Source: an uncultured Phycisphaera sp. (GTDB lineage: Bacteria > Planctomycetota > Phycisphaerae > UBA1845). Taken from it: a stretch of DNA of 64,000 nucleotides. Below, one piece after another: positions 1 through 64,000 of this stretch. Position 1 is the stretch's first letter; every line of letters starts with the position of its first letter. Under the pieces are notes generated by a model. The model saw only the letters and a program-made list of their open reading frames with translations, ran no database searches and had not been told where the DNA came from. The position numbers and the translations under genes were made by a program. Location of the stretch: positions 100,008 through 164,007 of the forward strand of contig CAZAMB010000005.1 of the NCBI GenBank assembly GCA_964486335.1. Reading direction: 5' to 3'.

Positions 1-514
1 CCCGCAGATCAACCTCGTTGCGGTTCGCCTTCGCCCGATCGAACAGCCCCTTTGCCTTGCCATCGAACAGTATGCGGTATCCCAGCAATCCCTCCGGGGG
101 AAGCGACGCGAGTCTGCGCATGGCGAACCGCCGAGCGGATTCATAGAGACGTCCTCCGTCCCCGGCGCCGTCATGTCGCGGCACCAGCGTTCCCGCTCGG
201 TCATCGAGAACTCGTTGAAGCGAATCAATCGCCAGCTTCCAGTCGCGCCGGGCGATCGCGTCCTCCGCGCGACTCAGCAGATTGACGACCGGCGCCGAAG
301 TTTCGATCAGAATGGGTCCGTCGCCGCGCGCAAGTTCCGGCTCAAACCAGGTTCGAGCATCACCGCGAATGAGATCACCTGCCTCAACCTGGAGGACGGA
401 GGCTTCGCGCCGCTGGGCGACCGTCGAGGAATTCTGAATCGCGATGACGGCGACAATCGCCGACAAGAGCCTAACCAGCCGGAAAAAACTAAACTTTCTT
501 AAAGCGGCAATCAT
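1..514 (-). CDS. Hypothetical N-terminally anchored or secreted protein, 5' part only (gene runs off the left edge)
   Basis: Absent from the ORF track because there is no stop inside the window. Hand translation from the ATG at 514 (minus) gives MIAALRKFSFFRLVRLLSAIVAVIAIQNSS..., a hydrophobic anchor. It is followed by uninterrupted protein-like sequence (...LYESARRFAMRRLASLPPEGLLGYRILFDGKAKGLFDRAK...) down to position 1. Confidence 0.55.
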   Translation of the reverse strand, partial: MIAALRKFSFFRLVRLLSAIVAVIAIQNSSTVAQRREASVLQVEAGDLIRGDARTWFEPELARGDGPILIETSAPVVNLLSRAEDAIARRDWKLAIDSLQRVLDDRAGTLVPRHDGAGDGGRLYESARRFAMRRLASLPPEGLLGYRILFDGKAKGLFDRAKANRNEVDLR

Positions 515-850
515 CAGATGGAGATTCAACAACAGGCTCGAAACCCGGTCGACCACGATTCCCACGAACCGTCATCGCAAGGCGATTCGAACGACTCTTT
601 TACGCTCCAAACGGGTTATCGACCCGACCGAGCCGGGCAAAAACCCGACGGGCAGGCAGGAACTTTCGGCCCCGACTAGCCATCTTATCCGAACGGCCAC
701 GGCGACTCTACCAAACCGGATGGAATCCTGACGATTTGTTACCGGCGAGAGCCGAGGATCGAGCTTCGTAACAACAACGTAACGGACACTTGAATGGAAA
801 ACGCGCAGTCTGCGGAATGACTCTTGAATTGAAGAACTACGACTGCGATC

Positions 851-2275
851 TTACCGCCGACGCTTACGTTTGTCTTTCTTGTTGAGCACCCGTTTGCTCG
901 CGGTGGACCCCTTCTTGAAACTGGGCATGGCGCCGCCGGCCATCATTTTCGAGAACTGCGTGCCCATGCGAATGCGCTGAAGGAACGACTGCCCGCTCAT
1001 CATCTTCATCATCTGCCGCATCGGCTCGAACATCTTGACGAGTTGGCTGACTTCTTGCGGATCGGTACCCGAACCGCGTGCGATCCGCCGACGCCGTGAT
1101 GTGTCGATTATCTTGGGATTCTCGCGTTCTTTCGGCGTCATCGACTGAATCACCGCCTCGAATCTCACCATCTCGTCGTCGTCGATCTCCTCGTCGGGGA
1201 TCATCTCGGCCATGCCGGGGATTTTCTTGACAAGGTCCTTCATCGAACCCATCTGCCGCATCTTGCGAAGCTGGAACAGAAAGTCGTCGAGCGTGAACTT
1301 GCCCGTAGCCATCTTGGCTTCGAGCTTTTCGGCTTCGCCCTGGTCGTATTGCCGCTGAGCCTGCTCGACGAGTGTGAGAATGTCGCCCATGCCCAGAATG
1401 CGGCCCGCGACGCGGTCGGCATGGAACTCCTCGATCGCCTCCATCTTCTCGCCGACGCCGATGAACTTGATCGGTTTGCCGGTAACGCGTTTGACGGAGA
1501 GCGCCGCACCGCCGCGCGTGTCGCTGTCAAACTTGGTGAGAATCACGCCGTCGAGTTCGAGCCGCTCGTTGAACACTTTGGCCGTGTTCACCGCATCCTG
1601 ACCGGTCATCGCGTCGAGGACGAGGTAGACCTGCTGAGGACTGACGGCCTGCGCGACTTTTTGAAGCTCGCCCATCAGGTCTTCGTCGATGGCGAGACGT
1701 CCGGCCGTGTCGAGGATCACCACGTCGCGGTCAGTCTTTCGCGCTTCGGCGATTCCGTTACGGCACACCTTGACGGCGTTCTGGTGGCCGCGCTCGGTGT
1801 ACACCGGCACGCCGACCTGTCCGCCGATGACTTCGAGTTGGTCGATCGCCGCCGGGCGCTTGAGGTCGGCGGCCACGAGCAGCGGACGCTTCGCTCTCCC
1901 GAGCAGCATCTTGGCCATTTTTCCGCAGGTGGTGGTCTTGCCGGAGCCTTGCAGTCCGGCCATCAGCAATACCGTCGGACCGGGAGCGATGAAGGGAATC
2001 TTTGGATCGACCGGGCCCATGAGCCGGACGAGTTCGTCATGGACGATCTTGACCATGACCTCAGCGGGCTTGAGGGTCTTGATGACCTCGGCGCCGATCG
2101 CTTTCTGCTGGACTTCGTCGCAAAACTGCCGGGCGACTTCGAGATTGACGTCGGCTTCGAGCAGCGCGGTGCGAATCTCGCGCATCACCTCGGTGACGTT
2201 GGCTTCGGAGATCTTCCCCCGCCCGCGAAGTCCGCGAAACACGTCGTTGAGCTTGTTTGTCAGGACGTCAAACAT
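851..2275 (-). CDS. ffh: Signal recognition particle protein Ffh
   Basis: 474 aa. The N domain begins MFDVLTNKLNDVFRGLRGRGKISE. GTPase motifs GLQGSGKTTT and DTAGR are present. The methionine-rich M domain (MRQMGSMKDLVKKIPGM) and a basic C-terminal tail follow. Confidence 0.97.
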   Translation of the reverse strand: MFDVLTNKLNDVFRGLRGRGKISEANVTEVMREIRTALLEADVNLEVARQFCDEVQQKAIGAEVIKTLKPAEVMVKIVHDELVRLMGPVDPKIPFIAPGPTVLLMAGLQGSGKTTTCGKMAKMLLGRAKRPLLVAADLKRPAAIDQLEVIGGQVGVPVYTERGHQNAVKVCRNGIAEARKTDRDVVILDTAGRLAIDEDLMGELQKVAQAVSPQQVYLVLDAMTGQDAVNTAKVFNERLELDGVILTKFDSDTRGGAALSVKRVTGKPIKFIGVGEKMEAIEEFHADRVAGRILGMGDILTLVEQAQRQYDQGEAEKLEAKMATGKFTLDDFLFQLRKMRQMGSMKDLVKKIPGMAEMIPDEEIDDDEMVRFEAVIQSMTPKERENPKIIDTSRRRRIARGSGTDPQEVSQLVKMFEPMRQMMKMMSGQSFLQRIRMGTQFSKMMAGGAMPSFKKGSTASKRVLNKKDKRKRRR

Positions 2276-2329
2276 GGCGAGATGTTGTAGGTCGCGCCGA
2301 ACGCGGGGTCAAGCACGGTGACGCGGACG
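2223..2329. repeat. Direct repeat copy 1: first 53 nt of ffh plus ~55 nt upstream
   Basis: Hand alignment with 3106-3218. A 27-nt identical core (ccgcgaagtccgcgaaacacgtcgttg) is present. 49/53 positions are identical over the ffh coding start. The similarity is weaker, with indels, over the upstream part and ends at cgcggacg. Confidence 0.85.
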
Positions 2330-2411
2330 CAACGCTCACGAAATTGTCGTACAAGTTGATACGACGATCTCTGTTCCCTCGCATTCGCTCTGCTTGAGAG
2401 CAGTTGGCAAC

Positions 2412-2576
2412 CTACTTGGGAGATTTGCGCGGATGTTCCTGGCGGTTTCGAAGCTCGTCGGTCCTCTTGCGCCAGAACTCCAATTCCTGTTGCGGCGTCA
2501 TCCCGGCAATCTGGTTTCGCACATGCTCGGCTCCACGACGCTTCATTTCGACGCAATCAAATGTCTTTTTCTTCAT
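2412..2576 (-). CDS. Small charged ORF (54 aa) overlapping the PIN gene 3' end; candidate partner or antitoxin
   Basis: Below the 60-aa cut-off of the ORF track. Hand translation: MKKKTFDCVEMKRRGAEHVRNQIAGMTPQQELEFWRKRTDELRNRQEHPRKSPK, with TAG at 2412-2414. It overlaps the PIN ORF by 20 nt in another frame. Function is inferred from position only. Confidence 0.4.
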   Translation of the reverse strand: MKKKTFDCVEMKRRGAEHVRNQIAGMTPQQELEFWRKRTDELRNRQEHPRKSPK

Positions 2577-3030
2577 ACTCGATGACCTCGCGCGGCGAAT
2601 GAATCGCCAGAGCTGGAAGCCCCCGAAGCGAATTCACCGCATTATAGAGCGGAATCTTGCTGAAGTGAACAATGTGCTGAAAGTTCCAACTGACAATCGT
2701 TGGGCAACGCGAAACGGTCGCGAGTGCCACGTAGAGAGCATCATCGGCCGAGCGCCTGGTCAGAATTCCGGCGTCGAGGTACGCATCTCGCAGCGCAAGT
2801 GCTTCAGCCGTGGTCTCGACTACTCTGGCGAATGCGGCCATTTCCTCGAAAAGCCGCCGAACGTCCGGTGGCGCCGGCTCGATTTCCGCCTGCACCACGC
2901 CGGATGTGACAAGTTCAAACTTCCCGAGCCGAACCTGATCAAAGAAGAGGATGCTCGTCTCGGCGAATTCAGGATCGAATGGACCACCGAAAACCGACGT
3001 ATCCGCATAGATTCGAAGCGGCTCTTTCAA
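2557..3030 (-). CDS. PIN-domain protein (VapC-like toxin family)
   Basis: 157 aa. The N-terminus IYADTSVFGG carries the acidic residue typical of PIN strand 1. The C-terminal SWNFQHIV motif resembles PIN-like toxins I recognise. The start appears to be TTG at 3030, because an in-frame TGA lies at 3037-3039. Confidence 0.75.
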   Translation of the reverse strand: MKEPLRIYADTSVFGGPFDPEFAETSILFFDQVRLGKFELVTSGVVQAEIEPAPPDVRRLFEEMAAFARVVETTAEALALRDAYLDAGILTRRSADDALYVALATVSRCPTIVSWNFQHIVHFSKIPLYNAVNSLRGLPALAIHSPREVIEYEEKDI

Positions 3031-3158
3031 ATGGACTCATCCGGTTTTGAGGGTTCGTTTCTGACCTGCTCCCCCGGTGGGTTGGACCCTTGAGTCAATT
3101 CCCGTCCGCGAAGTCCGCGAAACACGTCGTTGTGTTTGTTTGTCAGGGCGTCGAACAT
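3027..3158 (-). pseudogene. Duplicated ffh 5' remnant forming a 43-codon leader ORF upstream of the PIN gene
   Basis: The ATG at 3158 gives MFDALTNKHNDVFRGLRGR (compare Ffh MFDVLTNKLNDVFRGLRGR). It then diverges to ELTQGSNPPGEQVRNEPSKPDESI and a stop. The stop TGA (3027-3029) overlaps the PIN TTG start (3028-3030) in the string ATTTGA. Confidence 0.6.
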
Positions 3159-3218
3159 TAAGGAATGTTGTACGGCCGCACCGAGCCAATGGTCAAGATG
3201 CTATAGGGGGCGCGGACG
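3106..3218. repeat. Direct repeat copy 2 of the ffh start and upstream region
   Basis: See 2223-2329. The offset is 883 nt and gap-free through the start codon. Confidence 0.85.
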
Positions 3219-3258
3219 AAAATCAGCAGGACACGGTCGCGGTGATTATTCCGGATGA

Positions 3259-4077
3259 TTAATGGTCCGGCGCTTTCAGTTTCGTGACCGCCGGTTCAAA
3301 GGGATTCCCACACTCGGAACACCGATGTTCGGGAAGTCCGAACAGGTCATATCCGCACTTGTTGCAGTGCCCCGGCGGGTAGATCGGGCGATAGCGGTTT
3401 CGAAAAAACACGACCACGGAAATCACGGCGAATGGTACAAGCAAAAAAGGGAACACGGAATAAGAAACGTAATAGAGGGCATCTCGCAGCGTAACGATTC
3501 CGCGAAAAAACGCCAAATGCCACCGCCATGAACTGAGGCACAATCCCAACAACGCAAATGCACTATTCCATGCGACCGATTTGATCGAACGAAGCGGCCA
3601 ACAAAGTATACCGAGTCCCAACGTATAAACTCCAAGAAAGAGACTCGTCAATAGGTACGTATGAATGTCGAGTAAGAGTTGTCCCGCCGCGCCGCTGACG
3701 ACGCGAAATCCGACACCATACAAGAACGCCGCGAGAAGGCGACGTCGCCACAGGAACATCAAGGCCGACCGGGTGAATCTCCCAAGACGCGCAAAGAGGC
3801 GCAGATAAACCGATTCGTCGAACATGCCGGGAAAGTGATTGGAGCGACTCTCGATCCCGCGTCGACGGGCTTCGGCTTGCAAAATGCCGAGTATTTCTTG
3901 CGAAAGATCAGACGGATCGGCCAACCCGCGCACCACGTCGTCGTCGGTTGCATTTCGCCATGCCTCGACGAGTTCGCTTTGACTTTGGTCGCCTATCAAA
4001 GTCTGACCCATTCGGCGTCGGCATCGGTACTTAACGAGGAAGTGCGGCACCGATTCTCTCTTCGTTTGGTACGCCAT
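3259..4077 (-). CDS. Hypothetical multi-pass membrane protein with C-terminal zinc-ribbon
   Basis: 272 aa. Several hydrophobic segments are present. The C-terminus CNKCGYDLFGLPEHRCSECGNPF is a CxxC...CxxC motif. No family recognised. Confidence 0.6.
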   Translation of the reverse strand: MAYQTKRESVPHFLVKYRCRRRMGQTLIGDQSQSELVEAWRNATDDDVVRGLADPSDLSQEILGILQAEARRRGIESRSNHFPGMFDESVYLRLFARLGRFTRSALMFLWRRRLLAAFLYGVGFRVVSGAAGQLLLDIHTYLLTSLFLGVYTLGLGILCWPLRSIKSVAWNSAFALLGLCLSSWRWHLAFFRGIVTLRDALYYVSYSVFPFLLVPFAVISVVVFFRNRYRPIYPPGHCNKCGYDLFGLPEHRCSECGNPFEPAVTKLKAPDH

Positions 4078-4180
4078 CGTTAATGAAAACGTCTATGGCC
4101 ATCTTGAGTTCTCGAAAGACCTGTTGTCGCCCTTGAAGGGAACATGGACAACGCTAGGCGCTACATGATATGATGAATAC

Positions 4181-4450
4181 GTGCGCTCAGCAAAGAAATC
4201 TTCGGACATGGAGTGGATGGTCCGTCTCAAGCTCGAAGCCCTTGATGAGGGCGGCTATCTGGCTACGAGTCCGGATATTCAGGGCCTGCTCGCGCAGGGA
4301 TCCACCATCGCCGAGACCATGGAAATCGCCCGTGACGTGGCTCGGAAGATTATCGAAAGCTGCCTCGCCCACGGCGATCCACTTCCCAAACCCAAGCGAC
4401 GCAAGACCCACTCCCTGCAAGCCGTGGTTCCCGTCACGGTGGTCGCATGA
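4181..4450 (+). CDS. hicB: HicB-family antitoxin
   Basis: 89 aa. The segment YLATSPDIQGLLAQGSTIAETMEIARDVARKIIE matches the HicB/UPF0150 N-terminal fold pattern. It overlaps hicA by 4 nt. The true start may be an internal Met (MEWMVRL). Confidence 0.75.
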   Translation: MRSAKKSSDMEWMVRLKLEALDEGGYLATSPDIQGLLAQGSTIAETMEIARDVARKIIESCLAHGDPLPKPKRRKTHSLQAVVPVTVVA

Positions 4451-4653
4451 CCTATCGCGAACTGGTTCGCAAGCTTCGTGCGGCCGGTTTCCAATTTGAC
4501 CGTTCCGCCGCCGGCAGCCACGAAATCTGGTATCACCCCGTAAAGCGACTTCGCACAACGGTTCCCAACCATCCTGGTGATCTTCCAACGGGTACGCTTC
4601 GCGCCATCATTCGACAGACCGGGCTGACGAAGAGAGAGTTTGAATCGTTGTGA
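4447..4653 (+). CDS. hicA: HicA-family mRNA interferase toxin
   Basis: 68 aa. MTYRELVRKLRAAGFQFDRSAAGSHEIWYHP...VPNHPGDLPTGTLRAIIRQTGL is a typical HicA sequence (dsRBD-like, with the GSH motif). Confidence 0.85.
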   Translation: MTYRELVRKLRAAGFQFDRSAAGSHEIWYHPVKRLRTTVPNHPGDLPTGTLRAIIRQTGLTKREFESL

Positions 4654-4843
4654 TCCTGGTCAAGCGATTGCCGTCAACGCTTACAGCATCTCTCGCAACT
4701 TGCGTTTCGCCAAACCTCGACGAACTTGTCGTGCATTTGTTCGACCATCAATGCCTGACCCAAGCGGCGTCATCATCAGCGCCTGTCGTCCATGGGGCAC
4801 GCCCGGCCAGAGTTGAAATGGCCGACCACGCGCGGAGAAGATT

Positions 4844-5923
4844 CTATTCACAGCGACCGGCTGCGGCGATTCGCTCTTTAAGATCGGCGACTTCGCGTTC
4901 CAGATCCTTGATTCGCTTGATCCACTCCGGCAGCCGAGGAAACACGGCCATGGCCCGCTTGGCTTCGTCGATCGGCATGGCCGGCGATCCGAAAACCTTG
5001 GCACCCGGTTCAATGTTCCCCGAGATGCCCGACTGCGCCGCGACCGTGGCGTCATCACCGATCGACAAGTGGCCGGCAACGCCGACCTGGCCCGCGAGCG
5101 TGACGTGTCGTCCGACGGTCACCGATCCCGCCACGCCGATCAATCCCACGAAAAGGCAATCCGGGCCGACCTTGCTCCCGTGGCCGATGACGATCACGTT
5201 GCCGAACTTGGTTCCGGCGCCGATTTCCGTTTTGCCGAGCGTCGCGCGGTCGATTGTGCAATTCGCACCGATTTCGACATCCTCGCCAATGACCGCGCGG
5301 CCGACCTGCGGAATCTTGACCCACTTCTGTCCATGAGGTGCGTACCCGAGGCCGTCTTCGCCGATAACCGAACCCGCGTGAATGGTCACGCGATGACTGA
5401 TAAGCGATCCGTCGTATACGACGACATTGGGAAACAGCGTGCATCGATGGCCGATGCTCGCGCCTTCGCCGATGTAACATCCCGGGTAGATCGTGCAATC
5501 ATCGCCGATGGACACTCCGGCCTCGATGGTCACGCCGGCGGCAATGTTCGCGTTCTTCCCAACGGTAGCGGTCGGGTCGATGGTCGCTCCCTCGGAGATT
5601 CCCCATCGGGGATGCCGCCGATGGCCGTGCAACGTGATGATGGCAACGGTAATCGCGCCGTAAGGGTCAGCGCACCTTAGCACGGGCAATCCGGGTGGAA
5701 CTTCAACTTTCTCACCCACCACCACCGCCGACGCCTTGGTTACGCCCAGCCGATCGAGGTACTTCGGATTGGCAAGGAAGCTGATTTCGCCTTCACGGGC
5801 ATCGTCGAGCGTGTTGACCGCCGTGATTGTTGTATCCGAACCATCCAACCTGGCGGAAAAACCATTTGCAATGAGCACGTGGCAGAGTTCAGATAATTGC
5901 ATCAGGTTCCCTAGTTGGCCCAA
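4844..5923 (-). CDS. lpxD: UDP-3-O-acylglucosamine N-acyltransferase
   Basis: 359 aa. An N-terminal LpxD-type domain is followed by a long run of hexapeptide repeats (left-handed beta-helix) and a C-terminal helix. Confidence 0.9.
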   Translation of the reverse strand: MGQLGNLMQLSELCHVLIANGFSARLDGSDTTITAVNTLDDAREGEISFLANPKYLDRLGVTKASAVVVGEKVEVPPGLPVLRCADPYGAITVAIITLHGHRRHPRWGISEGATIDPTATVGKNANIAAGVTIEAGVSIGDDCTIYPGCYIGEGASIGHRCTLFPNVVVYDGSLISHRVTIHAGSVIGEDGLGYAPHGQKWVKIPQVGRAVIGEDVEIGANCTIDRATLGKTEIGAGTKFGNVIVIGHGSKVGPDCLFVGLIGVAGSVTVGRHVTLAGQVGVAGHLSIGDDATVAAQSGISGNIEPGAKVFGSPAMPIDEAKRAMAVFPRLPEWIKRIKDLEREVADLKERIAAAGRCE

Positions 5924-6270
5924 ACTTCGCGTTTTATAGGTCGCAAGTCATGCGATCGGCTAATTGTACGGAGTTCGCGCAAATACTGTCAATCTCCAGA
6001 GGAATGGTCATGCGTCCGGAAATGGCGAGCCTGGACATCAGCTGGAAGTCACCGCCCGGCGAAGTTCAGGCAAACAGTGGTAAGACCGTTCCTCACATCC
6101 TATGATGGTTCGTTTGCCGCGAGCCGGGAGAGGTTCGCCGTTTCGGATCAGGGCGTCACAGTCATCGGTTTTGTTCAGTGTGTTCAATTCGACAGGTTAC
6201 GAGTGACGGTTGGGCGTCTGAATCGCTCTTTGTGGGGCGCGGCCCAACGTTTGTCTGAAGGTACATTCGC

Positions 6271-7821
6271 GTGATTTTGTTTTGGATGACTTCGATCGCT
6301 TTCGTTGTTTCCACCTTGGCGCTCGCGCTCTACGGGCTGCACCTTTATGCGCTGCTATACCTTTTTCGACGGCGCGCATCCCAGAAGAACAATGAACAGC
6401 AACGGACGATAGAGACTTACGAAAAAGATCGAAAGCCCGACGATTGGCCGGTCGTCACCACGCAGATTCCGATCTACAACGAAAAAGATGTCATTCATCG
6501 CGTATTGACGGCGGTTGCCGGCATGGACTATCCGCCGGGAAGGCACGAGATTCAGGTACTCGATGACAGCGACGACGACACGAAGTTCATCGTCGACGAT
6601 CTTGTCGCGAGCCTTCGAGCACGCGGCGCGGATATCAAGGTGATTCGCCGCCCAACCCGAATGGCGTACAAGGCCGGAGCGCTCGCGCACGGACTAACGA
6701 CCGCGCGGGGAACGTATGTCGCCGTGTTCGACGCTGATTTTGTTCCGCCCAAGGGATTCCTTCGCACGGCCATTCCGCTGATCGATTCGACGCCGAACCT
6801 TGCCTGCATACAGGGTCGGTGGGCGCACCTCAACCGAGATGAATCCTGGCTGACCGAATCCCAGGCGCTGGGCATTGACGGCCATTTCGCGATTGAGCAG
6901 GGCGCCCGCGCGTGGAACGGACTCATGATGAATTTCAACGGAACCGCCGGCGTATGGCGGAAAGCCGCCATTGACGACCCCAGCGTAGGGGGCTGGAGCG
7001 GGGACACGCTGACGGAGGACCTAGATCTCTCGTATCGCGCTCAGCTGGCCGGCTGGAAACTGGACTATTGCCTGAATCTCCCCTGCCCGGCCGAACTGCC
7101 CAACTCGGTCGGCGCGCTCAAAAGCCAACAGCGCCGCTGGGCGACAGGGTCCATCCAGGTGGCGATCAAGCTGCTGCCGAGAATCTGGCGCGCGCCCGTT
7201 TCGATGGCCGAGAAACTCGAGGCCACGCTGCATCTGACGCATTATTCGGTCGCCGTCTGGATGCTGATCCTGGCGCTGGTCGCGCGCCCGATGCTGCTGG
7301 CGATCGTCGACGCCCGATTGTTCACGCAATGGGCGTGGTTTGCCTGGGGCGCCATTTATTTCTCGGCGTTGGCGCCGTCTCTCGTTTATGTCTACGCCCG
7401 ATACAGTCTCGAAGGCCGATGGTCTGGCATCCGGACCATTCCGGGCATGATGATTCTGGGATGCGGATTCTGTGTCAACAACACGCTGGCGGTCCTTCGC
7501 GGATTGACCTTGCAGGGCGGGGAGTTCGTGCGAACGCCAAAGTCCGGTAGCGTCGGAACAACAGTAAAGCGATCCAGCTATTCAACAATGCAATCCAACA
7601 TGTGGCTCATCGAAATCGGTTTGGGGCTTTATTCGTTCGCTTCCTTTGTAATCTATCTCACGGCGGAATTACGAGCGTTCAGCGTATTCCTTTTGCTCTA
7701 CGCGATCGGACTCACTCTGACCGGATGGCTTTCTCGCCCCGAACGATTCGGAAAGGTCCTTTTGCAAACCGATATCGTCGGAAGTGCGGCGTCCATGCAA
7801 CCCGCCGTCGTGGAGCCATGA
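6271..7821 (+). CDS. Family 2 glycosyltransferase, processive (cellulose-synthase-like) type, membrane-embedded
   Basis: 516 aa. Motifs present: DDSDD, FDADF, TEDLDLS and QQRRWATGS (the D,D,D,QxxRW signature). Transmembrane segments flank the catalytic domain. Confidence 0.85.
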   Translation: MILFWMTSIAFVVSTLALALYGLHLYALLYLFRRRASQKNNEQQRTIETYEKDRKPDDWPVVTTQIPIYNEKDVIHRVLTAVAGMDYPPGRHEIQVLDDSDDDTKFIVDDLVASLRARGADIKVIRRPTRMAYKAGALAHGLTTARGTYVAVFDADFVPPKGFLRTAIPLIDSTPNLACIQGRWAHLNRDESWLTESQALGIDGHFAIEQGARAWNGLMMNFNGTAGVWRKAAIDDPSVGGWSGDTLTEDLDLSYRAQLAGWKLDYCLNLPCPAELPNSVGALKSQQRRWATGSIQVAIKLLPRIWRAPVSMAEKLEATLHLTHYSVAVWMLILALVARPMLLAIVDARLFTQWAWFAWGAIYFSALAPSLVYVYARYSLEGRWSGIRTIPGMMILGCGFCVNNTLAVLRGLTLQGGEFVRTPKSGSVGTTVKRSSYSTMQSNMWLIEIGLGLYSFASFVIYLTAELRAFSVFLLLYAIGLTLTGWLSRPERFGKVLLQTDIVGSAASMQPAVVEP

Positions 7822-7854
7822 TCGGCAGATCGTCGATTCAGTTCGGAAATATCG

Positions 7855-8964
7855 TTAGTCTTTTTCGGAAGCCTGGATTGGTACGGGGAAGTTCTTTCGC
7901 AACAATCCGGACGGCGCCTGTCCGACCGTAACATAGCCGTCTCTTTCGATCTTCCCCAGAATCGCGTTGAGACTGGCCATGGCGTCGCTGAATCGCTGGA
8001 GAGAAAGGACGGCGGCTTCGTAAAGGCGGGGATCGCGGACAAGAAGTCCCGCCGTTCCCTTTCCTTCTTCCACCTGTCGAAGCGTGCTCGCGAGGCTCCG
8101 GGTTCCATTGTCAAGATTGTCGAGCACCTGGTTGAGCTTTCCAAAGGAACGGTCGAGGTTGGCTTCCGTCGTGTCAATCCCTGTGTTGAGATTGTCGGAA
8201 AGCCTCTGGGTCTGCGATCTCCACAGTTCCATCGTTTCCTTCAATGTTTCCGCGGACGCCTTCAGGTCATGCACGACGCCCTTCACGTCGCCTTGCACAT
8301 TCACATCACCGAGCACGACATTGAGATTGGCTACAAGCTGGTCGATTCGCTCGACGACGGTCGAAAGGTTCGGCGTTGTGGTCGCCCCGGGTTGTTCCAC
8401 CTCGGCAACCGTCCGCCGTTCAAGCAGGCGATTCATGTTGCGAGCCACCGGCGTCGCCTCGCCCGCGAGGTCTCCGATGTTGTTGATCATTCGCTGGACG
8501 GAATCCACCATATCGCGCGTGATGAACTCTCCGATCATGCTGCGCATTTCGCCGTGGATCTGCGCATCTTCCTTGGGAAGCAGCTTTCGATCGCCGCCCG
8601 GTTCAACGAAGATCTCCACCCGACCGACACCGAAGCCGAGCGTCGCGCCGTACAAGCGGGCGACCGCGCCCTGCGGAATCGAATACTGCGACTTGATCCC
8701 GGCCACCACGACGACGCCGAGATCAGGCCGCTCCGGATCGCCGAATTGAAGATCCTTGACGCGTCCGATTTCAACCCCGTTGAGCTGGATTGGCGTGCCT
8801 TGCGAGATGCCCCGCAATTCGCGCGCGCCGGTGATTTCCAGTCGCCACTCGTTGCCGCCCAGCCACTCCGGCGTTTCACCGAACCACGCCATCAATGTCG
8901 CCAGCACGATGAGCGACGCCGCCACGAATGTCCCCACGGCCATGTTGCGCTTGGTTTCAGTCAT
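7855..8964 (-). CDS. mlaD: MCE/MlaD-family protein
   Basis: 369 aa. An N-terminal transmembrane segment is followed by an MCE domain (GISQGTPIQLNGVEIGRVKDL). It is last in the operon with the ABC ATPase and permease. Confidence 0.85.
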   Translation of the reverse strand: MTETKRNMAVGTFVAASLIVLATLMAWFGETPEWLGGNEWRLEITGARELRGISQGTPIQLNGVEIGRVKDLQFGDPERPDLGVVVVAGIKSQYSIPQGAVARLYGATLGFGVGRVEIFVEPGGDRKLLPKEDAQIHGEMRSMIGEFITRDMVDSVQRMINNIGDLAGEATPVARNMNRLLERRTVAEVEQPGATTTPNLSTVVERIDQLVANLNVVLGDVNVQGDVKGVVHDLKASAETLKETMELWRSQTQRLSDNLNTGIDTTEANLDRSFGKLNQVLDNLDNGTRSLASTLRQVEEGKGTAGLLVRDPRLYEAAVLSLQRFSDAMASLNAILGKIERDGYVTVGQAPSGLLRKNFPVPIQASEKD

Positions 8965-9782
8965 TTCGATTCCTCGGCCTGCAAGGTCCTGAGAACCTCG
9001 GGCGAACAGCGACCCTCCACGAACCGGCGTACGCGCGCATCCTCGCTTCGATCGATGGCATCGGGCGATCCGTCAAAAATGAACCTTCCGCGAAAGAGCA
9101 TCACGATTCGGTCAGCGACCTTGCGAGCGCTGGCCATGTCGTGCGTCACGACCACACTCGTGACCGACAGCTCCCGCTTCAACTTGATGATCAATTCGTT
9201 GATCTCATCCGATCGCGGCGGATCAAGCCCTGTCGTCGGCTCGTCATACAAGATGACCTCCGGTTGCAGCGCGATGGCCCGAGCGAGCGCCACGCGCTTT
9301 TTCTGCCCGCCCGACAACTGTGCCGGCCACTTCGATTGAAGACCGTCCAGGCCCACCATGGCGAGCCGCTCCTTCACGATGCGATCAACCTCCGAACGCC
9401 TCTTGCGCGTATGTTCGAGCACCGGAAAGGCGACGTTTTGTCCCACCGTCATCGAATCGAACAACGCGCTGAGCTGAAAAAGATACCCGAATCGCGGTCG
9501 CAACTCAGCGAGTTTTCTTTCCGAGAGCTGATCGATCCGATCCTCGTGAAAATAGACCTCGCCACGATCAGGAGTCAACAACCGAACAATGTGGTTGAGA
9601 AGGACGCTCTTGCCCGATCCTGATTCGCCGATGATGACCGTCGTTTGTCCCGGCGTAAGGGCCAGATCGACACCCTCCAGAACCACCAGATCTCCAAACC
9701 GTTTGTGAACGCCGACCAATCGCACGATCGGGGCCGCGTGGCTGGAAGAAGGCGCGGAACTTGTGCAGATTCGGTCGATCAT
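8961..9782 (-). CDS. mlaF: ABC transporter ATP-binding protein (MlaF-like)
   Basis: 273 aa. Walker A GESGSGKS, signature LSGGQKKR and Walker B ILYDEPT are present. It has 4-nt overlaps with both neighbours. Confidence 0.9.
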   Translation of the reverse strand: MIDRICTSSAPSSSHAAPIVRLVGVHKRFGDLVVLEGVDLALTPGQTTVIIGESGSGKSVLLNHIVRLLTPDRGEVYFHEDRIDQLSERKLAELRPRFGYLFQLSALFDSMTVGQNVAFPVLEHTRKRRSEVDRIVKERLAMVGLDGLQSKWPAQLSGGQKKRVALARAIALQPEVILYDEPTTGLDPPRSDEINELIIKLKRELSVTSVVVTHDMASARKVADRIVMLFRGRFIFDGSPDAIDRSEDARVRRFVEGRCSPEVLRTLQAEESK

Positions 9783-10621
9783 CGAACGAGCGATTTGAAT
9801 CCGTAGACTCCCCGATACAACCCCGAAAGGAAGTAACCGACAAAAAAATCGGCGACAAGGATCGTGATGAAACTGACCACGAACGACTCCGTGCAGGCTC
9901 GTCCCACGCCTTCAGCGCCGGTCCGGCAATGAAATCCCTTGTAGCACGCGATCAGTCCGATGGCCCCCCCGAAAATGAAGCTCTTGGTGAATCCCACCAT
10001 CAAGTCCCATTTCTCGATTGCATTTTCGATGTAATACCAATAAGGCGAGGCCGGGATATTCTTGAGGTACACGGCGATGAACCAGCCCGCCAATGACCCG
10101 CATAGGTCGCAAAACACCGTCAGCAGCGGCGTCAACAGCAGGCACGCAAGGAATCGGGGAACCACCAGATAACGTACCGGATCGGCCCCCATCACCGTAA
10201 GCGCGTTGATCTGGTCGGTGACCCGCATGGTTCCCAATTCGGCCGTCAGCGCGCCGCCCACACGCCCCGCGACCATGACCCCGGCCAAAACCGGACCGAG
10301 CTCCTGAACGAGAGACAGCGTGACCAAGACCCCCATGCGCTGCTCGAACCCGGCTGCTTTTAATTGATCGTAACTTTGAATGGCTAGAACCAGGCCGACG
10401 AATGTACCCGTGACGGCAATGACCGGGACGGTCCGATTCCCGACCTCGTAGAAAAGTGGCATGGTTCTCGTCCAGGTGCGGAGTTGGATCACGCCCGGAA
10501 GAAGCCAGCGAATCATCTGCCAGGTGAACAGGCCGAACCGACCCAAAGCGGATAGCGTGCCGATCGTCCTGGAACCGACGAGGTCAAGCATCTGAGGGAT
10601 CCGTTTGCGATCAAGAATCAC
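9779..10621 (-). CDS. mlaE: ABC transporter permease (MlaE-like)
   Basis: 280 aa polytopic membrane protein of MlaE/Ttg2B style (LVQELGPVLAGVMVAGRVGGALTAELGTMRVTDQI). Confidence 0.88.
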   Translation of the reverse strand: MILDRKRIPQMLDLVGSRTIGTLSALGRFGLFTWQMIRWLLPGVIQLRTWTRTMPLFYEVGNRTVPVIAVTGTFVGLVLAIQSYDQLKAAGFEQRMGVLVTLSLVQELGPVLAGVMVAGRVGGALTAELGTMRVTDQINALTVMGADPVRYLVVPRFLACLLLTPLLTVFCDLCGSLAGWFIAVYLKNIPASPYWYYIENAIEKWDLMVGFTKSFIFGGAIGLIACYKGFHCRTGAEGVGRACTESFVVSFITILVADFFVGYFLSGLYRGVYGFKSLVR

Positions 10622-10788
10622 GGACTCGCGCCCGGTGCATCGAGTTCCCGCAATGAACCGAACCTGCCGACCGGCGAATCGGCGCGTATGTACAGGTGTT
10701 TATTGCGACTGTCAATTCGCCGATTCGGATCATTGGCCGCCGCAACCGCGCATTGTCGATGGATTCGCCAACGCTACGATAAGGCACC

Positions 10789-11562
10789 ATGATTTCAAGC
10801 GCCTCACGCCCAGTTTCCATCATTGTCCCCGCCTATCGTGAAGCGCCAAATATCCCGATCCTCGTGGAGCGAACGTTCGCGACCATGAACGCGGCGGGTC
10901 TTGATTCCGAAATGATCATCGTCGATGACGATTCACGCGACGGAACAGCAGAGGTGGTCCAGAGCCTTGCCCGACATCACCCCGTCCGTCTCCTCGTGAG
11001 GACGGACGAACGAGGGTTGTCGAGCGCGGTACTCGCCGGGTTTCAAATGGCGAAGTTTGAGCGATTCGTTGTACTCGACGCCGATCTTCAGCACCCACCC
11101 GAGGCCATCCCCGAACTGGTTCGCAAGCTTGACGATCCGAATTGTGATTTTGTTGTTGCATCCCGATACGTCGCCGCAGGCAAAGTTGCCGACACCTGGC
11201 CCGTCCATCGCCGACTGGCGAGCAAACTCGCTACACTATTGGCTAGGCCCCTGACGTCGGTCAGCGATCCTATGTCGGGGTTCTTTGCGTTGCGGCGTTC
11301 GACTTGGGACGCCGCCGATCGGTTGAACCCCATCGGCTACAAGATCGCTCTGGAGCTTTTCGTGAAGTGTCGTTGCCGCCATCCCTCGGAGGTGCCCATT
11401 CAATTTGCTACGCGCGTCGCGGGAACGAGCAAGGCCGGATTCGCGGAGGGGATGCGATATTTGAGACATTTGGTAAGCCTCTATTGGTTTCGGAGGCGTC
11501 GGCTGGTTGTTGCTGCGGCGGCGATCATTGCGACTTGCGTTATTGGGCTCGTATTCCGCTAA
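10789..11562 (+). CDS. Polyprenol-phosphate mannosyl/glycosyl transferase (GT2, Dpm1-like)
   Basis: 257 aa. Motifs: SIIVPAYREAPNI...IIVDDDSRDGT...VLDADLQHPP...GFFALRR. A C-terminal transmembrane segment is present. Confidence 0.85.
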   Translation: MISSASRPVSIIVPAYREAPNIPILVERTFATMNAAGLDSEMIIVDDDSRDGTAEVVQSLARHHPVRLLVRTDERGLSSAVLAGFQMAKFERFVVLDADLQHPPEAIPELVRKLDDPNCDFVVASRYVAAGKVADTWPVHRRLASKLATLLARPLTSVSDPMSGFFALRRSTWDAADRLNPIGYKIALELFVKCRCRHPSEVPIQFATRVAGTSKAGFAEGMRYLRHLVSLYWFRRRRLVVAAAAIIATCVIGLVFR

Positions 11563-11620
11563 TCGGCATTCGGCGATGAAATGGACTGTGGAATACGACC
11601 GGGCAGTCGCGTAAACTCTG

Positions 11621-12511
11621 GTGACGGAAGGCGACGTTGGATTCGCGACGTTGAAATTCGGAGAAGGAATGGAAGTCCGGCTGGCGACATCCCGTGGGTT
11701 CTGCTTCGGCGTGGAAGACGCCATTGAGTTGGCCGAGGCCGCCGTTGCCGATCATGGCGCCGGACGCGTCGTGGCCCTTGGTCCGGTGATCCACAATAAG
11801 CAAGTGGTCGGTCGGTTGGAGCAGGCCGGTTTGGACCAATCAGGCGACCTCGAAACCATTGACTCGACCAAGGTCGTCCTGGTTCGCTCACACGGAGCGA
11901 CTCCCGAAACAATGCAGCGGATTCAAAACCGCGGGCTGACCGTCGTCGACGCCACATGCGTTCTCGTCAAGCGGGCGCAGAGCGTCGTCAAGCAACTGTA
12001 CGACGAGGGGTACCATGTCGTCATGATCGGTGACCCGAACCACCCCGAGGTGAAGGGGGTCATCGGCTACGCACCCGTTGTGACGGTGATTGATGATGAC
12101 TCCAATCTGGAAGAATCGCTGCCGTTCAAGGAACGGCTCGGCATCGTGGCGCAGACGACCCATTCTCCGGAGCATGTCGCCAAGGTGATCGCCAAGATTC
12201 TTGTGCGGCCCTACCGCGAAGTCAAAATCGTCAACACGCTATGCCTTGAGGTCACGCGCAGGCAGGAGGCTGCGATCGCCCTTTGCGGCGAAGTGGACGT
12301 CATGTTTGTTCTTGGCGGATTCCACTCCGCCAACACCAGGGAAATGGCCAGGCTCTGCCGCGAGGCCGGGACCGAAACCTATCACATTGAAACCTGGGAA
12401 CAATTCACCCCCGACATGGTGAACGGCAAGCGCGTCGCCGGTGTGACGGCCGGCGCTTCCACGCCGGAGTGGGTCATCGCCGAGTTTGCCCGAAACCTCG
12501 AAAGCATTTGA
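11621..12511 (+). CDS. ispH: 4-hydroxy-3-methylbut-2-enyl diphosphate reductase
   Basis: 296 aa. Motifs: RGFCFGVEDAI, GPVIHN, DATCVLV, AQTT, NTLC and SANT, typical of IspH/LytB. Confidence 0.92.
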   Translation: MTEGDVGFATLKFGEGMEVRLATSRGFCFGVEDAIELAEAAVADHGAGRVVALGPVIHNKQVVGRLEQAGLDQSGDLETIDSTKVVLVRSHGATPETMQRIQNRGLTVVDATCVLVKRAQSVVKQLYDEGYHVVMIGDPNHPEVKGVIGYAPVVTVIDDDSNLEESLPFKERLGIVAQTTHSPEHVAKVIAKILVRPYREVKIVNTLCLEVTRRQEAAIALCGEVDVMFVLGGFHSANTREMARLCREAGTETYHIETWEQFTPDMVNGKRVAGVTAGASTPEWVIAEFARNLESI

Positions 12512-12805
12512 TCGCATCGGTAAAGTATGTCGGCAAATAGAGCCGCGGAGCCTGCCCTTTAGGCGAAGCGTCAAGGGTAAGGGAGCGGTGTCTTGCCTTG
12601 AAACTACGCCAATTCCGCTGCTTGATGAGTGCGACTCGGCGCAAAGCTCCTCGATGCCCATAGGGTTCTTTCAATGGACTTGAACCGATTCCGCTTCCTC
12701 GCCGTGTCGCTCTAATTCAAGCCCCTGCGCGCTCGACAGATTCAAGCTTCGGCCTATCCTTGTGATGGTGTCCGTTCAATATCGAACCAGGAGAGAGGGT
12801 GAACC

Positions 12806-13045
12806 ATGGCTGATCCGAAACACGGTGCTCGTCCGATGGTAGTCGAGGAAACGGTGGGCAAAAAGGCATACTGCCAATGCGGATGGTCGGAAAGACTCCC
12901 CTATTGCGACGGTGCCCATAGCCGCATGGGCACGGGACTCAGCCCCATCGTCGTGGAAGTAGCGGCACCGGGTCGAAAATCCGTCTGTCAGTGTCATCAA
13001 AGCAAAAACAAACCGTGGTGCGACGGGAGCCATTCGCGCCTGTGA
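12806..13045 (+). CDS. CDGSH iron-sulfur domain protein
   Basis: 79 aa with two CDGSH-type motifs: CQCGWSERLPYCDGAHS and CQCHQSKNKPWCDGSHS. Confidence 0.88.
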   Translation: MADPKHGARPMVVEETVGKKAYCQCGWSERLPYCDGAHSRMGTGLSPIVVEVAAPGRKSVCQCHQSKNKPWCDGSHSRL

Positions 13046-13217
13046 TCCGTCAGGATGCCAAAAAATGGCCCGATGATGGGGCCTCGGCGAGGTAACGCGA
13101 AATCCATGCGCGTTCAGCAAAGAGCCTATCTCAAGTACAAGGCGAGCTGCGAACTTCAGTTCGCGCGGACTTCCAAAGGGCGATGATGCACTAGGCTCTA
13201 AAGACAAGCGGCGGCTG

Positions 13218-14687
13218 ATGATCATTTCAACTCTTTGGTGGTTGTGCTTTTGGACGGCGACGGGACTCTGCGTCGGGAGTTTTCTCAACGCCGTGATCTA
13301 CCGCATTCCTCGCGGAAAGTCGTTGCGCGCGCCGCTTTGGTCCGCTTGTCCGTTCTGCCGGTATCGCATCGCATGGTACGACAATATTCCCATTGTCAGC
13401 TTTCTGTTGCTGGGCGGTCGTTGCCGGAAATGCAACGTTCCGATTCCGACGCGATACCTGGTGATCGAGGCGGTAACTGCCGTTGTCGTCCTCATGCTGG
13501 TGGATGCCTTTCTGATCGGCCAGGTTCGCGACGGACTGAGTCGCAGCGAGTTCGGATTGACCGACCGCCTTTCATTCGACTGGCCGATTCTCGTGGCTCA
13601 TATCGTGCTCTTTGCCTGTTTGTTCGCCATGTCCGCGATCGACCTCGAGCATTACTGGGTTGATATTCGCTTCACTAACCTCGTCGTCGTCGCCGGGTTC
13701 GCGTTTCACGTGCTTTGGACGCCGCCGCACAGTCGGACATGGCTTCGGCCTTCCGACACACTTGCTGTCATGTCGTTGTGTGCACTGACCGGACTCGCCC
13801 TAGTCTGGATCGTCCTGTGCTGTCGTCCGCAAGTAGACCCCGAGGATTTCGGTGAACCCGTTGAACACGCCGATCCTTCGCCGCCCGCCGACGACCGCGC
13901 ACCCGGTTTGCCGCCTCCCTCGCTGTCGGCGCCGTCGCGCACCGGAGGATGGATCGCGTTGTTCGTTTTGGCCGCGCTCGTCGTCGTGATGTTCCTCGCG
14001 GAATCCCATGTAGCCCCGCTTCGGCATACGGGACGCGCACTGGCCCCGCTGGGTTTCCTGTTCGTATTGATTCTCTCACAGAGCATTTTGTCGCGCGATT
14101 CCGATCACGCCATCATGGAAGCGATCGACGAGGAAAGCGGAACGGCCCGTCGAATGGTCGCAGAGGAACTGCTGTTGATCGCTCCAGCCATTGTGCTCGC
14201 CCTCGTCGGATGGTGGATCATGTCCGGCGGCGAGTACGTCGCCCGCATCTCCGAGTCCCTGCACGCCTCAATGCAAATCGATGCTCTGGCGCTCTTTCGT
14301 CGATGGGCTCCGTTGGAGGGATTCTGCACGGCCGCTACCGGATACGTTGTGGCCGGTGCGCTGGGCTGGGCGGTGCGCATCGCATTCACGTTGTTGTTCG
14401 GCAAGGAAGCTTTCGGAACCGGAGATATTCATTTGATGGCCGCCGCGGGATGCGTCGCCGGCTGGCAAGTCGTCCTCCTCGGCTTTTTCCTGACGTGCGG
14501 GCTGGCCCTTGCCGGTTGGGTCATCGCTCTTCCGTTCAAACGAACGCGAGCACTACCCCTGGGGCCTTGGCTCTCTTTTTCGTTCTTGATCGTGACGATA
14601 TTCTATCAGCAAATCATGCAATGGCCGATGCTTGCGCGCGGACTCGAAACGGCAGGGTGGCTCCTTGGCTACCGAACTTCGTCTTAA
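13218..14687 (+). CDS. pilD: Prepilin peptidase (A24 family) with a long internal insertion
   Basis: 489 aa. The N-terminus has CPFCRYRI...CRKCNVPI (a zinc-binding module). The putative catalytic Asp residues lie in SAIDLEHYWV (D142) and GTGDIHLMAAAG (D403). Confidence 0.82.
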   Translation: MIISTLWWLCFWTATGLCVGSFLNAVIYRIPRGKSLRAPLWSACPFCRYRIAWYDNIPIVSFLLLGGRCRKCNVPIPTRYLVIEAVTAVVVLMLVDAFLIGQVRDGLSRSEFGLTDRLSFDWPILVAHIVLFACLFAMSAIDLEHYWVDIRFTNLVVVAGFAFHVLWTPPHSRTWLRPSDTLAVMSLCALTGLALVWIVLCCRPQVDPEDFGEPVEHADPSPPADDRAPGLPPPSLSAPSRTGGWIALFVLAALVVVMFLAESHVAPLRHTGRALAPLGFLFVLILSQSILSRDSDHAIMEAIDEESGTARRMVAEELLLIAPAIVLALVGWWIMSGGEYVARISESLHASMQIDALALFRRWAPLEGFCTAATGYVVAGALGWAVRIAFTLLFGKEAFGTGDIHLMAAAGCVAGWQVVLLGFFLTCGLALAGWVIALPFKRTRALPLGPWLSFSFLIVTIFYQQIMQWPMLARGLETAGWLLGYRTSS

Positions 14688-14716
14688 CCGCGCGCACATG
14701 GAGGAATTCGCTTGCC

Positions 14717-15076
14717 ATGAAACGCTGGGCAGTTTATCTTCGCGGCATTCTCGTCCTGCTCGTCGCGGGCGCGATCGGCCTTGTCCTGTTTCAGAACCGC
14801 TCTTACAAGGTCAACTTGTGGTTCTTTGGATTGACCGACGCGAGCAAGCAGGTAAACGTCGTTTGGGTGATGGTCTGGACGGCTGGTTTCACCCGCGCCG
14901 CTTGGTGGCTTTTTTCATTCGGACGGGGATTGATCCGCGACGTTCGTGAGCTTCGGCGAAATAACGCTTTGGTCGCGACGGAGCAGGCGTATGCGAAACG
15001 CGCTGCCGAGTTGGACGAGCGTGAACGGCTGATTGAGGAAAGAAAACGCCGGTCAGAAACGACGAATGACGAGTGA
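14717..15076 (+). CDS. Small membrane protein (LapA/DUF1049-like) with charged C-terminal helix
   Basis: These are the last 119 codons of ORF 13949..15076. MKRWAVYLRGILVLLVAGAIGLVLF is one transmembrane segment, followed by a second, then a coiled charged tail. The upstream part of the long ORF overlaps pilD in another frame and is discounted. Confidence 0.5.
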   Translation: MKRWAVYLRGILVLLVAGAIGLVLFQNRSYKVNLWFFGLTDASKQVNVVWVMVWTAGFTRAAWWLFSFGRGLIRDVRELRRNNALVATEQAYAKRAAELDERERLIEERKRRSETTNDE

Positions 15077-15126
15077 GGGGATTGGAAGGAACGATTTCGC
15101 GAAAGCGGGAAGCAAGGAGAACGCAA

Positions 15127-15798
15127 ATGAACGGTCGGGTGACGTTTCGGGTGGCGATGTTGTTGGGCGGCTTGGTTTTTGCCGGAGGGTGCGCCAACCC
15201 GAAGAACATGGCGGACCTCGAAGCGCAGAATCAAAACCTGCGCAATCAGTTGAACCGCGCCGGCAGCGATCTCGCCTCTGCCATGAAGGAACGGGATCTC
15301 ATCAACGATCGGTTAAAAGCCGCCTTGCGCGACGCCGACGCCCTGAAGGCCGAGCTTGCCGGTCGTCCCGTGATCGAACCGACTCCGCCCGGCTGGACGG
15401 CGGTTCCCGGCGGGGGCATGATCGCCATTGAGGAAAATATTCTTTTCGCTCCCGGCAAGGCGGTGCTGCGCGATGACGCACGCCGAACGCTCGACTCGAT
15501 CGTCAGCACCTTGGGCGGCGAATACGGCGACAAGGACATCATGGTCTTCGGCCACACCGATGACCGACCGATCAAGAAAAGCGGATGGCAAGACAACTGG
15601 CAGCTCAGCACCGAGCGAGGCCTCGCGGTTGTTCGATACCTCAAGGAACACGGCATAGCGCCGGAACGGCTGGTCGCGGCCGGCTGTGGTGAGTTTCGAC
15701 CCCGCACGCCGAATACTTCCGAACCGAACCGACTGTCAAATCGCCGCGTGGAAATCTTCGCCATCGACGCCCAGCCGGGAACGGGACGCGGTCGATAG
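15127..15798 (+). CDS. OmpA/MotB-domain lipoprotein
   Basis: The internal Met at 15127 gives MNGRVTFRVAMLLGGLVFAGGC, a lipobox-like signal. A coiled-coil segment follows. The C-terminal OmpA-like domain is FGHTDDRPI...LSTERGLAVVRYL...NRRVEI. Confidence 0.85.
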   Translation: MNGRVTFRVAMLLGGLVFAGGCANPKNMADLEAQNQNLRNQLNRAGSDLASAMKERDLINDRLKAALRDADALKAELAGRPVIEPTPPGWTAVPGGGMIAIEENILFAPGKAVLRDDARRTLDSIVSTLGGEYGDKDIMVFGHTDDRPIKKSGWQDNWQLSTERGLAVVRYLKEHGIAPERLVAAGCGEFRPRTPNTSEPNRLSNRRVEIFAIDAQPGTGRGR

Positions 15799-15855
15799 CC
15801 TCGACTCTATACGTTGTGGATTGAAGTTGCTCAGCGTTGGATTGGGTGGATGGCC

Positions 15856-16101
15856 TCAGGCGGAATCGCCATCGGTCCGCACTTCGAAAGGAACAACTTC
15901 GACACCGCCGTCAGTCCGCGCTTGTATCTGTTGAATTCGGTGTTCGGCTTTGGCGAGGAAGTCGCGGCACTGCTTGACCAGCGCCATTCCCTCTGCATAC
16001 CTCTCTATGGATTCTTCCAGTCCGATCTGACCACGCTCGATCTGGTCGGCAATCGTTTCTAGCTGTTTAAGCGCTTCTTCAAATGTCGGTTTCTTCGCCA
16101 T
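15856..16101 (-). CDS. xseB: Exodeoxyribonuclease VII small subunit
   Basis: 81 aa. FEEALKQLETIADQIERGQIGLEESIERYAEGMALVKQC is the typical XseB sequence. Confidence 0.9.
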   Translation of the reverse strand: MAKKPTFEEALKQLETIADQIERGQIGLEESIERYAEGMALVKQCRDFLAKAEHRIQQIQARTDGGVEVVPFEVRTDGDSA

Positions 16102-16246
16102 CGTTGATCACGCCTATATTGTCCTTGAAGCACCATCGCCGCAAGCCCCAATCTCGATTCGCGGTTCGCATCAGTCGCTTTCTCACGGGCCGGGTTGTTT
16201 GCAATTGCCGGCAGTCGTAGACTGGTCGGTTCGGAGAGCCACTTTC

Positions 16247-16828
16247 ATGGCCGAATGCAACGCAAACCTGTGGGCCCCCTGGCGAATGGAATACATTCGT
16301 TCGCTGGGCGAAGAAGTCGCCCAGAGTGGTTGTTTTCTTTGCTCCTATTGGGATAAACCAAACGAAGATCAGAAGAATCATGTCATCTGGCGAACGCCGG
16401 CGGCCTTCGTCGTCATGAATCGCTTCCCCTACACAAACGGACACCTTCTGGCCTGCATTGCTGTTCATAAGGCAGATCTGTCCGATCTGACCGACGGCGA
16501 ACTCACGGAGATGACAAGGATGACGCGGGACGCCGTTTCCGTTCTCTGCGACACGATCAAGCCTCAGGGATTCAACATCGGGTACAATCTCGGGCGCTGC
16601 GCCGGCGCGGGATTGCCCGGTCACCTGCACTCCCACATTGTCCCTCGGTGGTCGGGCGACACGAACTTCATGGCCGTGGTGGGCGGGACACGCGTGATCC
16701 CGGATTCACTGGATGCCCTTTATCGTGAATTGCGTTCCGCCGCCCAACGCAAGGGGCTTATCCATCCCGCCTCCAATTTCGCTCCACTGCCGGTATCGGA
16801 TTCGAATCGTGCACAAGATGCGGGATGA
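16247..16828 (+). CDS. HIT-family nucleotide hydrolase or transferase
   Basis: Motifs: NLWAPWRMEYI, FVVMNRFPYTNGHLL and the histidine triad GHLHSHIVPRW. The start is taken at the internal Met (16247). Confidence 0.85.
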   Translation: MAECNANLWAPWRMEYIRSLGEEVAQSGCFLCSYWDKPNEDQKNHVIWRTPAAFVVMNRFPYTNGHLLACIAVHKADLSDLTDGELTEMTRMTRDAVSVLCDTIKPQGFNIGYNLGRCAGAGLPGHLHSHIVPRWSGDTNFMAVVGGTRVIPDSLDALYRELRSAAQRKGLIHPASNFAPLPVSDSNRAQDAG

Positions 16829-16835
16829 ATGTCGG

Positions 16836-17957
16836 ATGAACTTTACCGGCTCCTTTCACGCAACCGACCGGCGTCATTCAGAACAGCCTGATCCGTATCG
16901 CGGACCCTTCGAACTCGATCGTCATCGCATCGTGGAATGCACGGCTTTTCGTAGACTCGATCAGAAGACCCAGGTCTTTGCCACCACGTTCCATGACCAC
17001 TTCCGCACGCGCCTGACCCACACGCTGGAAGTTGCCCAGATCGCAAGGTGTCTCGCCGCCAACCTCCATGCGAATGAACCGCTCTGCGAGGCCATCGCCC
17101 TTGCACACGATCTTGGGCATCCTCCGTTCGGCCATGCCGGAGAGGCGGCGCTCAACGAAGTCATGTCAAACCATGGCGGATTCAATCACAACGCCCATTC
17201 GCTTCGGGTTGTTGAGTATCTCGAGCATCCCTTTCCCGGCTTTCGAGGCCTGAACTTGACTTGGGCGACACTAGAAGGACTTCAAGCCCACGCCACCCGA
17301 TACGATCAGCCGAGCACCGATTCGACGACCTCCTCACTCTCCGCGCCGACCGAATTGGGTTTCGGTGCAGCCGGCCCGAATCGATCCCATCCCAAGGACG
17401 GCGTGTCGCTGGAGGCGCGGATCACGTCACTGGCCGATCGCCTTGCCTACAATCTCCACGACATGGAGGACGCGATCGGCGCGGGCCTATTGAAGCAGAA
17501 TGATCTGGAAAACCTTCCGATCTGGATGGATGCATTTGCGAAGGCGAACCGTGACAACCAGGTCAAAAGTATCTTCGCAGTCCGCCGCTCCGTATTGGAT
17601 GCGATGCTTGACGCCGTTTTGGCGGATGCAATCGCTGTTCCGAAACCGTTCACTGGTTTGTCACCTGAATGCGACGCGGAATTGACTGAACTCGAGGTTC
17701 TCTTGCGAGAACGCGTATACGGCAGTCCCGATGTCGCCCGCGCTGACACGGAGGCTCAGTCCTTGATTCAAAGTCTCTTTGCCGTTTACACGCAGGACCC
17801 GCTTCGGCTTCCTGATCGCTTCCAACGACGAATCGCCCAGCAAGGCCGACATCGAGTGGTCTGCGATTACATCGCCGGCATGACCGACCGTTTTTGCAAA
17901 GCCGAGGCAATAAGGATGTGCGTGACGCCGCGCACTCCAGACCGCTGCCCGGAATGA
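16836..17957 (+). CDS. dGTPase-like HD-domain triphosphohydrolase
   Basis: Motifs: FRTRLTHTLEVAQIAR...LAHDLGHPPFGH...GFNHNAHSLRVV. The C-terminus DYIAGMTDRF is typical of the Dgt family. The start is ambiguous between 16818 and 16836. Confidence 0.85.
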   Translation: MNFTGSFHATDRRHSEQPDPYRGPFELDRHRIVECTAFRRLDQKTQVFATTFHDHFRTRLTHTLEVAQIARCLAANLHANEPLCEAIALAHDLGHPPFGHAGEAALNEVMSNHGGFNHNAHSLRVVEYLEHPFPGFRGLNLTWATLEGLQAHATRYDQPSTDSTTSSLSAPTELGFGAAGPNRSHPKDGVSLEARITSLADRLAYNLHDMEDAIGAGLLKQNDLENLPIWMDAFAKANRDNQVKSIFAVRRSVLDAMLDAVLADAIAVPKPFTGLSPECDAELTELEVLLRERVYGSPDVARADTEAQSLIQSLFAVYTQDPLRLPDRFQRRIAQQGRHRVVCDYIAGMTDRFCKAEAIRMCVTPRTPDRCPE

Positions 17958-18172
17958 CCGCACGTCGATCGCCCGTGCCCATTCCCGACCCTAAACGTCT
18001 CCTGATTAGTTGCGTCCGCACAATCAAGCCAGGATCGTCTCAGGGCTGGGTGTGGGCGATGCTCGGTTTCTGCCAAACAGCAATCATCGACGCCGAGTGG
18101 CTTTCGCAATGGTTTCCGGTATAGTTTACGCTCAGTGTTCGACGCTAACTCCCGTCGCGAGGACGCGAAATC

Positions 18173-18940
18173 GTGCAATTACTGATCCCGATCAAGAAGC
18201 GCCTGGCCGAGAACCTTCAGCGCACGCACGACCGAATCCACGAGGCTTGTCACCGCGCCAACCGCGACCCTGCGGAAATCACCCTCGTCGCCGTCACCAA
18301 GTACGCGGAACTTCAGCATATCAATGCTTTGTTGGAGTTGGGCGTCGTCGATATCGGTGAAAGCCGCGTTCAGGAGCTTTCCCGCCGAGCGGCGGCGATC
18401 CAGGAATCCGCCGCGGCACGATCGTCGGGCCTTCCACTGCCGCGCTGGCACATGATCGGCCACCTTCAACGAAACAAAATTCGGCCGCTGCTTCCTTGGG
18501 CCTCGTTGATCCATTCCGTGGACAGTCTGCGACTTGCCGAGGAGATCGATACCGAATCAGCCCGCCTAGACCGCGTGCAGCCGGTACTGTTGGAGGTCAA
18601 CGCGAGCGGCGAATCCACCAAACAGGGAATCGCCGTCGCCGCCGCGACGCATTTTGTCGAGCAATGCTCAACACTGAAGAATCTTGAACTTCGCGGACTC
18701 ATGGCCATGGCCCCGCTGACCGACGATGCGGGCGTTATCCGCGGGGCCTTTGAGCGAGTGAGAGAATTGTTTGAGGAGATCATCACCGAAAGGTGCTGCG
18801 GACCGCAATTCCGTGACCTCTCCATCGGAATGAGCAACGATTTTGAACACGCCATTGAGTTCGGCGCGACGATCGTTCGCATCGGCTCCGCCTTATTCGA
18901 TGGTATCGAGCTTGCAACCCAACCAACCGCCGCCGATTGA
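18173..18940 (+). CDS. yggS: YggS-family pyridoxal-phosphate homeostasis protein
   Basis: 255 aa. Motifs: LVAVTKY (PLP lysine), GESRVQE, HMIGHLQRNK, LSIGMSNDFE.AIE.GATIVRIGSALF. Confidence 0.9.
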   Translation: MQLLIPIKKRLAENLQRTHDRIHEACHRANRDPAEITLVAVTKYAELQHINALLELGVVDIGESRVQELSRRAAAIQESAAARSSGLPLPRWHMIGHLQRNKIRPLLPWASLIHSVDSLRLAEEIDTESARLDRVQPVLLEVNASGESTKQGIAVAAATHFVEQCSTLKNLELRGLMAMAPLTDDAGVIRGAFERVRELFEEIITERCCGPQFRDLSIGMSNDFEHAIEFGATIVRIGSALFDGIELATQPTAAD

Positions 18941-19521
18941 AGACTCAATTAAGTACGAACGCAGAGAGGATTAACCATGGCGTGCCCCTGGCTTCAGCCC
19001 GCGCGGAAAAGGTGTGCAGGACAACGCTCGGATTTCATGGATGACTCGCGTCGTGTTTCGTCGAATCGTGCCGCGATAATCTCTTCACGCTTCAGCACGG
19101 CACGTCACCCTGCAGCGCTTTGTTTCGACGTGCCGGACGAAGCAAGACATTCACAACCTCGGAGCCGCCAGGTCTGAACAGGGCTTTAAGATCATCGATG
19201 ACGGGCTCTGAAAAGAGGTTGGTTTGCAGACCGGCGACAAGGTGGTCGGTGCCGACGTTACCTGCTCATGACCATTCCTCCGTGATCCAGCCCGGAAGTG
19301 TGAGCCAGCGGGTGGATCAGTTTGACGGGGAAGGGTCACGCGAACACCAAGAATCTTCGGAAACCCAAAGCGCTTCCGCCAAACATATGTCAAAACACAG
19401 TCGGCGAAAGCAATCTACTGTGGATTCTTGCGAACCAACGCGGATTTGGTCCGCCGAAGCGGAGAATGTCGAAGCGGATGTAACTCTCGATGAGTGCCAT
19501 AGTTATGGCACCAAAAAAGAC

Positions 19522-19608
<87 letters not shown>

Positions 19609-19862
19609 TAACGAAAACCGATGTACGCCGGGCCGCCACCGCAACCCAGTTGCATCCGCCCAACGTCCGCTTCATGCGGGCTGGCGTTGTACCAGTCTCG
19701 GAGGCGAATCGCAAGGCATACGTTTTGTCCGAATTCTAATCCGAGAAAACGGCGACGGCGCGGTGACTTCACGCACAATCCTTGTGACATTCGCATGAGC
19801 AACCTATCATGCTCGCGGATGCAGGTCGACACGACTGATTAAGGCCTCGAGGGTCCGTTATC

Positions 19863-20642
19863 GTGCATCGTTACAAGCTCTTCTGTCTGATCGGTGGTGT
19901 TGCCGCGATGGCTCCAATGGCCTTGGGGCAGAGCGCCGCGCGCGACGACGAAGCCCAAATCGACCGCATTCTGACCGAGCTGCAGCGGCGAAGCGACGGC
20001 CTCCGCGATATCCGCTGCGATGTGACATTCGTGGACGACGATCGCGTCAACCTCGCCAAGAACATCAAACGCGGGAGCATCCGGCTGCTGATTGCTGATC
20101 CCAACCCGTTTTTCTACGTTCACTTCGATCGAACCGAACTGGACGGGGTCGCGGGTAAACAGGAATGGTATCTGTTTGACGGACGCTGGTTCCATCAGGC
20201 CATCGAGCGACTCGAACGAGTGACGAAACAGGAAATCGCCTCGACGGCTCAGAAGATCGACTTGTTCGATATGGAGACGGCTCCGTTTCCGCTGCCTTTC
20301 GGCCAAAAGAAAGAAAACATACTTAAGAACTTCGACGTTCGCATTCTTCCCCCGACCGGCGGCGACCCGCCGAACACGGATCACTTGATCTGCAATCCCA
20401 AGCCGGAAAGTCGTCTTGCCAGGAAGTACGACCAGCTCGAGCTTTTCGTCCATCGCGAGCTGCGTTTGCCGACGCGAATCGTCGTAACAAAGAACAACGG
20501 GATGGAAGTCAGCACGGCCGACTTTCCCGATCTGTCGGAATCATCCGTGAATACCGGGCTCAAGCTCGGCGACTTCGAAAGACCTTCTGCATGGAGCAAA
20601 TACAAGGAAGTGATCGAGGAACTCGTGCCGGCTGAGGATTAA
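19863..20642 (+). CDS. Hypothetical secreted protein (possibly LolA-like fold)
   Basis: 259 aa with signal peptide MHRYKLFCLIGGVAAMAPMALGQ. There is no motif I can assign. The LolA-like suggestion is a weak impression only. Confidence 0.55.
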   Translation: MHRYKLFCLIGGVAAMAPMALGQSAARDDEAQIDRILTELQRRSDGLRDIRCDVTFVDDDRVNLAKNIKRGSIRLLIADPNPFFYVHFDRTELDGVAGKQEWYLFDGRWFHQAIERLERVTKQEIASTAQKIDLFDMETAPFPLPFGQKKENILKNFDVRILPPTGGDPPNTDHLICNPKPESRLARKYDQLELFVHRELRLPTRIVVTKNNGMEVSTADFPDLSESSVNTGLKLGDFERPSAWSKYKEVIEELVPAED

Positions 20643-20732
20643 TGCACTTACTTGCACTCCGGCAGGGACTTGCCCGCTCCATCATTTGGGCAACTGCGTT
20701 TAGAGTTTCAACGACAGCGGAAAGGATCAACC

Positions 20733-21755
20733 GTGAGAAAACCGGCGGTTCTCGTGACCGGTGCCAGCGGCGAGGTCGGCTTCGGACTCATCGAACGATT
20801 CGATCGCTCGCTTGACTTGCAGATCGTCTCGCTCGACTTGAAAGAACCGCCGCCGCCGATCCGCGCGTTTTGTTCCGCCTCCATCGTCGGCGACATTCTC
20901 GACGAGAATCTTCTGCAGCGACTCGTTACCGAATACGAAATCCACGCGATCTATCATCTGGCCGCACTGCTGAGCACGCGCGCCGAATACACTCCCGAAA
21001 CCGCCCATCGCGTCAACGTCGAGGGCACGCTCAATCTTTTGCGTTTCGCCCATGAGCAGGCCCGTTGGCACGGTAACCCGGTTAAGTTCATCTTTCCCAG
21101 TTCCATCGCCGTTTACGGACTCCCCTCGGTCGAAGCGAAAAATCGGGCCGGTCGCGTCAAGGAAACGGACTGGGTCTTCCCGACGACGATGTACGGTTGC
21201 AACAAGGCCTATTGTGAACACCTCGGTCGATATTATTCGCTTTACTATCGCCAGCTTGCCGCGGAGGCCGTCCCCAGCGGCGTTGACTTTCGATCGGTCC
21301 GCTTCCCGGGGCTCATCAGTGCGGTCACCATGCCCACGGGCGGAACAAGCGATTACGCCGTGGAGATGATCCATGCCGCCGCCCAGAAAAAGCCGTACTC
21401 TTGCTTCGTCGAACCGGAAGCGAAGATCCCTTTCATGGTCATGCCCGATGCGATCAAAGCGTTGATCCAACTGGCGCAAGCACCGGCCGATCGACTCTCA
21501 CAGCGCGTTTACAACGTCGCGTCCTTCGCCCTCACGGCGGCCGAATTGCGTGCCCGCGTGCTGCGCGACTTCCCTGGTGCGCGGATCACATTCGAGCCAG
21601 ACGCCCAGCGGGCCCGAATTGTGCAGACTTGGCCGGAAGACGTGGACGACTCGCCGGCGCGTCGCGACTGGAATTGGTCGCCCGACTTCGATCATATGCG
21701 AGCTTTCGACAACTATCTGATCCCGGAGATTAAGAGACACTATCAATCGTTGTGA
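20733..21755 (+). CDS. NAD-dependent epimerase/dehydratase (L-threonine dehydrogenase-like extended SDR)
   Basis: Motifs: VLVTGASGEVGFGL (Rossmann) and YGCNKAYCEHLGRYY (YxxxK). The likely start is GTG at 20733, preceded by aaagga. The ORF track begins at 20652. Confidence 0.82.
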   Translation: MRKPAVLVTGASGEVGFGLIERFDRSLDLQIVSLDLKEPPPPIRAFCSASIVGDILDENLLQRLVTEYEIHAIYHLAALLSTRAEYTPETAHRVNVEGTLNLLRFAHEQARWHGNPVKFIFPSSIAVYGLPSVEAKNRAGRVKETDWVFPTTMYGCNKAYCEHLGRYYSLYYRQLAAEAVPSGVDFRSVRFPGLISAVTMPTGGTSDYAVEMIHAAAQKKPYSCFVEPEAKIPFMVMPDAIKALIQLAQAPADRLSQRVYNVASFALTAAELRARVLRDFPGARITFEPDAQRARIVQTWPEDVDDSPARRDWNWSPDFDHMRAFDNYLIPEIKRHYQSL

Positions 21756-21781
21756 CGTTGCACGGATTGATGATCGTCCAA

Positions 21782-22978
21782 TCAGACTCGGCGAAATGGT
21801 CCGACGTCGGCTTGGCTCACGCAGACTTCGACATTCGGCAGGAATACCGCTAAACGTTTTGCCAGCGAACCCAGCGCCGGACGCTCGCTCGCCCAATGCC
21901 CGAGCACGATCGCAGAGGCGTCGGCCCGACGAATCGCCAGCGCATCGTGGTGCCGCATTTCGCCGGTCACGACGACGTCGCCAACGCGAAGTCCCGCGCG
22001 AAACGGCAGACTTCCCGAAGCCCCGGCCACGGCAATAACCCGCGAAATCCGATGGTTGGCGTCTCCGACAATTTGAACAGTATCCGCCTTCGTTGAAGCG
22101 TGGAGTTTTCTTGCAAGCGACGCCAGCGTCACGGGGTTGACGAGTGATCCGATGCGCCCGATGCCCCGAACCGGCGGAGCCTTGAGCGGATACACGTCAA
22201 ACGCCGGCTCCTCATAAGGGTGCGCGGCACGCATCGCCGATACGACTTCTGGCAGGCGGCGAGACGGCACAACGACTTCAAGCCGAACTTCTTCAACGGT
22301 TTCGAGCCGCCCGCTCCTGCCCACGGCCGGATTGGTCCCCTTCGTGCCGAAAAACGTGCCCGTACCCTCCGAACGGAAACTGCAACTTTCGTAGTCGCCG
22401 ATGCGACCCGCCCCGGCTGCAAACATCGCGTCGGACACGTTCTCGAGGTGCATCAGCGGAACAAAAACCACAAGCTTGCACTCCGTCGGACCGGGCCGAT
22501 CGACATACTCTAGTGGTTCGGTTTTCGATACCCCGCAAAGCGACATCAATACGTCGTTCGTACCGCCTTCGGCGGCGTCCAGCGCCGTGTGCGTCGAGTA
22601 GATGGCGATCCCATTGTGAATGCATTCGAACACGAGCGACTCCATCCCGGCGCCCGGAGCGGAGAGCGACCCGATCGGTTTGAATATCGGCGGATGGTAG
22701 GCCAGCAGCAGTTCGACGCGCAGGCGGACGGCTTCTTCCAGCACGCGATGCGTCAAGTCAATCGCCACAAGCATTCGACGCACTCGTGCTGCTTGGTCCC
22801 CGGCGAGCAGGCCGACATTGTCCCATGATTGCGCCAGCGCCGTCGGGGCTATCACCTCCATGGCCGCGCGGACGTCCTCAACCGTGCACGCACCGCGACC
22901 TCGCGCGGTTCGCCGCCGAGCGGCTCCGTTGTTTGCAGTCGATCCACTCGAAGGTTTCTTGCTCATGTTCCGCCGCAC
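21782..22978 (-). CDS. Nif3-like dinuclear metal center protein (GTP cyclohydrolase 1 type 2 homologue)
   Basis: 398 aa. Motifs: AQSWDNVGLLAGD, LLAYHPPIF, YSTHTALD, and C-terminal GHWASERP. Confidence 0.85.
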   Translation of the reverse strand: MRRNMSKKPSSGSTANNGAARRRTARGRGACTVEDVRAAMEVIAPTALAQSWDNVGLLAGDQAARVRRMLVAIDLTHRVLEEAVRLRVELLLAYHPPIFKPIGSLSAPGAGMESLVFECIHNGIAIYSTHTALDAAEGGTNDVLMSLCGVSKTEPLEYVDRPGPTECKLVVFVPLMHLENVSDAMFAAGAGRIGDYESCSFRSEGTGTFFGTKGTNPAVGRSGRLETVEEVRLEVVVPSRRLPEVVSAMRAAHPYEEPAFDVYPLKAPPVRGIGRIGSLVNPVTLASLARKLHASTKADTVQIVGDANHRISRVIAVAGASGSLPFRAGLRVGDVVVTGEMRHHDALAIRRADASAIVLGHWASERPALGSLAKRLAVFLPNVEVCVSQADVGPFRRV

Positions 22979-23829
22979 TCCGATTGGATCAGTTTCTGAA
23001 ACTCGTCCCGCATTCTTTGAGTGACAGCACCCACGCGACCGTCAGCGATATCATGTTTTTCGACACGGATCACCGGCACGATGCCCATGATGACATTGGT
23101 CACGAAGACTTCATGGGCATCCAGCAGATCGTCAATGGTCAACGGCGTCTCTTCGACGGAATATCCGCACCGCGGTGCAATCTCCAGCACGGCCTCCCGC
23201 GCGATGCCCGGTAGAACCGGCGTATCCAGCGGCGGCGTGCGAATCACTTGGTTGTGAACGACAAACGCGTTGCTGATCGAACCCTCGGCCAGTTGTCGAC
23301 CCGTTGTAAACCACAGCGACTCAAAACACTTCGCCTGTCTTGCCTCGCGCAGTCCGAGCAGTCTCGGCAAATACGCCGTCGACTTGTGACCCGCGAGCGG
23401 ATCAGTCGGCGACAGTTGAAACGAACAGACGACGACGCCCACGCCTTGTTCATATTGCCGGTCAGGACGTTCGACCATCGGCGCCGCCGAAACACATACC
23501 GTCAACCGCGGTGCGTCCGCGTTCGCGTCGTCGCGCATCGATCCCGCAGACACGGTCAGGCGAACCCTGCCCGTCAGGAGCGAGTTCCGCTTCAGCAATT
23601 GCTCAAGATCATCCGCACTGGGGAGCGACGCTGACTCCATCGGAGCGATCAGCTTCGCGGCGGACCTCTGCAAGCGATCGACGTGCCGATCAAGCCGGAA
23701 TACTCTCCCATTCACGGCCCGCATTGTCTCAAACAGCCCCGCTCCATGCAGAAACGCGCCGTCAAAAACGCTGATTCGGGCTTCGGAATCACTGACAAAC
23801 GAGCCATTGAGATAGACCACCGACGTCAT
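22963..23829 (-). CDS. pabC: Class IV aminotransferase / aminodeoxychorismate lyase
   Basis: 288 aa fold-type IV PLP enzyme (FLHGAGLFETMRA, GHKSTAYL, ITPPL..GVLPGIAR). It overlaps pabB by 4 nt, which supports the PabC assignment. Confidence 0.75.
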   Translation of the reverse strand: MTSVVYLNGSFVSDSEARISVFDGAFLHGAGLFETMRAVNGRVFRLDRHVDRLQRSAAKLIAPMESASLPSADDLEQLLKRNSLLTGRVRLTVSAGSMRDDANADAPRLTVCVSAAPMVERPDRQYEQGVGVVVCSFQLSPTDPLAGHKSTAYLPRLLGLREARQAKCFESLWFTTGRQLAEGSISNAFVVHNQVIRTPPLDTPVLPGIAREAVLEIAPRCGYSVEETPLTIDDLLDAHEVFVTNVIMGIVPVIRVEKHDIADGRVGAVTQRMRDEFQKLIQSECGGT

Positions 23830-25268
23830 GCCACGACAACTCCCGTGCGGCTTCGGCGGGCGACACGGACGGGCTCACCGACGCCCAAGGCCGCGAGCAT
23901 CCCTTCGGACTTGGCGCGAATCTCGTCCAGTTCGACGCTCGGATCGCTCTCGGCCACGATCGCGCCGCCGGCGTACGCGTGAACGAGATTGCCTCGCTGC
24001 AGCATCGTTCGAATGGCGATATTGAACGAGCATCGTCCGTCAAGACCGATCCACCCGATAGATCCGCAGTAGAGCTCACGGGGGGTCGGTTCAAGCTCGC
24101 GAATGATCTGCATTGCCCGCAACTTCGGCGCGCCTGTGATGGACCCGCCCGGAAACGACGCCTCCAGCAGGTCCACCCAACTGCAATTCTGTCGGAGCCG
24201 ACCTTCAACCGTCGCTACGCGGTGAAATACCGTCGGGTGTTCCTCGATTTCACCCGCCTCGGTCACGCGAACCGATCCGAATTCGCACACGCGGCCCAGG
24301 TCGTTGCGGAGTAGATCGACAATCATCGTCAATTCCGCGCGGTCTTTTTCACTTTCTTGCAGTTCAATTCGACGCGCAGCGTCCTTGGTCGGGTCTTCAG
24401 TCCGCGGTCGTGTTCCCTTGATCGGGCGCGTCACCACGATGCCGTCGTCAACGTCGAGAAAAAGTTCCGGCGATGAACACAATACCGCCGAATCGTCCCA
24501 ACGAAGAAACGCCGCATGCGAAGACGGATTGGTTTGTCGAAGGCGTCGGTACACGTTGAGCGGATCCGCGTTCGTTTGAAAGGAGAATCGCCGCGAAAGA
24601 TTGACCTGATACACGTCGCCCGCCTCGATGTACTCGATGGCCCGGCGCACTTTGCGCCGATACGCATCCGGCGGAAAATTGGAGACGGGGAGGCTACTCC
24701 GCAAAAGTGTAAGCTGAGGCGGCGTCAATCCAGCCGCCGCGCGAAGTCGTTTTCGGAGGAGGTCGAGACGGTGGTCCGCGCTGGGACGCCCGTCCGGCCC
24801 ACCCATGGCCCACTCCACCGCACACACAAACCATTGGCCTAGCAAATGATCGAAGACCAGCAAATGGTCGTACAGCCCGAATCGCAACAGCGGGACAGTC
24901 TCCGAATCGGATGGTCGAGGCAAGACCCGCTTGCCCACCAAACCGGCTTCATAGGAAAGATATCCAATCCATCCGCCCACGAAGGGGATCACATCGGGTT
25001 TCCACTGCGTGCCTTCCGGACATTTCGTACAAGCGGCCAGCTTCCGCAAAAACACTATTGGCGACAAGGCGCTTGCGTTTGTAACCGTCATTGTTTCCAC
25101 CGGGTCGCACGCGTAGATCGAAAACCGACCCGCGCGCCATGTCGGTTGAAGCGTTTCGAGCAGGGCGGGTTCCCGCCCCTGAGCGGTCATGACGGCCACC
25201 GCTTCCGAATCGGGTGAATCCGCAGACGGTTCAACAATGAAACGGGACACTCCATATGGCGAGTCCAT
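23826..25268 (-). CDS. pabB: Aminodeoxychorismate / anthranilate synthase component I family
   Basis: 480 aa chorismate-binding domain (GDVYQVNLSRRF, FPGGSITGAPKLRAMQII.ELE, RELYCGSIGWI, YAGGAIVAESDP). Confidence 0.85.
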   Translation of the reverse strand: MDSPYGVSRFIVEPSADSPDSEAVAVMTAQGREPALLETLQPTWRAGRFSIYACDPVETMTVTNASALSPIVFLRKLAACTKCPEGTQWKPDVIPFVGGWIGYLSYEAGLVGKRVLPRPSDSETVPLLRFGLYDHLLVFDHLLGQWFVCAVEWAMGGPDGRPSADHRLDLLRKRLRAAAGLTPPQLTLLRSSLPVSNFPPDAYRRKVRRAIEYIEAGDVYQVNLSRRFSFQTNADPLNVYRRLRQTNPSSHAAFLRWDDSAVLCSSPELFLDVDDGIVVTRPIKGTRPRTEDPTKDAARRIELQESEKDRAELTMIVDLLRNDLGRVCEFGSVRVTEAGEIEEHPTVFHRVATVEGRLRQNCSWVDLLEASFPGGSITGAPKLRAMQIIRELEPTPRELYCGSIGWIGLDGRCSFNIAIRTMLQRGNLVHAYAGGAIVAESDPSVELDEIRAKSEGMLAALGVGEPVRVARRSRTGVVVA

Positions 25269-25390
25269 GATCGCCGAAGTATACTCCGAGACCGTTTTTG
25301 CAACGAGATTGCCTACGTTGACACGCCCGCTGTTGCGGAGTAACCTCTACTTTCAACTGGCGCGGATAAAAAGAAGTTTTTCACAGCAGG

Positions 25391-26707
25391 ATGAGGGTGA
25401 CTCTCATGCGAACTCGGCATCATCGATTTGCATCGGCGATCGCCGCGGCAGGTTGTCTCGCGGCGGGGGTTCTTTTCGGACGGCAAGCGACGAAGGCGCT
25501 GGCGCAAACGGAATCGCGGACAATCATCGGTGAAGGCGAAATCAACGCCAACGACGTGTATGTTCGAAGCGGCGATAGCCTGAATCACTATACGATCTGC
25601 AAGCTTCGCGCAGGCGATCGTGTCACCGTCGTCGGAGAACGCGGTGAATGGTACGAGATTCTTCCTCCCGATGGGTCGTTTTCGCTTGTCTCCGGTGACT
25701 ATGTGGACACGGCCGACAATCAAAAGGGCCTGATCAACGGCAACAACGTTCGCGTCCGTGCCGGGTCTCTTCTCAACGAGAACAAGTACACCGTCCAGAC
25801 CCTTTTGTCGAAGGGTGCCGAAGTATCGATTCTGGGCCGAAACCCTGACGGCTTTCTGCGAATCAAGCCGCCGCAGGGCGCGACGGTCTGGATTAATCGC
25901 TCGTTCGTTCAACTTGCCGCAGACGGGCGACCGTCATCGACGATCAGCGAAACGACAGCGACACCGCTTACCGGCTCAGATTCCCCGGCAAAGCCTGACG
26001 AACCAGTTGACGCTCCTTCCCCGGATGCGATTCCTCAACCCGGCGGAGCAGCTCCCCTCGCCGCGCCTCCTACGATTGCCGCGTCGAAACCTCGAACGGC
26101 CACTTCGGGTGATTCCGACCGTTTGCGCGCGCGACTCGATGAACTCGATCGGATCGTCAAGGAGCAGCTCGCCAAACCGTTCGCTGAACGCCAGTTCGAT
26201 GCGGCATTGACCGGTTTTCGTGAAGTCGCGGCCAGCGGTGACGAGTACATCGGCCAATACGCTGAACGTCGGATTGCCGAAATTGAGACTGCTGTTGAAG
26301 CCGCGGATTCATTTCGTCAGTTCAAACGACTCGACGAGATCGCCGATGCCAAACGACGGGAGTATCGCTCGGCGCGAGCTGCAATTCCCGAAACCGTTCC
26401 GACCCTGCCTACGGGAATCGAGATCAAAGGCGAGCTTCGAGCCAGCGTGTTGTTTCCGCCCGAGTCGGCCAATCCGCGCTATCGCCTGGTCGATCCCAGC
26501 GTTGCCGGAGGTCGGACCATCGGGTATGTGGAAATCCCCGCCGATTCGCCTATCAAAGTAAACGATTTTCTGGGACGTTACGTCGGGGTACGCGCACTTG
26601 AACGGCGCGTACAAAGCGGCGGTGTCGATCCGGTTCCGTTGTTCATTGCCAGCGAGTTGATTCCGCTTGAATCGCCGTTGTCGCCTGCGCCAACCGGCGG
26701 TAATTGA
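25391..26707 (+). CDS. Secreted SH3b-domain protein
   Basis: 438 aa. A signal peptide is followed by two bacterial SH3-like segments (VYVRSGDSLNHYTICKLRAGDRVTVVGERGEWYEI; VRVRAGSLLNENKYTVQTLLSKGAEVSILG), a low-complexity linker and a helical C-terminal part. Confidence 0.7.
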   Translation: MRVTLMRTRHHRFASAIAAAGCLAAGVLFGRQATKALAQTESRTIIGEGEINANDVYVRSGDSLNHYTICKLRAGDRVTVVGERGEWYEILPPDGSFSLVSGDYVDTADNQKGLINGNNVRVRAGSLLNENKYTVQTLLSKGAEVSILGRNPDGFLRIKPPQGATVWINRSFVQLAADGRPSSTISETTATPLTGSDSPAKPDEPVDAPSPDAIPQPGGAAPLAAPPTIAASKPRTATSGDSDRLRARLDELDRIVKEQLAKPFAERQFDAALTGFREVAASGDEYIGQYAERRIAEIETAVEAADSFRQFKRLDEIADAKRREYRSARAAIPETVPTLPTGIEIKGELRASVLFPPESANPRYRLVDPSVAGGRTIGYVEIPADSPIKVNDFLGRYVGVRALERRVQSGGVDPVPLFIASELIPLESPLSPAPTGGN

Positions 26708-26777
26708 AACTCGATGGCACGAAGCCGAAAGACAAGCTTGAGAAACCTGCGGTTGCCCTGAGGAGGAAATTGAAACG

Positions 26778-26954
26778 ATGAAAAGAACGTTGACGCTGCG
26801 AAGGCAACTCACTGCCGTCGTCGGTGCTGGAATGCTGTTTCAGACCGGTGGCTGCATGATCGACACGAATGCTTTGTTCGCTCAGTTAGCAACGTCCGTG
26901 ATCCAGAACGTTCTGGCAACATTTATTTTTGGCGCGTTCAACTTGGTACCTTGA
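26778..26954 (+). CDS. Small (58 aa) putative exported peptide
   Basis: Below the ORF-track cut-off. aggagg lies 8 nt upstream of the ATG at 26778. Translation: MKRTLTLRRQLTAVVGAGMLFQTGGCMIDTNALFAQLATSVIQNVLATFIFGAFNLVP. It has a basic N-terminus, a hydrophobic core and a Gly-Gly-Cys. Confidence 0.4.
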   Translation: MKRTLTLRRQLTAVVGAGMLFQTGGCMIDTNALFAQLATSVIQNVLATFIFGAFNLVP

Positions 26955-27204
26955 TCGACGGATTGTGAGCCGTCTACGCCGATGACGTTTGGCTGGGACA
27001 ATAGAGAAGTCCCTTCAGCCGTGTTCATCCTTGGCAAGCTATGGCTGAGCGCCTGCGGACGACTCCGAAGGAGATCGGGTTGTTGGCGCTTTAAGGGAAC
27101 TGCGGGCGTTTTTGAAGTGACTGACTGACCAATGAGTGCTCACGTCTTTGGGGCGGCGTGCTAAGTAAGACCATTTCCGACGTTTTCTCTTGCTACAGGC
27201 GGCT

Positions 27205-28482
27205 CTATCCCGTGCCTAGCGAAAGGGGTTTTTGGCAGTTGGGACAGATAATGGATTGCATACGTGACCAGCGCTGGGCGAGTGCATTCTCGCGGCGCGT
27301 AATCTCGTCGATCCGCTTCTGCAATTCGACTTCGCGTTCAGCGGCTTCGCGTTTAGCAACGGCAAGCGCATCTGCTTCGGTCTGAATTCGCGCGCCATGC
27401 TCGAACAACTCGCGCTCACGCTGGGCGAGCTTGTCGTTGAACTGAGTGATATCATGGAGTTGACCTCGTAGCGCGGCGTCGCGGGCGTCGAGTTCCGCCT
27501 CGCGTGTTTTCAGTCCGGATTGTTGTTCGTCAATGTGTCCCGCGTCTCGCTGCAACTGGGCGCGCCACTGGTTCAATCGCTGCCACGCATCGGCGATATT
27601 GGTGTTGATCGGGTCCAGTTTCGGTCCAGCATTCGGTTCGACCACACTCTCTTCGTCGTTCGTCGGTTCGTTCACCGCGGGTTTAGCGCCAACTGACGTG
27701 GATGGTGTCGATTGTGCGCGGGACTGCGTGGTCGCACCGCCGCAGGGGGTCGGTCTGGATTCGTTCATCTGCACGGCCAGCCCAAACGGACCGACCGTCA
27801 GGCGGTCGCCATTGGAGAGTGGATGCATTTCGCATCGCCGGCCGTTAACCCACACGCCGGAGCGACTTCCAAGATCATACAGGGCCGACCCGTCGCCGAA
27901 GCGAAATATGACGGCATGACGCATGGAAATGTCCGTGTGGTCGAGTCGAACGCCGGCCTTTTCGTGTCGTCCGATGAGGGCGGCGGCGGATTCAATTTTC
28001 CAGCTTCGCTCCGCATGAATGAGCGACAGAGTAATGGGCTGGGGAAGGCTCGTGGGCTCGATGAACTCCATTCCGCAGCCGGAATCGTCAGTCTCGCCGG
28101 CGGGGACGCGGATGGCGACCTGAATCATGCTGTCGCCGATGGAAATCACGTCGCCATCGTTGAGCGCGACGAGTTCGATTTTCTCTTTGTTGCGGCAGGT
28201 TCCATTGGTTGTGTGCAAGTCAAAGAGCAGGACGTCCTTGCCCGTGTTCACGATCGCACAATGAGCGACGCTGATGTCTCGATCGTGAAGTACGATGTGG
28301 GCCGGTCGCTTCGAACCAACCAATGTGACTGGACGACGTAGATTCCATGTTTTTTGACCGGCCGATCCGAACCCCGCCGTAATGCGCACTTGCGGCGCCG
28401 AGGGCGGCAATTCGATGGTCGGCTCCGCGAGTACGTTGGCGGCCTGGCTCATGGTCTGTTTCCCCTGCGTGGTCTCGGGCAT
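27205..28482 (-). CDS. Double-FHA-domain protein with coiled coil and C-terminal zinc-ribbon
   Basis: Two FHA-like modules are present (VGSKRPAHIVLHDRDISVAHCAIVNTGKDVLLFDLHTTNGTCRN; IGRHEKAGVRLDHTDISMRHAVIFRFGDGSALYDLGSRSGVWVNG). A long coiled coil follows, ending in CPNCQKPL. The start is taken at 28482 or 28452. The 5' part of ORF 27205..29232 is discounted because it is antisense to surE. Confidence 0.82.
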   Translation of the reverse strand: MPETTQGKQTMSQAANVLAEPTIELPPSAPQVRITAGFGSAGQKTWNLRRPVTLVGSKRPAHIVLHDRDISVAHCAIVNTGKDVLLFDLHTTNGTCRNKEKIELVALNDGDVISIGDSMIQVAIRVPAGETDDSGCGMEFIEPTSLPQPITLSLIHAERSWKIESAAALIGRHEKAGVRLDHTDISMRHAVIFRFGDGSALYDLGSRSGVWVNGRRCEMHPLSNGDRLTVGPFGLAVQMNESRPTPCGGATTQSRAQSTPSTSVGAKPAVNEPTNDEESVVEPNAGPKLDPINTNIADAWQRLNQWRAQLQRDAGHIDEQQSGLKTREAELDARDAALRGQLHDITQFNDKLAQRERELFEHGARIQTEADALAVAKREAAEREVELQKRIDEITRRENALAQRWSRMQSIICPNCQKPLSLGTG

Positions 28483-28659
28483 CGACGCCGACGTGAGCCG
28501 AATCTCGACGGAGGCGACAGACTGCGGCACGGGCCCTGTGGTCCGGTCGACCGCACGACCTGCGCAATCTGGAGTGCCGAATCCAAATAGTAAGGTACAA
28601 TTGGCAAGAGCGGCGCGGCAAATGTCGCCGAGAACGACGTCCGGAAACGTAGGGCAGGC

Positions 28660-29400
28660 ATGAAAAACGGATTGAATATCGTCCTGACAAACGATGACGG
28701 TTACGACGCGCTGGGGCTTTTGACGGCCTATAACGCGCTGGCGGAATTGGGGACCGTTCACGTTGTGGCGCCGCGGGCGGAGCGATCGGCGTGCAGCCAT
28801 ACGATCACGTTGCGGAACCCGATCACCGTAGAGCGTCGAACGCACGAACGATTCGGAGTGAGTTTCGCAGTGGACGGCACGCCGGCGGATTGCATTCGGC
28901 TGGCCGTTGCGGGGCTTGTTGAACCACCCATCGACATGGTGGCGTCGGGCATCAACCACGGAGCCAACGCAGGCGTGGACGTGTTTTATTCCGGAACGGT
29001 GGCGGGCGCTCGAGAGGGAGCGATTCTGGGCATTCCATCGATTGCGCTGTCTCAGGCGCTTCGGCAGGATGTCGCCGTTGATTGGAGCGCAGCCGGAACT
29101 GCGACGGGTATCGTGGTCCGAAGACTGGCGACCGAAACGCTGGAGGGGCCGGGGTTTTGGAGCGTTAATTTTCCGTCGCCGATCCCGACAAGCCCCGGTG
29201 ACCACATTCAGCGCGTTCCGCTGGCAATCCATCCGATGCCGATGCGATTCAACCGATCAGAGCGAGAGAACGGACGGGTGCTTCAATTCGATTACGGGGC
29301 ATCGTACTGGCTTCGCGACGTGACGGGTCCAAGCGACTATAGCGTCATTCGGGACGGCGGCATTGCGGTGACGGCCGTGCCGCTATACGGGCGCTTTTGA
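28660..29400 (+). CDS. surE: 5'/3'-nucleotidase SurE
   Basis: 246 aa. NIVLTNDDGYDALGL...VVAPRAERSACSHTITL...SGINHGANAG..VFYSGTVAGAREG. Confidence 0.92.
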   Translation: MKNGLNIVLTNDDGYDALGLLTAYNALAELGTVHVVAPRAERSACSHTITLRNPITVERRTHERFGVSFAVDGTPADCIRLAVAGLVEPPIDMVASGINHGANAGVDVFYSGTVAGAREGAILGIPSIALSQALRQDVAVDWSAAGTATGIVVRRLATETLEGPGFWSVNFPSPIPTSPGDHIQRVPLAIHPMPMRFNRSERENGRVLQFDYGASYWLRDVTGPSDYSVIRDGGIAVTAVPLYGRF

Positions 29401-29424
29401 CGGATGCTGGCTTGCTTGGCGAAA

Positions 29425-29976
29425 TCAAACGGATTCGTTCTTGCGAACACCGAATGCGAATCGCAGCCGCGGCGGTCGGAGCCAGCCTGCCTGGGACGCC
29501 CCGGAAAGAAACAGGAATCCAACGCCGATGCCGATCAAGGACAATGGTGTGGTCCAAAGTGACGTCGGGTCATCGAACAACCAGCAACTGGGGTTCGCGG
29601 GGTCATAAAGAACCGTGGCAACGCGGTCCTCGGCAACGTTCTTCCAACGAACGAAACCCTTGCTGCGGTAGTTATGCCTTGAGAAGCGGCTTTGATGAAC
29701 GATCCTGCGGTGGCCGGCGGTGAAAATGACGGTTCGGTAGGCTCGACGACAGAATCGAACTTTTTGATGCCAAGGCTCGATGACTTCGTCGGAAGATCGG
29801 AGAATGTGGTCCATATAGGTAATTATGGCTTCGGTCCGGTATCCGAAACCACACAGTCTTGACGTGAGATACAGCCGGTACACTCCATAGGAAGCGACAA
29901 CCGCAGCCAGGACCAGATAGTAGCGTTGCAGCGGACCTGTGAGAGTCAGGTCCAGTTTCCTGCGTTTGGCTTTCAT
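29425..29976 (-). CDS. Hypothetical membrane protein (DUF3592-like architecture)
   Basis: 183 aa. An N-terminal transmembrane segment is followed by a beta-rich middle part and a C-terminal transmembrane segment. The family assignment is tentative. Confidence 0.5.
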   Translation of the reverse strand: MKAKRRKLDLTLTGPLQRYYLVLAAVVASYGVYRLYLTSRLCGFGYRTEAIITYMDHILRSSDEVIEPWHQKVRFCRRAYRTVIFTAGHRRIVHQSRFSRHNYRSKGFVRWKNVAEDRVATVLYDPANPSCWLFDDPTSLWTTPLSLIGIGVGFLFLSGASQAGWLRPPRLRFAFGVRKNESV

Positions 29977-30143
29977 GAAGTAATCCTACGATTCCTGCAC
30001 TGATCAGCGTGCGGATTCGACACCGTTCTTCTCGGACGCGGCGCTTGGCGTGCATCGATCCTCTGCTCAGGATCGACGTGAACCGTGCGGAGTGGTAGGT
30101 TTCCGGGAAGCGCTCGACGACGAAAAAGCATTAAGGAGGAACC

Positions 30144-31274
30144 ATGGCAGCGAGAACGGGAACCGGGAAGTCAACGACCAAGCGAAACGGAGCAGCCGAC
30201 GTTCGACTCGAAGCAATGGCAAGGGCCGTCGCGGACATGGCGTTTCGCAAGAAGGACCCTGAATTGTTCATTCCGGCTCGCTTGCTGAGCAATGTCGCGT
30301 TCAACGAAAAGACGCGGCACATCGAGATGGGCGACAACAAGCAGTCGCGGAGCTTCTTCAACTACGGTCAGGCGAAGCGGTTCATGCAGACGATGCTGGT
30401 GGCGAGCAAGTGCAAGGAACTGATCGAGCGCGGGAAGACGGCCAGCATTCGTCAGATCTACTACCTGTCGAAGCACACGATCAAAGGGACGAACGAGAAG
30501 ACTTTTGACGATCAGGCGGAGTCGGACCCGATCATCGAAGATGTCGAGGTCGCGATCGACACACTCCGCGAGGAATTGCACGTCTTCGCGAGCAATCGCG
30601 GCAATCTTGTCGGGCCGGTGACGCTGGTCGATGCGGGGAACACGCTGGACTGCACGGCGATGGGATCGGCGGGTTACGCGGTGCCGAGCATCTGCGAGCC
30701 GGACGTGATCCAGTTCAAGAAGTGCAATGCGAAGTTCATCCTGCACGTCGAAAAGGACACGGTGTGGCGGCGGTTCCATGAGGATCGGTTCTGGGACAAG
30801 CACCAATGCATCGTTTCGCACGGCGGCGGACAGCCCGCGCGCGGCATGCGCCGGCTGCTACGGCGGATGCACGAGGAACTCAAGTTACCGGTATTCGTGC
30901 TGCTCGATAACGATCCTTGGGGGTACTACATTTACTCGGTCATCAAGCACGGCTCGATCAATCTGGCGTATGAGTCGAGGCGGATGGCGATCCCGGACGC
31001 GAAGTTCATCGGCGTTTCGAGCTTTGACTACGACCGCTGCGAGATGAACGACGACGTGAAGATCGAGCTCGACGCGACGGACATCAAGCGTGCCAAACAG
31101 ATCGCGGCCTATCCGTGGTTCGAGAAGAAGCGGGAGTGGCAGCGGGAGTTCAAGAAGATGCTGGCCAACGGGTTCAAGATGGAGGTTGAAGCGATGATCT
31201 CCAAAGATCTTGAATACCTGACGGGCGAGTACGTGCCGATGAAGCTGAAGGACAAGAAGCAGTGGCTGGATTAG
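30144..31274 (+). CDS. top6A: Type IIB topoisomerase subunit A (Top6A/Spo11-like)
   Basis: 376 aa. The CAP/winged-helix region has SIRQIYYLSKH (catalytic Tyr context). The Toprim Glu lies in FILHVEKDTVWRRF and the acidic DxD in PVFVLLDNDPWGYYIYSVIKHGSINLAYES. GGGQPARGMRRLLRRMHEEL matches the conserved Top6A segment. Confidence 0.85.
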   Translation: MAARTGTGKSTTKRNGAADVRLEAMARAVADMAFRKKDPELFIPARLLSNVAFNEKTRHIEMGDNKQSRSFFNYGQAKRFMQTMLVASKCKELIERGKTASIRQIYYLSKHTIKGTNEKTFDDQAESDPIIEDVEVAIDTLREELHVFASNRGNLVGPVTLVDAGNTLDCTAMGSAGYAVPSICEPDVIQFKKCNAKFILHVEKDTVWRRFHEDRFWDKHQCIVSHGGGQPARGMRRLLRRMHEELKLPVFVLLDNDPWGYYIYSVIKHGSINLAYESRRMAIPDAKFIGVSSFDYDRCEMNDDVKIELDATDIKRAKQIAAYPWFEKKREWQREFKKMLANGFKMEVEAMISKDLEYLTGEYVPMKLKDKKQWLD

Positions 31275-31321
31275 CGCACTGAAAACTTTCCATCGCTCAG
31301 AATATGCGCGCCTTTTCGCAT

Positions 31322-32680
31322 TCAGCTTTCGCGCGATGGTCTCGTTGGCGAACTTGTTTCGGAGTGCGCTGTCCCTTCTCCAATCATTTTTTCCGCGATT
31401 CCGCGAGTAAGCTTGCGAAGGTCGATCCCGAGAACGGACTCGATCGTCGCCAGCGATTCGGAGAGCATTCTGGCCCGACTCAGCGCGGCCCCGGCAATCG
31501 CCCGGCCATCGCCTCCGTCGATGACGGTTACGTCACCCAGCTCCACCGTGGACACCGTCTTGCAGAGTTCGCCGACGACGCCCGGCAGCATTTCGGCAAG
31601 AAGGACGGTTAGTGCTTCCGGGTGTTCGTGAATGGCTGCGCCGATGCACTCAATCGCCGCGGCGCGGGCCTTGCCTTCTTCGAGGATCATCGCGGCCGCG
31701 CCTTCGGCCTTCGCCTTGGCCGTATCACGATCGGCGTTGGCTTGTTTAACCTGCGTGGCAATGAGTCGAGCCTCCTCCGCCTGCGCGGCGGCTTCCTGCG
31801 CTTGGGCTTCCTTCATGGCGGCTTCGCGAGCCAGTTCGGCCTGTCGCATGCGAAGGGCGTTGTTGGCTTCGGCGATGGACTTTTCGGCGCTGAGCCGCGC
31901 CGCTTCGGCCGTTTGATGTCCTTTGGCTTCAGCGGATCGCGCCTCGGCATCGCGCTCCGCGCGAGCCCTGCGCGCCTGAGCGTCGGCCTCGGCTTCCTTA
32001 ATGTCCGCTTCTGATTTGCGGGCTGCCTCAAACTGGCGCGCATTGGCACGAACTTCGGCGGACGCTTTTCGAGCAATGGACTCAAGGTATTGCTCATCGT
32101 CATGCACATTCTGAATATTCACGCTATCGATCACCATGCCGAGCTTACGGAAATCGTCGTTGACTTCGTTCATGACGGTGGCGACGAACTTGTCTCGGTC
32201 TTCGACAATTTCCTCGGGCGTCATCTTGCCGATCACCGCGCGAAGGCCTCCTTCGAGCGTTTCACGTGAAACACGCTCCAGCTCCACCTGGGGCTGACCA
32301 AGAAATCGCTCGATCGCGCTGCAGCGAATTTCCGGATCAGAGGAGACCTTGACATTGGCGACGCCGGTTACCGTGATCGGAATCATCTTGCCGCCGCCGG
32401 ATTGGGCCTTGACTTCTAGGCCGACCTGCATGTTGCGCAGGCTGAGCATCGCTACCTTCTCGATGATTGGTACGACGACGGTGCGTCCGCCGATCAACGT
32501 GCGGTAGCCGACGTTGTTCGACGCGCGTCGCCCACTGATGACCAGCAATTCACTGGGATTCCCGACGACTGTGAATTTGGCCACAAGCGTCAACAAGGCA
32601 ATGATCAAGAGAAGCACGCCCATCCCGATCAAGATGCCGGTTGCGGCGTCGCTTGTCTGTGCGAGAATCGTGGTGCTCAT
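31322..32680 (-). CDS. Flotillin / SPFH (band 7) family protein
   Basis: 452 aa. An N-terminal transmembrane segment is followed by an SPFH domain, a long Ala/Glu-rich coiled coil (EA repeats) and a flotillin-type C-terminus. Confidence 0.9.
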   Translation of the reverse strand: MSTTILAQTSDAATGILIGMGVLLLIIALLTLVAKFTVVGNPSELLVISGRRASNNVGYRTLIGGRTVVVPIIEKVAMLSLRNMQVGLEVKAQSGGGKMIPITVTGVANVKVSSDPEIRCSAIERFLGQPQVELERVSRETLEGGLRAVIGKMTPEEIVEDRDKFVATVMNEVNDDFRKLGMVIDSVNIQNVHDDEQYLESIARKASAEVRANARQFEAARKSEADIKEAEADAQARRARAERDAEARSAEAKGHQTAEAARLSAEKSIAEANNALRMRQAELAREAAMKEAQAQEAAAQAEEARLIATQVKQANADRDTAKAKAEGAAAMILEEGKARAAAIECIGAAIHEHPEALTVLLAEMLPGVVGELCKTVSTVELGDVTVIDGGDGRAIAGAALSRARMLSESLATIESVLGIDLRKLTRGIAEKMIGEGTAHSETSSPTRPSRES

Positions 32681-33345
32681 GGACGTCCTCCCGTTGCCGG
32701 TTCCGTAATGAACTCGTGCTCTTTTGTGGAAACAACTTCCGCCAGTCCCGCGGCGTACCCTGCGATCACCACCTTCTCGCCAGCTGGGAACCGCTCGTCG
32801 CCACGCCGGGCTTTGGCGGCAACATAGCGCTCACCGGGCCCGACCTTCACGGCAACTTCCCCACGACGACCCGGTTCTATAGTCATCGTGACACGGGCCG
32901 GTTGATTGACGAAATCACCGGAATGAGACTCGCTTCCAACGCCCGAACGCTTCAACCATCTCAGAAGCTGATGTACCGCTTGGCCCGCGATCAGCCCAGA
33001 AACTGCCGCGATCCAGATCACACGATTGGCCCTGCCGCGACCGACAAATGTCATTGTCGTTCCGACGAGTCCAAACACCGCCATGAAATAAACGACAAGC
33101 TGCATGGAGAACCAGTTGGTCAACGACAGCGGCGAGGAACTTTTCAATGGGGCAACGTCGTGGTGCGGGCCGTGATGCGACAGATCATGATTGAAATCTC
33201 CGGCGGACACATCGCCGGAAAAGTCCGTCGAAGTCGCCCCGTCCACATCGACCTCCCCGGTCCCACTTCCGGAAAAGAGAGTCGAAACGAGCAGCAGCCC
33301 GCCGCCGACAATCAAGCAGATGATGTAGAGACTTGTCATGACCAC
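32677..33345 (-). CDS. NfeD/YqiJ-like membrane protein
   Basis: 222 aa. Transmembrane segments are followed by a C-terminal OB-like NfeD segment (GRRGEVAVKVGPGERYVAAKA...GEKVVIAGY). It overlaps the flotillin gene by 4 nt, the classic NfeD-SPFH pairing. Confidence 0.7.
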   Translation of the reverse strand: MVMTSLYIICLIVGGGLLLVSTLFSGSGTGEVDVDGATSTDFSGDVSAGDFNHDLSHHGPHHDVAPLKSSSPLSLTNWFSMQLVVYFMAVFGLVGTTMTFVGRGRANRVIWIAAVSGLIAGQAVHQLLRWLKRSGVGSESHSGDFVNQPARVTMTIEPGRRGEVAVKVGPGERYVAAKARRGDERFPAGEKVVIAGYAAGLAEVVSTKEHEFITEPATGGRP

Positions 33346-33582
33346 TCCTTCGTCGCGCCGAAGCGTAATGATCTGAAAGAGCTATGGCAGTGTTGCCATC
33401 GACTCTTCGTTCCGCCTGTTCACCTGCAAACGATGCCAATGGTCGCACTGCGTAGGTAAAGTGTACCAACTGTTGTGCAACCGGCTACTATATTTTCTTG
33501 AGCGAATTGGAATCGGGGTGGGGGTTTCCCGGAGCTTCGCGGAGGTTCAGGTCGCAGGCTTGGCGGGAAATGAGGTAGCCCG

Positions 33583-34200
33583 TCAACCGCGGAACATAGC
33601 CCCGCCGCAGTATAACACCACAATCAGCCCTGATAGGGCCAGCGAGGTTACCGCCCAGCTTCGCCGAGTTGGGCGACGAAGGCCCAGTGCGCCCAGCACG
33701 ATGGTCGCAAGACAGGTCCCCAGCGCCGCAGTGCTGAGCAGACTCGACGCGATCATCCAACCGGGGACAGCCCCGCCGCGAGATTTCATGAACTCCATCA
33801 TGGCTTGGGTGAAGCCCGCGCCCTCTCGCCGGGCTTTTTCAATCTGCTCGACCATGTCCTGCATTTCAAGGGCGTGCCCTCCCAGGATGATCGAGGCGAT
33901 TCCGAACAGCACGATCGTGACGATGGCCAGAACCAGCGAGGCTGTTGCCGCGCCGTTGCCGAGAGACGGCTGCGGCGCTGCGGCGAATTCAAGAGAATCG
34001 CCGGATTCGAACGGACGTGGATGCACATCAGTCCGACGAATGGCCGTTGCGGTGGGAATTCCTTCGAGTTCGCCCAGCGTGGATTCGCCAGGCGCTGTGA
34101 CGGTGCGCTGACAATAGGGGCAGCGGACGACCTGCATCGCCCAGTGGTCATCGACTTCGATGGGTTCCGTGCAGGCCGCGCATTGAAACCGAATCGCCAT
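33583..34200 (-). CDS. Hypothetical membrane protein with N-terminal zinc-ribbon
   Basis: 205 aa. FQCAACTEPI...VRCPYCQRTV is followed by several transmembrane segments. Confidence 0.6.
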   Translation of the reverse strand: MAIRFQCAACTEPIEVDDHWAMQVVRCPYCQRTVTAPGESTLGELEGIPTATAIRRTDVHPRPFESGDSLEFAAAPQPSLGNGAATASLVLAIVTIVLFGIASIILGGHALEMQDMVEQIEKARREGAGFTQAMMEFMKSRGGAVPGWMIASSLLSTAALGTCLATIVLGALGLRRPTRRSWAVTSLALSGLIVVLYCGGAMFRG

Positions 34201-34571
34201 GGATCGGATCGTATCTCGCGTCGCGCATCCTCGTCAATTGGTATTTGTTTCGCTCAATGTTGAAAAAAAACACAATTGAAGTCGTTCGGGCCTTTGCCGT
34301 GGGATGAGCAACTCCTGCGCTGGTTTATCAGTATTGATTCTGGGTTCTGCTATCATGAAACCAGGTGCTTTCCAATGTTGCGCAAAAGCCGCCGAACGGA
34401 AGCGCCGATTCCGCGCAATTCGGTCCTCGGCGAAGCGCTTACGCCATCGGGCGAGCCTTCAAGCATTTGATTCGCTAACGCCGATAGACCGTTCGCAAGG
34501 ATTGCAGGAATGAATGCCGCGCGGAGCGCTGAAATCATCGGTTGTTTCAAATTGATAACGGAGCGGCTTCC

Positions 34572-34784
34572 ATGATAACCAAGAGCGAAACCATCGCGGA
34601 GATTATGTTCCTCAATCCGACTGCCGGGGCGGCCTTTCTCTCCGAGTTCAACAACGACGACCTCGTTCGCTATCTCGGACGACTTCGTGATCTGGGCACA
34701 TCGGCACGCGGCTCGGACGCGCGACGCGCGAGCGAGCCGGCAAAGCCCTTATCACCGTTTGCGGTAACCCTGATCCCCGCCTAG
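34572..34784 (+). CDS. Hypothetical small protein
   Basis: ORF 34542..34784, with a likely start at Met 34572 (MITKSETIAEIMFLNPTAGAAFLSEFNNDDLVRYLGRLRDLG). No family recognised. Confidence 0.35.
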   Translation: MITKSETIAEIMFLNPTAGAAFLSEFNNDDLVRYLGRLRDLGTSARGSDARRASEPAKPLSPFAVTLIPA

Positions 34785-34798
34785 GTCTACAGACGCCT

Positions 34799-35077
34799 TC
34801 ACGATGACCTCTTTCGGGCTTCGTCGAGCCAGACTCGAAGATTCCTGGCCAGCAGTTCGGGCGTTCCGTCAGCCATGATTCGTTCGATCGCCTTTGGTTC
34901 CAGCTTGAGCGATTTCATGGCTGTTGCCGCGCGAGTCCACAGTCGCTTCCGCTTCGCTTCGGTATCGGCAAGGTACAATTCCGTCACGATCTCCTGCAAT
35001 CGCGCAAGCATGATCTCGTCGCGGTGATCGTAATAACGGCTGATGATCTTCTTCTGGTGCGGCGTAAACTCACCCAT
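34799..35077 (-). CDS. Hypothetical small helical protein
   Basis: These are the last 92 codons of ORF 34799..35218, starting at the ATG at 35077: MGEFTPHQKKIISRYYDHRDEIMLARLQEIVTELYLADTEAKRKRLW... The upstream part of the ORF looks non-coding. Confidence 0.5.
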   Translation of the reverse strand: MGEFTPHQKKIISRYYDHRDEIMLARLQEIVTELYLADTEAKRKRLWTRAATAMKSLKLEPKAIERIMADGTPELLARNLRVWLDEARKRSS

Positions 35078-35273
35078 GGCCGCGTGATATCGATACCGAC
35101 AACGGCCGTCAAGTCGCGCCCCAGAAAGCCACGCCCCAAAAGGGCGATTTCCGGTTCCGGCCGAACCGCCATTTCTCGCTTGACGACGGTTGATTGGCGT
35201 AGTTAAGATGCAGGTCAACAGTCAGGTCGAGCTGCGGGTCCGAGAGGGGTGTCGTATTTTCGGAGGACCGACC

Positions 35274-37277
35274 ATGTGCCGTGCAATTCAGACTGAATTC
35301 AACCGAACCGTTGCCATTACGTTGATGGCGTTCATGTGCTTGTGGGTAGGCGCTGAACAGGCCCTCGGCCAATCGGACCCAACGAACGCCCGCACGATCT
35401 ATCGCTTGAACTCGGTGAGCACTTTTCAGCAAGGGTGCTTTGACCCTTGCATGTGTCCGTTGCTTGAGCAGCGTCCCATGCGCGGGACATTCGCTCTTCG
35501 TCATGTCAGCACCCAGAACGGTTTCCAATCATTCGCGGTGGAAGACGTGAATTGGACGGTAGCCTACGACGATCCTGAGTTGCGCGTTACCGGGACGGGT
35601 AGTTACACGATCGGCACGCCGGGCGTCATCACCGTGTTGCACCATCGGCTCGAACTGGATCTGAAGGTGGGCAACAACGCCGTGGAGTATTTTGACAGTG
35701 GTTGGATCATCGGCCCAAACCTGCCGCACATCGGCATCACGATTTCAAAGAACAACATGTTCTGCTTTGATACCGTGTTCGTCATTTCGGCCGACCCGGT
35801 GCCTGCCGCAGAGTTTTCGCGGTATGCGCTTGTACAGGGCAGCACGTTTGAACGCGGCTGCTATGACCCTTGCGACTGTCTGCCACCGGGTTCGCCGCAG
35901 CCCGTGGTCGGGACGTTTCGACTCGTGCCGCTGTACGACAACAGCCTGTTCGCCGAGTTCGCGATGGTGGACATTCAATGGAATGTATTGAGCACGATTC
36001 CCACGGTACCGCCGAATCTTCCGATTGCCGGGACAGGCACTTACATGGTCGGCGGCGAATTTGCCGCTCAACAGCGAATGCGCGCCGACCTGCGCGTCGG
36101 AGGCGAGGAATCCCAGCATTTTGATAGCCGCATGGTGGTCGGCGGATCAGCGTTTCCCACACGAATCGACGCTACTATTTCCGTCAGCGGAATGGTCTGT
36201 TTTGACTCTGTCATACACGTCGTGGCCGAGCGACTAAACTCCGGGGTCGTGTGCGGTGGAATTGCCGGCATCGGATGCGCCAACGGAGAGTTCTGCAAAT
36301 ACGCCGTCGGCGAATGCTGTTGCGATTTCCAGGGCATTTGTCAGCCGATTCCCGAGGCCTGCATCACGGTTTGGGATCCCGTGTGCGGCTGCGACGGCCA
36401 GACCTACGGCAACGAGTGCGAGGCCGACCGCGCGGGAGTTGCGATCGACCACTTCGGCGAGTGTGCCGGACCGTGCGACACGGCGACCGGCAAAGGCTGC
36501 GTCAAGGTCATCATCGACATGGACCCAAGCACGCCGGGATTCCAGTCGAGCATCACCGTGCCTCCCGGCAGCCCTACGATCCGCGGCATCGGCGTTTACG
36601 TTTACGACCCGAATGGTCAGAATTCGATCTGGGATATCGGGTATCTGGGCGGTCTCGATCGTGGCATCGCATTCGGGCACACGCCGTCGAACACGAATCC
36701 GCAGGGCCGCGTCGCCGGGCTGATTGCCTATCCGGGTACGCCGGTGAACCCCGGCAATACACCGATGATGATCCAACCGGCCATGGACAAAGGCTTCGGC
36801 GGCGCTGAAGTCCAATATGTGGAATACGGCGCGACGCAATCGGCGATAATGGCCTCTGAGCCATTGCAGCCGATCTTCACGGTTGACGTCATCCTCCAAA
36901 ACGCAGGCATCGGCGACACGTTTGGTTTTCAGATCATGGATTTTGTTCGCGTCTGGTCGGGCGGCTCCGGTGGTGCGTTCTCGACTCAGGGGCCGATGAG
37001 CCTTGACACTGGCGGTGACGTCGTGCCGGACGGCACCGTAAGCATTTACGGCATCGATGCCGACGCGGCGATTCCCGTTCCTCCGGCGGCGTTTTACGTT
37101 GATTTCATGGACCGCGGATTGGGACAAGCGAGTTCAGGGCAGATCGGCGCTACGATCACTGTTGCGGCAGGCGTCGAACCAATTCCGGCAGTAACGACCT
37201 GGGGAGCGGTCGTCATGGTACTTCTTGTGCTTTCCGCGGGAACCGTGGTGCTTCAACGATCGCGGCAAAGTGCTTGA
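35274..37277 (+). CDS. Large secreted protein: tandem CxDPCxC domains, Kazal-like domain, IPTL-CTERM-type sorting signal
   Basis: Signal peptide from the Met at 35274. Two ~150-aa repeats are present (QQGCFDPCMCP... / ERGCYDPCDCLP...). The Kazal signature is DPVCGCDGQTYGNECEADRAG. The C-terminus is IPAVTTWGAVVMVLLVLSAGTVVLQRSRQ. Confidence 0.8.
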   Translation: MCRAIQTEFNRTVAITLMAFMCLWVGAEQALGQSDPTNARTIYRLNSVSTFQQGCFDPCMCPLLEQRPMRGTFALRHVSTQNGFQSFAVEDVNWTVAYDDPELRVTGTGSYTIGTPGVITVLHHRLELDLKVGNNAVEYFDSGWIIGPNLPHIGITISKNNMFCFDTVFVISADPVPAAEFSRYALVQGSTFERGCYDPCDCLPPGSPQPVVGTFRLVPLYDNSLFAEFAMVDIQWNVLSTIPTVPPNLPIAGTGTYMVGGEFAAQQRMRADLRVGGEESQHFDSRMVVGGSAFPTRIDATISVSGMVCFDSVIHVVAERLNSGVVCGGIAGIGCANGEFCKYAVGECCCDFQGICQPIPEACITVWDPVCGCDGQTYGNECEADRAGVAIDHFGECAGPCDTATGKGCVKVIIDMDPSTPGFQSSITVPPGSPTIRGIGVYVYDPNGQNSIWDIGYLGGLDRGIAFGHTPSNTNPQGRVAGLIAYPGTPVNPGNTPMMIQPAMDKGFGGAEVQYVEYGATQSAIMASEPLQPIFTVDVILQNAGIGDTFGFQIMDFVRVWSGGSGGAFSTQGPMSLDTGGDVVPDGTVSIYGIDADAAIPVPPAAFYVDFMDRGLGQASSGQIGATITVAAGVEPIPAVTTWGAVVMVLLVLSAGTVVLQRSRQSA

Positions 37278-37305
37278 ATACGATCGTCCGGTCTCGCCGG
37301 GTTGG

Positions 37306-38175
37306 TTACGATCCAAACAGAACGTACCGCTGGTTCGGCTGGGCAAACCCGGCGAACTCACGGCTCACAAAGTTAAACGAAGGATCATCCCATTCGTCCG
37401 AGTAGTGATAAAGGTATGTCCGCTTGCGCACCGCTTCAGGCAGCGTTCGCAAGTCCTTCAAGGATGCGTGGATGGGTTCGAGCGAATCTTCAAGCTGGAC
37501 ATCGTGGAAAATGATGCAAGCGCGGTCCATCCGTCCGCCGAACCCGGCTCGGTCGAACCGCGTGTCTCCTGAGTAGATGGCCAGAGAGCCGGTCGATGCG
37601 TCGCGCATCGACACGCCAAAACTGGGCCAATCGAACTGACGCTCCACGCGAATGTGATCGGTGGGGAATAGACCCAGCTCAAAACGCTCCATCATCGTCA
37701 ACGGACGTTCTTTGTCGTTGACGTCAAGCGGCTTCGGCGCAAAGTAATCTTCCAGTGAAGCCTGCCGGCCGTTGAGCGAACCGAGACCGCCCCGAAGCGA
37801 ATGCTCCCAAAGCGACCGAATCAGCTCAGCCGATCCGAACAACTCAGGGCGACGCGTTTCAGCGCAGCGAGCGAAGCGGATGATGGATGCCCATTCCTCG
37901 AGTCCGCCAATATGGTCGGCGTGCAAGTGGGTAATGATGACGCCGCGAAGTGCAGAATAACAGATGTTTCCGCCGCTACCGAGATAGGAAAACTCCGGCA
38001 TGTCCTTTAACCTATGCAGAGCGAGCGGCCCGGTTGCGCCGAAGTCGATGAGCAGGGCGTCGTCAGGTCGATCCTGCTTGTCGGGACCGGATGCCCATGC
38101 TTCAATCAGCGCGCTGGATTGCAGATTGCGTTTCGCGAAGGCGGAACCAACGCCGAGAAACGTGAGCGTAAGCAC
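37306..38175 (-). CDS. MBL-fold metallo-hydrolase
   Basis: 289 aa. LTFLGVGSAF is followed by the metal motif ITHLHADHIGG. Confidence 0.82.
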   Translation of the reverse strand: MLTLTFLGVGSAFAKRNLQSSALIEAWASGPDKQDRPDDALLIDFGATGPLALHRLKDMPEFSYLGSGGNICYSALRGVIITHLHADHIGGLEEWASIIRFARCAETRRPELFGSAELIRSLWEHSLRGGLGSLNGRQASLEDYFAPKPLDVNDKERPLTMMERFELGLFPTDHIRVERQFDWPSFGVSMRDASTGSLAIYSGDTRFDRAGFGGRMDRACIIFHDVQLEDSLEPIHASLKDLRTLPEAVRKRTYLYHYSDEWDDPSFNFVSREFAGFAQPNQRYVLFGS

Positions 38176-38270
38176 GGTGAATGTCCCTTTTCGTTACGCG
38201 GTCGCGCCGACGCCCGGAGTATACAGGGAATGCGACCACAGGGAAGTTGGCGCTCGCCCCAGGCATCGAC

Positions 38271-39071
38271 ATGCGATATGTACTGAAAGACAAAGTCGTT
38301 CTTATTACTGGTGCGTCTGAAGGCATCGGCCGGGCCTGCGCCGTCGAGTTCCATCAGGCCGGCAGTTGCGTCGTGGCGGCCGCCCGGTCGTTGGAGAAAC
38401 TCGAGGCGCTGGCCTGCGAACTGGGCGATCGGGTGACGGCTTTTCGGCTCGACGTTACCGACAAGGTACAGCGGCAGGCCGCGGTCGCAGCAACTCTTGA
38501 GAAACATGGACGCATTGACGTGCTCATCAACAACGCCGGATGGGCGAGCTTCGGCACCGTGCTCAAGACGCCGCAAGAACATCTTAACCGGATGATCGAC
38601 TTGAACTTCCTTGGTCCGATCGCGTTGATCCAGGCGGTATTGCCGCAGATGATCGGACGAGGCAGCGGGCAAATCATCAACATCTCCTCCGTCGTGGGCA
38701 CACAGGCGATTCCACGCATGACGGTTTACAGCGCCACCAAGTCGGCGTTGAACGCGCTCTCCACCGGACTTCGCATGGAATTGCGCGGCACGGGCGTGGA
38801 CGTGCTTTCCGTTTCGCCCAGCTCCACCAACACGGCTTTCTTTCGATCGGCTGCAACGGTGGACGCCCGTGCAACACGCATTGCCGAGACTCAATACACG
38901 CCCGAGCGCGTCGCCCGCGCGATCGTCCGCTCGTCGCGGCGCCGTCGCGCCGAAGTCACGCTATCCTTAGAGGGAAAGACCATTACCACGATTCGGCGAA
39001 TTTCGCATCGACTAGCCGATGGTATCATGTTTCACGTAGCCAAGCGTGCGATGCCGGAAACGCGAGAATGA
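38271..39071 (+). CDS. Short-chain dehydrogenase/reductase
   Basis: Motifs: [18 protein letters not shown] and YSATKSAL (YxxxK). The start is at the internal Met 38271. Confidence 0.88.
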
Positions 39072-39096
39072 TCTGATCCTCTTGAGGACGGCTGGT

Positions 39097-40200
39097 ATGT
39101 CGGAATCGCATGGTTCGCCCCGTCGTTTGAACGCGTTGGATCGATTTCTTACGCTCTGGATTTTCCTGGCCATGGGAGCGGGCGTACTCCTTGGATACGG
39201 AATTCCCGGCGTGGAGGCGTTCGTCCATCGATTTCAGGTCGGCACGACCAACATTCCCATCGCGCTCGGTTTGATCCTGATGATGTACCCACCGCTGGCG
39301 AAGGTGCGCTACGAGAAGCTTGGCGACGTCTTTCGCAACACGCGGATTCTCGGCCTGTCGCTGTTGCAGAACTGGGTGATCGGGCCGATTCTCATGTTCG
39401 TGCTCGCCGTCCTTTTTCTGGGTGACCACCCGCAATACATGACCGGACTCATCATGATCGGGCTTGCCCGGTGCATTGCGATGGTGATTGTCTGGAACGA
39501 ACTGGCGTGCGGCGACGCCGAATACGCGGCGGGGCTGGTCGCATTCAATGCGGTGTTTCAGGTGTTGTTCTATTCGATCTATGCATGGTTGTTCATCACC
39601 ATCCTCCCGCCGATGCTCGGATTGGCCGGCGCCGTCGTGGAGGTCACGATATCGCAGATCGCATGGAGCGTGTTCATCTACCTGGGCATCCCCTTTCTGG
39701 CCGGTTTGCTCACGCGAATCGCGCTGGTTCGCATGCGCGGGCAGACGTGGTATGAGCAGCAATTCATCCCGCGCATTTCGCCGATCACACTGATGTCGCT
39801 GTTGTTCACCATCATCGTGATGTTCTCGCTGAAGGGCGAGATGATCGTCCGGCTTCCCATGGACGTGGTTCGCATCGCCATTCCTCTTTGCATCTACTTC
39901 GTGGCCATGTTCTTCGTTTCATATGCCATGGGGCGAGCGATTGGGGCCGATGATGCGAGGACCACGACGATCGCCTTCACCGCTGCTAGCAACAACTTCG
40001 AACTGGCGATCGCGGTGGCCGTCGCGATATTCGGAATCAACTCCGGAGCGGCTTTCGCTGCGGTGATCGGTCCCTTGGTCGAGGTTCCGGTGATGATCGC
40101 CCTGGTGAATGTGTCGCTGCGTTTTCGTCGGCGGCACCTCGACCCCGACCAATCTGCTCGGGCGACAGCAACTGGCGGAACATCGGAAAAGACCATATGA
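39097..40200 (+). CDS. acr3: ACR3-family arsenite efflux permease
   Basis: [23 protein letters not shown]...[22 protein letters not shown]...[11 protein letters not shown] is typical of the ACR3/ArsB(Acr3) family. No arsR or arsC is adjacent. Confidence 0.88.
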
Positions 40201-40256
40201 TTCGTTCCGCGACGGCCAACGAACAAACACGCTGATTAAGGGTCGATTCAACCTGG

Positions 40257-41768
40257 ATGGAACGAAAGAGCGTTTACCTTGAGACAATGGGCTGCCAGAT
40301 GAACGTGCTCGACAGCGAGCTCGTCATGGGACAGCTTCGCGCATTGGGTTATTCGCCTACGAGCGCCATGACCGAAGCCGATGTCGTGCTGCTCAATACT
40401 TGTTCGGTGCGAGACCACGCCGAGCAGAAAGTTCTTTCCCGGCTTGGCGCGCTTAAGAAAACAAAATCTAGCCGACCCGACATGGTGGTGGGTGTGATCG
40501 GCTGCATGGCCGAGCGCGACCCCGACGGCATCTTCAGCAAAATGCCGCACGTGGATTTGGTTTGCGGGCCGGGTGAACTGAACAAGGTGCCGGCTCTGAT
40601 CGAGGACGTTCGGGCGACGCGATCGCGCGCAATTGCCCTTGCCCAATCGCTTTCACGTAAGAGCACGCCGCTGGATCGCGGTTTGGAGTACGATTCCGTC
40701 GAAGCGCTCGATCTCTCGCGCGACCCCGCGCCCGGTGAATCCGTGCTCCAGTCTTACGTTCGCGTGCAGAGGGGCTGCGACAAGTTTTGCACGTTTTGCG
40801 TCGTTCCGTTCACTCGCGGACCGGAACGGAGTCGGCCGCCGTCGCAGATCGTCGATGAGGCTCGAATGCTCGCTGATCGCGGCGCTAAGGAGATCACGCT
40901 TCTTGGACAGACGGTCAACAGCTATGTGCAATCGGAAGACGGAAAAGAGGTTCGATTTGCGGATCTGCTCGAGCGCGTCAGTGCGGTTCCCGGTGTCGAA
41001 CGAGTTCGTTTTGTCACGAGCTACCCCGGCGATTTTACTGATGACATTTTGCAGGCCATGCGCGATTTGCCCCAAGTGTGCGAATACTTACACCTTCCGG
41101 TGCAGAGCGGAAGCGACACCGTCTTGCAGCGCATGCGTCGCCAGTACAGCGTTTCGCAATACACTGAACTGATCGACCGCGCCCGACAGTATGTCCCAGA
41201 CATCGCCATCGCAAGCGACTTTATCGTCGGATTCTCGGGTGAGACTCAAGAGGATCACGAAGCCACGAAGCGACTAATCGAGCGATGTATGTTCAAGAAC
41301 ATCTTCGTCTTCAAGTACTCGACGAGGCCCGGAACGGTGGCGGACAAGCGCATGGACGATGACGTTTCGGAATCCGTCAAGCGTGGACGCAACGTTGAAT
41401 TGCTGCGTCTGCAAGAGGGCATTTCGATGGAAGCCAATCAGCGAATGATCGGGCGCGAAGTCGAAGTGCTCGTGGAAGGTTTCAGTAAGGCCGCACTGAA
41501 GGCGCAGGAATCGGAGCAGGATCGCGGCCAGGAAGTCGGGTGGCGGCGCGGCGACCAATTGGTTGGCCGAACGCGACAAGATCAGATTGTTGTCTTTTCA
41601 GGTGATCGACGTTTGATCGGCAATTTCATTTCGGTCCGCGTCGTTGCGGCAACCGCGCTGACGTTGCACGCCGAATTCAAGAGGGGTGACAACGGCCGTG
41701 TGACGAGCGACCCTCTCGCGGATCGGCTTCCGGTCGCTACCCTCCCGATTGTTTGTGGTTCCGGTTGA
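40257..41768 (+). CDS. miaB: tRNA-i6A37 methylthiotransferase MiaB
   Basis: 503 aa. An N-terminal UPF0004 Cys triad is followed by the radical-SAM motif CDKFCTFC and a TRAM domain. Confidence 0.92.
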   Translation: MERKSVYLETMGCQMNVLDSELVMGQLRALGYSPTSAMTEADVVLLNTCSVRDHAEQKVLSRLGALKKTKSSRPDMVVGVIGCMAERDPDGIFSKMPHVDLVCGPGELNKVPALIEDVRATRSRAIALAQSLSRKSTPLDRGLEYDSVEALDLSRDPAPGESVLQSYVRVQRGCDKFCTFCVVPFTRGPERSRPPSQIVDEARMLADRGAKEITLLGQTVNSYVQSEDGKEVRFADLLERVSAVPGVERVRFVTSYPGDFTDDILQAMRDLPQVCEYLHLPVQSGSDTVLQRMRRQYSVSQYTELIDRARQYVPDIAIASDFIVGFSGETQEDHEATKRLIERCMFKNIFVFKYSTRPGTVADKRMDDDVSESVKRGRNVELLRLQEGISMEANQRMIGREVEVLVEGFSKAALKAQESEQDRGQEVGWRRGDQLVGRTRQDQIVVFSGDRRLIGNFISVRVVAATALTLHAEFKRGDNGRVTSDPLADRLPVATLPIVCGSG

Positions 41769-41785
41769 CGCCTTGCGAAAACTGC

Positions 41786-42169
41786 ATGGCCCAGCTATAC
41801 TTCCCAGTCATGACTTCGAGCCATTCCACGGTTGCACCGCCGCGAACGCTGCCGGCTCCCGAGACGCTGGAGGACACGCGCGCTCACCATCAGCTTCTGC
41901 CGATGTATCATGTTGTCCTGCTTGATGACAATGACCATACGTATGACTACGTGATTTCCATGCTTCGAAAGCTCTTTGGCATGACGACCGAACAGGCCTT
42001 CGTTCACGCCAACGAAGTGGACACGCAAAAACGAGTGATCCTCGATACGACCACGCTCGAAAGGGCTGAGTTAAAGCGGGATCAGATTCACACGTTTGGG
42101 CGCGATTGGCGCATTCCTCGTTGTGCCGGCAGCATGTCCGCGGTCATTGAGCCGGCCGGCGACCGATAA
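41786..42169 (+). CDS. clpS: ATP-dependent Clp protease adaptor ClpS
   Basis: YHVVLLDDNDHTYDYVISMLRKLFGMTTEQAFVHANEVDTQKRVIL is the typical ClpS core. The start is ambiguous between 41786 and 41810. Confidence 0.88.
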   Translation: MAQLYFPVMTSSHSTVAPPRTLPAPETLEDTRAHHQLLPMYHVVLLDDNDHTYDYVISMLRKLFGMTTEQAFVHANEVDTQKRVILDTTTLERAELKRDQIHTFGRDWRIPRCAGSMSAVIEPAGDR

Positions 42170-42309
42170 GCCCACAGAGATAGACACTTTTCTCAAGCCC
42201 ACTGAATTCGCGGGCCTGCGGTGCTTCGCTTGCGAATCGGCAGAATGTGTTTTTTTCGAGTCGTTGACAGCCCGAAACGACCCGGCTAACGTTTGGAAGC
42301 GATGTCTTT

Positions 42310-42381
42310 GCGGGTGTAGCTCAGTGGTAGAGCGTCACGTTGCCAACGTGAATGTCGAGGGTTCGAGCCCCTTCACCCGCT
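42310..42381 (+). tRNA. tRNA-Gly (anticodon GCC)
   Basis: GCGGGTG-TA-GCTC-AGTGGTA-GAGC-G-TCACG-TTGCCAA-CGTGA-ATGTC-GAGGG-TTCGAGC-CCCTT-CACCCGC-T. The cloverleaf was folded by hand. The T-stem has one G-T pair. Confidence 0.92.
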
Positions 42382-42489
42382 GTTCCTGACGCGCCGTACC
42401 ACGAAGCGACACAGGCGTGCAACCTTTGACTCCAACGCTAGTTACAGCGACCGATTCTCGGCTTTCCTAGATTCTCATTGCCTGGTCGC
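42336..42489 (+). repeat. Island direct repeat, left copy (tRNA-Gly anticodon arm to 3' end plus 108 nt downstream)
   Basis: Gap-free hand alignment with 53567-53720. The tRNA part is 41/46 identical and the downstream part is about 79/108 identical. Confidence 0.85.
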
Positions 42490-42557
42490 TTTTGCCAGAA
42501 AGTGACCGGAATGGACCGCAGTGGACGCCCATTCGTGCAAGGTCTAGTGCGAATTGA
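42396..42557 (+). pseudogene. Decayed copy of the 5' part of the island HTH gene
   Basis: In the frame equivalent to 53627, the translation is VPRSDTGVQPLTPTLVTATDSRLS*ILIAWSLLPESDRNG... The intact copy reads MPASDIAVQLLTPARVTTTDSCLSQVYISWSRFELSKRAG... An in-frame TAG lies at 42468-42470. Confidence 0.45.
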
Positions 42558-42653
42558 ACTCGATGAAAATGCTACGAGGGTTGTGAATTGGCGGGCTTCG
42601 ATTGGTGGTGGGTCGACGCTCGGAGATTCGTCGACCAGTGCGCTCAAAGTAGA

Positions 42654-43166
42654 ATGGAAATGGTCATGGGAATTCGCAACGTCATGGCAGCATTTGAGGC
42701 AATCGATCGTTGCGTCACGAGATGGATGGCTCGTTATGGGCAGCTGCTCCTTCGATTAAGCTTGGCCTTTGTTTTCCTCTGGTTTGGCGCCTTGAAATTC
42801 TTTCCCGAAATGAGCCCCGCCCAGGAACTCGCCACGCGTACCATTGGTTATTTGACCGGCGGTTGGGTCGGCCCAGGTCTGTCCGTTCCTGCACTCGCGG
42901 CGTGGGAGTGCCTGATTGGGCTTGGACTCCTCATCGGAAAGGGACTGCGCGCCGTCCTGTTCCTTCTATACTTGCAGATGATGGGTACGTTGACGCCCGT
43001 GGTCCTCTTTCCCGAAGTAGTGTTTTCCCGCATTCCTTTCGTTCCGACCTTGGAAGGACAGTACATCATTAAGAACCTCGTATTGATCAGTGCAGGCATT
43101 GTGATCGGCGCGACTGTTCGCGGTGGCAAGCTGGTCGCCGAGCCGCACGCCGTTGTGGACGAATGA
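42654..43166 (+). CDS. Integral membrane protein (DoxX/DUF417-like)
   Basis: Four hydrophobic segments are present. LLLRLSLAFVFLWFGALKF is typical of DoxX/YkgB-like proteins. The start is chosen at Met 42654. The family is tentative. Confidence 0.6.
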   Translation: MEMVMGIRNVMAAFEAIDRCVTRWMARYGQLLLRLSLAFVFLWFGALKFFPEMSPAQELATRTIGYLTGGWVGPGLSVPALAAWECLIGLGLLIGKGLRAVLFLLYLQMMGTLTPVVLFPEVVFSRIPFVPTLEGQYIIKNLVLISAGIVIGATVRGGKLVAEPHAVVDE

Positions 43167-43168
43167 AC

Positions 43169-43627
43169 TTACAGAGTACGCCGGACGGTTTCACGCTCCC
43201 ATTCCAGGCATTCGGCAATCCATAAGGAAAGCTCGGCGGCCAGGTCCGCTCGCAGGAGGATGTACGAGCCCCGACCGTATTTTTCGTCGACTGGATGCAA
43301 CACGGCATGGGCGGCGGGTGTGGTCAATTCCAATTAGCCTACCGTCATCGACGCCCGTTCGCTCTTCAGCGGTCCGGTCAGTGCGAGCATTTGATAGATC
43401 AATTCCCATTCTCGTCTTGCGCGTTCGAGATGAGCAATCAGTTCTAGGTTATACGACTGTATATTGTGCGCTCGCTCCATGGCGGCATGCAAATCATTCA
43501 ACGTCAGAGCCGCTCGCTTCCACGTGGCCCGACTTTCGCGAGTTCGCCACTCCTCGCTTGAAAGCACGACTTCGCGTCTGTACTCCGCAAGAGGCCGCGA
43601 CTGGGCGACGAGCAAAAACCGTTTCAA
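43169..43627 (-). pseudogene. Hypothetical gene interrupted by an in-frame TAA
   Basis: The 97-aa ORF 43334..43627 ends ...ASMTVG-TAA. The same frame continues LELTTPAAHAVLHPVDEKYGRGSYILLRADLAAELSLWIAECLEWERETVRRTL to the TAA at 43169-43171. Confidence 0.45.
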
Positions 43628-44055
43628 TTCAGATTCAGTCGAGGCGCTTCGCGGGAGACACTGATCTTTGGTTCAGACGGGAGCGCAAAAAGTTGCCAAA
43701 TGCGTCCGGGGCGTTTGCTTGAGAATGAAGTATGAGACAGAATCCCGATACTCTTCAGCTTGAGGCACACTAATGCGACCCAGTTTTAATACAATTTGGC
43801 AAAACGGGCGCTTTACAGGATCTTTGACGCAACATCTCAAAAAGATTGCTCAATTGAGTAGATCGACTTTCAATTGCGAACGCTACTTGAAAGCGCTTCT
43901 TAATATTATCATACTATCAACTGATGCTCGTCTCATTAGAACGAAAGGACTCTCGGAGTTTTTGCGGCAGCGTGTTCCGCATTCGGGCCTCATATCAAAT
44001 TCGGCCTGAGCGGGGCTGACAAGGACGTTGAGCTGTCCTACCCAATCATGACGCT

Positions 44056-45465
44056 GTGCCATCGAAAAGTGTTTGGCTGAGGTTTTTCTGTGAAGGCCGT
44101 TGCCTTTCGAGGGCCGCGCTGGCGCGGTCGCTTGCGGACCAAGGCGTATCGGTCGTGGATCCTTTGTCAGAGCGCGAGTCCGGCCCCGGAATTGTCGTAT
44201 TCCAAATTGTTAATTCCGAGCTCTGTGAGCTGATGTCCAAAGTCTCATGTTGTGGTTCGGAACGAGTGCTCGCTTTGGCCGATACTCCATCTGTACTTAA
44301 AAAAGGAGACGTTTGGCGCCTTTTGCACGCCGGCGCGGCGGATGTATTTGATTGGGTGGAATCGGCCAATCCGGCACGGGAGATCGCGATCCGGTTGACA
44401 CGTTGGACCGAGGTCGACGAAATTGTCAAATCATCTCTGGTTCGGGAAAACCTGATTGGACATAGTCGAATTTGGAACGACCTCCTTCGACAAATCGTCG
44501 AAGTAGCGCGATTTTCCGAAGCCTCGATTCTGATAACAGGAGAGAGTGGAACCGGTAAGGAATTGATTGCCCGTTTGATCCATACACTCGATGCCCGGCC
44601 AGACAAAGGTGAACTCGTCGTGCTCGACTGCACAACGATTGTACCGGAACTCGCTGGAAGCGAATTCTTTGGTCACGAGCGTGGGGCCTTTACCGGAGCG
44701 ATTGTCGCACGTGATGGCGCCTTCGCGCTGGCGAACGGCGGCACGCTTTTCCTCGACGAAGTCGGAGACCTACCACGGACGTTGCAGGCGCAGTTGCTTC
44801 GCGTGATACAGGAACACACCTATAAACGTGTAGGAGGCAACCAATGGTGCCAGTCGCATTTTCGATTGTTGTGTGCCACGAACAAGGACTTGACGGTTGA
44901 GGTGAAGGAAGGGCGATTTCGCGCCGACTTGTACTACCGAATTGCAGATTGGACGATTCGATTGCCCCCACTTCGTGACCGTACCGAGGACATTCCCCTG
45001 TTGGCTCGACACTTCATCCAAGCCCATGGCCACCATCGGAGCGATTTCAATTCCGAAGTGACCGAGTATCTGTTGTCTCGGGACTACCCGGGAAACGTTC
45101 GCGATCTGAAACAAGTGGTGGCGCGAATGAGCCATCGACACGTTGGCCAGGGCGAAATCACCGTCGGAGCGATCCCGCCCACGGACCGGCCTCAGGCGGA
45201 GAGTCCGTTGGATAGATGGAGCGACAGAGTGTTCGAACTACCGGTTCGACACTCTCTGGCAGTTGGCGTGGGACTGAAGGAAATCGGCCGAATTGCCGAG
45301 GAGACCGCCGTTCAGATCGCTCTCGCGGAAGAAGGCGGAAATCTGCAGCGAGCCGCTCGACGATTGAAAGTGTCGGATCGCGCCTTGCAGCTCCGACAAG
45401 CCAACGGACGAGGACCCAAGGAAGCGCCCAGCGACCCCGTCATCGAGGGACGGACGCCTGCGTAG
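44056..45465 (+). CDS. Sigma-54-dependent transcriptional activator (bacterial enhancer-binding protein)
   Basis: 469 aa with a GTG start. The AAA+ core has GESGTGKE (Walker A), GGTLFLDEVG (Walker B) and an intact GAFTGA loop (ERGAFTGA). The C-terminal Fis-type HTH is GNLQRAARRLKVSDRALQLR. The N-terminal ~140 aa sensor domain is not assignable by eye. Confidence 0.9.
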   Translation: MPSKSVWLRFFCEGRCLSRAALARSLADQGVSVVDPLSERESGPGIVVFQIVNSELCELMSKVSCCGSERVLALADTPSVLKKGDVWRLLHAGAADVFDWVESANPAREIAIRLTRWTEVDEIVKSSLVRENLIGHSRIWNDLLRQIVEVARFSEASILITGESGTGKELIARLIHTLDARPDKGELVVLDCTTIVPELAGSEFFGHERGAFTGAIVARDGAFALANGGTLFLDEVGDLPRTLQAQLLRVIQEHTYKRVGGNQWCQSHFRLLCATNKDLTVEVKEGRFRADLYYRIADWTIRLPPLRDRTEDIPLLARHFIQAHGHHRSDFNSEVTEYLLSRDYPGNVRDLKQVVARMSHRHVGQGEITVGAIPPTDRPQAESPLDRWSDRVFELPVRHSLAVGVGLKEIGRIAEETAVQIALAEEGGNLQRAARRLKVSDRALQLRQANGRGPKEAPSDPVIEGRTPA

Positions 45466-46282
45466 CCGGCGAAGGTTGGAGCCATGGCTCATTTGGCTCG
45501 ACCATCGGTCTGGAGGGCTTGGCGCCAAAGTGAACGGAACCGACGGGGTTTCGCGAGACTTGGGAAATGAGCCTCAGGATATTCCCGCCGAGAACAAGTC
45601 GCGCGTACTGGGGCGACATGCCAAGCGCTCGAACCTTGGCCAACTCGACGCCAGGATGCAACCAAGGACCGTCGGAACCAAACAGAATTTTTCTTGCGCC
45701 GGCACGATGAAGCGCTTCTTCGAGCAGATCGAACCTTCTTACACCGGACGTATCGGTATGGACATTGGGGTAACGAGTCAGTATGTCCAGGAACGCTCGC
45801 TGGGCGCGCCAGTCGTCTGCGAAGCTGCCCAGATGCGGGATAATGAAATTGACGCCGGCGTATTCCGAAGCGATCAACTCTACCTGCGAGACCTCGCCCA
45901 TCACATCGTAGAGGATGGGCAATGACCAGCGTTTCGCGGCTGCGCAAACCTCTCTTGTGATGGAAGCGTTGTACCGATGGACCTTGATTCCGCGAAATCC
46001 ATGCACGTGCACCGCCTCGTCGATCATCGCCTGCATTCGACCCCGGTCGGCATGTGGGTGGACGAAGGCAAAGCCGATAAAACGACCATTGGATTGAGCG
46101 ACAATTCTCGCCACTTCGCGGTTGGCGGTTCGGTAGTCGGAATGAAACGCAGGGAAGAGTACAGTTCGGCGAATCCCGGCCGCGTCGGCCCGAGCAATGT
46201 ACTTCCCAAGCGGCGCAGCGGTGTCCCAGGGACCCGTCAATCCGTCTCCGCGACCGGCATGGCAATGGCAGTCAATGATCAT
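45440..46282 (-). CDS. Amidohydrolase_2-type (TIM-barrel metal-dependent) hydrolase
   Basis: 280 aa. MIIDCHCH starts the protein, with IPHLG and ILFGSDGPW further on. It is the last gene of the island operon. Its 3' end overlaps the EBP gene 3' end by 26 nt (convergent). Confidence 0.82.
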   Translation of the reverse strand: MIIDCHCHAGRGDGLTGPWDTAAPLGKYIARADAAGIRRTVLFPAFHSDYRTANREVARIVAQSNGRFIGFAFVHPHADRGRMQAMIDEAVHVHGFRGIKVHRYNASITREVCAAAKRWSLPILYDVMGEVSQVELIASEYAGVNFIIPHLGSFADDWRAQRAFLDILTRYPNVHTDTSGVRRFDLLEEALHRAGARKILFGSDGPWLHPGVELAKVRALGMSPQYARLVLGGNILRLISQVSRNPVGSVHFGAKPSRPMVEPNEPWLQPSPATQASVPR

Positions 46283-46442
46283 GGAATCAACCTGAAAATC
46301 GTGATGGACCGCCTGCGGTAGTTGAAGTTCATTGCCGATGCGTCATGGATTCGTCGCCTCTGGGACTTCAGTAACATCTCCGACAAGACCAATTGAATAC
46401 CGGGCCGTCTGTTCACAATTGCCGAAGCGATTTGATTTTAGT

Positions 46443-47447
46443 TTATAGAATCGCACCCGATCGAGATTTGAACCAGGGGGTCAACCGTCTGGCGCCGTCC
46501 AGATTCAGTTCGGTGTGAATGTGATTCGTATGCGGACTAGGGCCAGCATAGTTTCCGTCCTTTCGGCCACTCCGTGAACCATTCCATTTGATACGATTCC
46601 AAATAACGAACTGAATTCCGATGGCCGAAGCATTTTGTACAAGCCAGTTCGCTATCGGATCTCCGACGGCGGAGTTTGCTTGGTGATCTATTTCGCGAAT
46701 CATGATGTCGAGAGCGCGCCCCACCCCGTGAACGGAGGTTTCTGACGGAGTTGCTGAATTAAATCGACATGCATAACCACCGACGGAATCAACGCCTGGA
46801 AACGTCCTTCGTATATAGGTTCCCAGTTCGGCCGCGCCAGGTGTAAACGTGCCGCTGCAATTGCGTCCATTGGCCCACGGTGGAGGACTATCATAGCGAA
46901 CAAACTGTGCTTCGCCGGCAGCGCGAACGTCGGCGGGTAGCACCCATTTCTCGCTCGAAATCGACGGGCTCGGAGAATCCGGCATACTTCCCGTGAGTCG
47001 CTCCCAGGTCCGTCTGCCGACAATGCCGTCAACCGTCAAGCCGTTCGCTCGCTGAAATGTCAGTACCGCCGCTCTCGTAAGGGGACCGAAGGCCCCATCC
47101 TCAGAAAGGCGGCTTTGTCCGGGCGCGGCGTTAGTCGCAATCCAAGCATTAAGTCGTCTTTGCAATTCGATGACAGCCGCTCCGCGCGAACCGGTTCGCA
47201 GCGTTGGCCAAGTTGGTGACTCGTTGAGAATCTCGTCGAACGATAACTCGTCAAGACCAAGTTCATGACCAGGGGACTGCTCAATTTGAAGTACACCGGG
47301 CAAGATCTCATCCAGCTCGGTTGAAAATGGCGATTGATGATCCAGCGGCAGGATGATGTTGCGGCCATGTCGAAACCAGCGGCCGCCTCGTTTTGCACGC
47401 AGGCCACTTGTTTTTCTTACAGAAGATGATGCGCGCAGTCTGTTCAT
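46443..47447 (-). CDS. Peptidoglycan-binding-domain protein with C-terminal LAS-like metallopeptidase-type motifs
   Basis: Start at the ATG at 47447, which makes an ATGA overlap with the upstream stop. The PG_binding_1 repeat is GSRGAAVIELQRRLN...DGAFGPLTRAAVLTFQRANGLTVDGIVGRRTWERL. The C-terminal part has SVHGVGRALDI and HTNHIHTE. The catalytic assignment is inference. Confidence 0.75.
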   Translation of the reverse strand: MNRLRASSSVRKTSGLRAKRGGRWFRHGRNIILPLDHQSPFSTELDEILPGVLQIEQSPGHELGLDELSFDEILNESPTWPTLRTGSRGAAVIELQRRLNAWIATNAAPGQSRLSEDGAFGPLTRAAVLTFQRANGLTVDGIVGRRTWERLTGSMPDSPSPSISSEKWVLPADVRAAGEAQFVRYDSPPPWANGRNCSGTFTPGAAELGTYIRRTFPGVDSVGGYACRFNSATPSETSVHGVGRALDIMIREIDHQANSAVGDPIANWLVQNASAIGIQFVIWNRIKWNGSRSGRKDGNYAGPSPHTNHIHTELNLDGARRLTPWFKSRSGAIL

Positions 47448-48604
47448 GACCTGACTCCTTGGTTTAGGGACAAAGTGGAACCGTAAGATTCCCCGGCGGC
47501 TGAATTCTCGAGTTTCAATTGGCGTGCGCGCGCCAGCGCTTGGCACGCTGAACTGATGTCAATTGGGTTGTGATCGGCGTTGATCAGAAAGGCGATGTTT
47601 GCCCGTGCAGGTCTTTGAACCGAAAGCAGTACCGTTTGGACCCCCATACCCCTAAGCCGACCGGTCATTCTCCTTGCTTCGCCTGACGACCGAAACGACA
47701 ATATCTGCACAGGGAAGAGTCCCGGAGATGGCGTGAATCCTGCCGATCGTGTTCCGGCACGAAATCGTCGTACATTGGAGAGGAGCTGCGATCGTCGTGA
47801 GTTGCCGATGCGCTCGTTGGCCGTCAGCGCGTTCGTGGCAGCCCTGATGGACGCCTGGGAAGGCGGACTGCAATGAACTCGAGTCTCGCTGCGCGTTGCA
47901 AACTGCTCGACAATGTCACCGCGACTCGACAGAGCGGCCACCGGCGCTCCGAATCCCTTGGCCAGGGAACTGATCAAGACCAATTCCTTCGCGCGAACGC
48001 CCCACCACTGGGAGCTTCCGCCTCCGCCTAGCCCATACGGCATTGTTCGCGTCGGTCGCGCGCCAAGAACGCCAAGCGCTTGAGTGTCATCTACGACAAC
48101 AAGACCCTTCACGGCTCGCATCTGACGAAGATAGCTTGTAAGAGGTGCAACCCGTCCGCATCGCATACAGGAACCATCAACGACAACCACCGGACGTGAT
48201 GCAGGCCCGCCAGCATCCTGAAGTGATCGACGCAATGACGAAGGGCAATAGTGCCGAAACGTCTGGACAGACGCGCCGCGCGCCGCCGCCCGTTCCAGTC
48301 CCCAGCGTCCGATGGGATAAAGTCCGCTATCCATGAAAAACCGTGCCCCTTCGTCGGCGAGCATGCCGAGGAAGTCCCAAAACAAGTGTAACGTCGAAGT
48401 TCCAAGCAAAGCCGCTTCACAGCCTTGCAGGTCGGCCAACAATTGGGCGACCCGCTTCGCCTCAGCTGACTCATCAAGTGCCGCAGGTCGGCCGGTCGTC
48501 AACTGCTCCCACGATCCCAGCGCCGAACTCGGGTGCCGCATGCCCAGATACTGGGCCGAGGTAAAGTCAAGCACTGGATGATTTCCGTCAACGACCTCTG
48601 CCAC
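47444..48604 (-). CDS. PLP-dependent class I/II aminotransferase-fold enzyme, alpha-oxoamine-synthase-like
   Basis: 386 aa. LDFTSAQYLGM, VVDDTQALGVLG and SLAKGFGAPVA (putative PLP Lys) parallel the AONS/serine-palmitoyltransferase motifs. Confidence 0.7.
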   Translation of the reverse strand: MAEVVDGNHPVLDFTSAQYLGMRHPSSALGSWEQLTTGRPAALDESAEAKRVAQLLADLQGCEAALLGTSTLHLFWDFLGMLADEGARFFMDSGLYPIGRWGLERAAARGASVQTFRHYCPSSLRRSLQDAGGPASRPVVVVDGSCMRCGRVAPLTSYLRQMRAVKGLVVVDDTQALGVLGARPTRTMPYGLGGGGSSQWWGVRAKELVLISSLAKGFGAPVAALSSRGDIVEQFATRSETRVHCSPPSQASIRAATNALTANERIGNSRRSQLLSNVRRFRAGTRSAGFTPSPGLFPVQILSFRSSGEARRMTGRLRGMGVQTVLLSVQRPARANIAFLINADHNPIDISSACQALARARQLKLENSAAGESYGSTLSLNQGVRS

Positions 48605-50261
48605 CCGTCAATTGCGATTGCAGCCGTTGGCTTAATAGCACTGAAGGCATGGTCGCATTCACCATTCCACTCACCGGCTGAGCTGTCAGATCAACACCCG
48701 TAGCCGCGCGGTAAGCATGGAGGTAACCCTGAATTTCCGGCTTCCAATATCGAGCCCATGTTCGAGCGTGTTCCTGGTCTGTTAGGACATTCCAGTTTCC
48801 ATACCGGATCGAGAGCAGAATCCGTTCTCCGAGGACGCCCAAATCGCGAAAATGGGTGACCGTTACGTCGCTCCAACCCTGAACTCGTTTCATCGCGTCC
48901 ACGCGGCCCATCCACGGTTCCGCATAGGGCACCATGATCCGAGTGCCGAGGAATTCGCGCATTTCGGGTCGGGACAACAACCACTGCTGCATCATCATCT
49001 CGACTCGCGCTGTCCACGGCAGATCCCCGAATTGATTGTGCGCCCCTTGGGCAAGCAGCAAATGGACTTCCTTTAGCGCGTTGAGAAGAGGGAACCCGTC
49101 GGAAATCACGGTCGTGTCCGAGTCTTCCTGAAAAAACACGGAGCTGCGATACAAAAGATCGTGAAATGCTTCGAGAAACTTTGAACGGTTGTCGGCCGGA
49201 CGCATGGTCGAAACGGCCTTGCCCGCGAGCGCCAGTCCGTAGTGGTGGCTATACTCATAGGCTCGGCGAGGAACCGTGAGGCGATGGACTTCGTCCTGGA
49301 TGTACCCCCAAAGAAAGTTGTTGAGTGGCCTCAGCGGATCGATTTCCAACTCGGCCAATGGGTCGCGACCTGCGCCGCGCCGTTTGTTCTGGAATCGAAG
49401 GCTGATGGCGTTCAATGTTTGCGCCAACATCCCTTCTTCGTGCCAATACGACCAGATCAGTTCCAGCAGGCATGGACAAGAAGATTTCGCGCAGAGGATT
49501 TTCCCGTCACAGAAGGCCGAGGTAGCCGTCTGTTCTCGCCAATTCTCACCGAAGGCAGCGGTTAGAATCGTGTTCAAGTAATTGATATCCTTCGTTCGCA
49601 AGTAACTCGCCAGCTTGTCGCTAATGTCCTTCAGGGTGCCGCCCGGCAATGGGAAGTCATCCTCCAGACGTTTGACTTCAGATCCGGGGTCATCCTTTTC
49701 ACCCCATCCTTCGGTCTCGGCGCATGCGCATGGATCGCAATTACTCTTTTCACCTGCTTCTTGTTGTTTCTGAGCAGATGCGCCTTCGCGTGTTGTCGAT
49801 TCCGGATCGTCGGGTTTACGATAACAGGGATCAGGCTTTTTCTTTTCGGGGTCCAGAAACTCATCAGGATGCATTCCCTTTTGAAACGGCCCGCATGTGC
49901 AGCCGCAGCGGATGAGCAAAAACGTCTCCGTGGCCGTCTTCAAAAGGTCGTAGGCGTCCATGCCGTGGATGCAGGGTTCCTTGCTCAAACTTTCTCGCAG
50001 CCTTCGTTCCGGGCAGCAGTCGGGATCTTTGGTGTCTTTGTCGCAGAGCACTCGATCAATAAACTTCGCGTATTCCGAGAACGATGTCCGTTCCGAAGCA
50101 GTCCGAATCCACATCCATAACGGATACGTGTCGTCCCGTTTGAGCGGGGATCTCGAAAGCGAAAAGGTGCCGGACGCCGGCTTGGCAAAATCGCCAGAAA
50201 CACTTACCTTGACTCCCTTCGCCAGCTCTTTACCTTCAACAATAATCTTTCCTTCAGCCAT
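48588..50261 (-). CDS. Hypothetical 557-aa protein, Cys-rich N-terminal half, no recognisable family
   Basis: This long ORF is in operon context. About 15 Cys residues lie in clusters (DCCPE, CGCTCG, CDPCAC, CAKSSCPC), all in the N-terminal half. The C-terminal ~285 aa contain no Cys. Confidence 0.8.
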   Translation of the reverse strand: MAEGKIIVEGKELAKGVKVSVSGDFAKPASGTFSLSRSPLKRDDTYPLWMWIRTASERTSFSEYAKFIDRVLCDKDTKDPDCCPERRLRESLSKEPCIHGMDAYDLLKTATETFLLIRCGCTCGPFQKGMHPDEFLDPEKKKPDPCYRKPDDPESTTREGASAQKQQEAGEKSNCDPCACAETEGWGEKDDPGSEVKRLEDDFPLPGGTLKDISDKLASYLRTKDINYLNTILTAAFGENWREQTATSAFCDGKILCAKSSCPCLLELIWSYWHEEGMLAQTLNAISLRFQNKRRGAGRDPLAELEIDPLRPLNNFLWGYIQDEVHRLTVPRRAYEYSHHYGLALAGKAVSTMRPADNRSKFLEAFHDLLYRSSVFFQEDSDTTVISDGFPLLNALKEVHLLLAQGAHNQFGDLPWTARVEMMMQQWLLSRPEMREFLGTRIMVPYAEPWMGRVDAMKRVQGWSDVTVTHFRDLGVLGERILLSIRYGNWNVLTDQEHARTWARYWKPEIQGYLHAYRAATGVDLTAQPVSGMVNATMPSVLLSQRLQSQLTGGRGR

Positions 50262-50285
50262 GATTTTCTCCTTCGTTCGACGGGA

Positions 50286-51614
50286 CTATGAGGCCCGTGC
50301 GATTGTTTTCTGTGTTCGACCGACGAAAACCCTGCTCCGCGAACAACGGACACAAGCGCCAAACGTGCTTCGAAGCGCCCAATGACTGAGCAATCCACTC
50401 ACGAGGCGACTCTCTTCAACCGGATTGAGGACGCCGTACGCTTTTGCTTGTCCCAATACGGCGAACACAAGCGACTCCGGAGCGGCCCGCAACTGTTCTG
50501 GAAATCGTCGCCAGGTCTGAAAGAGTCTCATTAGGCGATGTGGTTGCCGCTCCTCGACACCGAGGACTTCCCCCAGAGACAATCCCCTGAGAGACTTCGG
50601 TCGATGATGTGTCAACAACGCCACAAAACCAGGAATGCTTGCCTGTAACGCGTTGAATAGCGCGAAACGTCTTGGGTCAAGCTGCGTTGGCGGATAAAAC
50701 GCGTCCCACATCCTCGCGAAATGTTCCCATTGCGGATGTGGATAGAGCGCTTGTCCGACCGCACAACTGAGCTTGACCCTGATCCACGGGCTTGGGTGCG
50801 GATCGTCAAGGTTGATTCGAAAAACGAATCCACGCGGCAGACTGACTACACTCATCAATCCCATGGTGGACGTGATGCCCAACTTCGCCACGGACCAGAA
50901 GTCGGCAACAACCTCGGAAATCCACCGCTCCCAGGCCAGCCACGCAAACGCTTCTGCGCTCCCTTTCTTCCGCATTCCCAGAAGAATTGGCCGGAAGGAC
51001 GGAACCAGTTTCAGCAGTTCCGCTGCCTGATGACCGACCTCGTGGACCAAAGACGATGCGATTCCGCTGCCTACCATTCTCTCCCGCGGCACGCGGATAA
51101 TGGCAACGGGATTGCGCCCGCCCGTGGGCATCCGCGTTCGCGCCCGCCGTATCGCCGCGCCGGGTCCGCGGTCCAGGTAACAAATCACCGGCGGTTCCGA
51201 GTAGTAGCCGCCACCAAGGTGCAATGCATCGGCGGCAAACGCATCCAGTCCGGATAGCCAGATTCCCGTTTCATGTTCGCTGCGTTGAGTGATTGCATCC
51301 GCAAACAGATCAAGATCCGAAAGGACGGCGTTGAACCGCAATCGGAGGAGTACGAATCGCCGCTGCGCTTCCTCGGCGGAGGACAACCGCCCATTCGAAC
51401 CCTCAAGCCACGCCAGAAATGCAACGACTTGTTCCCGCAAATTGCGTCGCCCTTGAAGCAAGTACCCGTCGATGGCTCTTTGCGCGGTTGAGGAAATCGC
51501 CGCGGCGGTTACCGAAGTGATTTGCAGCGCGAATGGCTTCACGATAGCCAGTCGTGTCAGCAGGGCACGGGCTTCCTGCGCAAGAAAACAAGTTGTGTTG
51601 GAACGCATGGACAC
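50286..51614 (-). CDS. Hypothetical 442-aa protein with HExxH motif (putative zinc metallopeptidase)
   Basis: The only motif recognised is SSLVHEVGHQAAELL. The rest is helical-looking sequence without a family I can name. Confidence 0.75.
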   Translation of the reverse strand: MSMRSNTTCFLAQEARALLTRLAIVKPFALQITSVTAAAISSTAQRAIDGYLLQGRRNLREQVVAFLAWLEGSNGRLSSAEEAQRRFVLLRLRFNAVLSDLDLFADAITQRSEHETGIWLSGLDAFAADALHLGGGYYSEPPVICYLDRGPGAAIRRARTRMPTGGRNPVAIIRVPRERMVGSGIASSLVHEVGHQAAELLKLVPSFRPILLGMRKKGSAEAFAWLAWERWISEVVADFWSVAKLGITSTMGLMSVVSLPRGFVFRINLDDPHPSPWIRVKLSCAVGQALYPHPQWEHFARMWDAFYPPTQLDPRRFALFNALQASIPGFVALLTHHRPKSLRGLSLGEVLGVEERQPHRLMRLFQTWRRFPEQLRAAPESLVFAVLGQAKAYGVLNPVEESRLVSGLLSHWALRSTFGACVRCSRSRVFVGRTQKTIARAS

Positions 51615-51620
51615 GACTTG

Positions 51621-52289
51621 TCAAACTCCCAACAGAATGATGCGCCGACCGCGGCGAATCCAGCGACCGCTCTGCCCCGCACTCGAAGTGCTCGCCAGCC
51701 CAGTGTTCATGAGGCCTGGCGCATGACGTTGAGCCGCGGCGGCCAGGGCCGACTTTGCGACGATTCGGGGATCAGTGGTATGTGGGGATGCGGCGGCGTG
51801 CTGAGCAGCGGCGCCGGCCAAGCGAACGAATCGTCGGGCGATTTCAAATTCCTGATCTTCGCCGCTGAGGCCCTCAAATTCCAAGCCAAACAGCTTGCCG
51901 GCCGCGGATCCGGCGGCACTTCCAAGCGCCGTTCCGACACCGGGGATCGGGATGAGTGACCCCAGGGCGCCTCCGGCAATCGGCAGAACCTTCTTGGCGA
52001 TGCCTTTGAGGATTCCGCCAAGCGGACGGAAAACGCGAGGAGCGATGCGCTTAATCCCCTTCCAGGCGCGCTTGAACAATTTGCCGAGGAATTCATCGAT
52101 TTCCTGGTCGCTCGACAATGTGAGCAGTTCGGAGGCGAAATCAACTTCTTCGTCCTGCGTAAATGGTCCCTCGCCGGTCCCGAAATCTCCAAATTCTTCG
52201 AAGACTTCAAAATCGCTCGTTTCACCGCCGAAACCATCGGTTTCCCCGGTGTCTTCGAAATACGTCTGAGTCTGGTCTATGTCGTGCAT
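51621..52289 (-). CDS. Hypothetical 222-aa protein: acidic N-terminus, cationic Gly-rich segment, C-terminal GRWIRRGRRIILLGV tail
   Basis: Residues 1-69 have no Lys or Arg and about 22 Asp/Glu. Residues 70-107 have 11 Lys/Arg and no acidic residues (KLFKRAWKGIKRIAPRVFRPLGGILKGIAKKVLPIAGG). A GxxxG-rich stretch follows. It is a paralogue of 52302..53126. Confidence 0.8.
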   Translation of the reverse strand: MHDIDQTQTYFEDTGETDGFGGETSDFEVFEEFGDFGTGEGPFTQDEEVDFASELLTLSSDQEIDEFLGKLFKRAWKGIKRIAPRVFRPLGGILKGIAKKVLPIAGGALGSLIPIPGVGTALGSAAGSAAGKLFGLEFEGLSGEDQEFEIARRFVRLAGAAAQHAAASPHTTDPRIVAKSALAAAAQRHAPGLMNTGLASTSSAGQSGRWIRRGRRIILLGV

Positions 52290-52301
52290 GTGTTTCTCCT
52301 C

Positions 52302-53126
52302 TTAAATGCCAAGTGCTACGATGGTGTGTCCCGTACGCATCCACCTGCCGTTACCGGGCCGATGAATGGCATAACTGATCCTTGATTCATCCTCGGTTTG
52401 GTCTTCCTCAGGTGCGACAGGAGGCTTGTTGCTTATGCCGAAACCTTGGTCGATCGAATCCTGAATGACGCTTCCACAATGTTGGGCACATGCCGCACAA
52501 TCGCACTCGATTGGCTCCACGGGTTCCGGCGCGACACCGGCGGCCGAACGTGCCCCACCATTGCTCGATGACGACGGAAAAGAAGATGGCATGGACGTTT
52601 GCGCAGGCCGTGTTCCGCTGTCGGTCGGAGGAAATTCCGGCCCATGGGATGGCTTTCCTGTGCGATGCCGCCATCTCCGTTTGCGTCGAAGCTGCTCGCG
52701 AAGAACGCGGAGTGCTGTTCTAATGGCAGGCAAAGCAGCATTTCTCGCGTGTTGTGTACGAGACAGCCGTCTCGCCAACCGACCTGCCAATCGTCCAAAC
52801 CGAACAGCTCGACGTGCTCTCTCAAGGTCCTCTTCATCCGTTTCGAACCCCTCAAGACTGCCATCAATGAACTCCCGAAATTGAGCGTTCAAAGACTCTG
52901 ACGGATCGCCCATGGGCGACGACGCGATGAAGGGTACCCGGCGAATGCCATCAATTGCGCTCTGTACTTGCGGCGTGATGAACTTGGCCAGACTATTCGT
53001 CGTTGAAGTGAGTGACTCCCCGCATTTGCCTAATGTCGCGAGCACAGCTCTGGCAATCTCGTTGCCACTGACCGCTCCTAGCAGGTCAATTGCCAGTTCT
53101 TCTTCGTTTTTTTGGCGATCGTACAT
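52302..53126 (-). CDS. Hypothetical 274-aa paralogue of 51621..52289 (tail NGRWMRTGHTIVALGI)
   Basis: It shares three segments with the downstream gene. Start region: EEELAIDLLGAVSGNE vs EVDFASELLTLSSDQE. Middle: EEDLERARRAVRFGRLAG vs DQEFEIARRFVRLAGAAA. C-terminal tail as in the call. The start is moved to Met 53126 because a sigma-54 promoter lies inside the 5' extension of ORF 52302..53291. Confidence 0.7.
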   Translation of the reverse strand: MYDRQKNEEELAIDLLGAVSGNEIARAVLATLGKCGESLTSTTNSLAKFITPQVQSAIDGIRRVPFIASSPMGDPSESLNAQFREFIDGSLEGFETDEEDLERARRAVRFGRLAGRLARRLSRTQHARNAALPAIRTALRVLREQLRRKRRWRHRTGKPSHGPEFPPTDSGTRPAQTSMPSSFPSSSSNGGARSAAGVAPEPVEPIECDCAACAQHCGSVIQDSIDQGFGISNKPPVAPEEDQTEDESRISYAIHRPGNGRWMRTGHTIVALGI

Positions 53127-53182
53127 AGCACAATTCAATTGGATTGGACTCGCGCATGGGTCCGAACTCAGCTGTGAAAGAA

Positions 53183-53198
53183 AGCAAGTTCCATGCCA
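53183..53198 (-). promoter_or_regulatory. Sigma-54 (-24/-12) promoter
   Basis: The minus strand reads TGGCATGGAACTTGCT, against the consensus TGGCAC-N5-TTGCW. The GG and GC dinucleotides are at canonical spacing. The motif lies 56 nt upstream of the ATG at 53126. An EBP with GAFTGA is encoded in the same island. Confidence 0.6.
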
Positions 53199-53227
53199 GA
53201 AAAACTGGGCCAATAATGGGCATTCTG

Positions 53228-53243
53228 GCGAAGTGTACTTCGC
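53228..53243. promoter_or_regulatory. Dyad GCGAA-N6-TTCGC (candidate enhancer/UAS 1)
   Basis: GCGAAGTGTACTTCGC has 7-bp perfect arms around a 2-nt centre. It lies about 30 nt upstream of the -24 element. Confidence 0.35.
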
Positions 53244-53268
53244 AACGACTGATGAACGGTGCAATTCA

Positions 53269-53284
53269 GCGAATCGCGCTTCGC
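53269..53284. promoter_or_regulatory. Dyad GCGAA-N6-TTCGC (candidate enhancer/UAS 2)
   Basis: GCGAATCGCGCTTCGC has the same 16-nt architecture. It is 41 bp (about four helical turns) from the first dyad. Confidence 0.35.
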
Positions 53285-53566
53285 CGATCATTCTGTTCGC
53301 TGTTGTCCAGTGAACGAAACAGGCCGAGGTGTTATGGGATTCCGTGGCCTGTGGTCAATGGTATTGGATAAGGCAACGAATCACTCGTTTCGAGGTGAAT
53401 CGGACGTTTAAAGTGACGAATCCTGACTTGATCCTACTCGATTGCTCCAATGCTGGGATGAATACTCATTTAACAGATCGCAAATGGCTCTTGGAAAGAA
53501 ACGTGGAAGGGGTTTCCGCATTCTCCGTAACTCTTTGGTTTTGCGCGGTTTAGAACTCGCTGCGTT

Positions 53567-53612
53567 CATGTTGCCTACGTAAATGTCGAGGGTTCGAGTT
53601 CCTTCACCCGCT
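53567..53612 (+). pseudogene. tRNA-Gly 3' fragment (anticodon arm to 3' end), non-functional
   Basis: 41/46 identical to 42336-42381. The anticodon-stem and loop changes are not compensatory. The region 5' of it cannot form acceptor or D arms. Confidence 0.75.
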
Positions 53613-53720
53613 TTGTTTGACGCGCCGTGCCAGCGAGTGACATCGCGGTCCAACTCTTGACCCCAGCGCGAGTTACGACGACCGATTCTTGCCTTTCCCA
53701 GGTTTACATTTCATGGTCGC
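53567..53720 (+). repeat. Island direct repeat, right copy
   Basis: See 42336-42489. The offset is 11231 nt with no gaps over 154 nt. Confidence 0.85.
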
Positions 53721-53863
53721 GTTTCGAGCTGTCTAAGCGGGCGGGCGTCCCGTACAGCGGAATCCACCGCTTTATCAGCTACGACCGCGACCTGACCCTG
53801 ACAACGGCGTCACGGCTGGCCGACGTGCTGGGGCTGGAATTGCGCCCTGCAAAAGGAAAGTAG
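53627..53863 (+). CDS. Small helix-turn-helix protein (Xre/excisionase-like position)
   Basis: 78 aa from the GTG at 53627. FELSKRAGVPYSGIHRFISYDRDLTLTTASRLADVLGLEL is a typical HTH. It ends 8 nt before the integrase start. Confidence 0.55.
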   Translation: MPASDIAVQLLTPARVTTTDSCLSQVYISWSRFELSKRAGVPYSGIHRFISYDRDLTLTTASRLADVLGLELRPAKGK

Positions 53864-53870
53864 GTGCATC

Positions 53871-55340
53871 ATGCCGAGAGTATTCCGGCAAAAATACACG
53901 CAACCGACGGCAGACGGAAAACGAAAAACGCGACAAAGCGCTAAGTGGTACGTCGAGTACCGCGACGCCCAAGGCATTCGGCGTCGGGTTCCGGGGTACA
54001 CCGACAAGGGCGCGACCCAACAGCTCGCGGCGGAGTTGGAACGAAACGCGGAGCGACAGCTCGCGGGTCTGGTCGATGCCTTTGCCGATCATCGAAAGCG
54101 CCCTTTGCGGGAACACCTGAATGATTGGCACGGCGCCTTGATCGCACGCGGCGCGTCGCGCGATTATGCCGACTTGGTCAAGAGCCGAGCGACCAAGGCG
54201 CTGACAGGTTGCGGATTCGTTTTCCTTGCCGACGTATCGGCATCCGACCTGCAAGCCTATCTGAGCAGGTTGCGAAGCGACGGACTGAGCATTCAAACGG
54301 TCAATTTCTACCTGCAAGCGGTCAAGCAGTTTTTCCGCTGGATGGTTGCTGACCGACGAATGCCCGACAACCCGGTCGCGTACCTGCGCGGGGGGAATGT
54401 CCGAACGGATCGTCGCCACGATCGACGCGCACTCGACACTGATGAACTGCGATCGCTACTCGACGCTACGAAGAATGGACCGGAACGGTTTGGCATGAAG
54501 CCTGATGCGCGGGCAATGCTTTATCAGCTTGCGGTTGAAACTGGTCTGCGGGCCACCGAACTGCGAACGCTGACTTGGGATTGTCTGGACTTGGAAGGCG
54601 ACCTGCCGACGGTGACGGTCAAGGCCGGTTATAGCAAACACCGGCGAACCGATACCCTTCCTTTAAAGCCGTCTACGACGCAAACGCTGGCCCGCTGGAG
54701 CAACGAACTCGGCAACGTGGACCCAACGGCACGCCTTTTCAACATGCCGCCCAAGGCCGCGAAAATGCTCCGAGCTGATCTGGCCGACGCTGGCTTACCG
54801 TATGCCGATGCTGATGGGCGCGTGGCCGATTTTCATTCCTTGCGGCACACTTACATTTCCAATCTGGCCCGTGGCGGTGTTCATCCAAAGATCGCCCAAC
54901 AGCTTGCCCGGCATTCGACCATTACGCTGACGATGGATCGCTATTCGCACACGGTTTTGGGCGAGCTATCAGACGCACTGTCGGCCCTGCCGGAGCTGGA
55001 CGCCACGCCATTCGAGCAAGAATCGGTGAGAGCGACCGGCACCTGCGGCAACCCCCAAAAATGCTTACCGATTTCCTTACCGAAATCCTTACCGAAACGC
55101 GGTGCGCGGCGAGAGTTGTCCCATTCATCGGCGTGCAATGATCCAACGCAAACCGCGAAATTCGACCGGCAAGAAAATCCTATGAATATAGGTATTTCCT
55201 GCGCTTCCACGCGTGACGACGCGGGTGTGTTCGTGGAACAATCCCGACTGCGCCCGGCGGGATTCGAACCTGCGACCCCCGGTTTAGGAAACCGGTGCTC
55301 TATCCAACTGAGCTACGAGCGCAACAATCGGCTAGTATAA
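53871..55340 (+). CDS. Tyrosine recombinase / phage-type integrase
   Basis: 489 aa. It has an N-terminal SAM-like domain. The catalytic region has LAVETGLRATEL (Arg), HSLRHTYISNL (HxxR) and HSTITLTMDRYSH (His/Tyr). The last ~30 codons read antisense through tRNA-Arg. Confidence 0.9.
   Translation: MPRVFRQKYTQPTADGKRKTRQSAKWYVEYRDAQGIRRRVPGYTDKGATQQLAAELERNAERQLAGLVDAFADHRKRPLREHLNDWHGALIARGASRDYADLVKSRATKALTGCGFVFLADVSASDLQAYLSRLRSDGLSIQTVNFYLQAVKQFFRWMVADRRMPDNPVAYLRGGNVRTDRRHDRRALDTDELRSLLDATKNGPERFGMKPDARAMLYQLAVETGLRATELRTLTWDCLDLEGDLPTVTVKAGYSKHRRTDTLPLKPSTTQTLARWSNELGNVDPTARLFNMPPKAAKMLRADLADAGLPYADADGRVADFHSLRHTYISNLARGGVHPKIAQQLARHSTITLTMDRYSHTVLGELSDALSALPELDATPFEQESVRATGTCGNPQKCLPISLPKSLPKRGARRELSHSSACNDPTQTAKFDRQENPMNIGISCASTRDDAGVFVEQSRLRPAGFEPATPGLGNRCSIQLSYERNNRLV
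55249..55322 (-). tRNA. tRNA-Arg (anticodon CCT)
   Basis: The minus strand reads GCGCTCG-TA-GCTC-AGTTGGATA-GAGC-A-CCGGT-TTCCTAA-ACCGG-GGGTC-GCAGG-TTCGAAT-CCCGC-CGGGCGC-A. There is one A-C mismatch in the T-stem and one G-T pair in the acceptor stem. Confidence 0.85.
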
Positions 55341-55588
55341 CGGTCCACTGGCCGAAAGCCCGTTACCTAGACCCCTTCCCATCGAGCCTCGTTTACAAAC
55401 GAGGGTTTACTAGTTATCGGACCTTATCGGCTGAAACCAGTCCGGTTTTCTCAATTGAGTCACTGGCGGAATCCGAAATGGTCGAATACGATCATGCCCC
55501 CTCCGTGATCGTGGTATTCGATCGCTTGAGGGTTATGTTGCGTGATGGCGTTGTTTTCCGGTGGCAGTTTGCGTAGATAGGAGCTTTC

Positions 55589-55786
55589 GTGATCAAAGTC
55601 CGACCCCGAGGGAATGAATCAGTCCAGCAATTGCTCAAGCGGTTTAAGCGCCTTTGTCAACGAGAAGGACTGATTCGCGACATGAAGCGGCACAGCTACT
55701 ACGAGAAACCCTCGGATCGAAAGAGACGTCAGTCCCGCAAAGTTGTGCGCAAGGTTGACGTGGTTGAAACTCCGCGGGCGCGCTGA
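55589..55786 (+). CDS. rpsU: 30S ribosomal protein S21
   Basis: 65 aa. IKVRPRGNESVQQLLKRFKRLCQREGLIRDMKRHSYYEKPSDRKRR. GTG start. Confidence 0.92.
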   Translation: MIKVRPRGNESVQQLLKRFKRLCQREGLIRDMKRHSYYEKPSDRKRRQSRKVVRKVDVVETPRAR

Positions 55787-55817
55787 TCGGCTAGCATGGA
55801 TTTGAGGAAGTTCTTCA

Positions 55818-55845
55818 GGCGGGGCATTTTGCTCCGCCTTTTTTA
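55818..55845 (+). terminator. Rho-independent terminator after rpsU
   Basis: GGCGGGGC-ATTTT-GCTCCGCC forms an 8-bp stem with one G-T pair and is followed by TTTTTTA. Confidence 0.7.
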
Positions 55846-55929
55846 TTGACGCGGCCGTCATCGCCCACCACCCGCTCACCGGGTCATCCGATAGTATCCG
55901 TGGAGCGCTGCGAACGAACGCGAAGGGGC

Positions 55930-56721
55930 ATGGACATGGACAAGAACAAACCGGTGGCCTTGGTGACCGGTGGTTCACGGGGAATCGGTCGTGCGATCTG
56001 CGTCGAGGTCGCCCGCGCAGGTTTCGACGTGGTCATCAACTTCAATGAGAATCTGGGCGCGGCCGAGGAGACTCGGGTGCTCGTCGAAAAGGCGGGCGGC
56101 ACTGGAGAAACCTGTCAAGCCGATATCACATCATCATCCGATCGGGATCTGCTCGTCGAATACGCGATGGAACGCTTCGGCCGCATCGATCTGCTCGTCA
56201 ACAATGCCGGCATCGCGCCCAAGGTCCGCAAGGACATACTCGAAACAGACGAACAGACTTTCGATCATATTCTCAACGGCAATCTCCGCTCTCCCTACTT
56301 CGTCACGCAGCGCGTCGCGAGGGAAATGATTCAACTCATTCAGTCGAAGCGCATCAGTCGCGCGTCGATCGTCAACATCTCTTCGCTTCGCTCCTACACG
56401 GCGGCCCGAAATTACGGAGAATACTGCGTCAGCAAGGCCGGAGTCGGTATGATCACCAAGCTTTTCGCCGTCCGTCTGGCCGAATACGGTATCGGTGTTT
56501 ACGAAGTCTGCCCCGGTATCATCGAAACCGACATGACTTCGTCGCAAGCCACGCGCGACTATTACAACCGCGAAATCGCCAAGGGCATGGCTCCGATCAA
56601 CCGGTGGGGCAGGCCCGAGGAAGTCGCCTTGGCCGTCGGCGCCGTCGCTCGAGGGTACTTTCCGTTTAGCACCGGCATGGTGCTTCATGTCGACGGCGGG
56701 TGGCACCTTCGACACCTGTGA
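55930..56721 (+). CDS. Short-chain dehydrogenase/reductase (3-oxoacyl-ACP reductase-like)
   Basis: Motifs: VALVTGGSRGIGRAI, NNAG and YCVSKAGV (YxxxK). Start at Met 55930. Confidence 0.88.
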   Translation: MDMDKNKPVALVTGGSRGIGRAICVEVARAGFDVVINFNENLGAAEETRVLVEKAGGTGETCQADITSSSDRDLLVEYAMERFGRIDLLVNNAGIAPKVRKDILETDEQTFDHILNGNLRSPYFVTQRVAREMIQLIQSKRISRASIVNISSLRSYTAARNYGEYCVSKAGVGMITKLFAVRLAEYGIGVYEVCPGIIETDMTSSQATRDYYNREIAKGMAPINRWGRPEEVALAVGAVARGYFPFSTGMVLHVDGGWHLRHL

Positions 56722-56931
56722 CCTGTGAATCCGCGCTGTGCTGGCAGGGACGGCGCTTCGGCTTCACTTATGGGTCCTACGATGCGTCGAGTAGCCGGCA
56801 CATTTACGGAAACCTAGAATGGATCAGCGGGAAGCCCATTTCGGAGGTCCGGTTGCGAACTTCCCGAGTGGTCCACGAGGGTTAGATTGGCGCGAATTCT
56901 AAGATTGATATCACCGCAGGGAGAGCGAGCG

Positions 56932-57906
56932 ATGCGACTGGGGACGATGGGTCTGATTGGTCTGTTCACGATCCTCGCGGGAAAAGCCGACGGCGGACTC
57001 ATCATCACGCTCGACGCGCGGGATTCCGCGGGGATGCCATTTGCGTCGCCCGCGACGGCGGGCACAACCGCGCGAGTAGGCATCCTGCTTTCAACCGATG
57101 GTGCGGATGATCCGCTTCCCGACCTGCGCGGCCTCCAGTTCGATTTCTCGGGCACAAGTTCGAGCATTTTGGTGAATTCGTTCGCATGGTCGGTCAATGA
57201 GGATGTCTATGCATTTCGCACGACGGCGCCGCCGAATGTTTCGGCGATTACGCTGCTCTTGGCGAGTTCATCAACGCTGCTGACGTTGACGGGAACCCCG
57301 GTGCAGGTCGCGTCGGTGGACATCACGGTGAATGGAACCGGCACACTTGATGTGCGTAACACGGCCGCGCCTGACACCAACACTTCGGCCTGGTTTCGCG
57401 CCGGATTCGCGACGTCGATGGAATTCTCACTGATTCACGGAAACCTCACGGGCGGCACGCTGGACATCGCGGTTCCCGGGACGGTTGATCCCGGTCCCGT
57501 TGGTGGTGGCGGAGGCGGCGGTTCGGGAGGCGGTGATCCGGCGACAACCGATTCCGACTCCGACGGCGTGGTCGACGCCGACGATGCGTTTCCCGACGAT
57601 CCAACCGAAACGATGGACACCGACAACAACGGCGTCGGCAACAATAACGATCCCGACGACGACGGCGACGGTGTGGACGACGCAGACGATGCGTTTCCGA
57701 TCGATCCTGCGGAAACGACCGACACCGACGGCGACGGCATCGGCGACAACGCCGATCCGGATACAGGCGGAGGCATCATCAACAATCCGCCCCCCAACTC
57801 GGCGCCGCGCATGTGCGGTTTCGGCATGGTCGGCCCGACCTTGCTTTTATTTGTCAGTCTCGCCGCGGTCCGATCGCAACGGTACCGGCCGAACAGACAC
57901 GGCTGA
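56932..57906 (+). CDS. Secreted protein with thrombospondin type-3-like Ca-binding repeats and C-terminal hydrophobic anchor
   Basis: A signal peptide is present. The repeats are DSDSDGVVDADDAFPDDPTETMDTDNNGVGNNNDPDDDGDGVDDADDAFPIDPAETTDTDGDGIGDNADPD. The tail is MCGFGMVGPTLLLFVSLAAVRSQRYR. Confidence 0.75.
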   Translation: MRLGTMGLIGLFTILAGKADGGLIITLDARDSAGMPFASPATAGTTARVGILLSTDGADDPLPDLRGLQFDFSGTSSSILVNSFAWSVNEDVYAFRTTAPPNVSAITLLLASSSTLLTLTGTPVQVASVDITVNGTGTLDVRNTAAPDTNTSAWFRAGFATSMEFSLIHGNLTGGTLDIAVPGTVDPGPVGGGGGGGSGGGDPATTDSDSDGVVDADDAFPDDPTETMDTDNNGVGNNNDPDDDGDGVDDADDAFPIDPAETTDTDGDGIGDNADPDTGGGIINNPPPNSAPRMCGFGMVGPTLLLFVSLAAVRSQRYRPNRHG

Positions 57907-57936
57907 TCTTTTTCAATCGTAATGAACAAACCGGCG

Positions 57937-60288
57937 CTATAGTCCGCCCTGCCGCACGCGGAAATGTGCCACAGATGACCAGGTGTTGGGCGATCCGCCG
58001 GCCAAAAAGCACCACGGACCAACCGCGGAACTGCTTCCGAACGCCGGTGCGCCAATGGCGAGACAATCGTTAGGGGCCGAAAACGGAACTTGAAACCGGA
58101 TTGAATGTCCGCCCGACTCCACGACCACCCCGGCGCCGTTGCCGCGTGCCTGCGGTCTCGGCGGATCATAGGAATAAAGAAACGGCAGGCCCGCCCCACC
58201 ATCGGACGGTGAACCGTCGACTTCAAGCGTTCCGGCGGCGACATAATCACAATAAACCGTCGCGGAACCGCAACCGACGTTTACCGTCACCGTGACGAAG
58301 TCTCCGGCCGTTACTTCCGCCGGAGAGACGCTTATGCTCCCGCAGCCCGACTGGTAGGGAGCTACATCGAGTTCGTCGCATACGGGGTCAAGCTGGGCGA
58401 TCACCTCCACCGGTTCTTCCAGTTCACCCACGAGTGTTCGACTCCCATTCGCGTCTTCCAAATAAACGCTCACCGTGATCGTGTCGCGATCGCCGGCGCG
58501 AGCATTGGGATCGGATGAATAGACGATGGTCGTCAAGTGGCTTTCGACTTCGTCGCCTTCGGTGATGCCGTCGCCGAGGTGGCCGTGATCACCCGACGTG
58601 GACCAAACGTATAGTAAGGTGCCGCTTGGCGGGGATGACAGCGTCGCCGTGAAGTTCCGCGTCTCGCCGACTTCGACGCGCGTCGATTCGGGCGTGACGT
58701 GGACCGTGCGCGGCGCGGCCACGATTTCCCAACTGTCAGCCCAGCTCGACGACTGATTGTCCTTAACCACCGCGCCCAGATCGAGCGCCGCCATAGCCAA
58801 TTGAATGGCTCTCAGGAAAGTCGCACTCCTTGCGACGGCGGCAGCATTGGATTGCAGCGTTGCCAATGTGGATTGCGTGCTCAACGCCGACGGCCAGAAC
58901 TTTTGCAGCTGAATGACGATGTTGGAGGTAAAGATCTCATCGTCGGCCATGTTCCTGATGGCGACCGTGACAAAGTCAGCCGCCTGTTTGTTGGTGCGCG
59001 GTACGGCCACGCCGATTTCGAGAAGCACCGGATTGAGCGTTTCGACAAAGGCGGCCAGCGCGCCCGCCGAGGCCGATTCCATCGCGCTCAGCGGACCGCC
59101 AATGGCAACGGTCTCAAGAATCGGAACAAAGAAATCGAGCAGCACGAGCTTCCATTGCAGCGAATCGGCCTCCGCGCTCCACGCCGGCACAAAATTGGCG
59201 AACTGAGGATCCGTTGTAATGCCCGGCGTGCCGACAAAGTCGAACGAAGAACCGATCACGATCGCCTTGTAATAGGTCTTCGCATTTCCGGTTTCGTGCG
59301 TGAGTTCGATTGGCGGCAGCGTAATCGGCGCCCAGGAAGCTGAGCCGCTGAGCACTGCGCTGATGGAACTGATCAGGCTCAGCCGATAGGTCGTCGGGAC
59401 CTCCATTTCGTCCACCCGCTCGGGAGGCGTGATGTCGCGACGTGTGCCCGCGTCGTTTTCGGTGGCCGTTCGATAGACATACAGCTTGCCGCGGCGGCGA
59501 AAGTTATTGATCGCCACGATGCCTTCGCCGTCGGGGTTGTGCGCGATCTGAACGCCGCTTTGTCGAGTGCTTCCGTCGGGCGTGATCAGCAAGAGTGGGC
59601 TTACACCCGTCGATTGCATGTGCGGTCCGAGTTTGAGTTGGGCTGAGTCGTCCGCCACGGTCGTGCTGTCGCGCGGCGGTTCGGGGAACTTCGTTGCTTC
59701 ATGCGCTGCGTCGAGAGCTGCCAGCACCGTCTCGTCGCCATCTTGAAGAGCCCCCGCGTCGGCGCCCAGCGCCGCCTCGATGGCGTCCGTCAGGTCCGCC
59801 ACTGCCTGTGTCTGATCAAGCAGGTCGAGCACGTTCGATAGCGAATCGGGAAAGATCGTCCAGCCCCCATTGGCGAAGTAAAGCAGCGCCAGCGCCGTTG
59901 TTCTTGAGTTAATGACGTTGGGCACCGCGTGATCGGGATTGGCAAACCCCATCAGGATCAACCGTCCGGTTCCATCCACGACCTGCACGAACGAGGGCGT
60001 ACGTAACCGGACACTCAGCGAAAATGCCCCATCCGCCGACGGCGTCGCCGTCGAATCCGATGACCGTACGCGCAGCGTCGTCGGATCGATGGTCATGCCA
60101 ACCGGCAGCGAGACCGTGCCAACCAGCATCTTCGGCTCGTCCAAGACGATCGAGGGAGGCCGCTCGATGGTCGGCTCGTCGCCACCGCCGTTGCCATTGC
60201 CGCCTCCGCCGCCCGGCGCTGCCGGGCAACCGGGAATCAACGCCAACATCATCAGCACCAACCACCCGCAGCGGCAAGACGCATTCAT
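57937..60288 (-). CDS. Large (783 aa) putative lipoprotein, no recognisable family
   Basis: The N-terminus MNASCRCGWLVLMMLALIPGC is lipobox-like and is followed by a Gly-rich linker. Long uninterrupted ORF. Confidence 0.75.
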   Translation of the reverse strand: MNASCRCGWLVLMMLALIPGCPAAPGGGGGNGNGGGDEPTIERPPSIVLDEPKMLVGTVSLPVGMTIDPTTLRVRSSDSTATPSADGAFSLSVRLRTPSFVQVVDGTGRLILMGFANPDHAVPNVINSRTTALALLYFANGGWTIFPDSLSNVLDLLDQTQAVADLTDAIEAALGADAGALQDGDETVLAALDAAHEATKFPEPPRDSTTVADDSAQLKLGPHMQSTGVSPLLLITPDGSTRQSGVQIAHNPDGEGIVAINNFRRRGKLYVYRTATENDAGTRRDITPPERVDEMEVPTTYRLSLISSISAVLSGSASWAPITLPPIELTHETGNAKTYYKAIVIGSSFDFVGTPGITTDPQFANFVPAWSAEADSLQWKLVLLDFFVPILETVAIGGPLSAMESASAGALAAFVETLNPVLLEIGVAVPRTNKQAADFVTVAIRNMADDEIFTSNIVIQLQKFWPSALSTQSTLATLQSNAAAVARSATFLRAIQLAMAALDLGAVVKDNQSSSWADSWEIVAAPRTVHVTPESTRVEVGETRNFTATLSSPPSGTLLYVWSTSGDHGHLGDGITEGDEVESHLTTIVYSSDPNARAGDRDTITVSVYLEDANGSRTLVGELEEPVEVIAQLDPVCDELDVAPYQSGCGSISVSPAEVTAGDFVTVTVNVGCGSATVYCDYVAAGTLEVDGSPSDGGAGLPFLYSYDPPRPQARGNGAGVVVESGGHSIRFQVPFSAPNDCLAIGAPAFGSSSAVGPWCFLAGGSPNTWSSVAHFRVRQGGL

Positions 60289-60519
60289 GCTCGGTCCTCA
60301 TCCTCGTTCTGTTCAAATGTCAGTAACAATACGCTTACACAGAAACTGGTTCCTTTGGTTCCCGCAGAAGTGGCAATTTCTTACTCGGAATGCCCCGATT
60401 TCGCAACGAACAGGAAAAAGCGTCGGCGCATCGTGCCATCCCCAACTCGGATGCCTTGGTCCGCAGCCAAAGTTCATTGGTTTTTTCACGATTCTGCCGC
60501 TTTGCGTTACCATGAAGGC

Positions 60520-61257
60520 ATGGACCGAACACGACAAATGCCGCCGGCCAACCACGACGACACCTGGCGGCTCTTTCGCATTATGGCCGAATTCGTTGAT
60601 GGGTTTGACACGATGGCCCGCGTTCCGCCCGCCGTTTCGGTGTTCGGTTCAGCCCGGACGCCCGCCGACGATCCTTATTATGCCCAGGCTGAGCAGCTGG
60701 GCGGAGAACTCGCGCGGAGCGGGTTTGCGGTGATGACGGGCGGCGGTCCGGGAATCATGGAAGCTGCCAACAAGGGTGCACAGGAGGCCGGTGGAGTAAG
60801 CATTGGACTGAATATCTTCCTGCCGAAGGAGCAGAAGGCCAACTCCTTCCAAACGGTTTCGCTCGATTTTCGTCACTTTTTCTGCCGCAAGGTGATGTTC
60901 GTCAAGTACGCCGTGGCCTTTGTCTGCTTTCCCGGCGGGTACGGAACGCTCGACGAGTTTTTTGAATCGATGACGCTGATCCAGACGGGTAAGACACAGC
61001 GATTCCCCGTGATCCTCATCGGATCGGAGTACTGGACGCCGCTGCTGAGTTGGATGCGATCAAGCCTGGTCGATCGACATTCCTACGTCGATCGGTCGGA
61101 TCTCGATCTGTGCGTCGTGACCGACGACGTGGCCGAGGCCGCCAAGATCATTGCAAGGTCTCATCAACGTCGGCCTGCGGAATCAGCAACACCGCGTCGT
61201 CCGGAGGAAACCACCACGCCGGAAGGAACATTTCAGGGCCGACAACCCTTGCGATGA
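60520..61257 (+). CDS. LOG-family (TIGR00730-type) nucleotide phosphoribohydrolase
   Basis: Motifs: VSVFGSAR, VMTGGGPGIMEAANKGA and PGGYGTLDEFFE. Start at the internal Met 60520. Confidence 0.88.
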   Translation: MDRTRQMPPANHDDTWRLFRIMAEFVDGFDTMARVPPAVSVFGSARTPADDPYYAQAEQLGGELARSGFAVMTGGGPGIMEAANKGAQEAGGVSIGLNIFLPKEQKANSFQTVSLDFRHFFCRKVMFVKYAVAFVCFPGGYGTLDEFFESMTLIQTGKTQRFPVILIGSEYWTPLLSWMRSSLVDRHSYVDRSDLDLCVVTDDVAEAAKIIARSHQRRPAESATPRRPEETTTPEGTFQGRQPLR

Positions 61258-61307
61258 ACAGGATACTGGTTTCCCGGCATTTCTCGTCAGATTTGGTCTT
61301 TCTATCG

Positions 61308-62228
61308 TCAATCGAAATTGCAGATCGTGCGTATGGTCGTCACGAAGTCGCGGCAGGCGGCGGCGACGCACGATTTCCAGTCGGCGGAGGAGCTACGGTA
61401 TTTCGGTTCGTTGTGTGCGAAAATGACGCTCCGCGAAGCCGCAACGACGGCACCGGTTCCGTCGGGCTTGAAGCATTTGGCGACTTCATCAGCTGTCCGG
61501 CCTTGGGCGCCGAATCCGGGCACAAGGAAGATGCAATTGGGCATGATATCTCGCAAGCGGACGGTGGAGGGCAAGTCACGCGGCGAGACGACAGCTCCGA
61601 TGCAACTGTAGCCGCTCAGGCCGACGAGTCCGTCGGCACCGGCCCACTCCTGGACCATTTGTGCCACGCTGTGACATACCATGGAGCCATCCGCGAGTGT
61701 CAGCCCTTGAACGCGGGACGCGGATTCATTGCTGGTCTGAACGAGCACGAACAGGCCGCGACCGGTCGCCTGCGCCGTCTCGACGAACGGACCGACGCCG
61801 TCCCAGCCAAAATAGGGATTCACCGTGACGGCATCAGCGACCGCGGGATCGTCCGCCGCACCTCCCAATGTCGCCTTGGCGTATTGGGCCGACGTGTGGC
61901 CGATGTCAGCGCGTTTGACGTCGCCGATGACAAGGAGCCCGGCGCAATGCGAAACGGCGATCAATTCGTGATAAGCGGTGATGCCGCCCGGTCCGTAGGG
62001 TTCAAAAAAGGCGATGTTGATTTTTATGGCAGGGACCAATGGCGCAACGGCCTCGATGACGCCTCGTCCGAACGCAGTGATTGCGTCGGTCGCGCTGTTG
62101 AGCGAGCGAAGCGATTCAGGCAGCCGCTCGACGAGCGGATCGAGTCCGACACAAACGGGAGCATGCTTGTCCCGAACAGCGTTCGCCAGCCTGTCGCCAA
62201 AACTCATCAGCATTCCATCCTTCCCCAT
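61308..62228 (-). CDS. pyrF: Orotidine 5'-phosphate decarboxylase (type 2)
   Basis: Motifs: VCVGLDP, KINIAFFE, GDVKRADIGHT and PGFGAQG. The start is ambiguous among three N-terminal Met codons. Confidence 0.88.
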   Translation of the reverse strand: MGKDGMLMSFGDRLANAVRDKHAPVCVGLDPLVERLPESLRSLNSATDAITAFGRGVIEAVAPLVPAIKINIAFFEPYGPGGITAYHELIAVSHCAGLLVIGDVKRADIGHTSAQYAKATLGGAADDPAVADAVTVNPYFGWDGVGPFVETAQATGRGLFVLVQTSNESASRVQGLTLADGSMVCHSVAQMVQEWAGADGLVGLSGYSCIGAVVSPRDLPSTVRLRDIMPNCIFLVPGFGAQGRTADEVAKCFKPDGTGAVVAASRSVIFAHNEPKYRSSSADWKSCVAAACRDFVTTIRTICNFD

Positions 62229-62421
62229 GCCGTGGGCTCCAAGAAGCCGCCGCCATTACTTTGCACAATGCCGCCGGCATGCGACCGTCGGATCGCGCCG
62301 GGAGGTCGCGTGACTAACCCGCGAAGCGCGCGGCTCGCAGCCTCATCTGGATCATAAGCCTGACGAGTTCCGCTCACAACGATGATCGGTAACTTGACAT
62401 GACCCAAGCCGACAACGAACA

Positions 62422-63558
62422 ATGATCACCATGAGTCCCCCTCGCGGTCGGAAGAACAAGGGAGAAAAGGTACGGGTTCCGTTTCGACGGAACCGGTCGC
62501 CGCGCCAGCGGAACAATGACTGGACCGACAAGGATCGCGAGGGCGATGCGAAGGAACTTGACGCGATTCGCGGCGAACGGGTCGTCCCCAAAGGCGATAT
62601 TTCGCGGCAAAGGACGATCATCGTCGGCGGTGATGCGCGGAGCGATTTGATTCGTGGGGTCGTGGTGGCGGTCCGAGGGCTTTATGCGGACGTGGATGAC
62701 GGATCGCGCGTCGTCGGCTGCACCGTTCGACGAATTCTTCGTACGCGGATCATTCATGAGCGAAACCCGGTCACCGTGGGAGACCGCGTTGGGTTTGTCG
62801 TGGACGGTCCGGGCTCTGGACAAACTCCGGAAGGCGTCATTGAGTCGATCGAGCCGAGGCGCGGCGTGCTTCAGCGCCTTGCAGGCCGGCGTGTGCAAAC
62901 AATCGTTGTCAACGTAGATCAGGCCATCATCGTCTCGTCCGCCGGACAGCCCGATCCCAAACCGCACCTGATCGATCGATACATGGTGTCGGCCCACGCG
63001 GGCGAAATCGCGCCGGTCATTTGCATGAACAAGATCGACCTCGACGTGGACGGGTTCGCGGTCGGATTGCTCGATCGATATGAGCGATTGGGCTACCGGA
63101 CAGTTCGGACCAGCGCCGCAACCGGCGAGGGGATCGAAGCGTTGCGCGAAATGCTCCGTGATCGCATAAGCGTGATCGCCGGGCAAAGCGGCGTCGGCAA
63201 GAGTTCTCTGCTCAACGCGCTCCAGCCGGGGCTGGAACTTCGAGTCGGCGCCGTGCATGCTCAAACGGAAAAGGGGAAGCACACAACGACGACGGCCTGC
63301 ATGCACCGCCTTGCCTTTGGCGGCTACGTCGTCGATACACCGGGCATTCGATCGTTTGATTTGTCGGTCATACCGGCTGGTGAGCTGGAAGCCTACTTCG
63401 CGGAATTCGTTCCGTTGGTTCCGAAGTGCAAATTCCCCGACTGCACGCACACGCACGAGACGGAATGCGCCGTCGTGTCAGCCGTAGAGTCGGGAGAGAT
63501 TCATCCCGACCGCTACGCGACGTACCTTGGCTTGTTCCAAGAAGCTTCGCGCCGTTGA
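62422..63558 (+). CDS. rsgA: Ribosome small-subunit-dependent GTPase A
   Basis: A basic N-terminal extension is followed by an OB domain. The circularly permuted GTPase has NKIDL and GQSGVGKSSLLNAL. The zinc knuckle is CKFPDCTHTHETECAV. Confidence 0.92.
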   Translation: MITMSPPRGRKNKGEKVRVPFRRNRSPRQRNNDWTDKDREGDAKELDAIRGERVVPKGDISRQRTIIVGGDARSDLIRGVVVAVRGLYADVDDGSRVVGCTVRRILRTRIIHERNPVTVGDRVGFVVDGPGSGQTPEGVIESIEPRRGVLQRLAGRRVQTIVVNVDQAIIVSSAGQPDPKPHLIDRYMVSAHAGEIAPVICMNKIDLDVDGFAVGLLDRYERLGYRTVRTSAATGEGIEALREMLRDRISVIAGQSGVGKSSLLNALQPGLELRVGAVHAQTEKGKHTTTTACMHRLAFGGYVVDTPGIRSFDLSVIPAGELEAYFAEFVPLVPKCKFPDCTHTHETECAVVSAVESGEIHPDRYATYLGLFQEASRR

Positions 63559-63611
63559 GCACGACCCGACCCCTTGACGGCGTGAGCCCCTGAAGCGTAT
63601 GCCGATGGGCG

Positions 63612-64000
63612 CTAAACGGCCAAGGCCTCTTGCGGCGAATTGCCCGCCGCGGCCGCTTCAACGGACTCACCCGCTAAACCTCCCGCCATGGCTTCATCGG
63701 CGCGACCTTTCAGCCATTCCAATCGCTGGGCTAAGGATTGTAACGCTTGTTGAGCCCCGCCATCATTGGATTCCAAGCCTGTTGTCACGTCGCTGATCGC
63801 AGCGCGGATCTGCGACAATTCTCGTTCTTTCTGAACACGAAGCGACTGAATAGCCTGATCCAGCGCTTCATACAAATCCTTGAACTCATCACGACGACGG
63901 AGCGGTCGCAGAGTGGGTAGTCGCCCGTCGGCGATCTGGAGAAGGTATCGCTTCATCACGAACAGCGGGCCGCAGATTCGATGGGTCATCAGAATTGACC
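63612..64000 (-). CDS. Hypothetical protein, 3' part (frame stays open to the right window edge)
   Basis: ORF 63612..63989, with no stop upstream of the listed Met before position 64000. The sequence is helical and coiled-coil-like (LYEALDQAIQSLRVQKERELSQIRAAISD). No family assigned. Confidence 0.4.
   Translation of the reverse strand, partial: SILMTHRICGPLFVMKRYLLQIADGRLPTLRPLRRRDEFKDLYEALDQAIQSLRVQKERELSQIRAAISDVTTGLESNDGGAQQALQSLAQRLEWLKGRADEAMAGGLAGESVEAAAAGNSPQEALAV

What the first reader, a model, noticed from the sequence alone, without database searches (positions are those of the whole stretch)
53183..53284. Near-consensus sigma-54 promoter with two evenly spaced GCGAA-N6-TTCGC dyads upstream of the island operon
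**Seen in sequence.**
- The minus strand reads TGGCATGGAACTTGCT at 53198-53183, with GG and GC at the canonical -24/-12 spacing. It lies 56 nt upstream of the ATG at 53126.
- Upstream lie two 16-nt dyads of identical architecture: GCGAAGTGTACTTCGC (53228-53243) and GCGAATCGCGCTTCGC (53269-53284). They are 41 bp apart.

**Established knowledge.** Sigma-54 promoters need an AAA+ activator that usually binds paired dyad sites upstream. Such an activator is encoded at 44056-45465.

**Inference.**
- The dyads are its binding sites.
- The promoter position argues that the annotated ORF start at 53291 is wrong and that Met 53126 is the true start.
- The dyads are closer to the promoter than is typical for looping-dependent activation.
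Basis: partly seen in the sequence, partly recalled or inferred. Interest (0 to 1): 0.6.

Follow-up and report, generated by a model that had tools for sequence, protein, structure and literature searches.

The report
Conserved sigma-54 switch of unknown operon
The sigma-54 promoter and its two upstream dyads are real: the same promoter-plus-dyads unit, with nearly the same spacing, precedes the same uncharacterised operon in about 13 bacterial phyla or classes, next to a dedicated activator gene, so it is very probably that operon's on-switch.

Summary
TGGCATGGAACTTGCT (53198->53183, minus strand) is the best sigma-54 match in the 64-kb window, at 17.0 bits against 12.9 for the next best. The two GCGAA-N6-TTCGC dyads lie 41 bp apart, and the proximal one starts 45 bp before the TGGC.

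Comparative genomics supports the interpretation. Of 72 related loci with enough upstream sequence, 71 carry a pair of NCGAA-N6-TTCGN dyads, and 61 of those pairs are 41-42 bp apart. In the subset with canonical spacing, 82% have a -24/-12 element of at least 12 bits just downstream, against 1.2% in random windows. Across 1.35 Mb of loci, 68 of 74 qualifying pairs sit at this one site. An independent Ensifer plasmid locus showed the same layout.

The activator gene co-occurs with the dyads in 52 of 53 loci that can be judged, and its helix-turn-helix is nearly invariant. An Actinomadura copy, from a phylum without sigma-54, lacks the activator, the dyads and the promoter.

The short dyad-to-promoter distance is conserved and helically phased (34, 45-48, 56-60, 68-70 bp). 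Met 53126 is supported as the start codon.

Binding, the transcription start and rpoN dependence are untested. The regulatory kind is known. The activator subfamily, its site and the operon appear undescribed.

The parts
53269..53284 (.). Distal dyad GCGAATCGCGCTTCGC (UAS site 2), centre about -104.5 from the predicted start of transcription
   Evidence: Conserved counterpart in 71 of 72 related loci, 41-42 bp from the proximal dyad in 61 of them.
53228..53243 (.). Proximal dyad GCGAAGTGTACTTCGC (UAS site 1), centre about -63.5
   Evidence: Core CGAA/TTCG is invariant across the 65 loci with 40-44 bp spacing, with no compensatory variation in the arms.
53199..53227 (-). 29-nt spacer between the proximal dyad and the -24 box, ending in CCCAGTTTTTC (T5 tract); candidate intrinsic bend
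   Evidence: There is no IHF consensus here. L006, L045 and L038 have similar T-tracts, whereas 12 other loci have WATCAANNNNTTR at a fixed offset. The bending role is inferred.
53183..53198 (-). Sigma-54 promoter TGGCATGGAACTTGCT (GG 53197-53196 = -25/-24; GC 53185-53184 = -13/-12)
   Evidence: It scores 17.0 bits, the top of the window. No sigma-70-like promoter was found in 52900-53900.
53172..53172 (-). Predicted transcription start (+1), giving a 46-nt leader before ATG 53126
   Evidence: Inferred from the rule that the C of the GC element is at -12. Not measured.
52302..53126 (-). g1, first gene of the operon, 274 aa from Met 53126 (not 329 aa from 53291); ends in GRWMRTGHTIVALGI
   Evidence: It is a divergent relative of g2: BLASTP alone is weak, E=0.035.
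51621..52289 (-). g2, 222 aa, MHDIDQT... N-terminus, acidic N-terminal part, cationic and glycine-rich middle, C-terminal GRWIRRGRRIILLGV
   Evidence: Conserved in nearly all related loci; no family in any library searched.
50286..51614 (-). g3, 442 aa, invariant HEVGH motif, unannotated family with more than 5700 homologs
   Evidence: AF2 model pLDDT 82 with no fold match in the PDB.
48588..50261 (-). g4, 557 aa, all-helical, unannotated family with more than 4800 homologs at 50-67% identity
   Evidence: The AF2 model is unusable, pLDDT 41.
47444..48604 (-). g5, BioF/Kbl-like PLP-enzyme homolog (weak match)
46443..47546 (-). g6, PG_binding_1 domain plus an endolysin-like C-terminal part (variable cargo position of the cassette)
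   Evidence: Other loci carry VanY, Amidase_2, 3D, PLD or M20 modules at this position.
45440..46282 (-). g7, Amidohydro_2 family protein, last conserved gene of the operon
44056..45465 (+). Cognate enhancer-binding protein: unassigned N-terminal ~125 aa, AAA+ sigma-54 interaction domain with GAFTGA, C-terminal Fis-type HTH; convergent with g7 and overlapping it by 26 bp
53566..53724 (+). Decayed direct repeat of the 3' half of tRNA-Gly (42310-42381) plus its flank: right boundary of the ~11.2-kb insertion that carries the EBP and the operon

Best explanation
The 102-bp region is the control region of a seven-gene operon (g1-g7, 53126 down to 45440, minus strand). RNA polymerase carrying sigma-54 binds the -24/-12 element at 53198-53183 and forms a closed complex that cannot open by itself. 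The activator encoded at the far end of the same insertion (44056-45465) binds as dimers, through its Fis-type helix-turn-helix, to the two CGAAR-N4-YTTCG dyads. The dyad centres lie at about -63.5 and -104.5, four helical turns apart and therefore on the same face of the DNA. The bound dimers nucleate the AAA+ ring, whose GAFTGA loops contact sigma-54, and ATP hydrolysis opens the promoter. Transcription would start near 53172 and translation of the first gene at Met 53126. Because the enhancer is unusually close to the promoter, the geometry is constrained. Across genomes the enhancer-to-promoter distance changes only in steps of about 11 bp. The short spacer carries either an IHF-consensus site or, as in this window, a T-tract that may bend the DNA.

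Shown here: the motifs, their statistics, their conservation, their co-occurrence with the activator gene, and the domain content of the activator.

Inferred: binding, ring assembly, bending, the transcription start and dependence on rpoN.
For: - Motifs and coordinates.
- Rarity in the window.
- Synteny of the cassette plus EBP across about 13 phyla or classes.
- Dyad pair in 71 of 72 loci, with 41-42 bp spacing in 61; variants of 21 and 31-32 bp are also multiples of about 10.5.
- Specificity: 68 of 74 pairs in 1.35 Mb lie at this site, and 6 lie elsewhere against about 3.8 expected.
- Among the 65 pairs with 40-44 bp spacing, a sigma-54 element of at least 12 bits follows within 184 nt in 82%, against 1.2% of random windows; at least 16.9 bits in 25% against 0.06%.
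- Phylogenetic footprint: information content peaks only at CGAA/TTCG (twice) and at TGGCA/TGC.
- Distance classes 34, 45-48, 56-60 and 68-70 bp; Rayleigh R=0.82-0.85 at a period of 11-11.5 bp; several classes occur inside single phyla.
- The EBP has Sigma54_activat (1.1e-56), an AAA lid, GAFTGA and an HTH. The HTH GNLQRAAxRLGVTDRALQxRRA is nearly invariant in 52 sequences.
- The EBP co-occurs with the dyads in 52 of 53 judgeable loci and is convergent within 400 bp of g7 in 43 of 51.
- Negative control: the Actinomadura locus L050 has the cassette but no EBP, no dyads and no promoter. Actinomycetota lack sigma-54 (PMC12316311, PMC3162934).
- Prospective test: the Ensifer plasmid locus L082 has perfect dyads 43 bp apart and a 19.5-bit promoter 58 bp downstream.
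- No sigma-70-like promoter in the region.
- The dyad arms are fixed in sequence with no compensatory changes.
Against: - There is no experimental evidence of any kind: no binding data, no mapped 5' end, no rpoN or EBP mutant.
- rpoN is not in the window. I could not scan the genome, so its presence rests on the phylum (Planctomycetota; sigma-54 regulons are reported there) and on the intact activator.
- The Pfam HTH_8 match is below threshold (17.7 bits against 22).
- The proximal dyad at -63.5 is closer than the 100-150 bp regarded as usual, and how the ring reaches the promoter from there is not established.
- One locus (L016) has the module but no EBP within 6 kb, and one (L072) has the EBP with a non-canonical dyad arrangement.
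- The phasing statistic is not corrected for shared ancestry.
- The sigma-54 weight matrix is my own approximation of the published consensus.
Confidence: 0.85

Rival explanations
1. The promoter is sigma-54 dependent, but the dyads are bound by another regulator (a repressor, a host nucleoid protein or an unlinked activator) and not by the EBP at 44056-45465.
For: Binding has not been tested. L016 has the dyads and promoter without an EBP gene in the 6 kb beyond g7, so a regulator encoded elsewhere is possible. The HTH_8 match of the EBP is below Pfam's threshold.
Against: No other DNA-binding protein is conserved in the cassette. The EBP co-occurs with the dyads in 52 of 53 judgeable loci. 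Its C-terminal HTH is as invariant as the half-sites across phyla. The one cassette without an EBP gene in a sigma-54-less phylum also lacks the dyads. Tandem dyads on one helical face upstream of a -24/-12 promoter are the standard enhancer layout for these activators.
Confidence: 0.08
2. The motifs are real and conserved, but the dyads act mainly as a negative or autoregulatory element (for example by holding inactive EBP dimers), while activation occurs from solution or from another site.
For: Some EBPs can activate from solution at high concentration (own knowledge). The proximal site is unusually close to the promoter.
Against: The strict helical phasing of the dyad-to-promoter distance is what is expected when a bound activator must face the polymerase. 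The footprint shows no other conserved site.
Confidence: 0.04
3. Chance, or a by-product of coding sequence or RNA structure: the motifs fall inside the long ORF 52302..53291, and the dyads could be hairpins.
For: The motifs do lie inside an open reading frame of 329 codons. Each dyad could form a 5-bp stem.
Against: The expected frequencies are far too low. The same elements are conserved in loci where the region is non-coding. The arm positions are fixed as CG/GC/AT/AT in 124-132 of 132 dyads with no compensatory pairs, while the loop is free. This pattern indicates sequence-specific protein recognition rather than a structure. The dyads also lie upstream of the predicted transcription start.
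Confidence: 0.01

Closest known systems
NtrC at glnAp2 (enteric bacteria), the textbook sigma-54 enhancer (own knowledge)
   Same: A -24/-12 promoter, two strong dyad sites for a dimeric Fis-type HTH activator placed an integral number of helical turns apart, and oligomerisation of the AAA+ activator on the enhancer.
   Different: The NtrC sites are TGCACC-N5-GGTGCA-like, about three turns apart and centred near -140 and -108. Here the sites are CGAAR-N4-YTTCG, four turns apart, at -104.5 and -63.5. NtrC has a phosphorylatable receiver domain, whereas this EBP's N-terminal domain gives no receiver match. It also scores below the NtrC equivalog cut-off.
PspF / pspA and NifA / nifH type IHF-assisted sigma-54 promoters (PMC7057263 and references there)
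   Same: An enhancer plus a bend between enhancer and promoter. In 13 of 61 related loci a WATCAANNNNTTR match lies in the spacer.
   Different: The window has no IHF consensus, only a T-tract. The IHF-like site in related loci starts only 16-18 nt before TGGC, much closer to the promoter than in the classical cases (the classical positions are own knowledge). PspF lacks a regulatory domain, and the EBP here is below the PspF cut-offs.
NorR at norVW (PMC2831303, listed; details beyond its abstract are own knowledge)
   Same: Several short inverted-repeat enhancer sites close to a sigma-54 promoter, all needed for ring assembly, and a dedicated activator encoded next to its single target operon.
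   Different: NorR uses three GT-N7-AC sites and a GAF/iron NO-sensing domain. Here there are two sites with a different sequence and an unassigned sensor domain. The EBP is below the NorR cut-off (266 bits against 476).
VasH-type activators encoded inside type VI secretion clusters (PMC3439928, listed; details are own knowledge)
   Same: A sigma-54 activator embedded in, and dedicated to, a horizontally mobile cluster whose cargo includes cell-wall- and membrane-degrading enzymes.
   Different: No type VI secretion component, or component of any known secretion or defence system, was detected in the cassette. This is a resemblance of logic only.

Membership tests
Sigma-54 (-24/-12) promoter | GG and GC doublets exactly 10 nt apart within a TGGCAC-N5-TTGCW-like sequence | tested here: met
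   TGGCATGGAACTTGCT at 53198->53183. It is the only exact match in the window, scores 17.0 bits and is the top hit of the window.
Sigma-54 (-24/-12) promoter | More than chance, and conserved in position upstream of orthologous operons | tested here: met
   Expected 0.12 per window. At least 12 bits downstream of the dyad pair in 82% of the 65 canonically spaced loci, against 1.2% of random windows. Found again in L082.
Sigma-54 (-24/-12) promoter | An activator with an AAA+ sigma-54 interaction domain and a GAFTGA loop is available | tested here: met
   EBP at 44056-45465: PF00158 at 1.1e-56; GHERGAFTGA at about 44683.
Sigma-54 (-24/-12) promoter | The organism encodes rpoN | not testable with these tools
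The organism is a member of Planctomycetota, a phylum with reported sigma-54 regulons (PMC12316311).
Sigma-54 (-24/-12) promoter | Transcription starts about 12 nt downstream of the GC and depends on rpoN | not testable with these tools
   Needs 5'-RACE or dRNA-seq and mutants.
Enhancer (UAS) of a bacterial enhancer-binding protein | Inverted-repeat sites suited to a dimeric HTH, in two or more copies on one face of the helix | tested here: met
   Two 16-bp dyads 41 bp apart. Spacing is 41-42 bp in 61 of 71 loci, with variants of 21 and 31-32 bp.
Enhancer (UAS) of a bacterial enhancer-binding protein | Located roughly 100-150 bp upstream of the promoter (PMC7057263) | tested here: inconclusive
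   The distal dyad centre at -104.5 fits; the proximal one at -63.5 is closer. The short distance is the commonest class in related loci (45-48 bp from dyad start to TGGC in 27 loci). The distance is typical of the family, not defining.
Enhancer (UAS) of a bacterial enhancer-binding protein | Co-inheritance of the site and the activator gene | tested here: met
   52 of 53 judgeable loci have both. L050 lacks both.
Enhancer (UAS) of a bacterial enhancer-binding protein | The activator physically binds the sites | not testable with these tools
   Needs EMSA, footprinting or ChIP.
NtrC-type response-regulator EBPs (REC-AAA+-HTH) and named equivalogs (NtrC, NifA, NorR, PspF, ZraR, RtcR and others) | N-terminal receiver domain, or a score above the curated cut-off of a named family | tested here: not met
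   No Response_reg hit at E<=0.01. All 27 NCBIfam EBP models score far below their cut-offs, for example RtcR 291 against 650, NorR 266 against 476 and NtrC 244 against 559. The AAA+ core and HTH are shared. The protein is an EBP, but not a member of any named subfamily.
IHF-assisted sigma-54 promoter | WATCAANNNNTTR site between enhancer and promoter | tested here: not met
   None in the window's spacer. It is present in 13 of 61 related loci, 12 of them at a fixed offset.

The most novel reading that the evidence does not exclude
The EBP, dyad pair and sigma-54 promoter form the conserved trigger of a previously undescribed, horizontally mobile, multi-phylum cassette. Its core consists of four protein families with thousands of members and no annotation: small proteins with an acidic N-terminal part, a cationic glycine-rich middle and a GRWxRRGxxIxLxG[VA] tail; an HExxH protein with no recognisable fold; an all-helical 557-aa protein; and a BioF-like protein. 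Its interchangeable cargo consists of peptidoglycan hydrolases and phospholipases. On this reading it is a new kind of tightly gated envelope-lytic, bacteriocin-like or secretion system.
Probability: 0.3. Interest if true: 0.8.

Novelty: new member of a known kind. Interest (0 to 1): 0.6.

Why it matters
The regulatory logic (sigma-54 promoter plus enhancer plus dedicated AAA+ activator) is textbook, so the finding is not a new mechanism. What is new and useful falls into three parts.

First, it gives a sequence-defined enhancer, CGAAR-N4-YTTCG twice about four turns apart, for an activator subfamily that no curated model names. It is supported by about 70 independent genomes.

Second, it is a natural experiment on enhancer geometry. 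The enhancer sits unusually close to the promoter, and over long evolutionary distances its distance has changed only in steps of one helical turn, with either an IHF-like site or a T-tract in the spacer. Short-range activation rules can therefore be tested directly.

Third, it gives an experimental handle on a very widespread operon of unknown function. Two of its proteins have more than 4800 and more than 5700 database relatives at 50-68% identity and no Pfam, NCBIfam, PADLOC or PHROG model. Its variable genes encode cell-envelope-degrading enzymes, and it travels on islands and megaplasmids. Knowing the switch means the operon can be turned on, for example with a constitutive form of the activator, to find out what it does.

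Tried and rejected
- Structure of g4 (557 aa) from a 20-sequence alignment gave pLDDT 41, which is unusable, so no fold search was run.
- PADLOC and PHROGs gave nothing for g1-g5 and g7. The only hits were the generic AAA+ match of the EBP to RtcR-type models and the endolysin-like PG-binding domain of g6.
- Plasmid records holding the cassette (Rhizobium, Ensifer, Paraburkholderia) carry no annotation there.
- Literature searches for the dyad written as a motif, for sigma-54 with lysis or bacteriocin terms, and in two published EBP-regulon reconstructions found nothing relevant.
- The organism's name and the public gene call for g1 could not be found. The exact-sequence look-ups found g2, g3 and g4 but none of seven candidate g1 starts, and not the 469-aa EBP.
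- No rpoN (RpoN box) and no second EBP is present in the window.
- The tblastn 'protein' hit of the 329-aa g1 ORF in L015 starts exactly at that locus's TGGC. I therefore read it as DNA conservation of the promoter and not as evidence that the N-terminal extension is coding.
- The lone third dyad at 13149 was considered as a second target and rejected for lack of a partner and a promoter.
- Two loose 'pairs' elsewhere in the window (17310/17350 and 24518/24560) have mismatched cores and no sigma-54 site in range.

Full report
**1. Observation**

Reading the minus strand confirms every coordinate.
- TGGCATGGAACTTGCT runs 53198->53183, with GG at 53197-53196 and GC at 53185-53184.
- The dyads are GCGAAGTGTACTTCGC (53228-53243) and GCGAATCGCGCTTCGC (53269-53284), 41 bp apart start to start.
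- The proximal dyad starts 45 bp before the T of TGGC.
- The ATG at 53126 is in frame with the longest ORF, 52302..53291.

In 1000 dinucleotide-preserving shuffles of the window, the exact sigma-54 pattern is expected 0.12 times and is seen once. The exact dyad is expected 0.40 times and is seen three times. With a weight matrix, which is my own approximation of the published consensus, the site scores 17.0 bits. That is the best score in the window on either strand; the next best is 12.9. The region has no sigma-70-like promoter and no terminator-like hairpin.

**2. Context in the window**

The promoter heads a minus-strand operon.
- g1 (52302-53126) and g2 (51621-52289) are small proteins ending in GRWxRxGxxIxLG[VI].
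- g3 (50286-51614) is a 442-aa protein with an invariant HEVGH motif.
- g4 (48588-50261) is a 557-aa all-helical protein.
- g5 is a weak BioF/Kbl-like protein.
- g6 has a peptidoglycan-binding domain and an endolysin-like C-terminal part.
- g7 is an Amidohydro_2 protein.

The activator at 44056-45465 converges on g7 and overlaps it by 26 bp. It has Sigma54_activat (1.1e-56), an AAA lid, the GAFTGA loop and a weak Fis-type HTH. It is below the cut-off of every named EBP family in NCBIfam. Its first ~125 residues match no Pfam family.

The whole unit lies on an ~11.2-kb insertion. The insertion is bounded by tRNA-Gly (42310-42381) and by a decayed copy of the tRNA's 3' half plus flank at 53566-53724. 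The rest of the window is chromosomal (ffh, miaB and others). The organism belongs to Planctomycetota: its Ffh is 91-93% identical to its closest database relatives, and the named ones among them (91%) are Planctomycetota bacterium MAGs.

**3. Comparative test**

g4 and g3 belong to very large families with no annotation. They have more than 4800 and more than 5700 hits at 50-68% identity, no Pfam domain, and the name 'hypothetical' everywhere. A scan of one genome per species returned 80 loci. These come from Acidobacteriota, four classes of Pseudomonadota, Planctomycetota, Verrucomicrobiota, Chloroflexota, Nitrospirota, Desulfobacterota, Myxococcota, Gemmatimonadota, Methylomirabilota, Bacillota and Actinomycetota.

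The order g2-g3-g4-g5-[variable genes]-g7 followed by a convergent EBP is conserved in nearly all of them, and the EBP is 47-63% identical over its full length.

Dyads upstream of the first gene:
- 71 of 72 loci with enough upstream sequence have a pair of NCGAA-N6-TTCGN dyads.
- 61 of those pairs are 41-42 bp apart; the variants are 21 and 31-32 bp apart.
- In the 1.35 Mb of all loci, 74 such pairs exist. 68 are at this one position, and the 6 elsewhere match the chance expectation of about 3.8.

Promoter downstream of the dyads, in the 65 loci with 40-44 bp dyad spacing:
- The best sigma-54 score within 184 nt of the pair is at least 12 bits in 82% of loci, against 1.2% of random windows from the same loci.
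- It is at least 16.9 bits in 25% of loci, against 0.06% of random windows.

A stack of 24 sequences of the tightly spaced class shows information content only at CGAA/TTCG (twice) and at TGGCA/TGC. The consensus site is [C>G]CGAA[G>A]-N4-[C>T]TTCG[C>G].

A locus that was not part of the set, an Ensifer adhaerens megaplasmid, was then examined. It has two perfect dyads 43 bp apart and TGGCACGGAGCTTGCA 58 bp further on.

**4. Link to the activator**

- Among loci long enough to judge, 52 have both the dyad pair and the EBP gene.
- One (L016) has the pair but no EBP within 6 kb.
- One (L072) has the EBP with a non-canonical dyad arrangement.
- The EBP's C-terminal helix-turn-helix, GNLQRAAxRLGVTDRALQxRRA, is nearly invariant in 52 sequences, whereas the N-terminal domain is variable. 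That fits an invariant DNA target and lineage-specific signals.
- The Actinomadura locus L050 has g2-g3-g4 but no EBP, no perfect-core dyad and no sigma-54-like site near the operon.
- Actinomycetota effectively lack rpoN (PMC12316311; PMC3162934).
- The four core positions of each dyad arm (1-4) are fixed as CG, GC, AT, AT in 124-132 of 132 sites, with no compensatory alternatives. This argues for base-specific protein recognition and against a hairpin.

**5. Geometry**

Taking the C of the GC doublet (53184) as -12, +1 falls at about 53172. The dyad centres then fall at -63.5 and -104.5.

A recent review places enhancers about 100-150 bp upstream and notes that looping is often IHF-assisted (PMC7057263).

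The short distance is nevertheless the rule for this system. The distance from proximal-dyad start to TGGC falls into discrete classes:
- 45-48 bp in 27 loci
- 56-60 bp in 14 loci
- 68-70 bp in 6 loci
- 34 bp in 2 loci
- a scattered class of 111-190 bp

For the short classes, the Rayleigh statistic peaks at a period of 11-11.5 bp (R = 0.82-0.85, nominal p about 1e-11, not corrected for shared ancestry). Several classes occur within single phyla: Acidobacteriota has 34, 45-47 and 56-59; Gammaproteobacteria has 46 and 57-59. The dyad-to-dyad spacings of 21, 31-32 and 41-43 bp are likewise multiples of about 10.5. Both results point to a face-of-the-helix constraint, as classically described for NifA and NtrC enhancers moved close to their promoters (own knowledge).

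In 13 of 61 loci the spacer contains a match to the IHF consensus WATCAANNNNTTR, against about 0.15 expected. Twelve of these start 16-18 nt before TGGC, whatever the enhancer distance. The window has no such match. Like L006, L045 and L038, it has T-tracts abutting the -24 box (CCCAGTTTTTCTGGCAT). That these elements bend the DNA is my inference.

**6. Start codon**

The 55 codons between 53291 and 53126 overlap the enhancer and the promoter, which are non-coding in the other loci.

Downstream of the promoter, other loci have one to three tandem genes of about 210-260 aa ending in GRW[IV]RRGxxIxLxG[VA]. The first ATG often lies 57-68 nt after the -12 C, and the protein begins MH[DN]IDRT in 24 of 61 loci.

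In the window Met 53126 lies 58 nt after the -12 C and gives a 274-aa protein. There is no Shine-Dalgarno sequence in front of it, unlike g2. g1 is only weakly similar to g2 by BLASTP (E=0.035), so it is a divergent member.

An apparent protein hit of the 329-aa ORF in a Gemmataceae locus begins exactly at that locus's TGGC. I read it as promoter DNA conservation. None of seven candidate starts is in the protein collection, so I could not establish the public annotation.

**7. What the operon may do (context only)**

Between g5 and g7, other loci carry VanY, Amidase_2, 3D-domain, PLD-phospholipase and M20 peptidase modules, mostly fused to PG_binding_1 or OmpA domains. The variable cargo therefore attacks the cell envelope.

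The g3 model is confident (pLDDT 82) but has no relative in the PDB. The g4 model failed. No defence, phage, Pfam or NCBIfam model covers g1-g4, and I found no paper on the cassette or the dyad.

A gated lytic, bacteriocin-like or secretion function is a hypothesis only.

**8. Verdict**

Binding, the transcription start and rpoN dependence are still to be shown experimentally.

In kind this is an ordinary sigma-54 promoter with its enhancer. It is a new member of that kind: an unnamed activator subfamily with a newly defined, exceptionally conserved site and a compact, phased geometry. It controls a widespread, mobile operon of unknown function.

Noticed in passing
window 42310-42493 and 53566-53724; integrase 53871-~55240; tRNA-Arg 55248-55323: A 159-nt direct repeat (78% identical) starts in the anticodon loop of tRNA-Gly and continues ~110 nt into its flank. 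It brackets an ~11.2-kb insertion that carries the EBP and the operon. A tyrosine integrase lies just outside the right repeat and abuts tRNA-Arg on the other strand; its ORF reads on into the antisense of that tRNA.
   Followed up: partly
L005, L007, L010, L012, L020, L029, L032, L040, L043, L046, L059, L068 (16-18 nt upstream of TGGC); window 53199-53227: An IHF-consensus match (WATCAANNNNTTR, mostly AATCAACAACTTA) sits at a fixed offset just upstream of the -24 box in 12 loci from several phyla, whatever the enhancer distance. The window lacks it and has a T5 tract instead. A site this close to the promoter and to the proximal dyad is unusual.
   Followed up: partly
L001-L080, upstream of the first cassette gene: The enhancer-to-promoter distance falls into classes about 11 bp apart (34, 45-48, 56-60, 68-70). 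The dyad-to-dyad spacing is 21, 31-32 or 41-43 bp. This is evidence that both must stay in helical register.
   Followed up: yes
window 48588-51614 (g3, g4): Two very large, highly conserved protein families (more than 5700 and more than 4800 relatives at 50-68% identity across phyla) have no Pfam, NCBIfam, PADLOC or PHROG model. The confident g3 model has no fold match in the PDB.
   Followed up: partly
L004 13552-15363, L012 11725-17067, L017 12731-19124, L021 15343-17289: The variable slot of the cassette holds peptidoglycan hydrolases (VanY, Amidase_2, 3D), a PLD phospholipase and M20 peptidases, mostly fused to PG_binding_1 or OmpA domains. This is a polymorphic envelope-degrading cargo.
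   Followed up: partly
L050 (Actinomadura sp. KC216), whole locus: The cassette core is present in an actinomycete without the EBP, the dyads or a sigma-54-like promoter. It must be expressed another way there.
   Followed up: partly
L058 1872-1929 and 3346-3449: This acidobacterial locus has two dyad pairs. The second is followed after 47 bp by TGGAACGACGATTGCA, so there may be two promoter modules in one cassette.
   Followed up: no
window 13149-13164: A third exact GCGAA-N6-TTCGC dyad lies 54 nt upstream of the ATG at 13218 (a 489-aa ORF with no family). It has no partner dyad and no correctly spaced GG/GC element, so it is probably chance.
   Followed up: partly
window 44056-44430 (EBP residues 1-125): The N-terminal domain of the activator matches no Pfam family. 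By eye it has a receiver-like LLxAGAxDVLxW segment. At the position where about half of the relatives have FD, the window has FQ. There is no kinase gene in the cassette, so the input signal is unknown.
   Followed up: no
window 51621-53126 and first genes of L001-L080: The one to three tandem small proteins after the promoter share an acidic N-terminal part, a cationic and glycine-rich middle (for example FLGKLFKRAWKGIKR...GGALGSLIPIPGVG in g2) and a near-invariant C-terminal GRW[IV]RRGxxIxLxG[VA]. The first copy often has a variant tail (for example ...IVNC).
   Followed up: partly
L042, L054 (Gemmatimonadota, 72-73% G+C): Perfect dyad pairs are followed at the standard 46 bp by only weak -24/-12 matches (TGGTATCGACCCTGCC, CGGCACCACGGGTGCC). 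These may be degenerate promoters in very GC-rich genomes.
   Followed up: no
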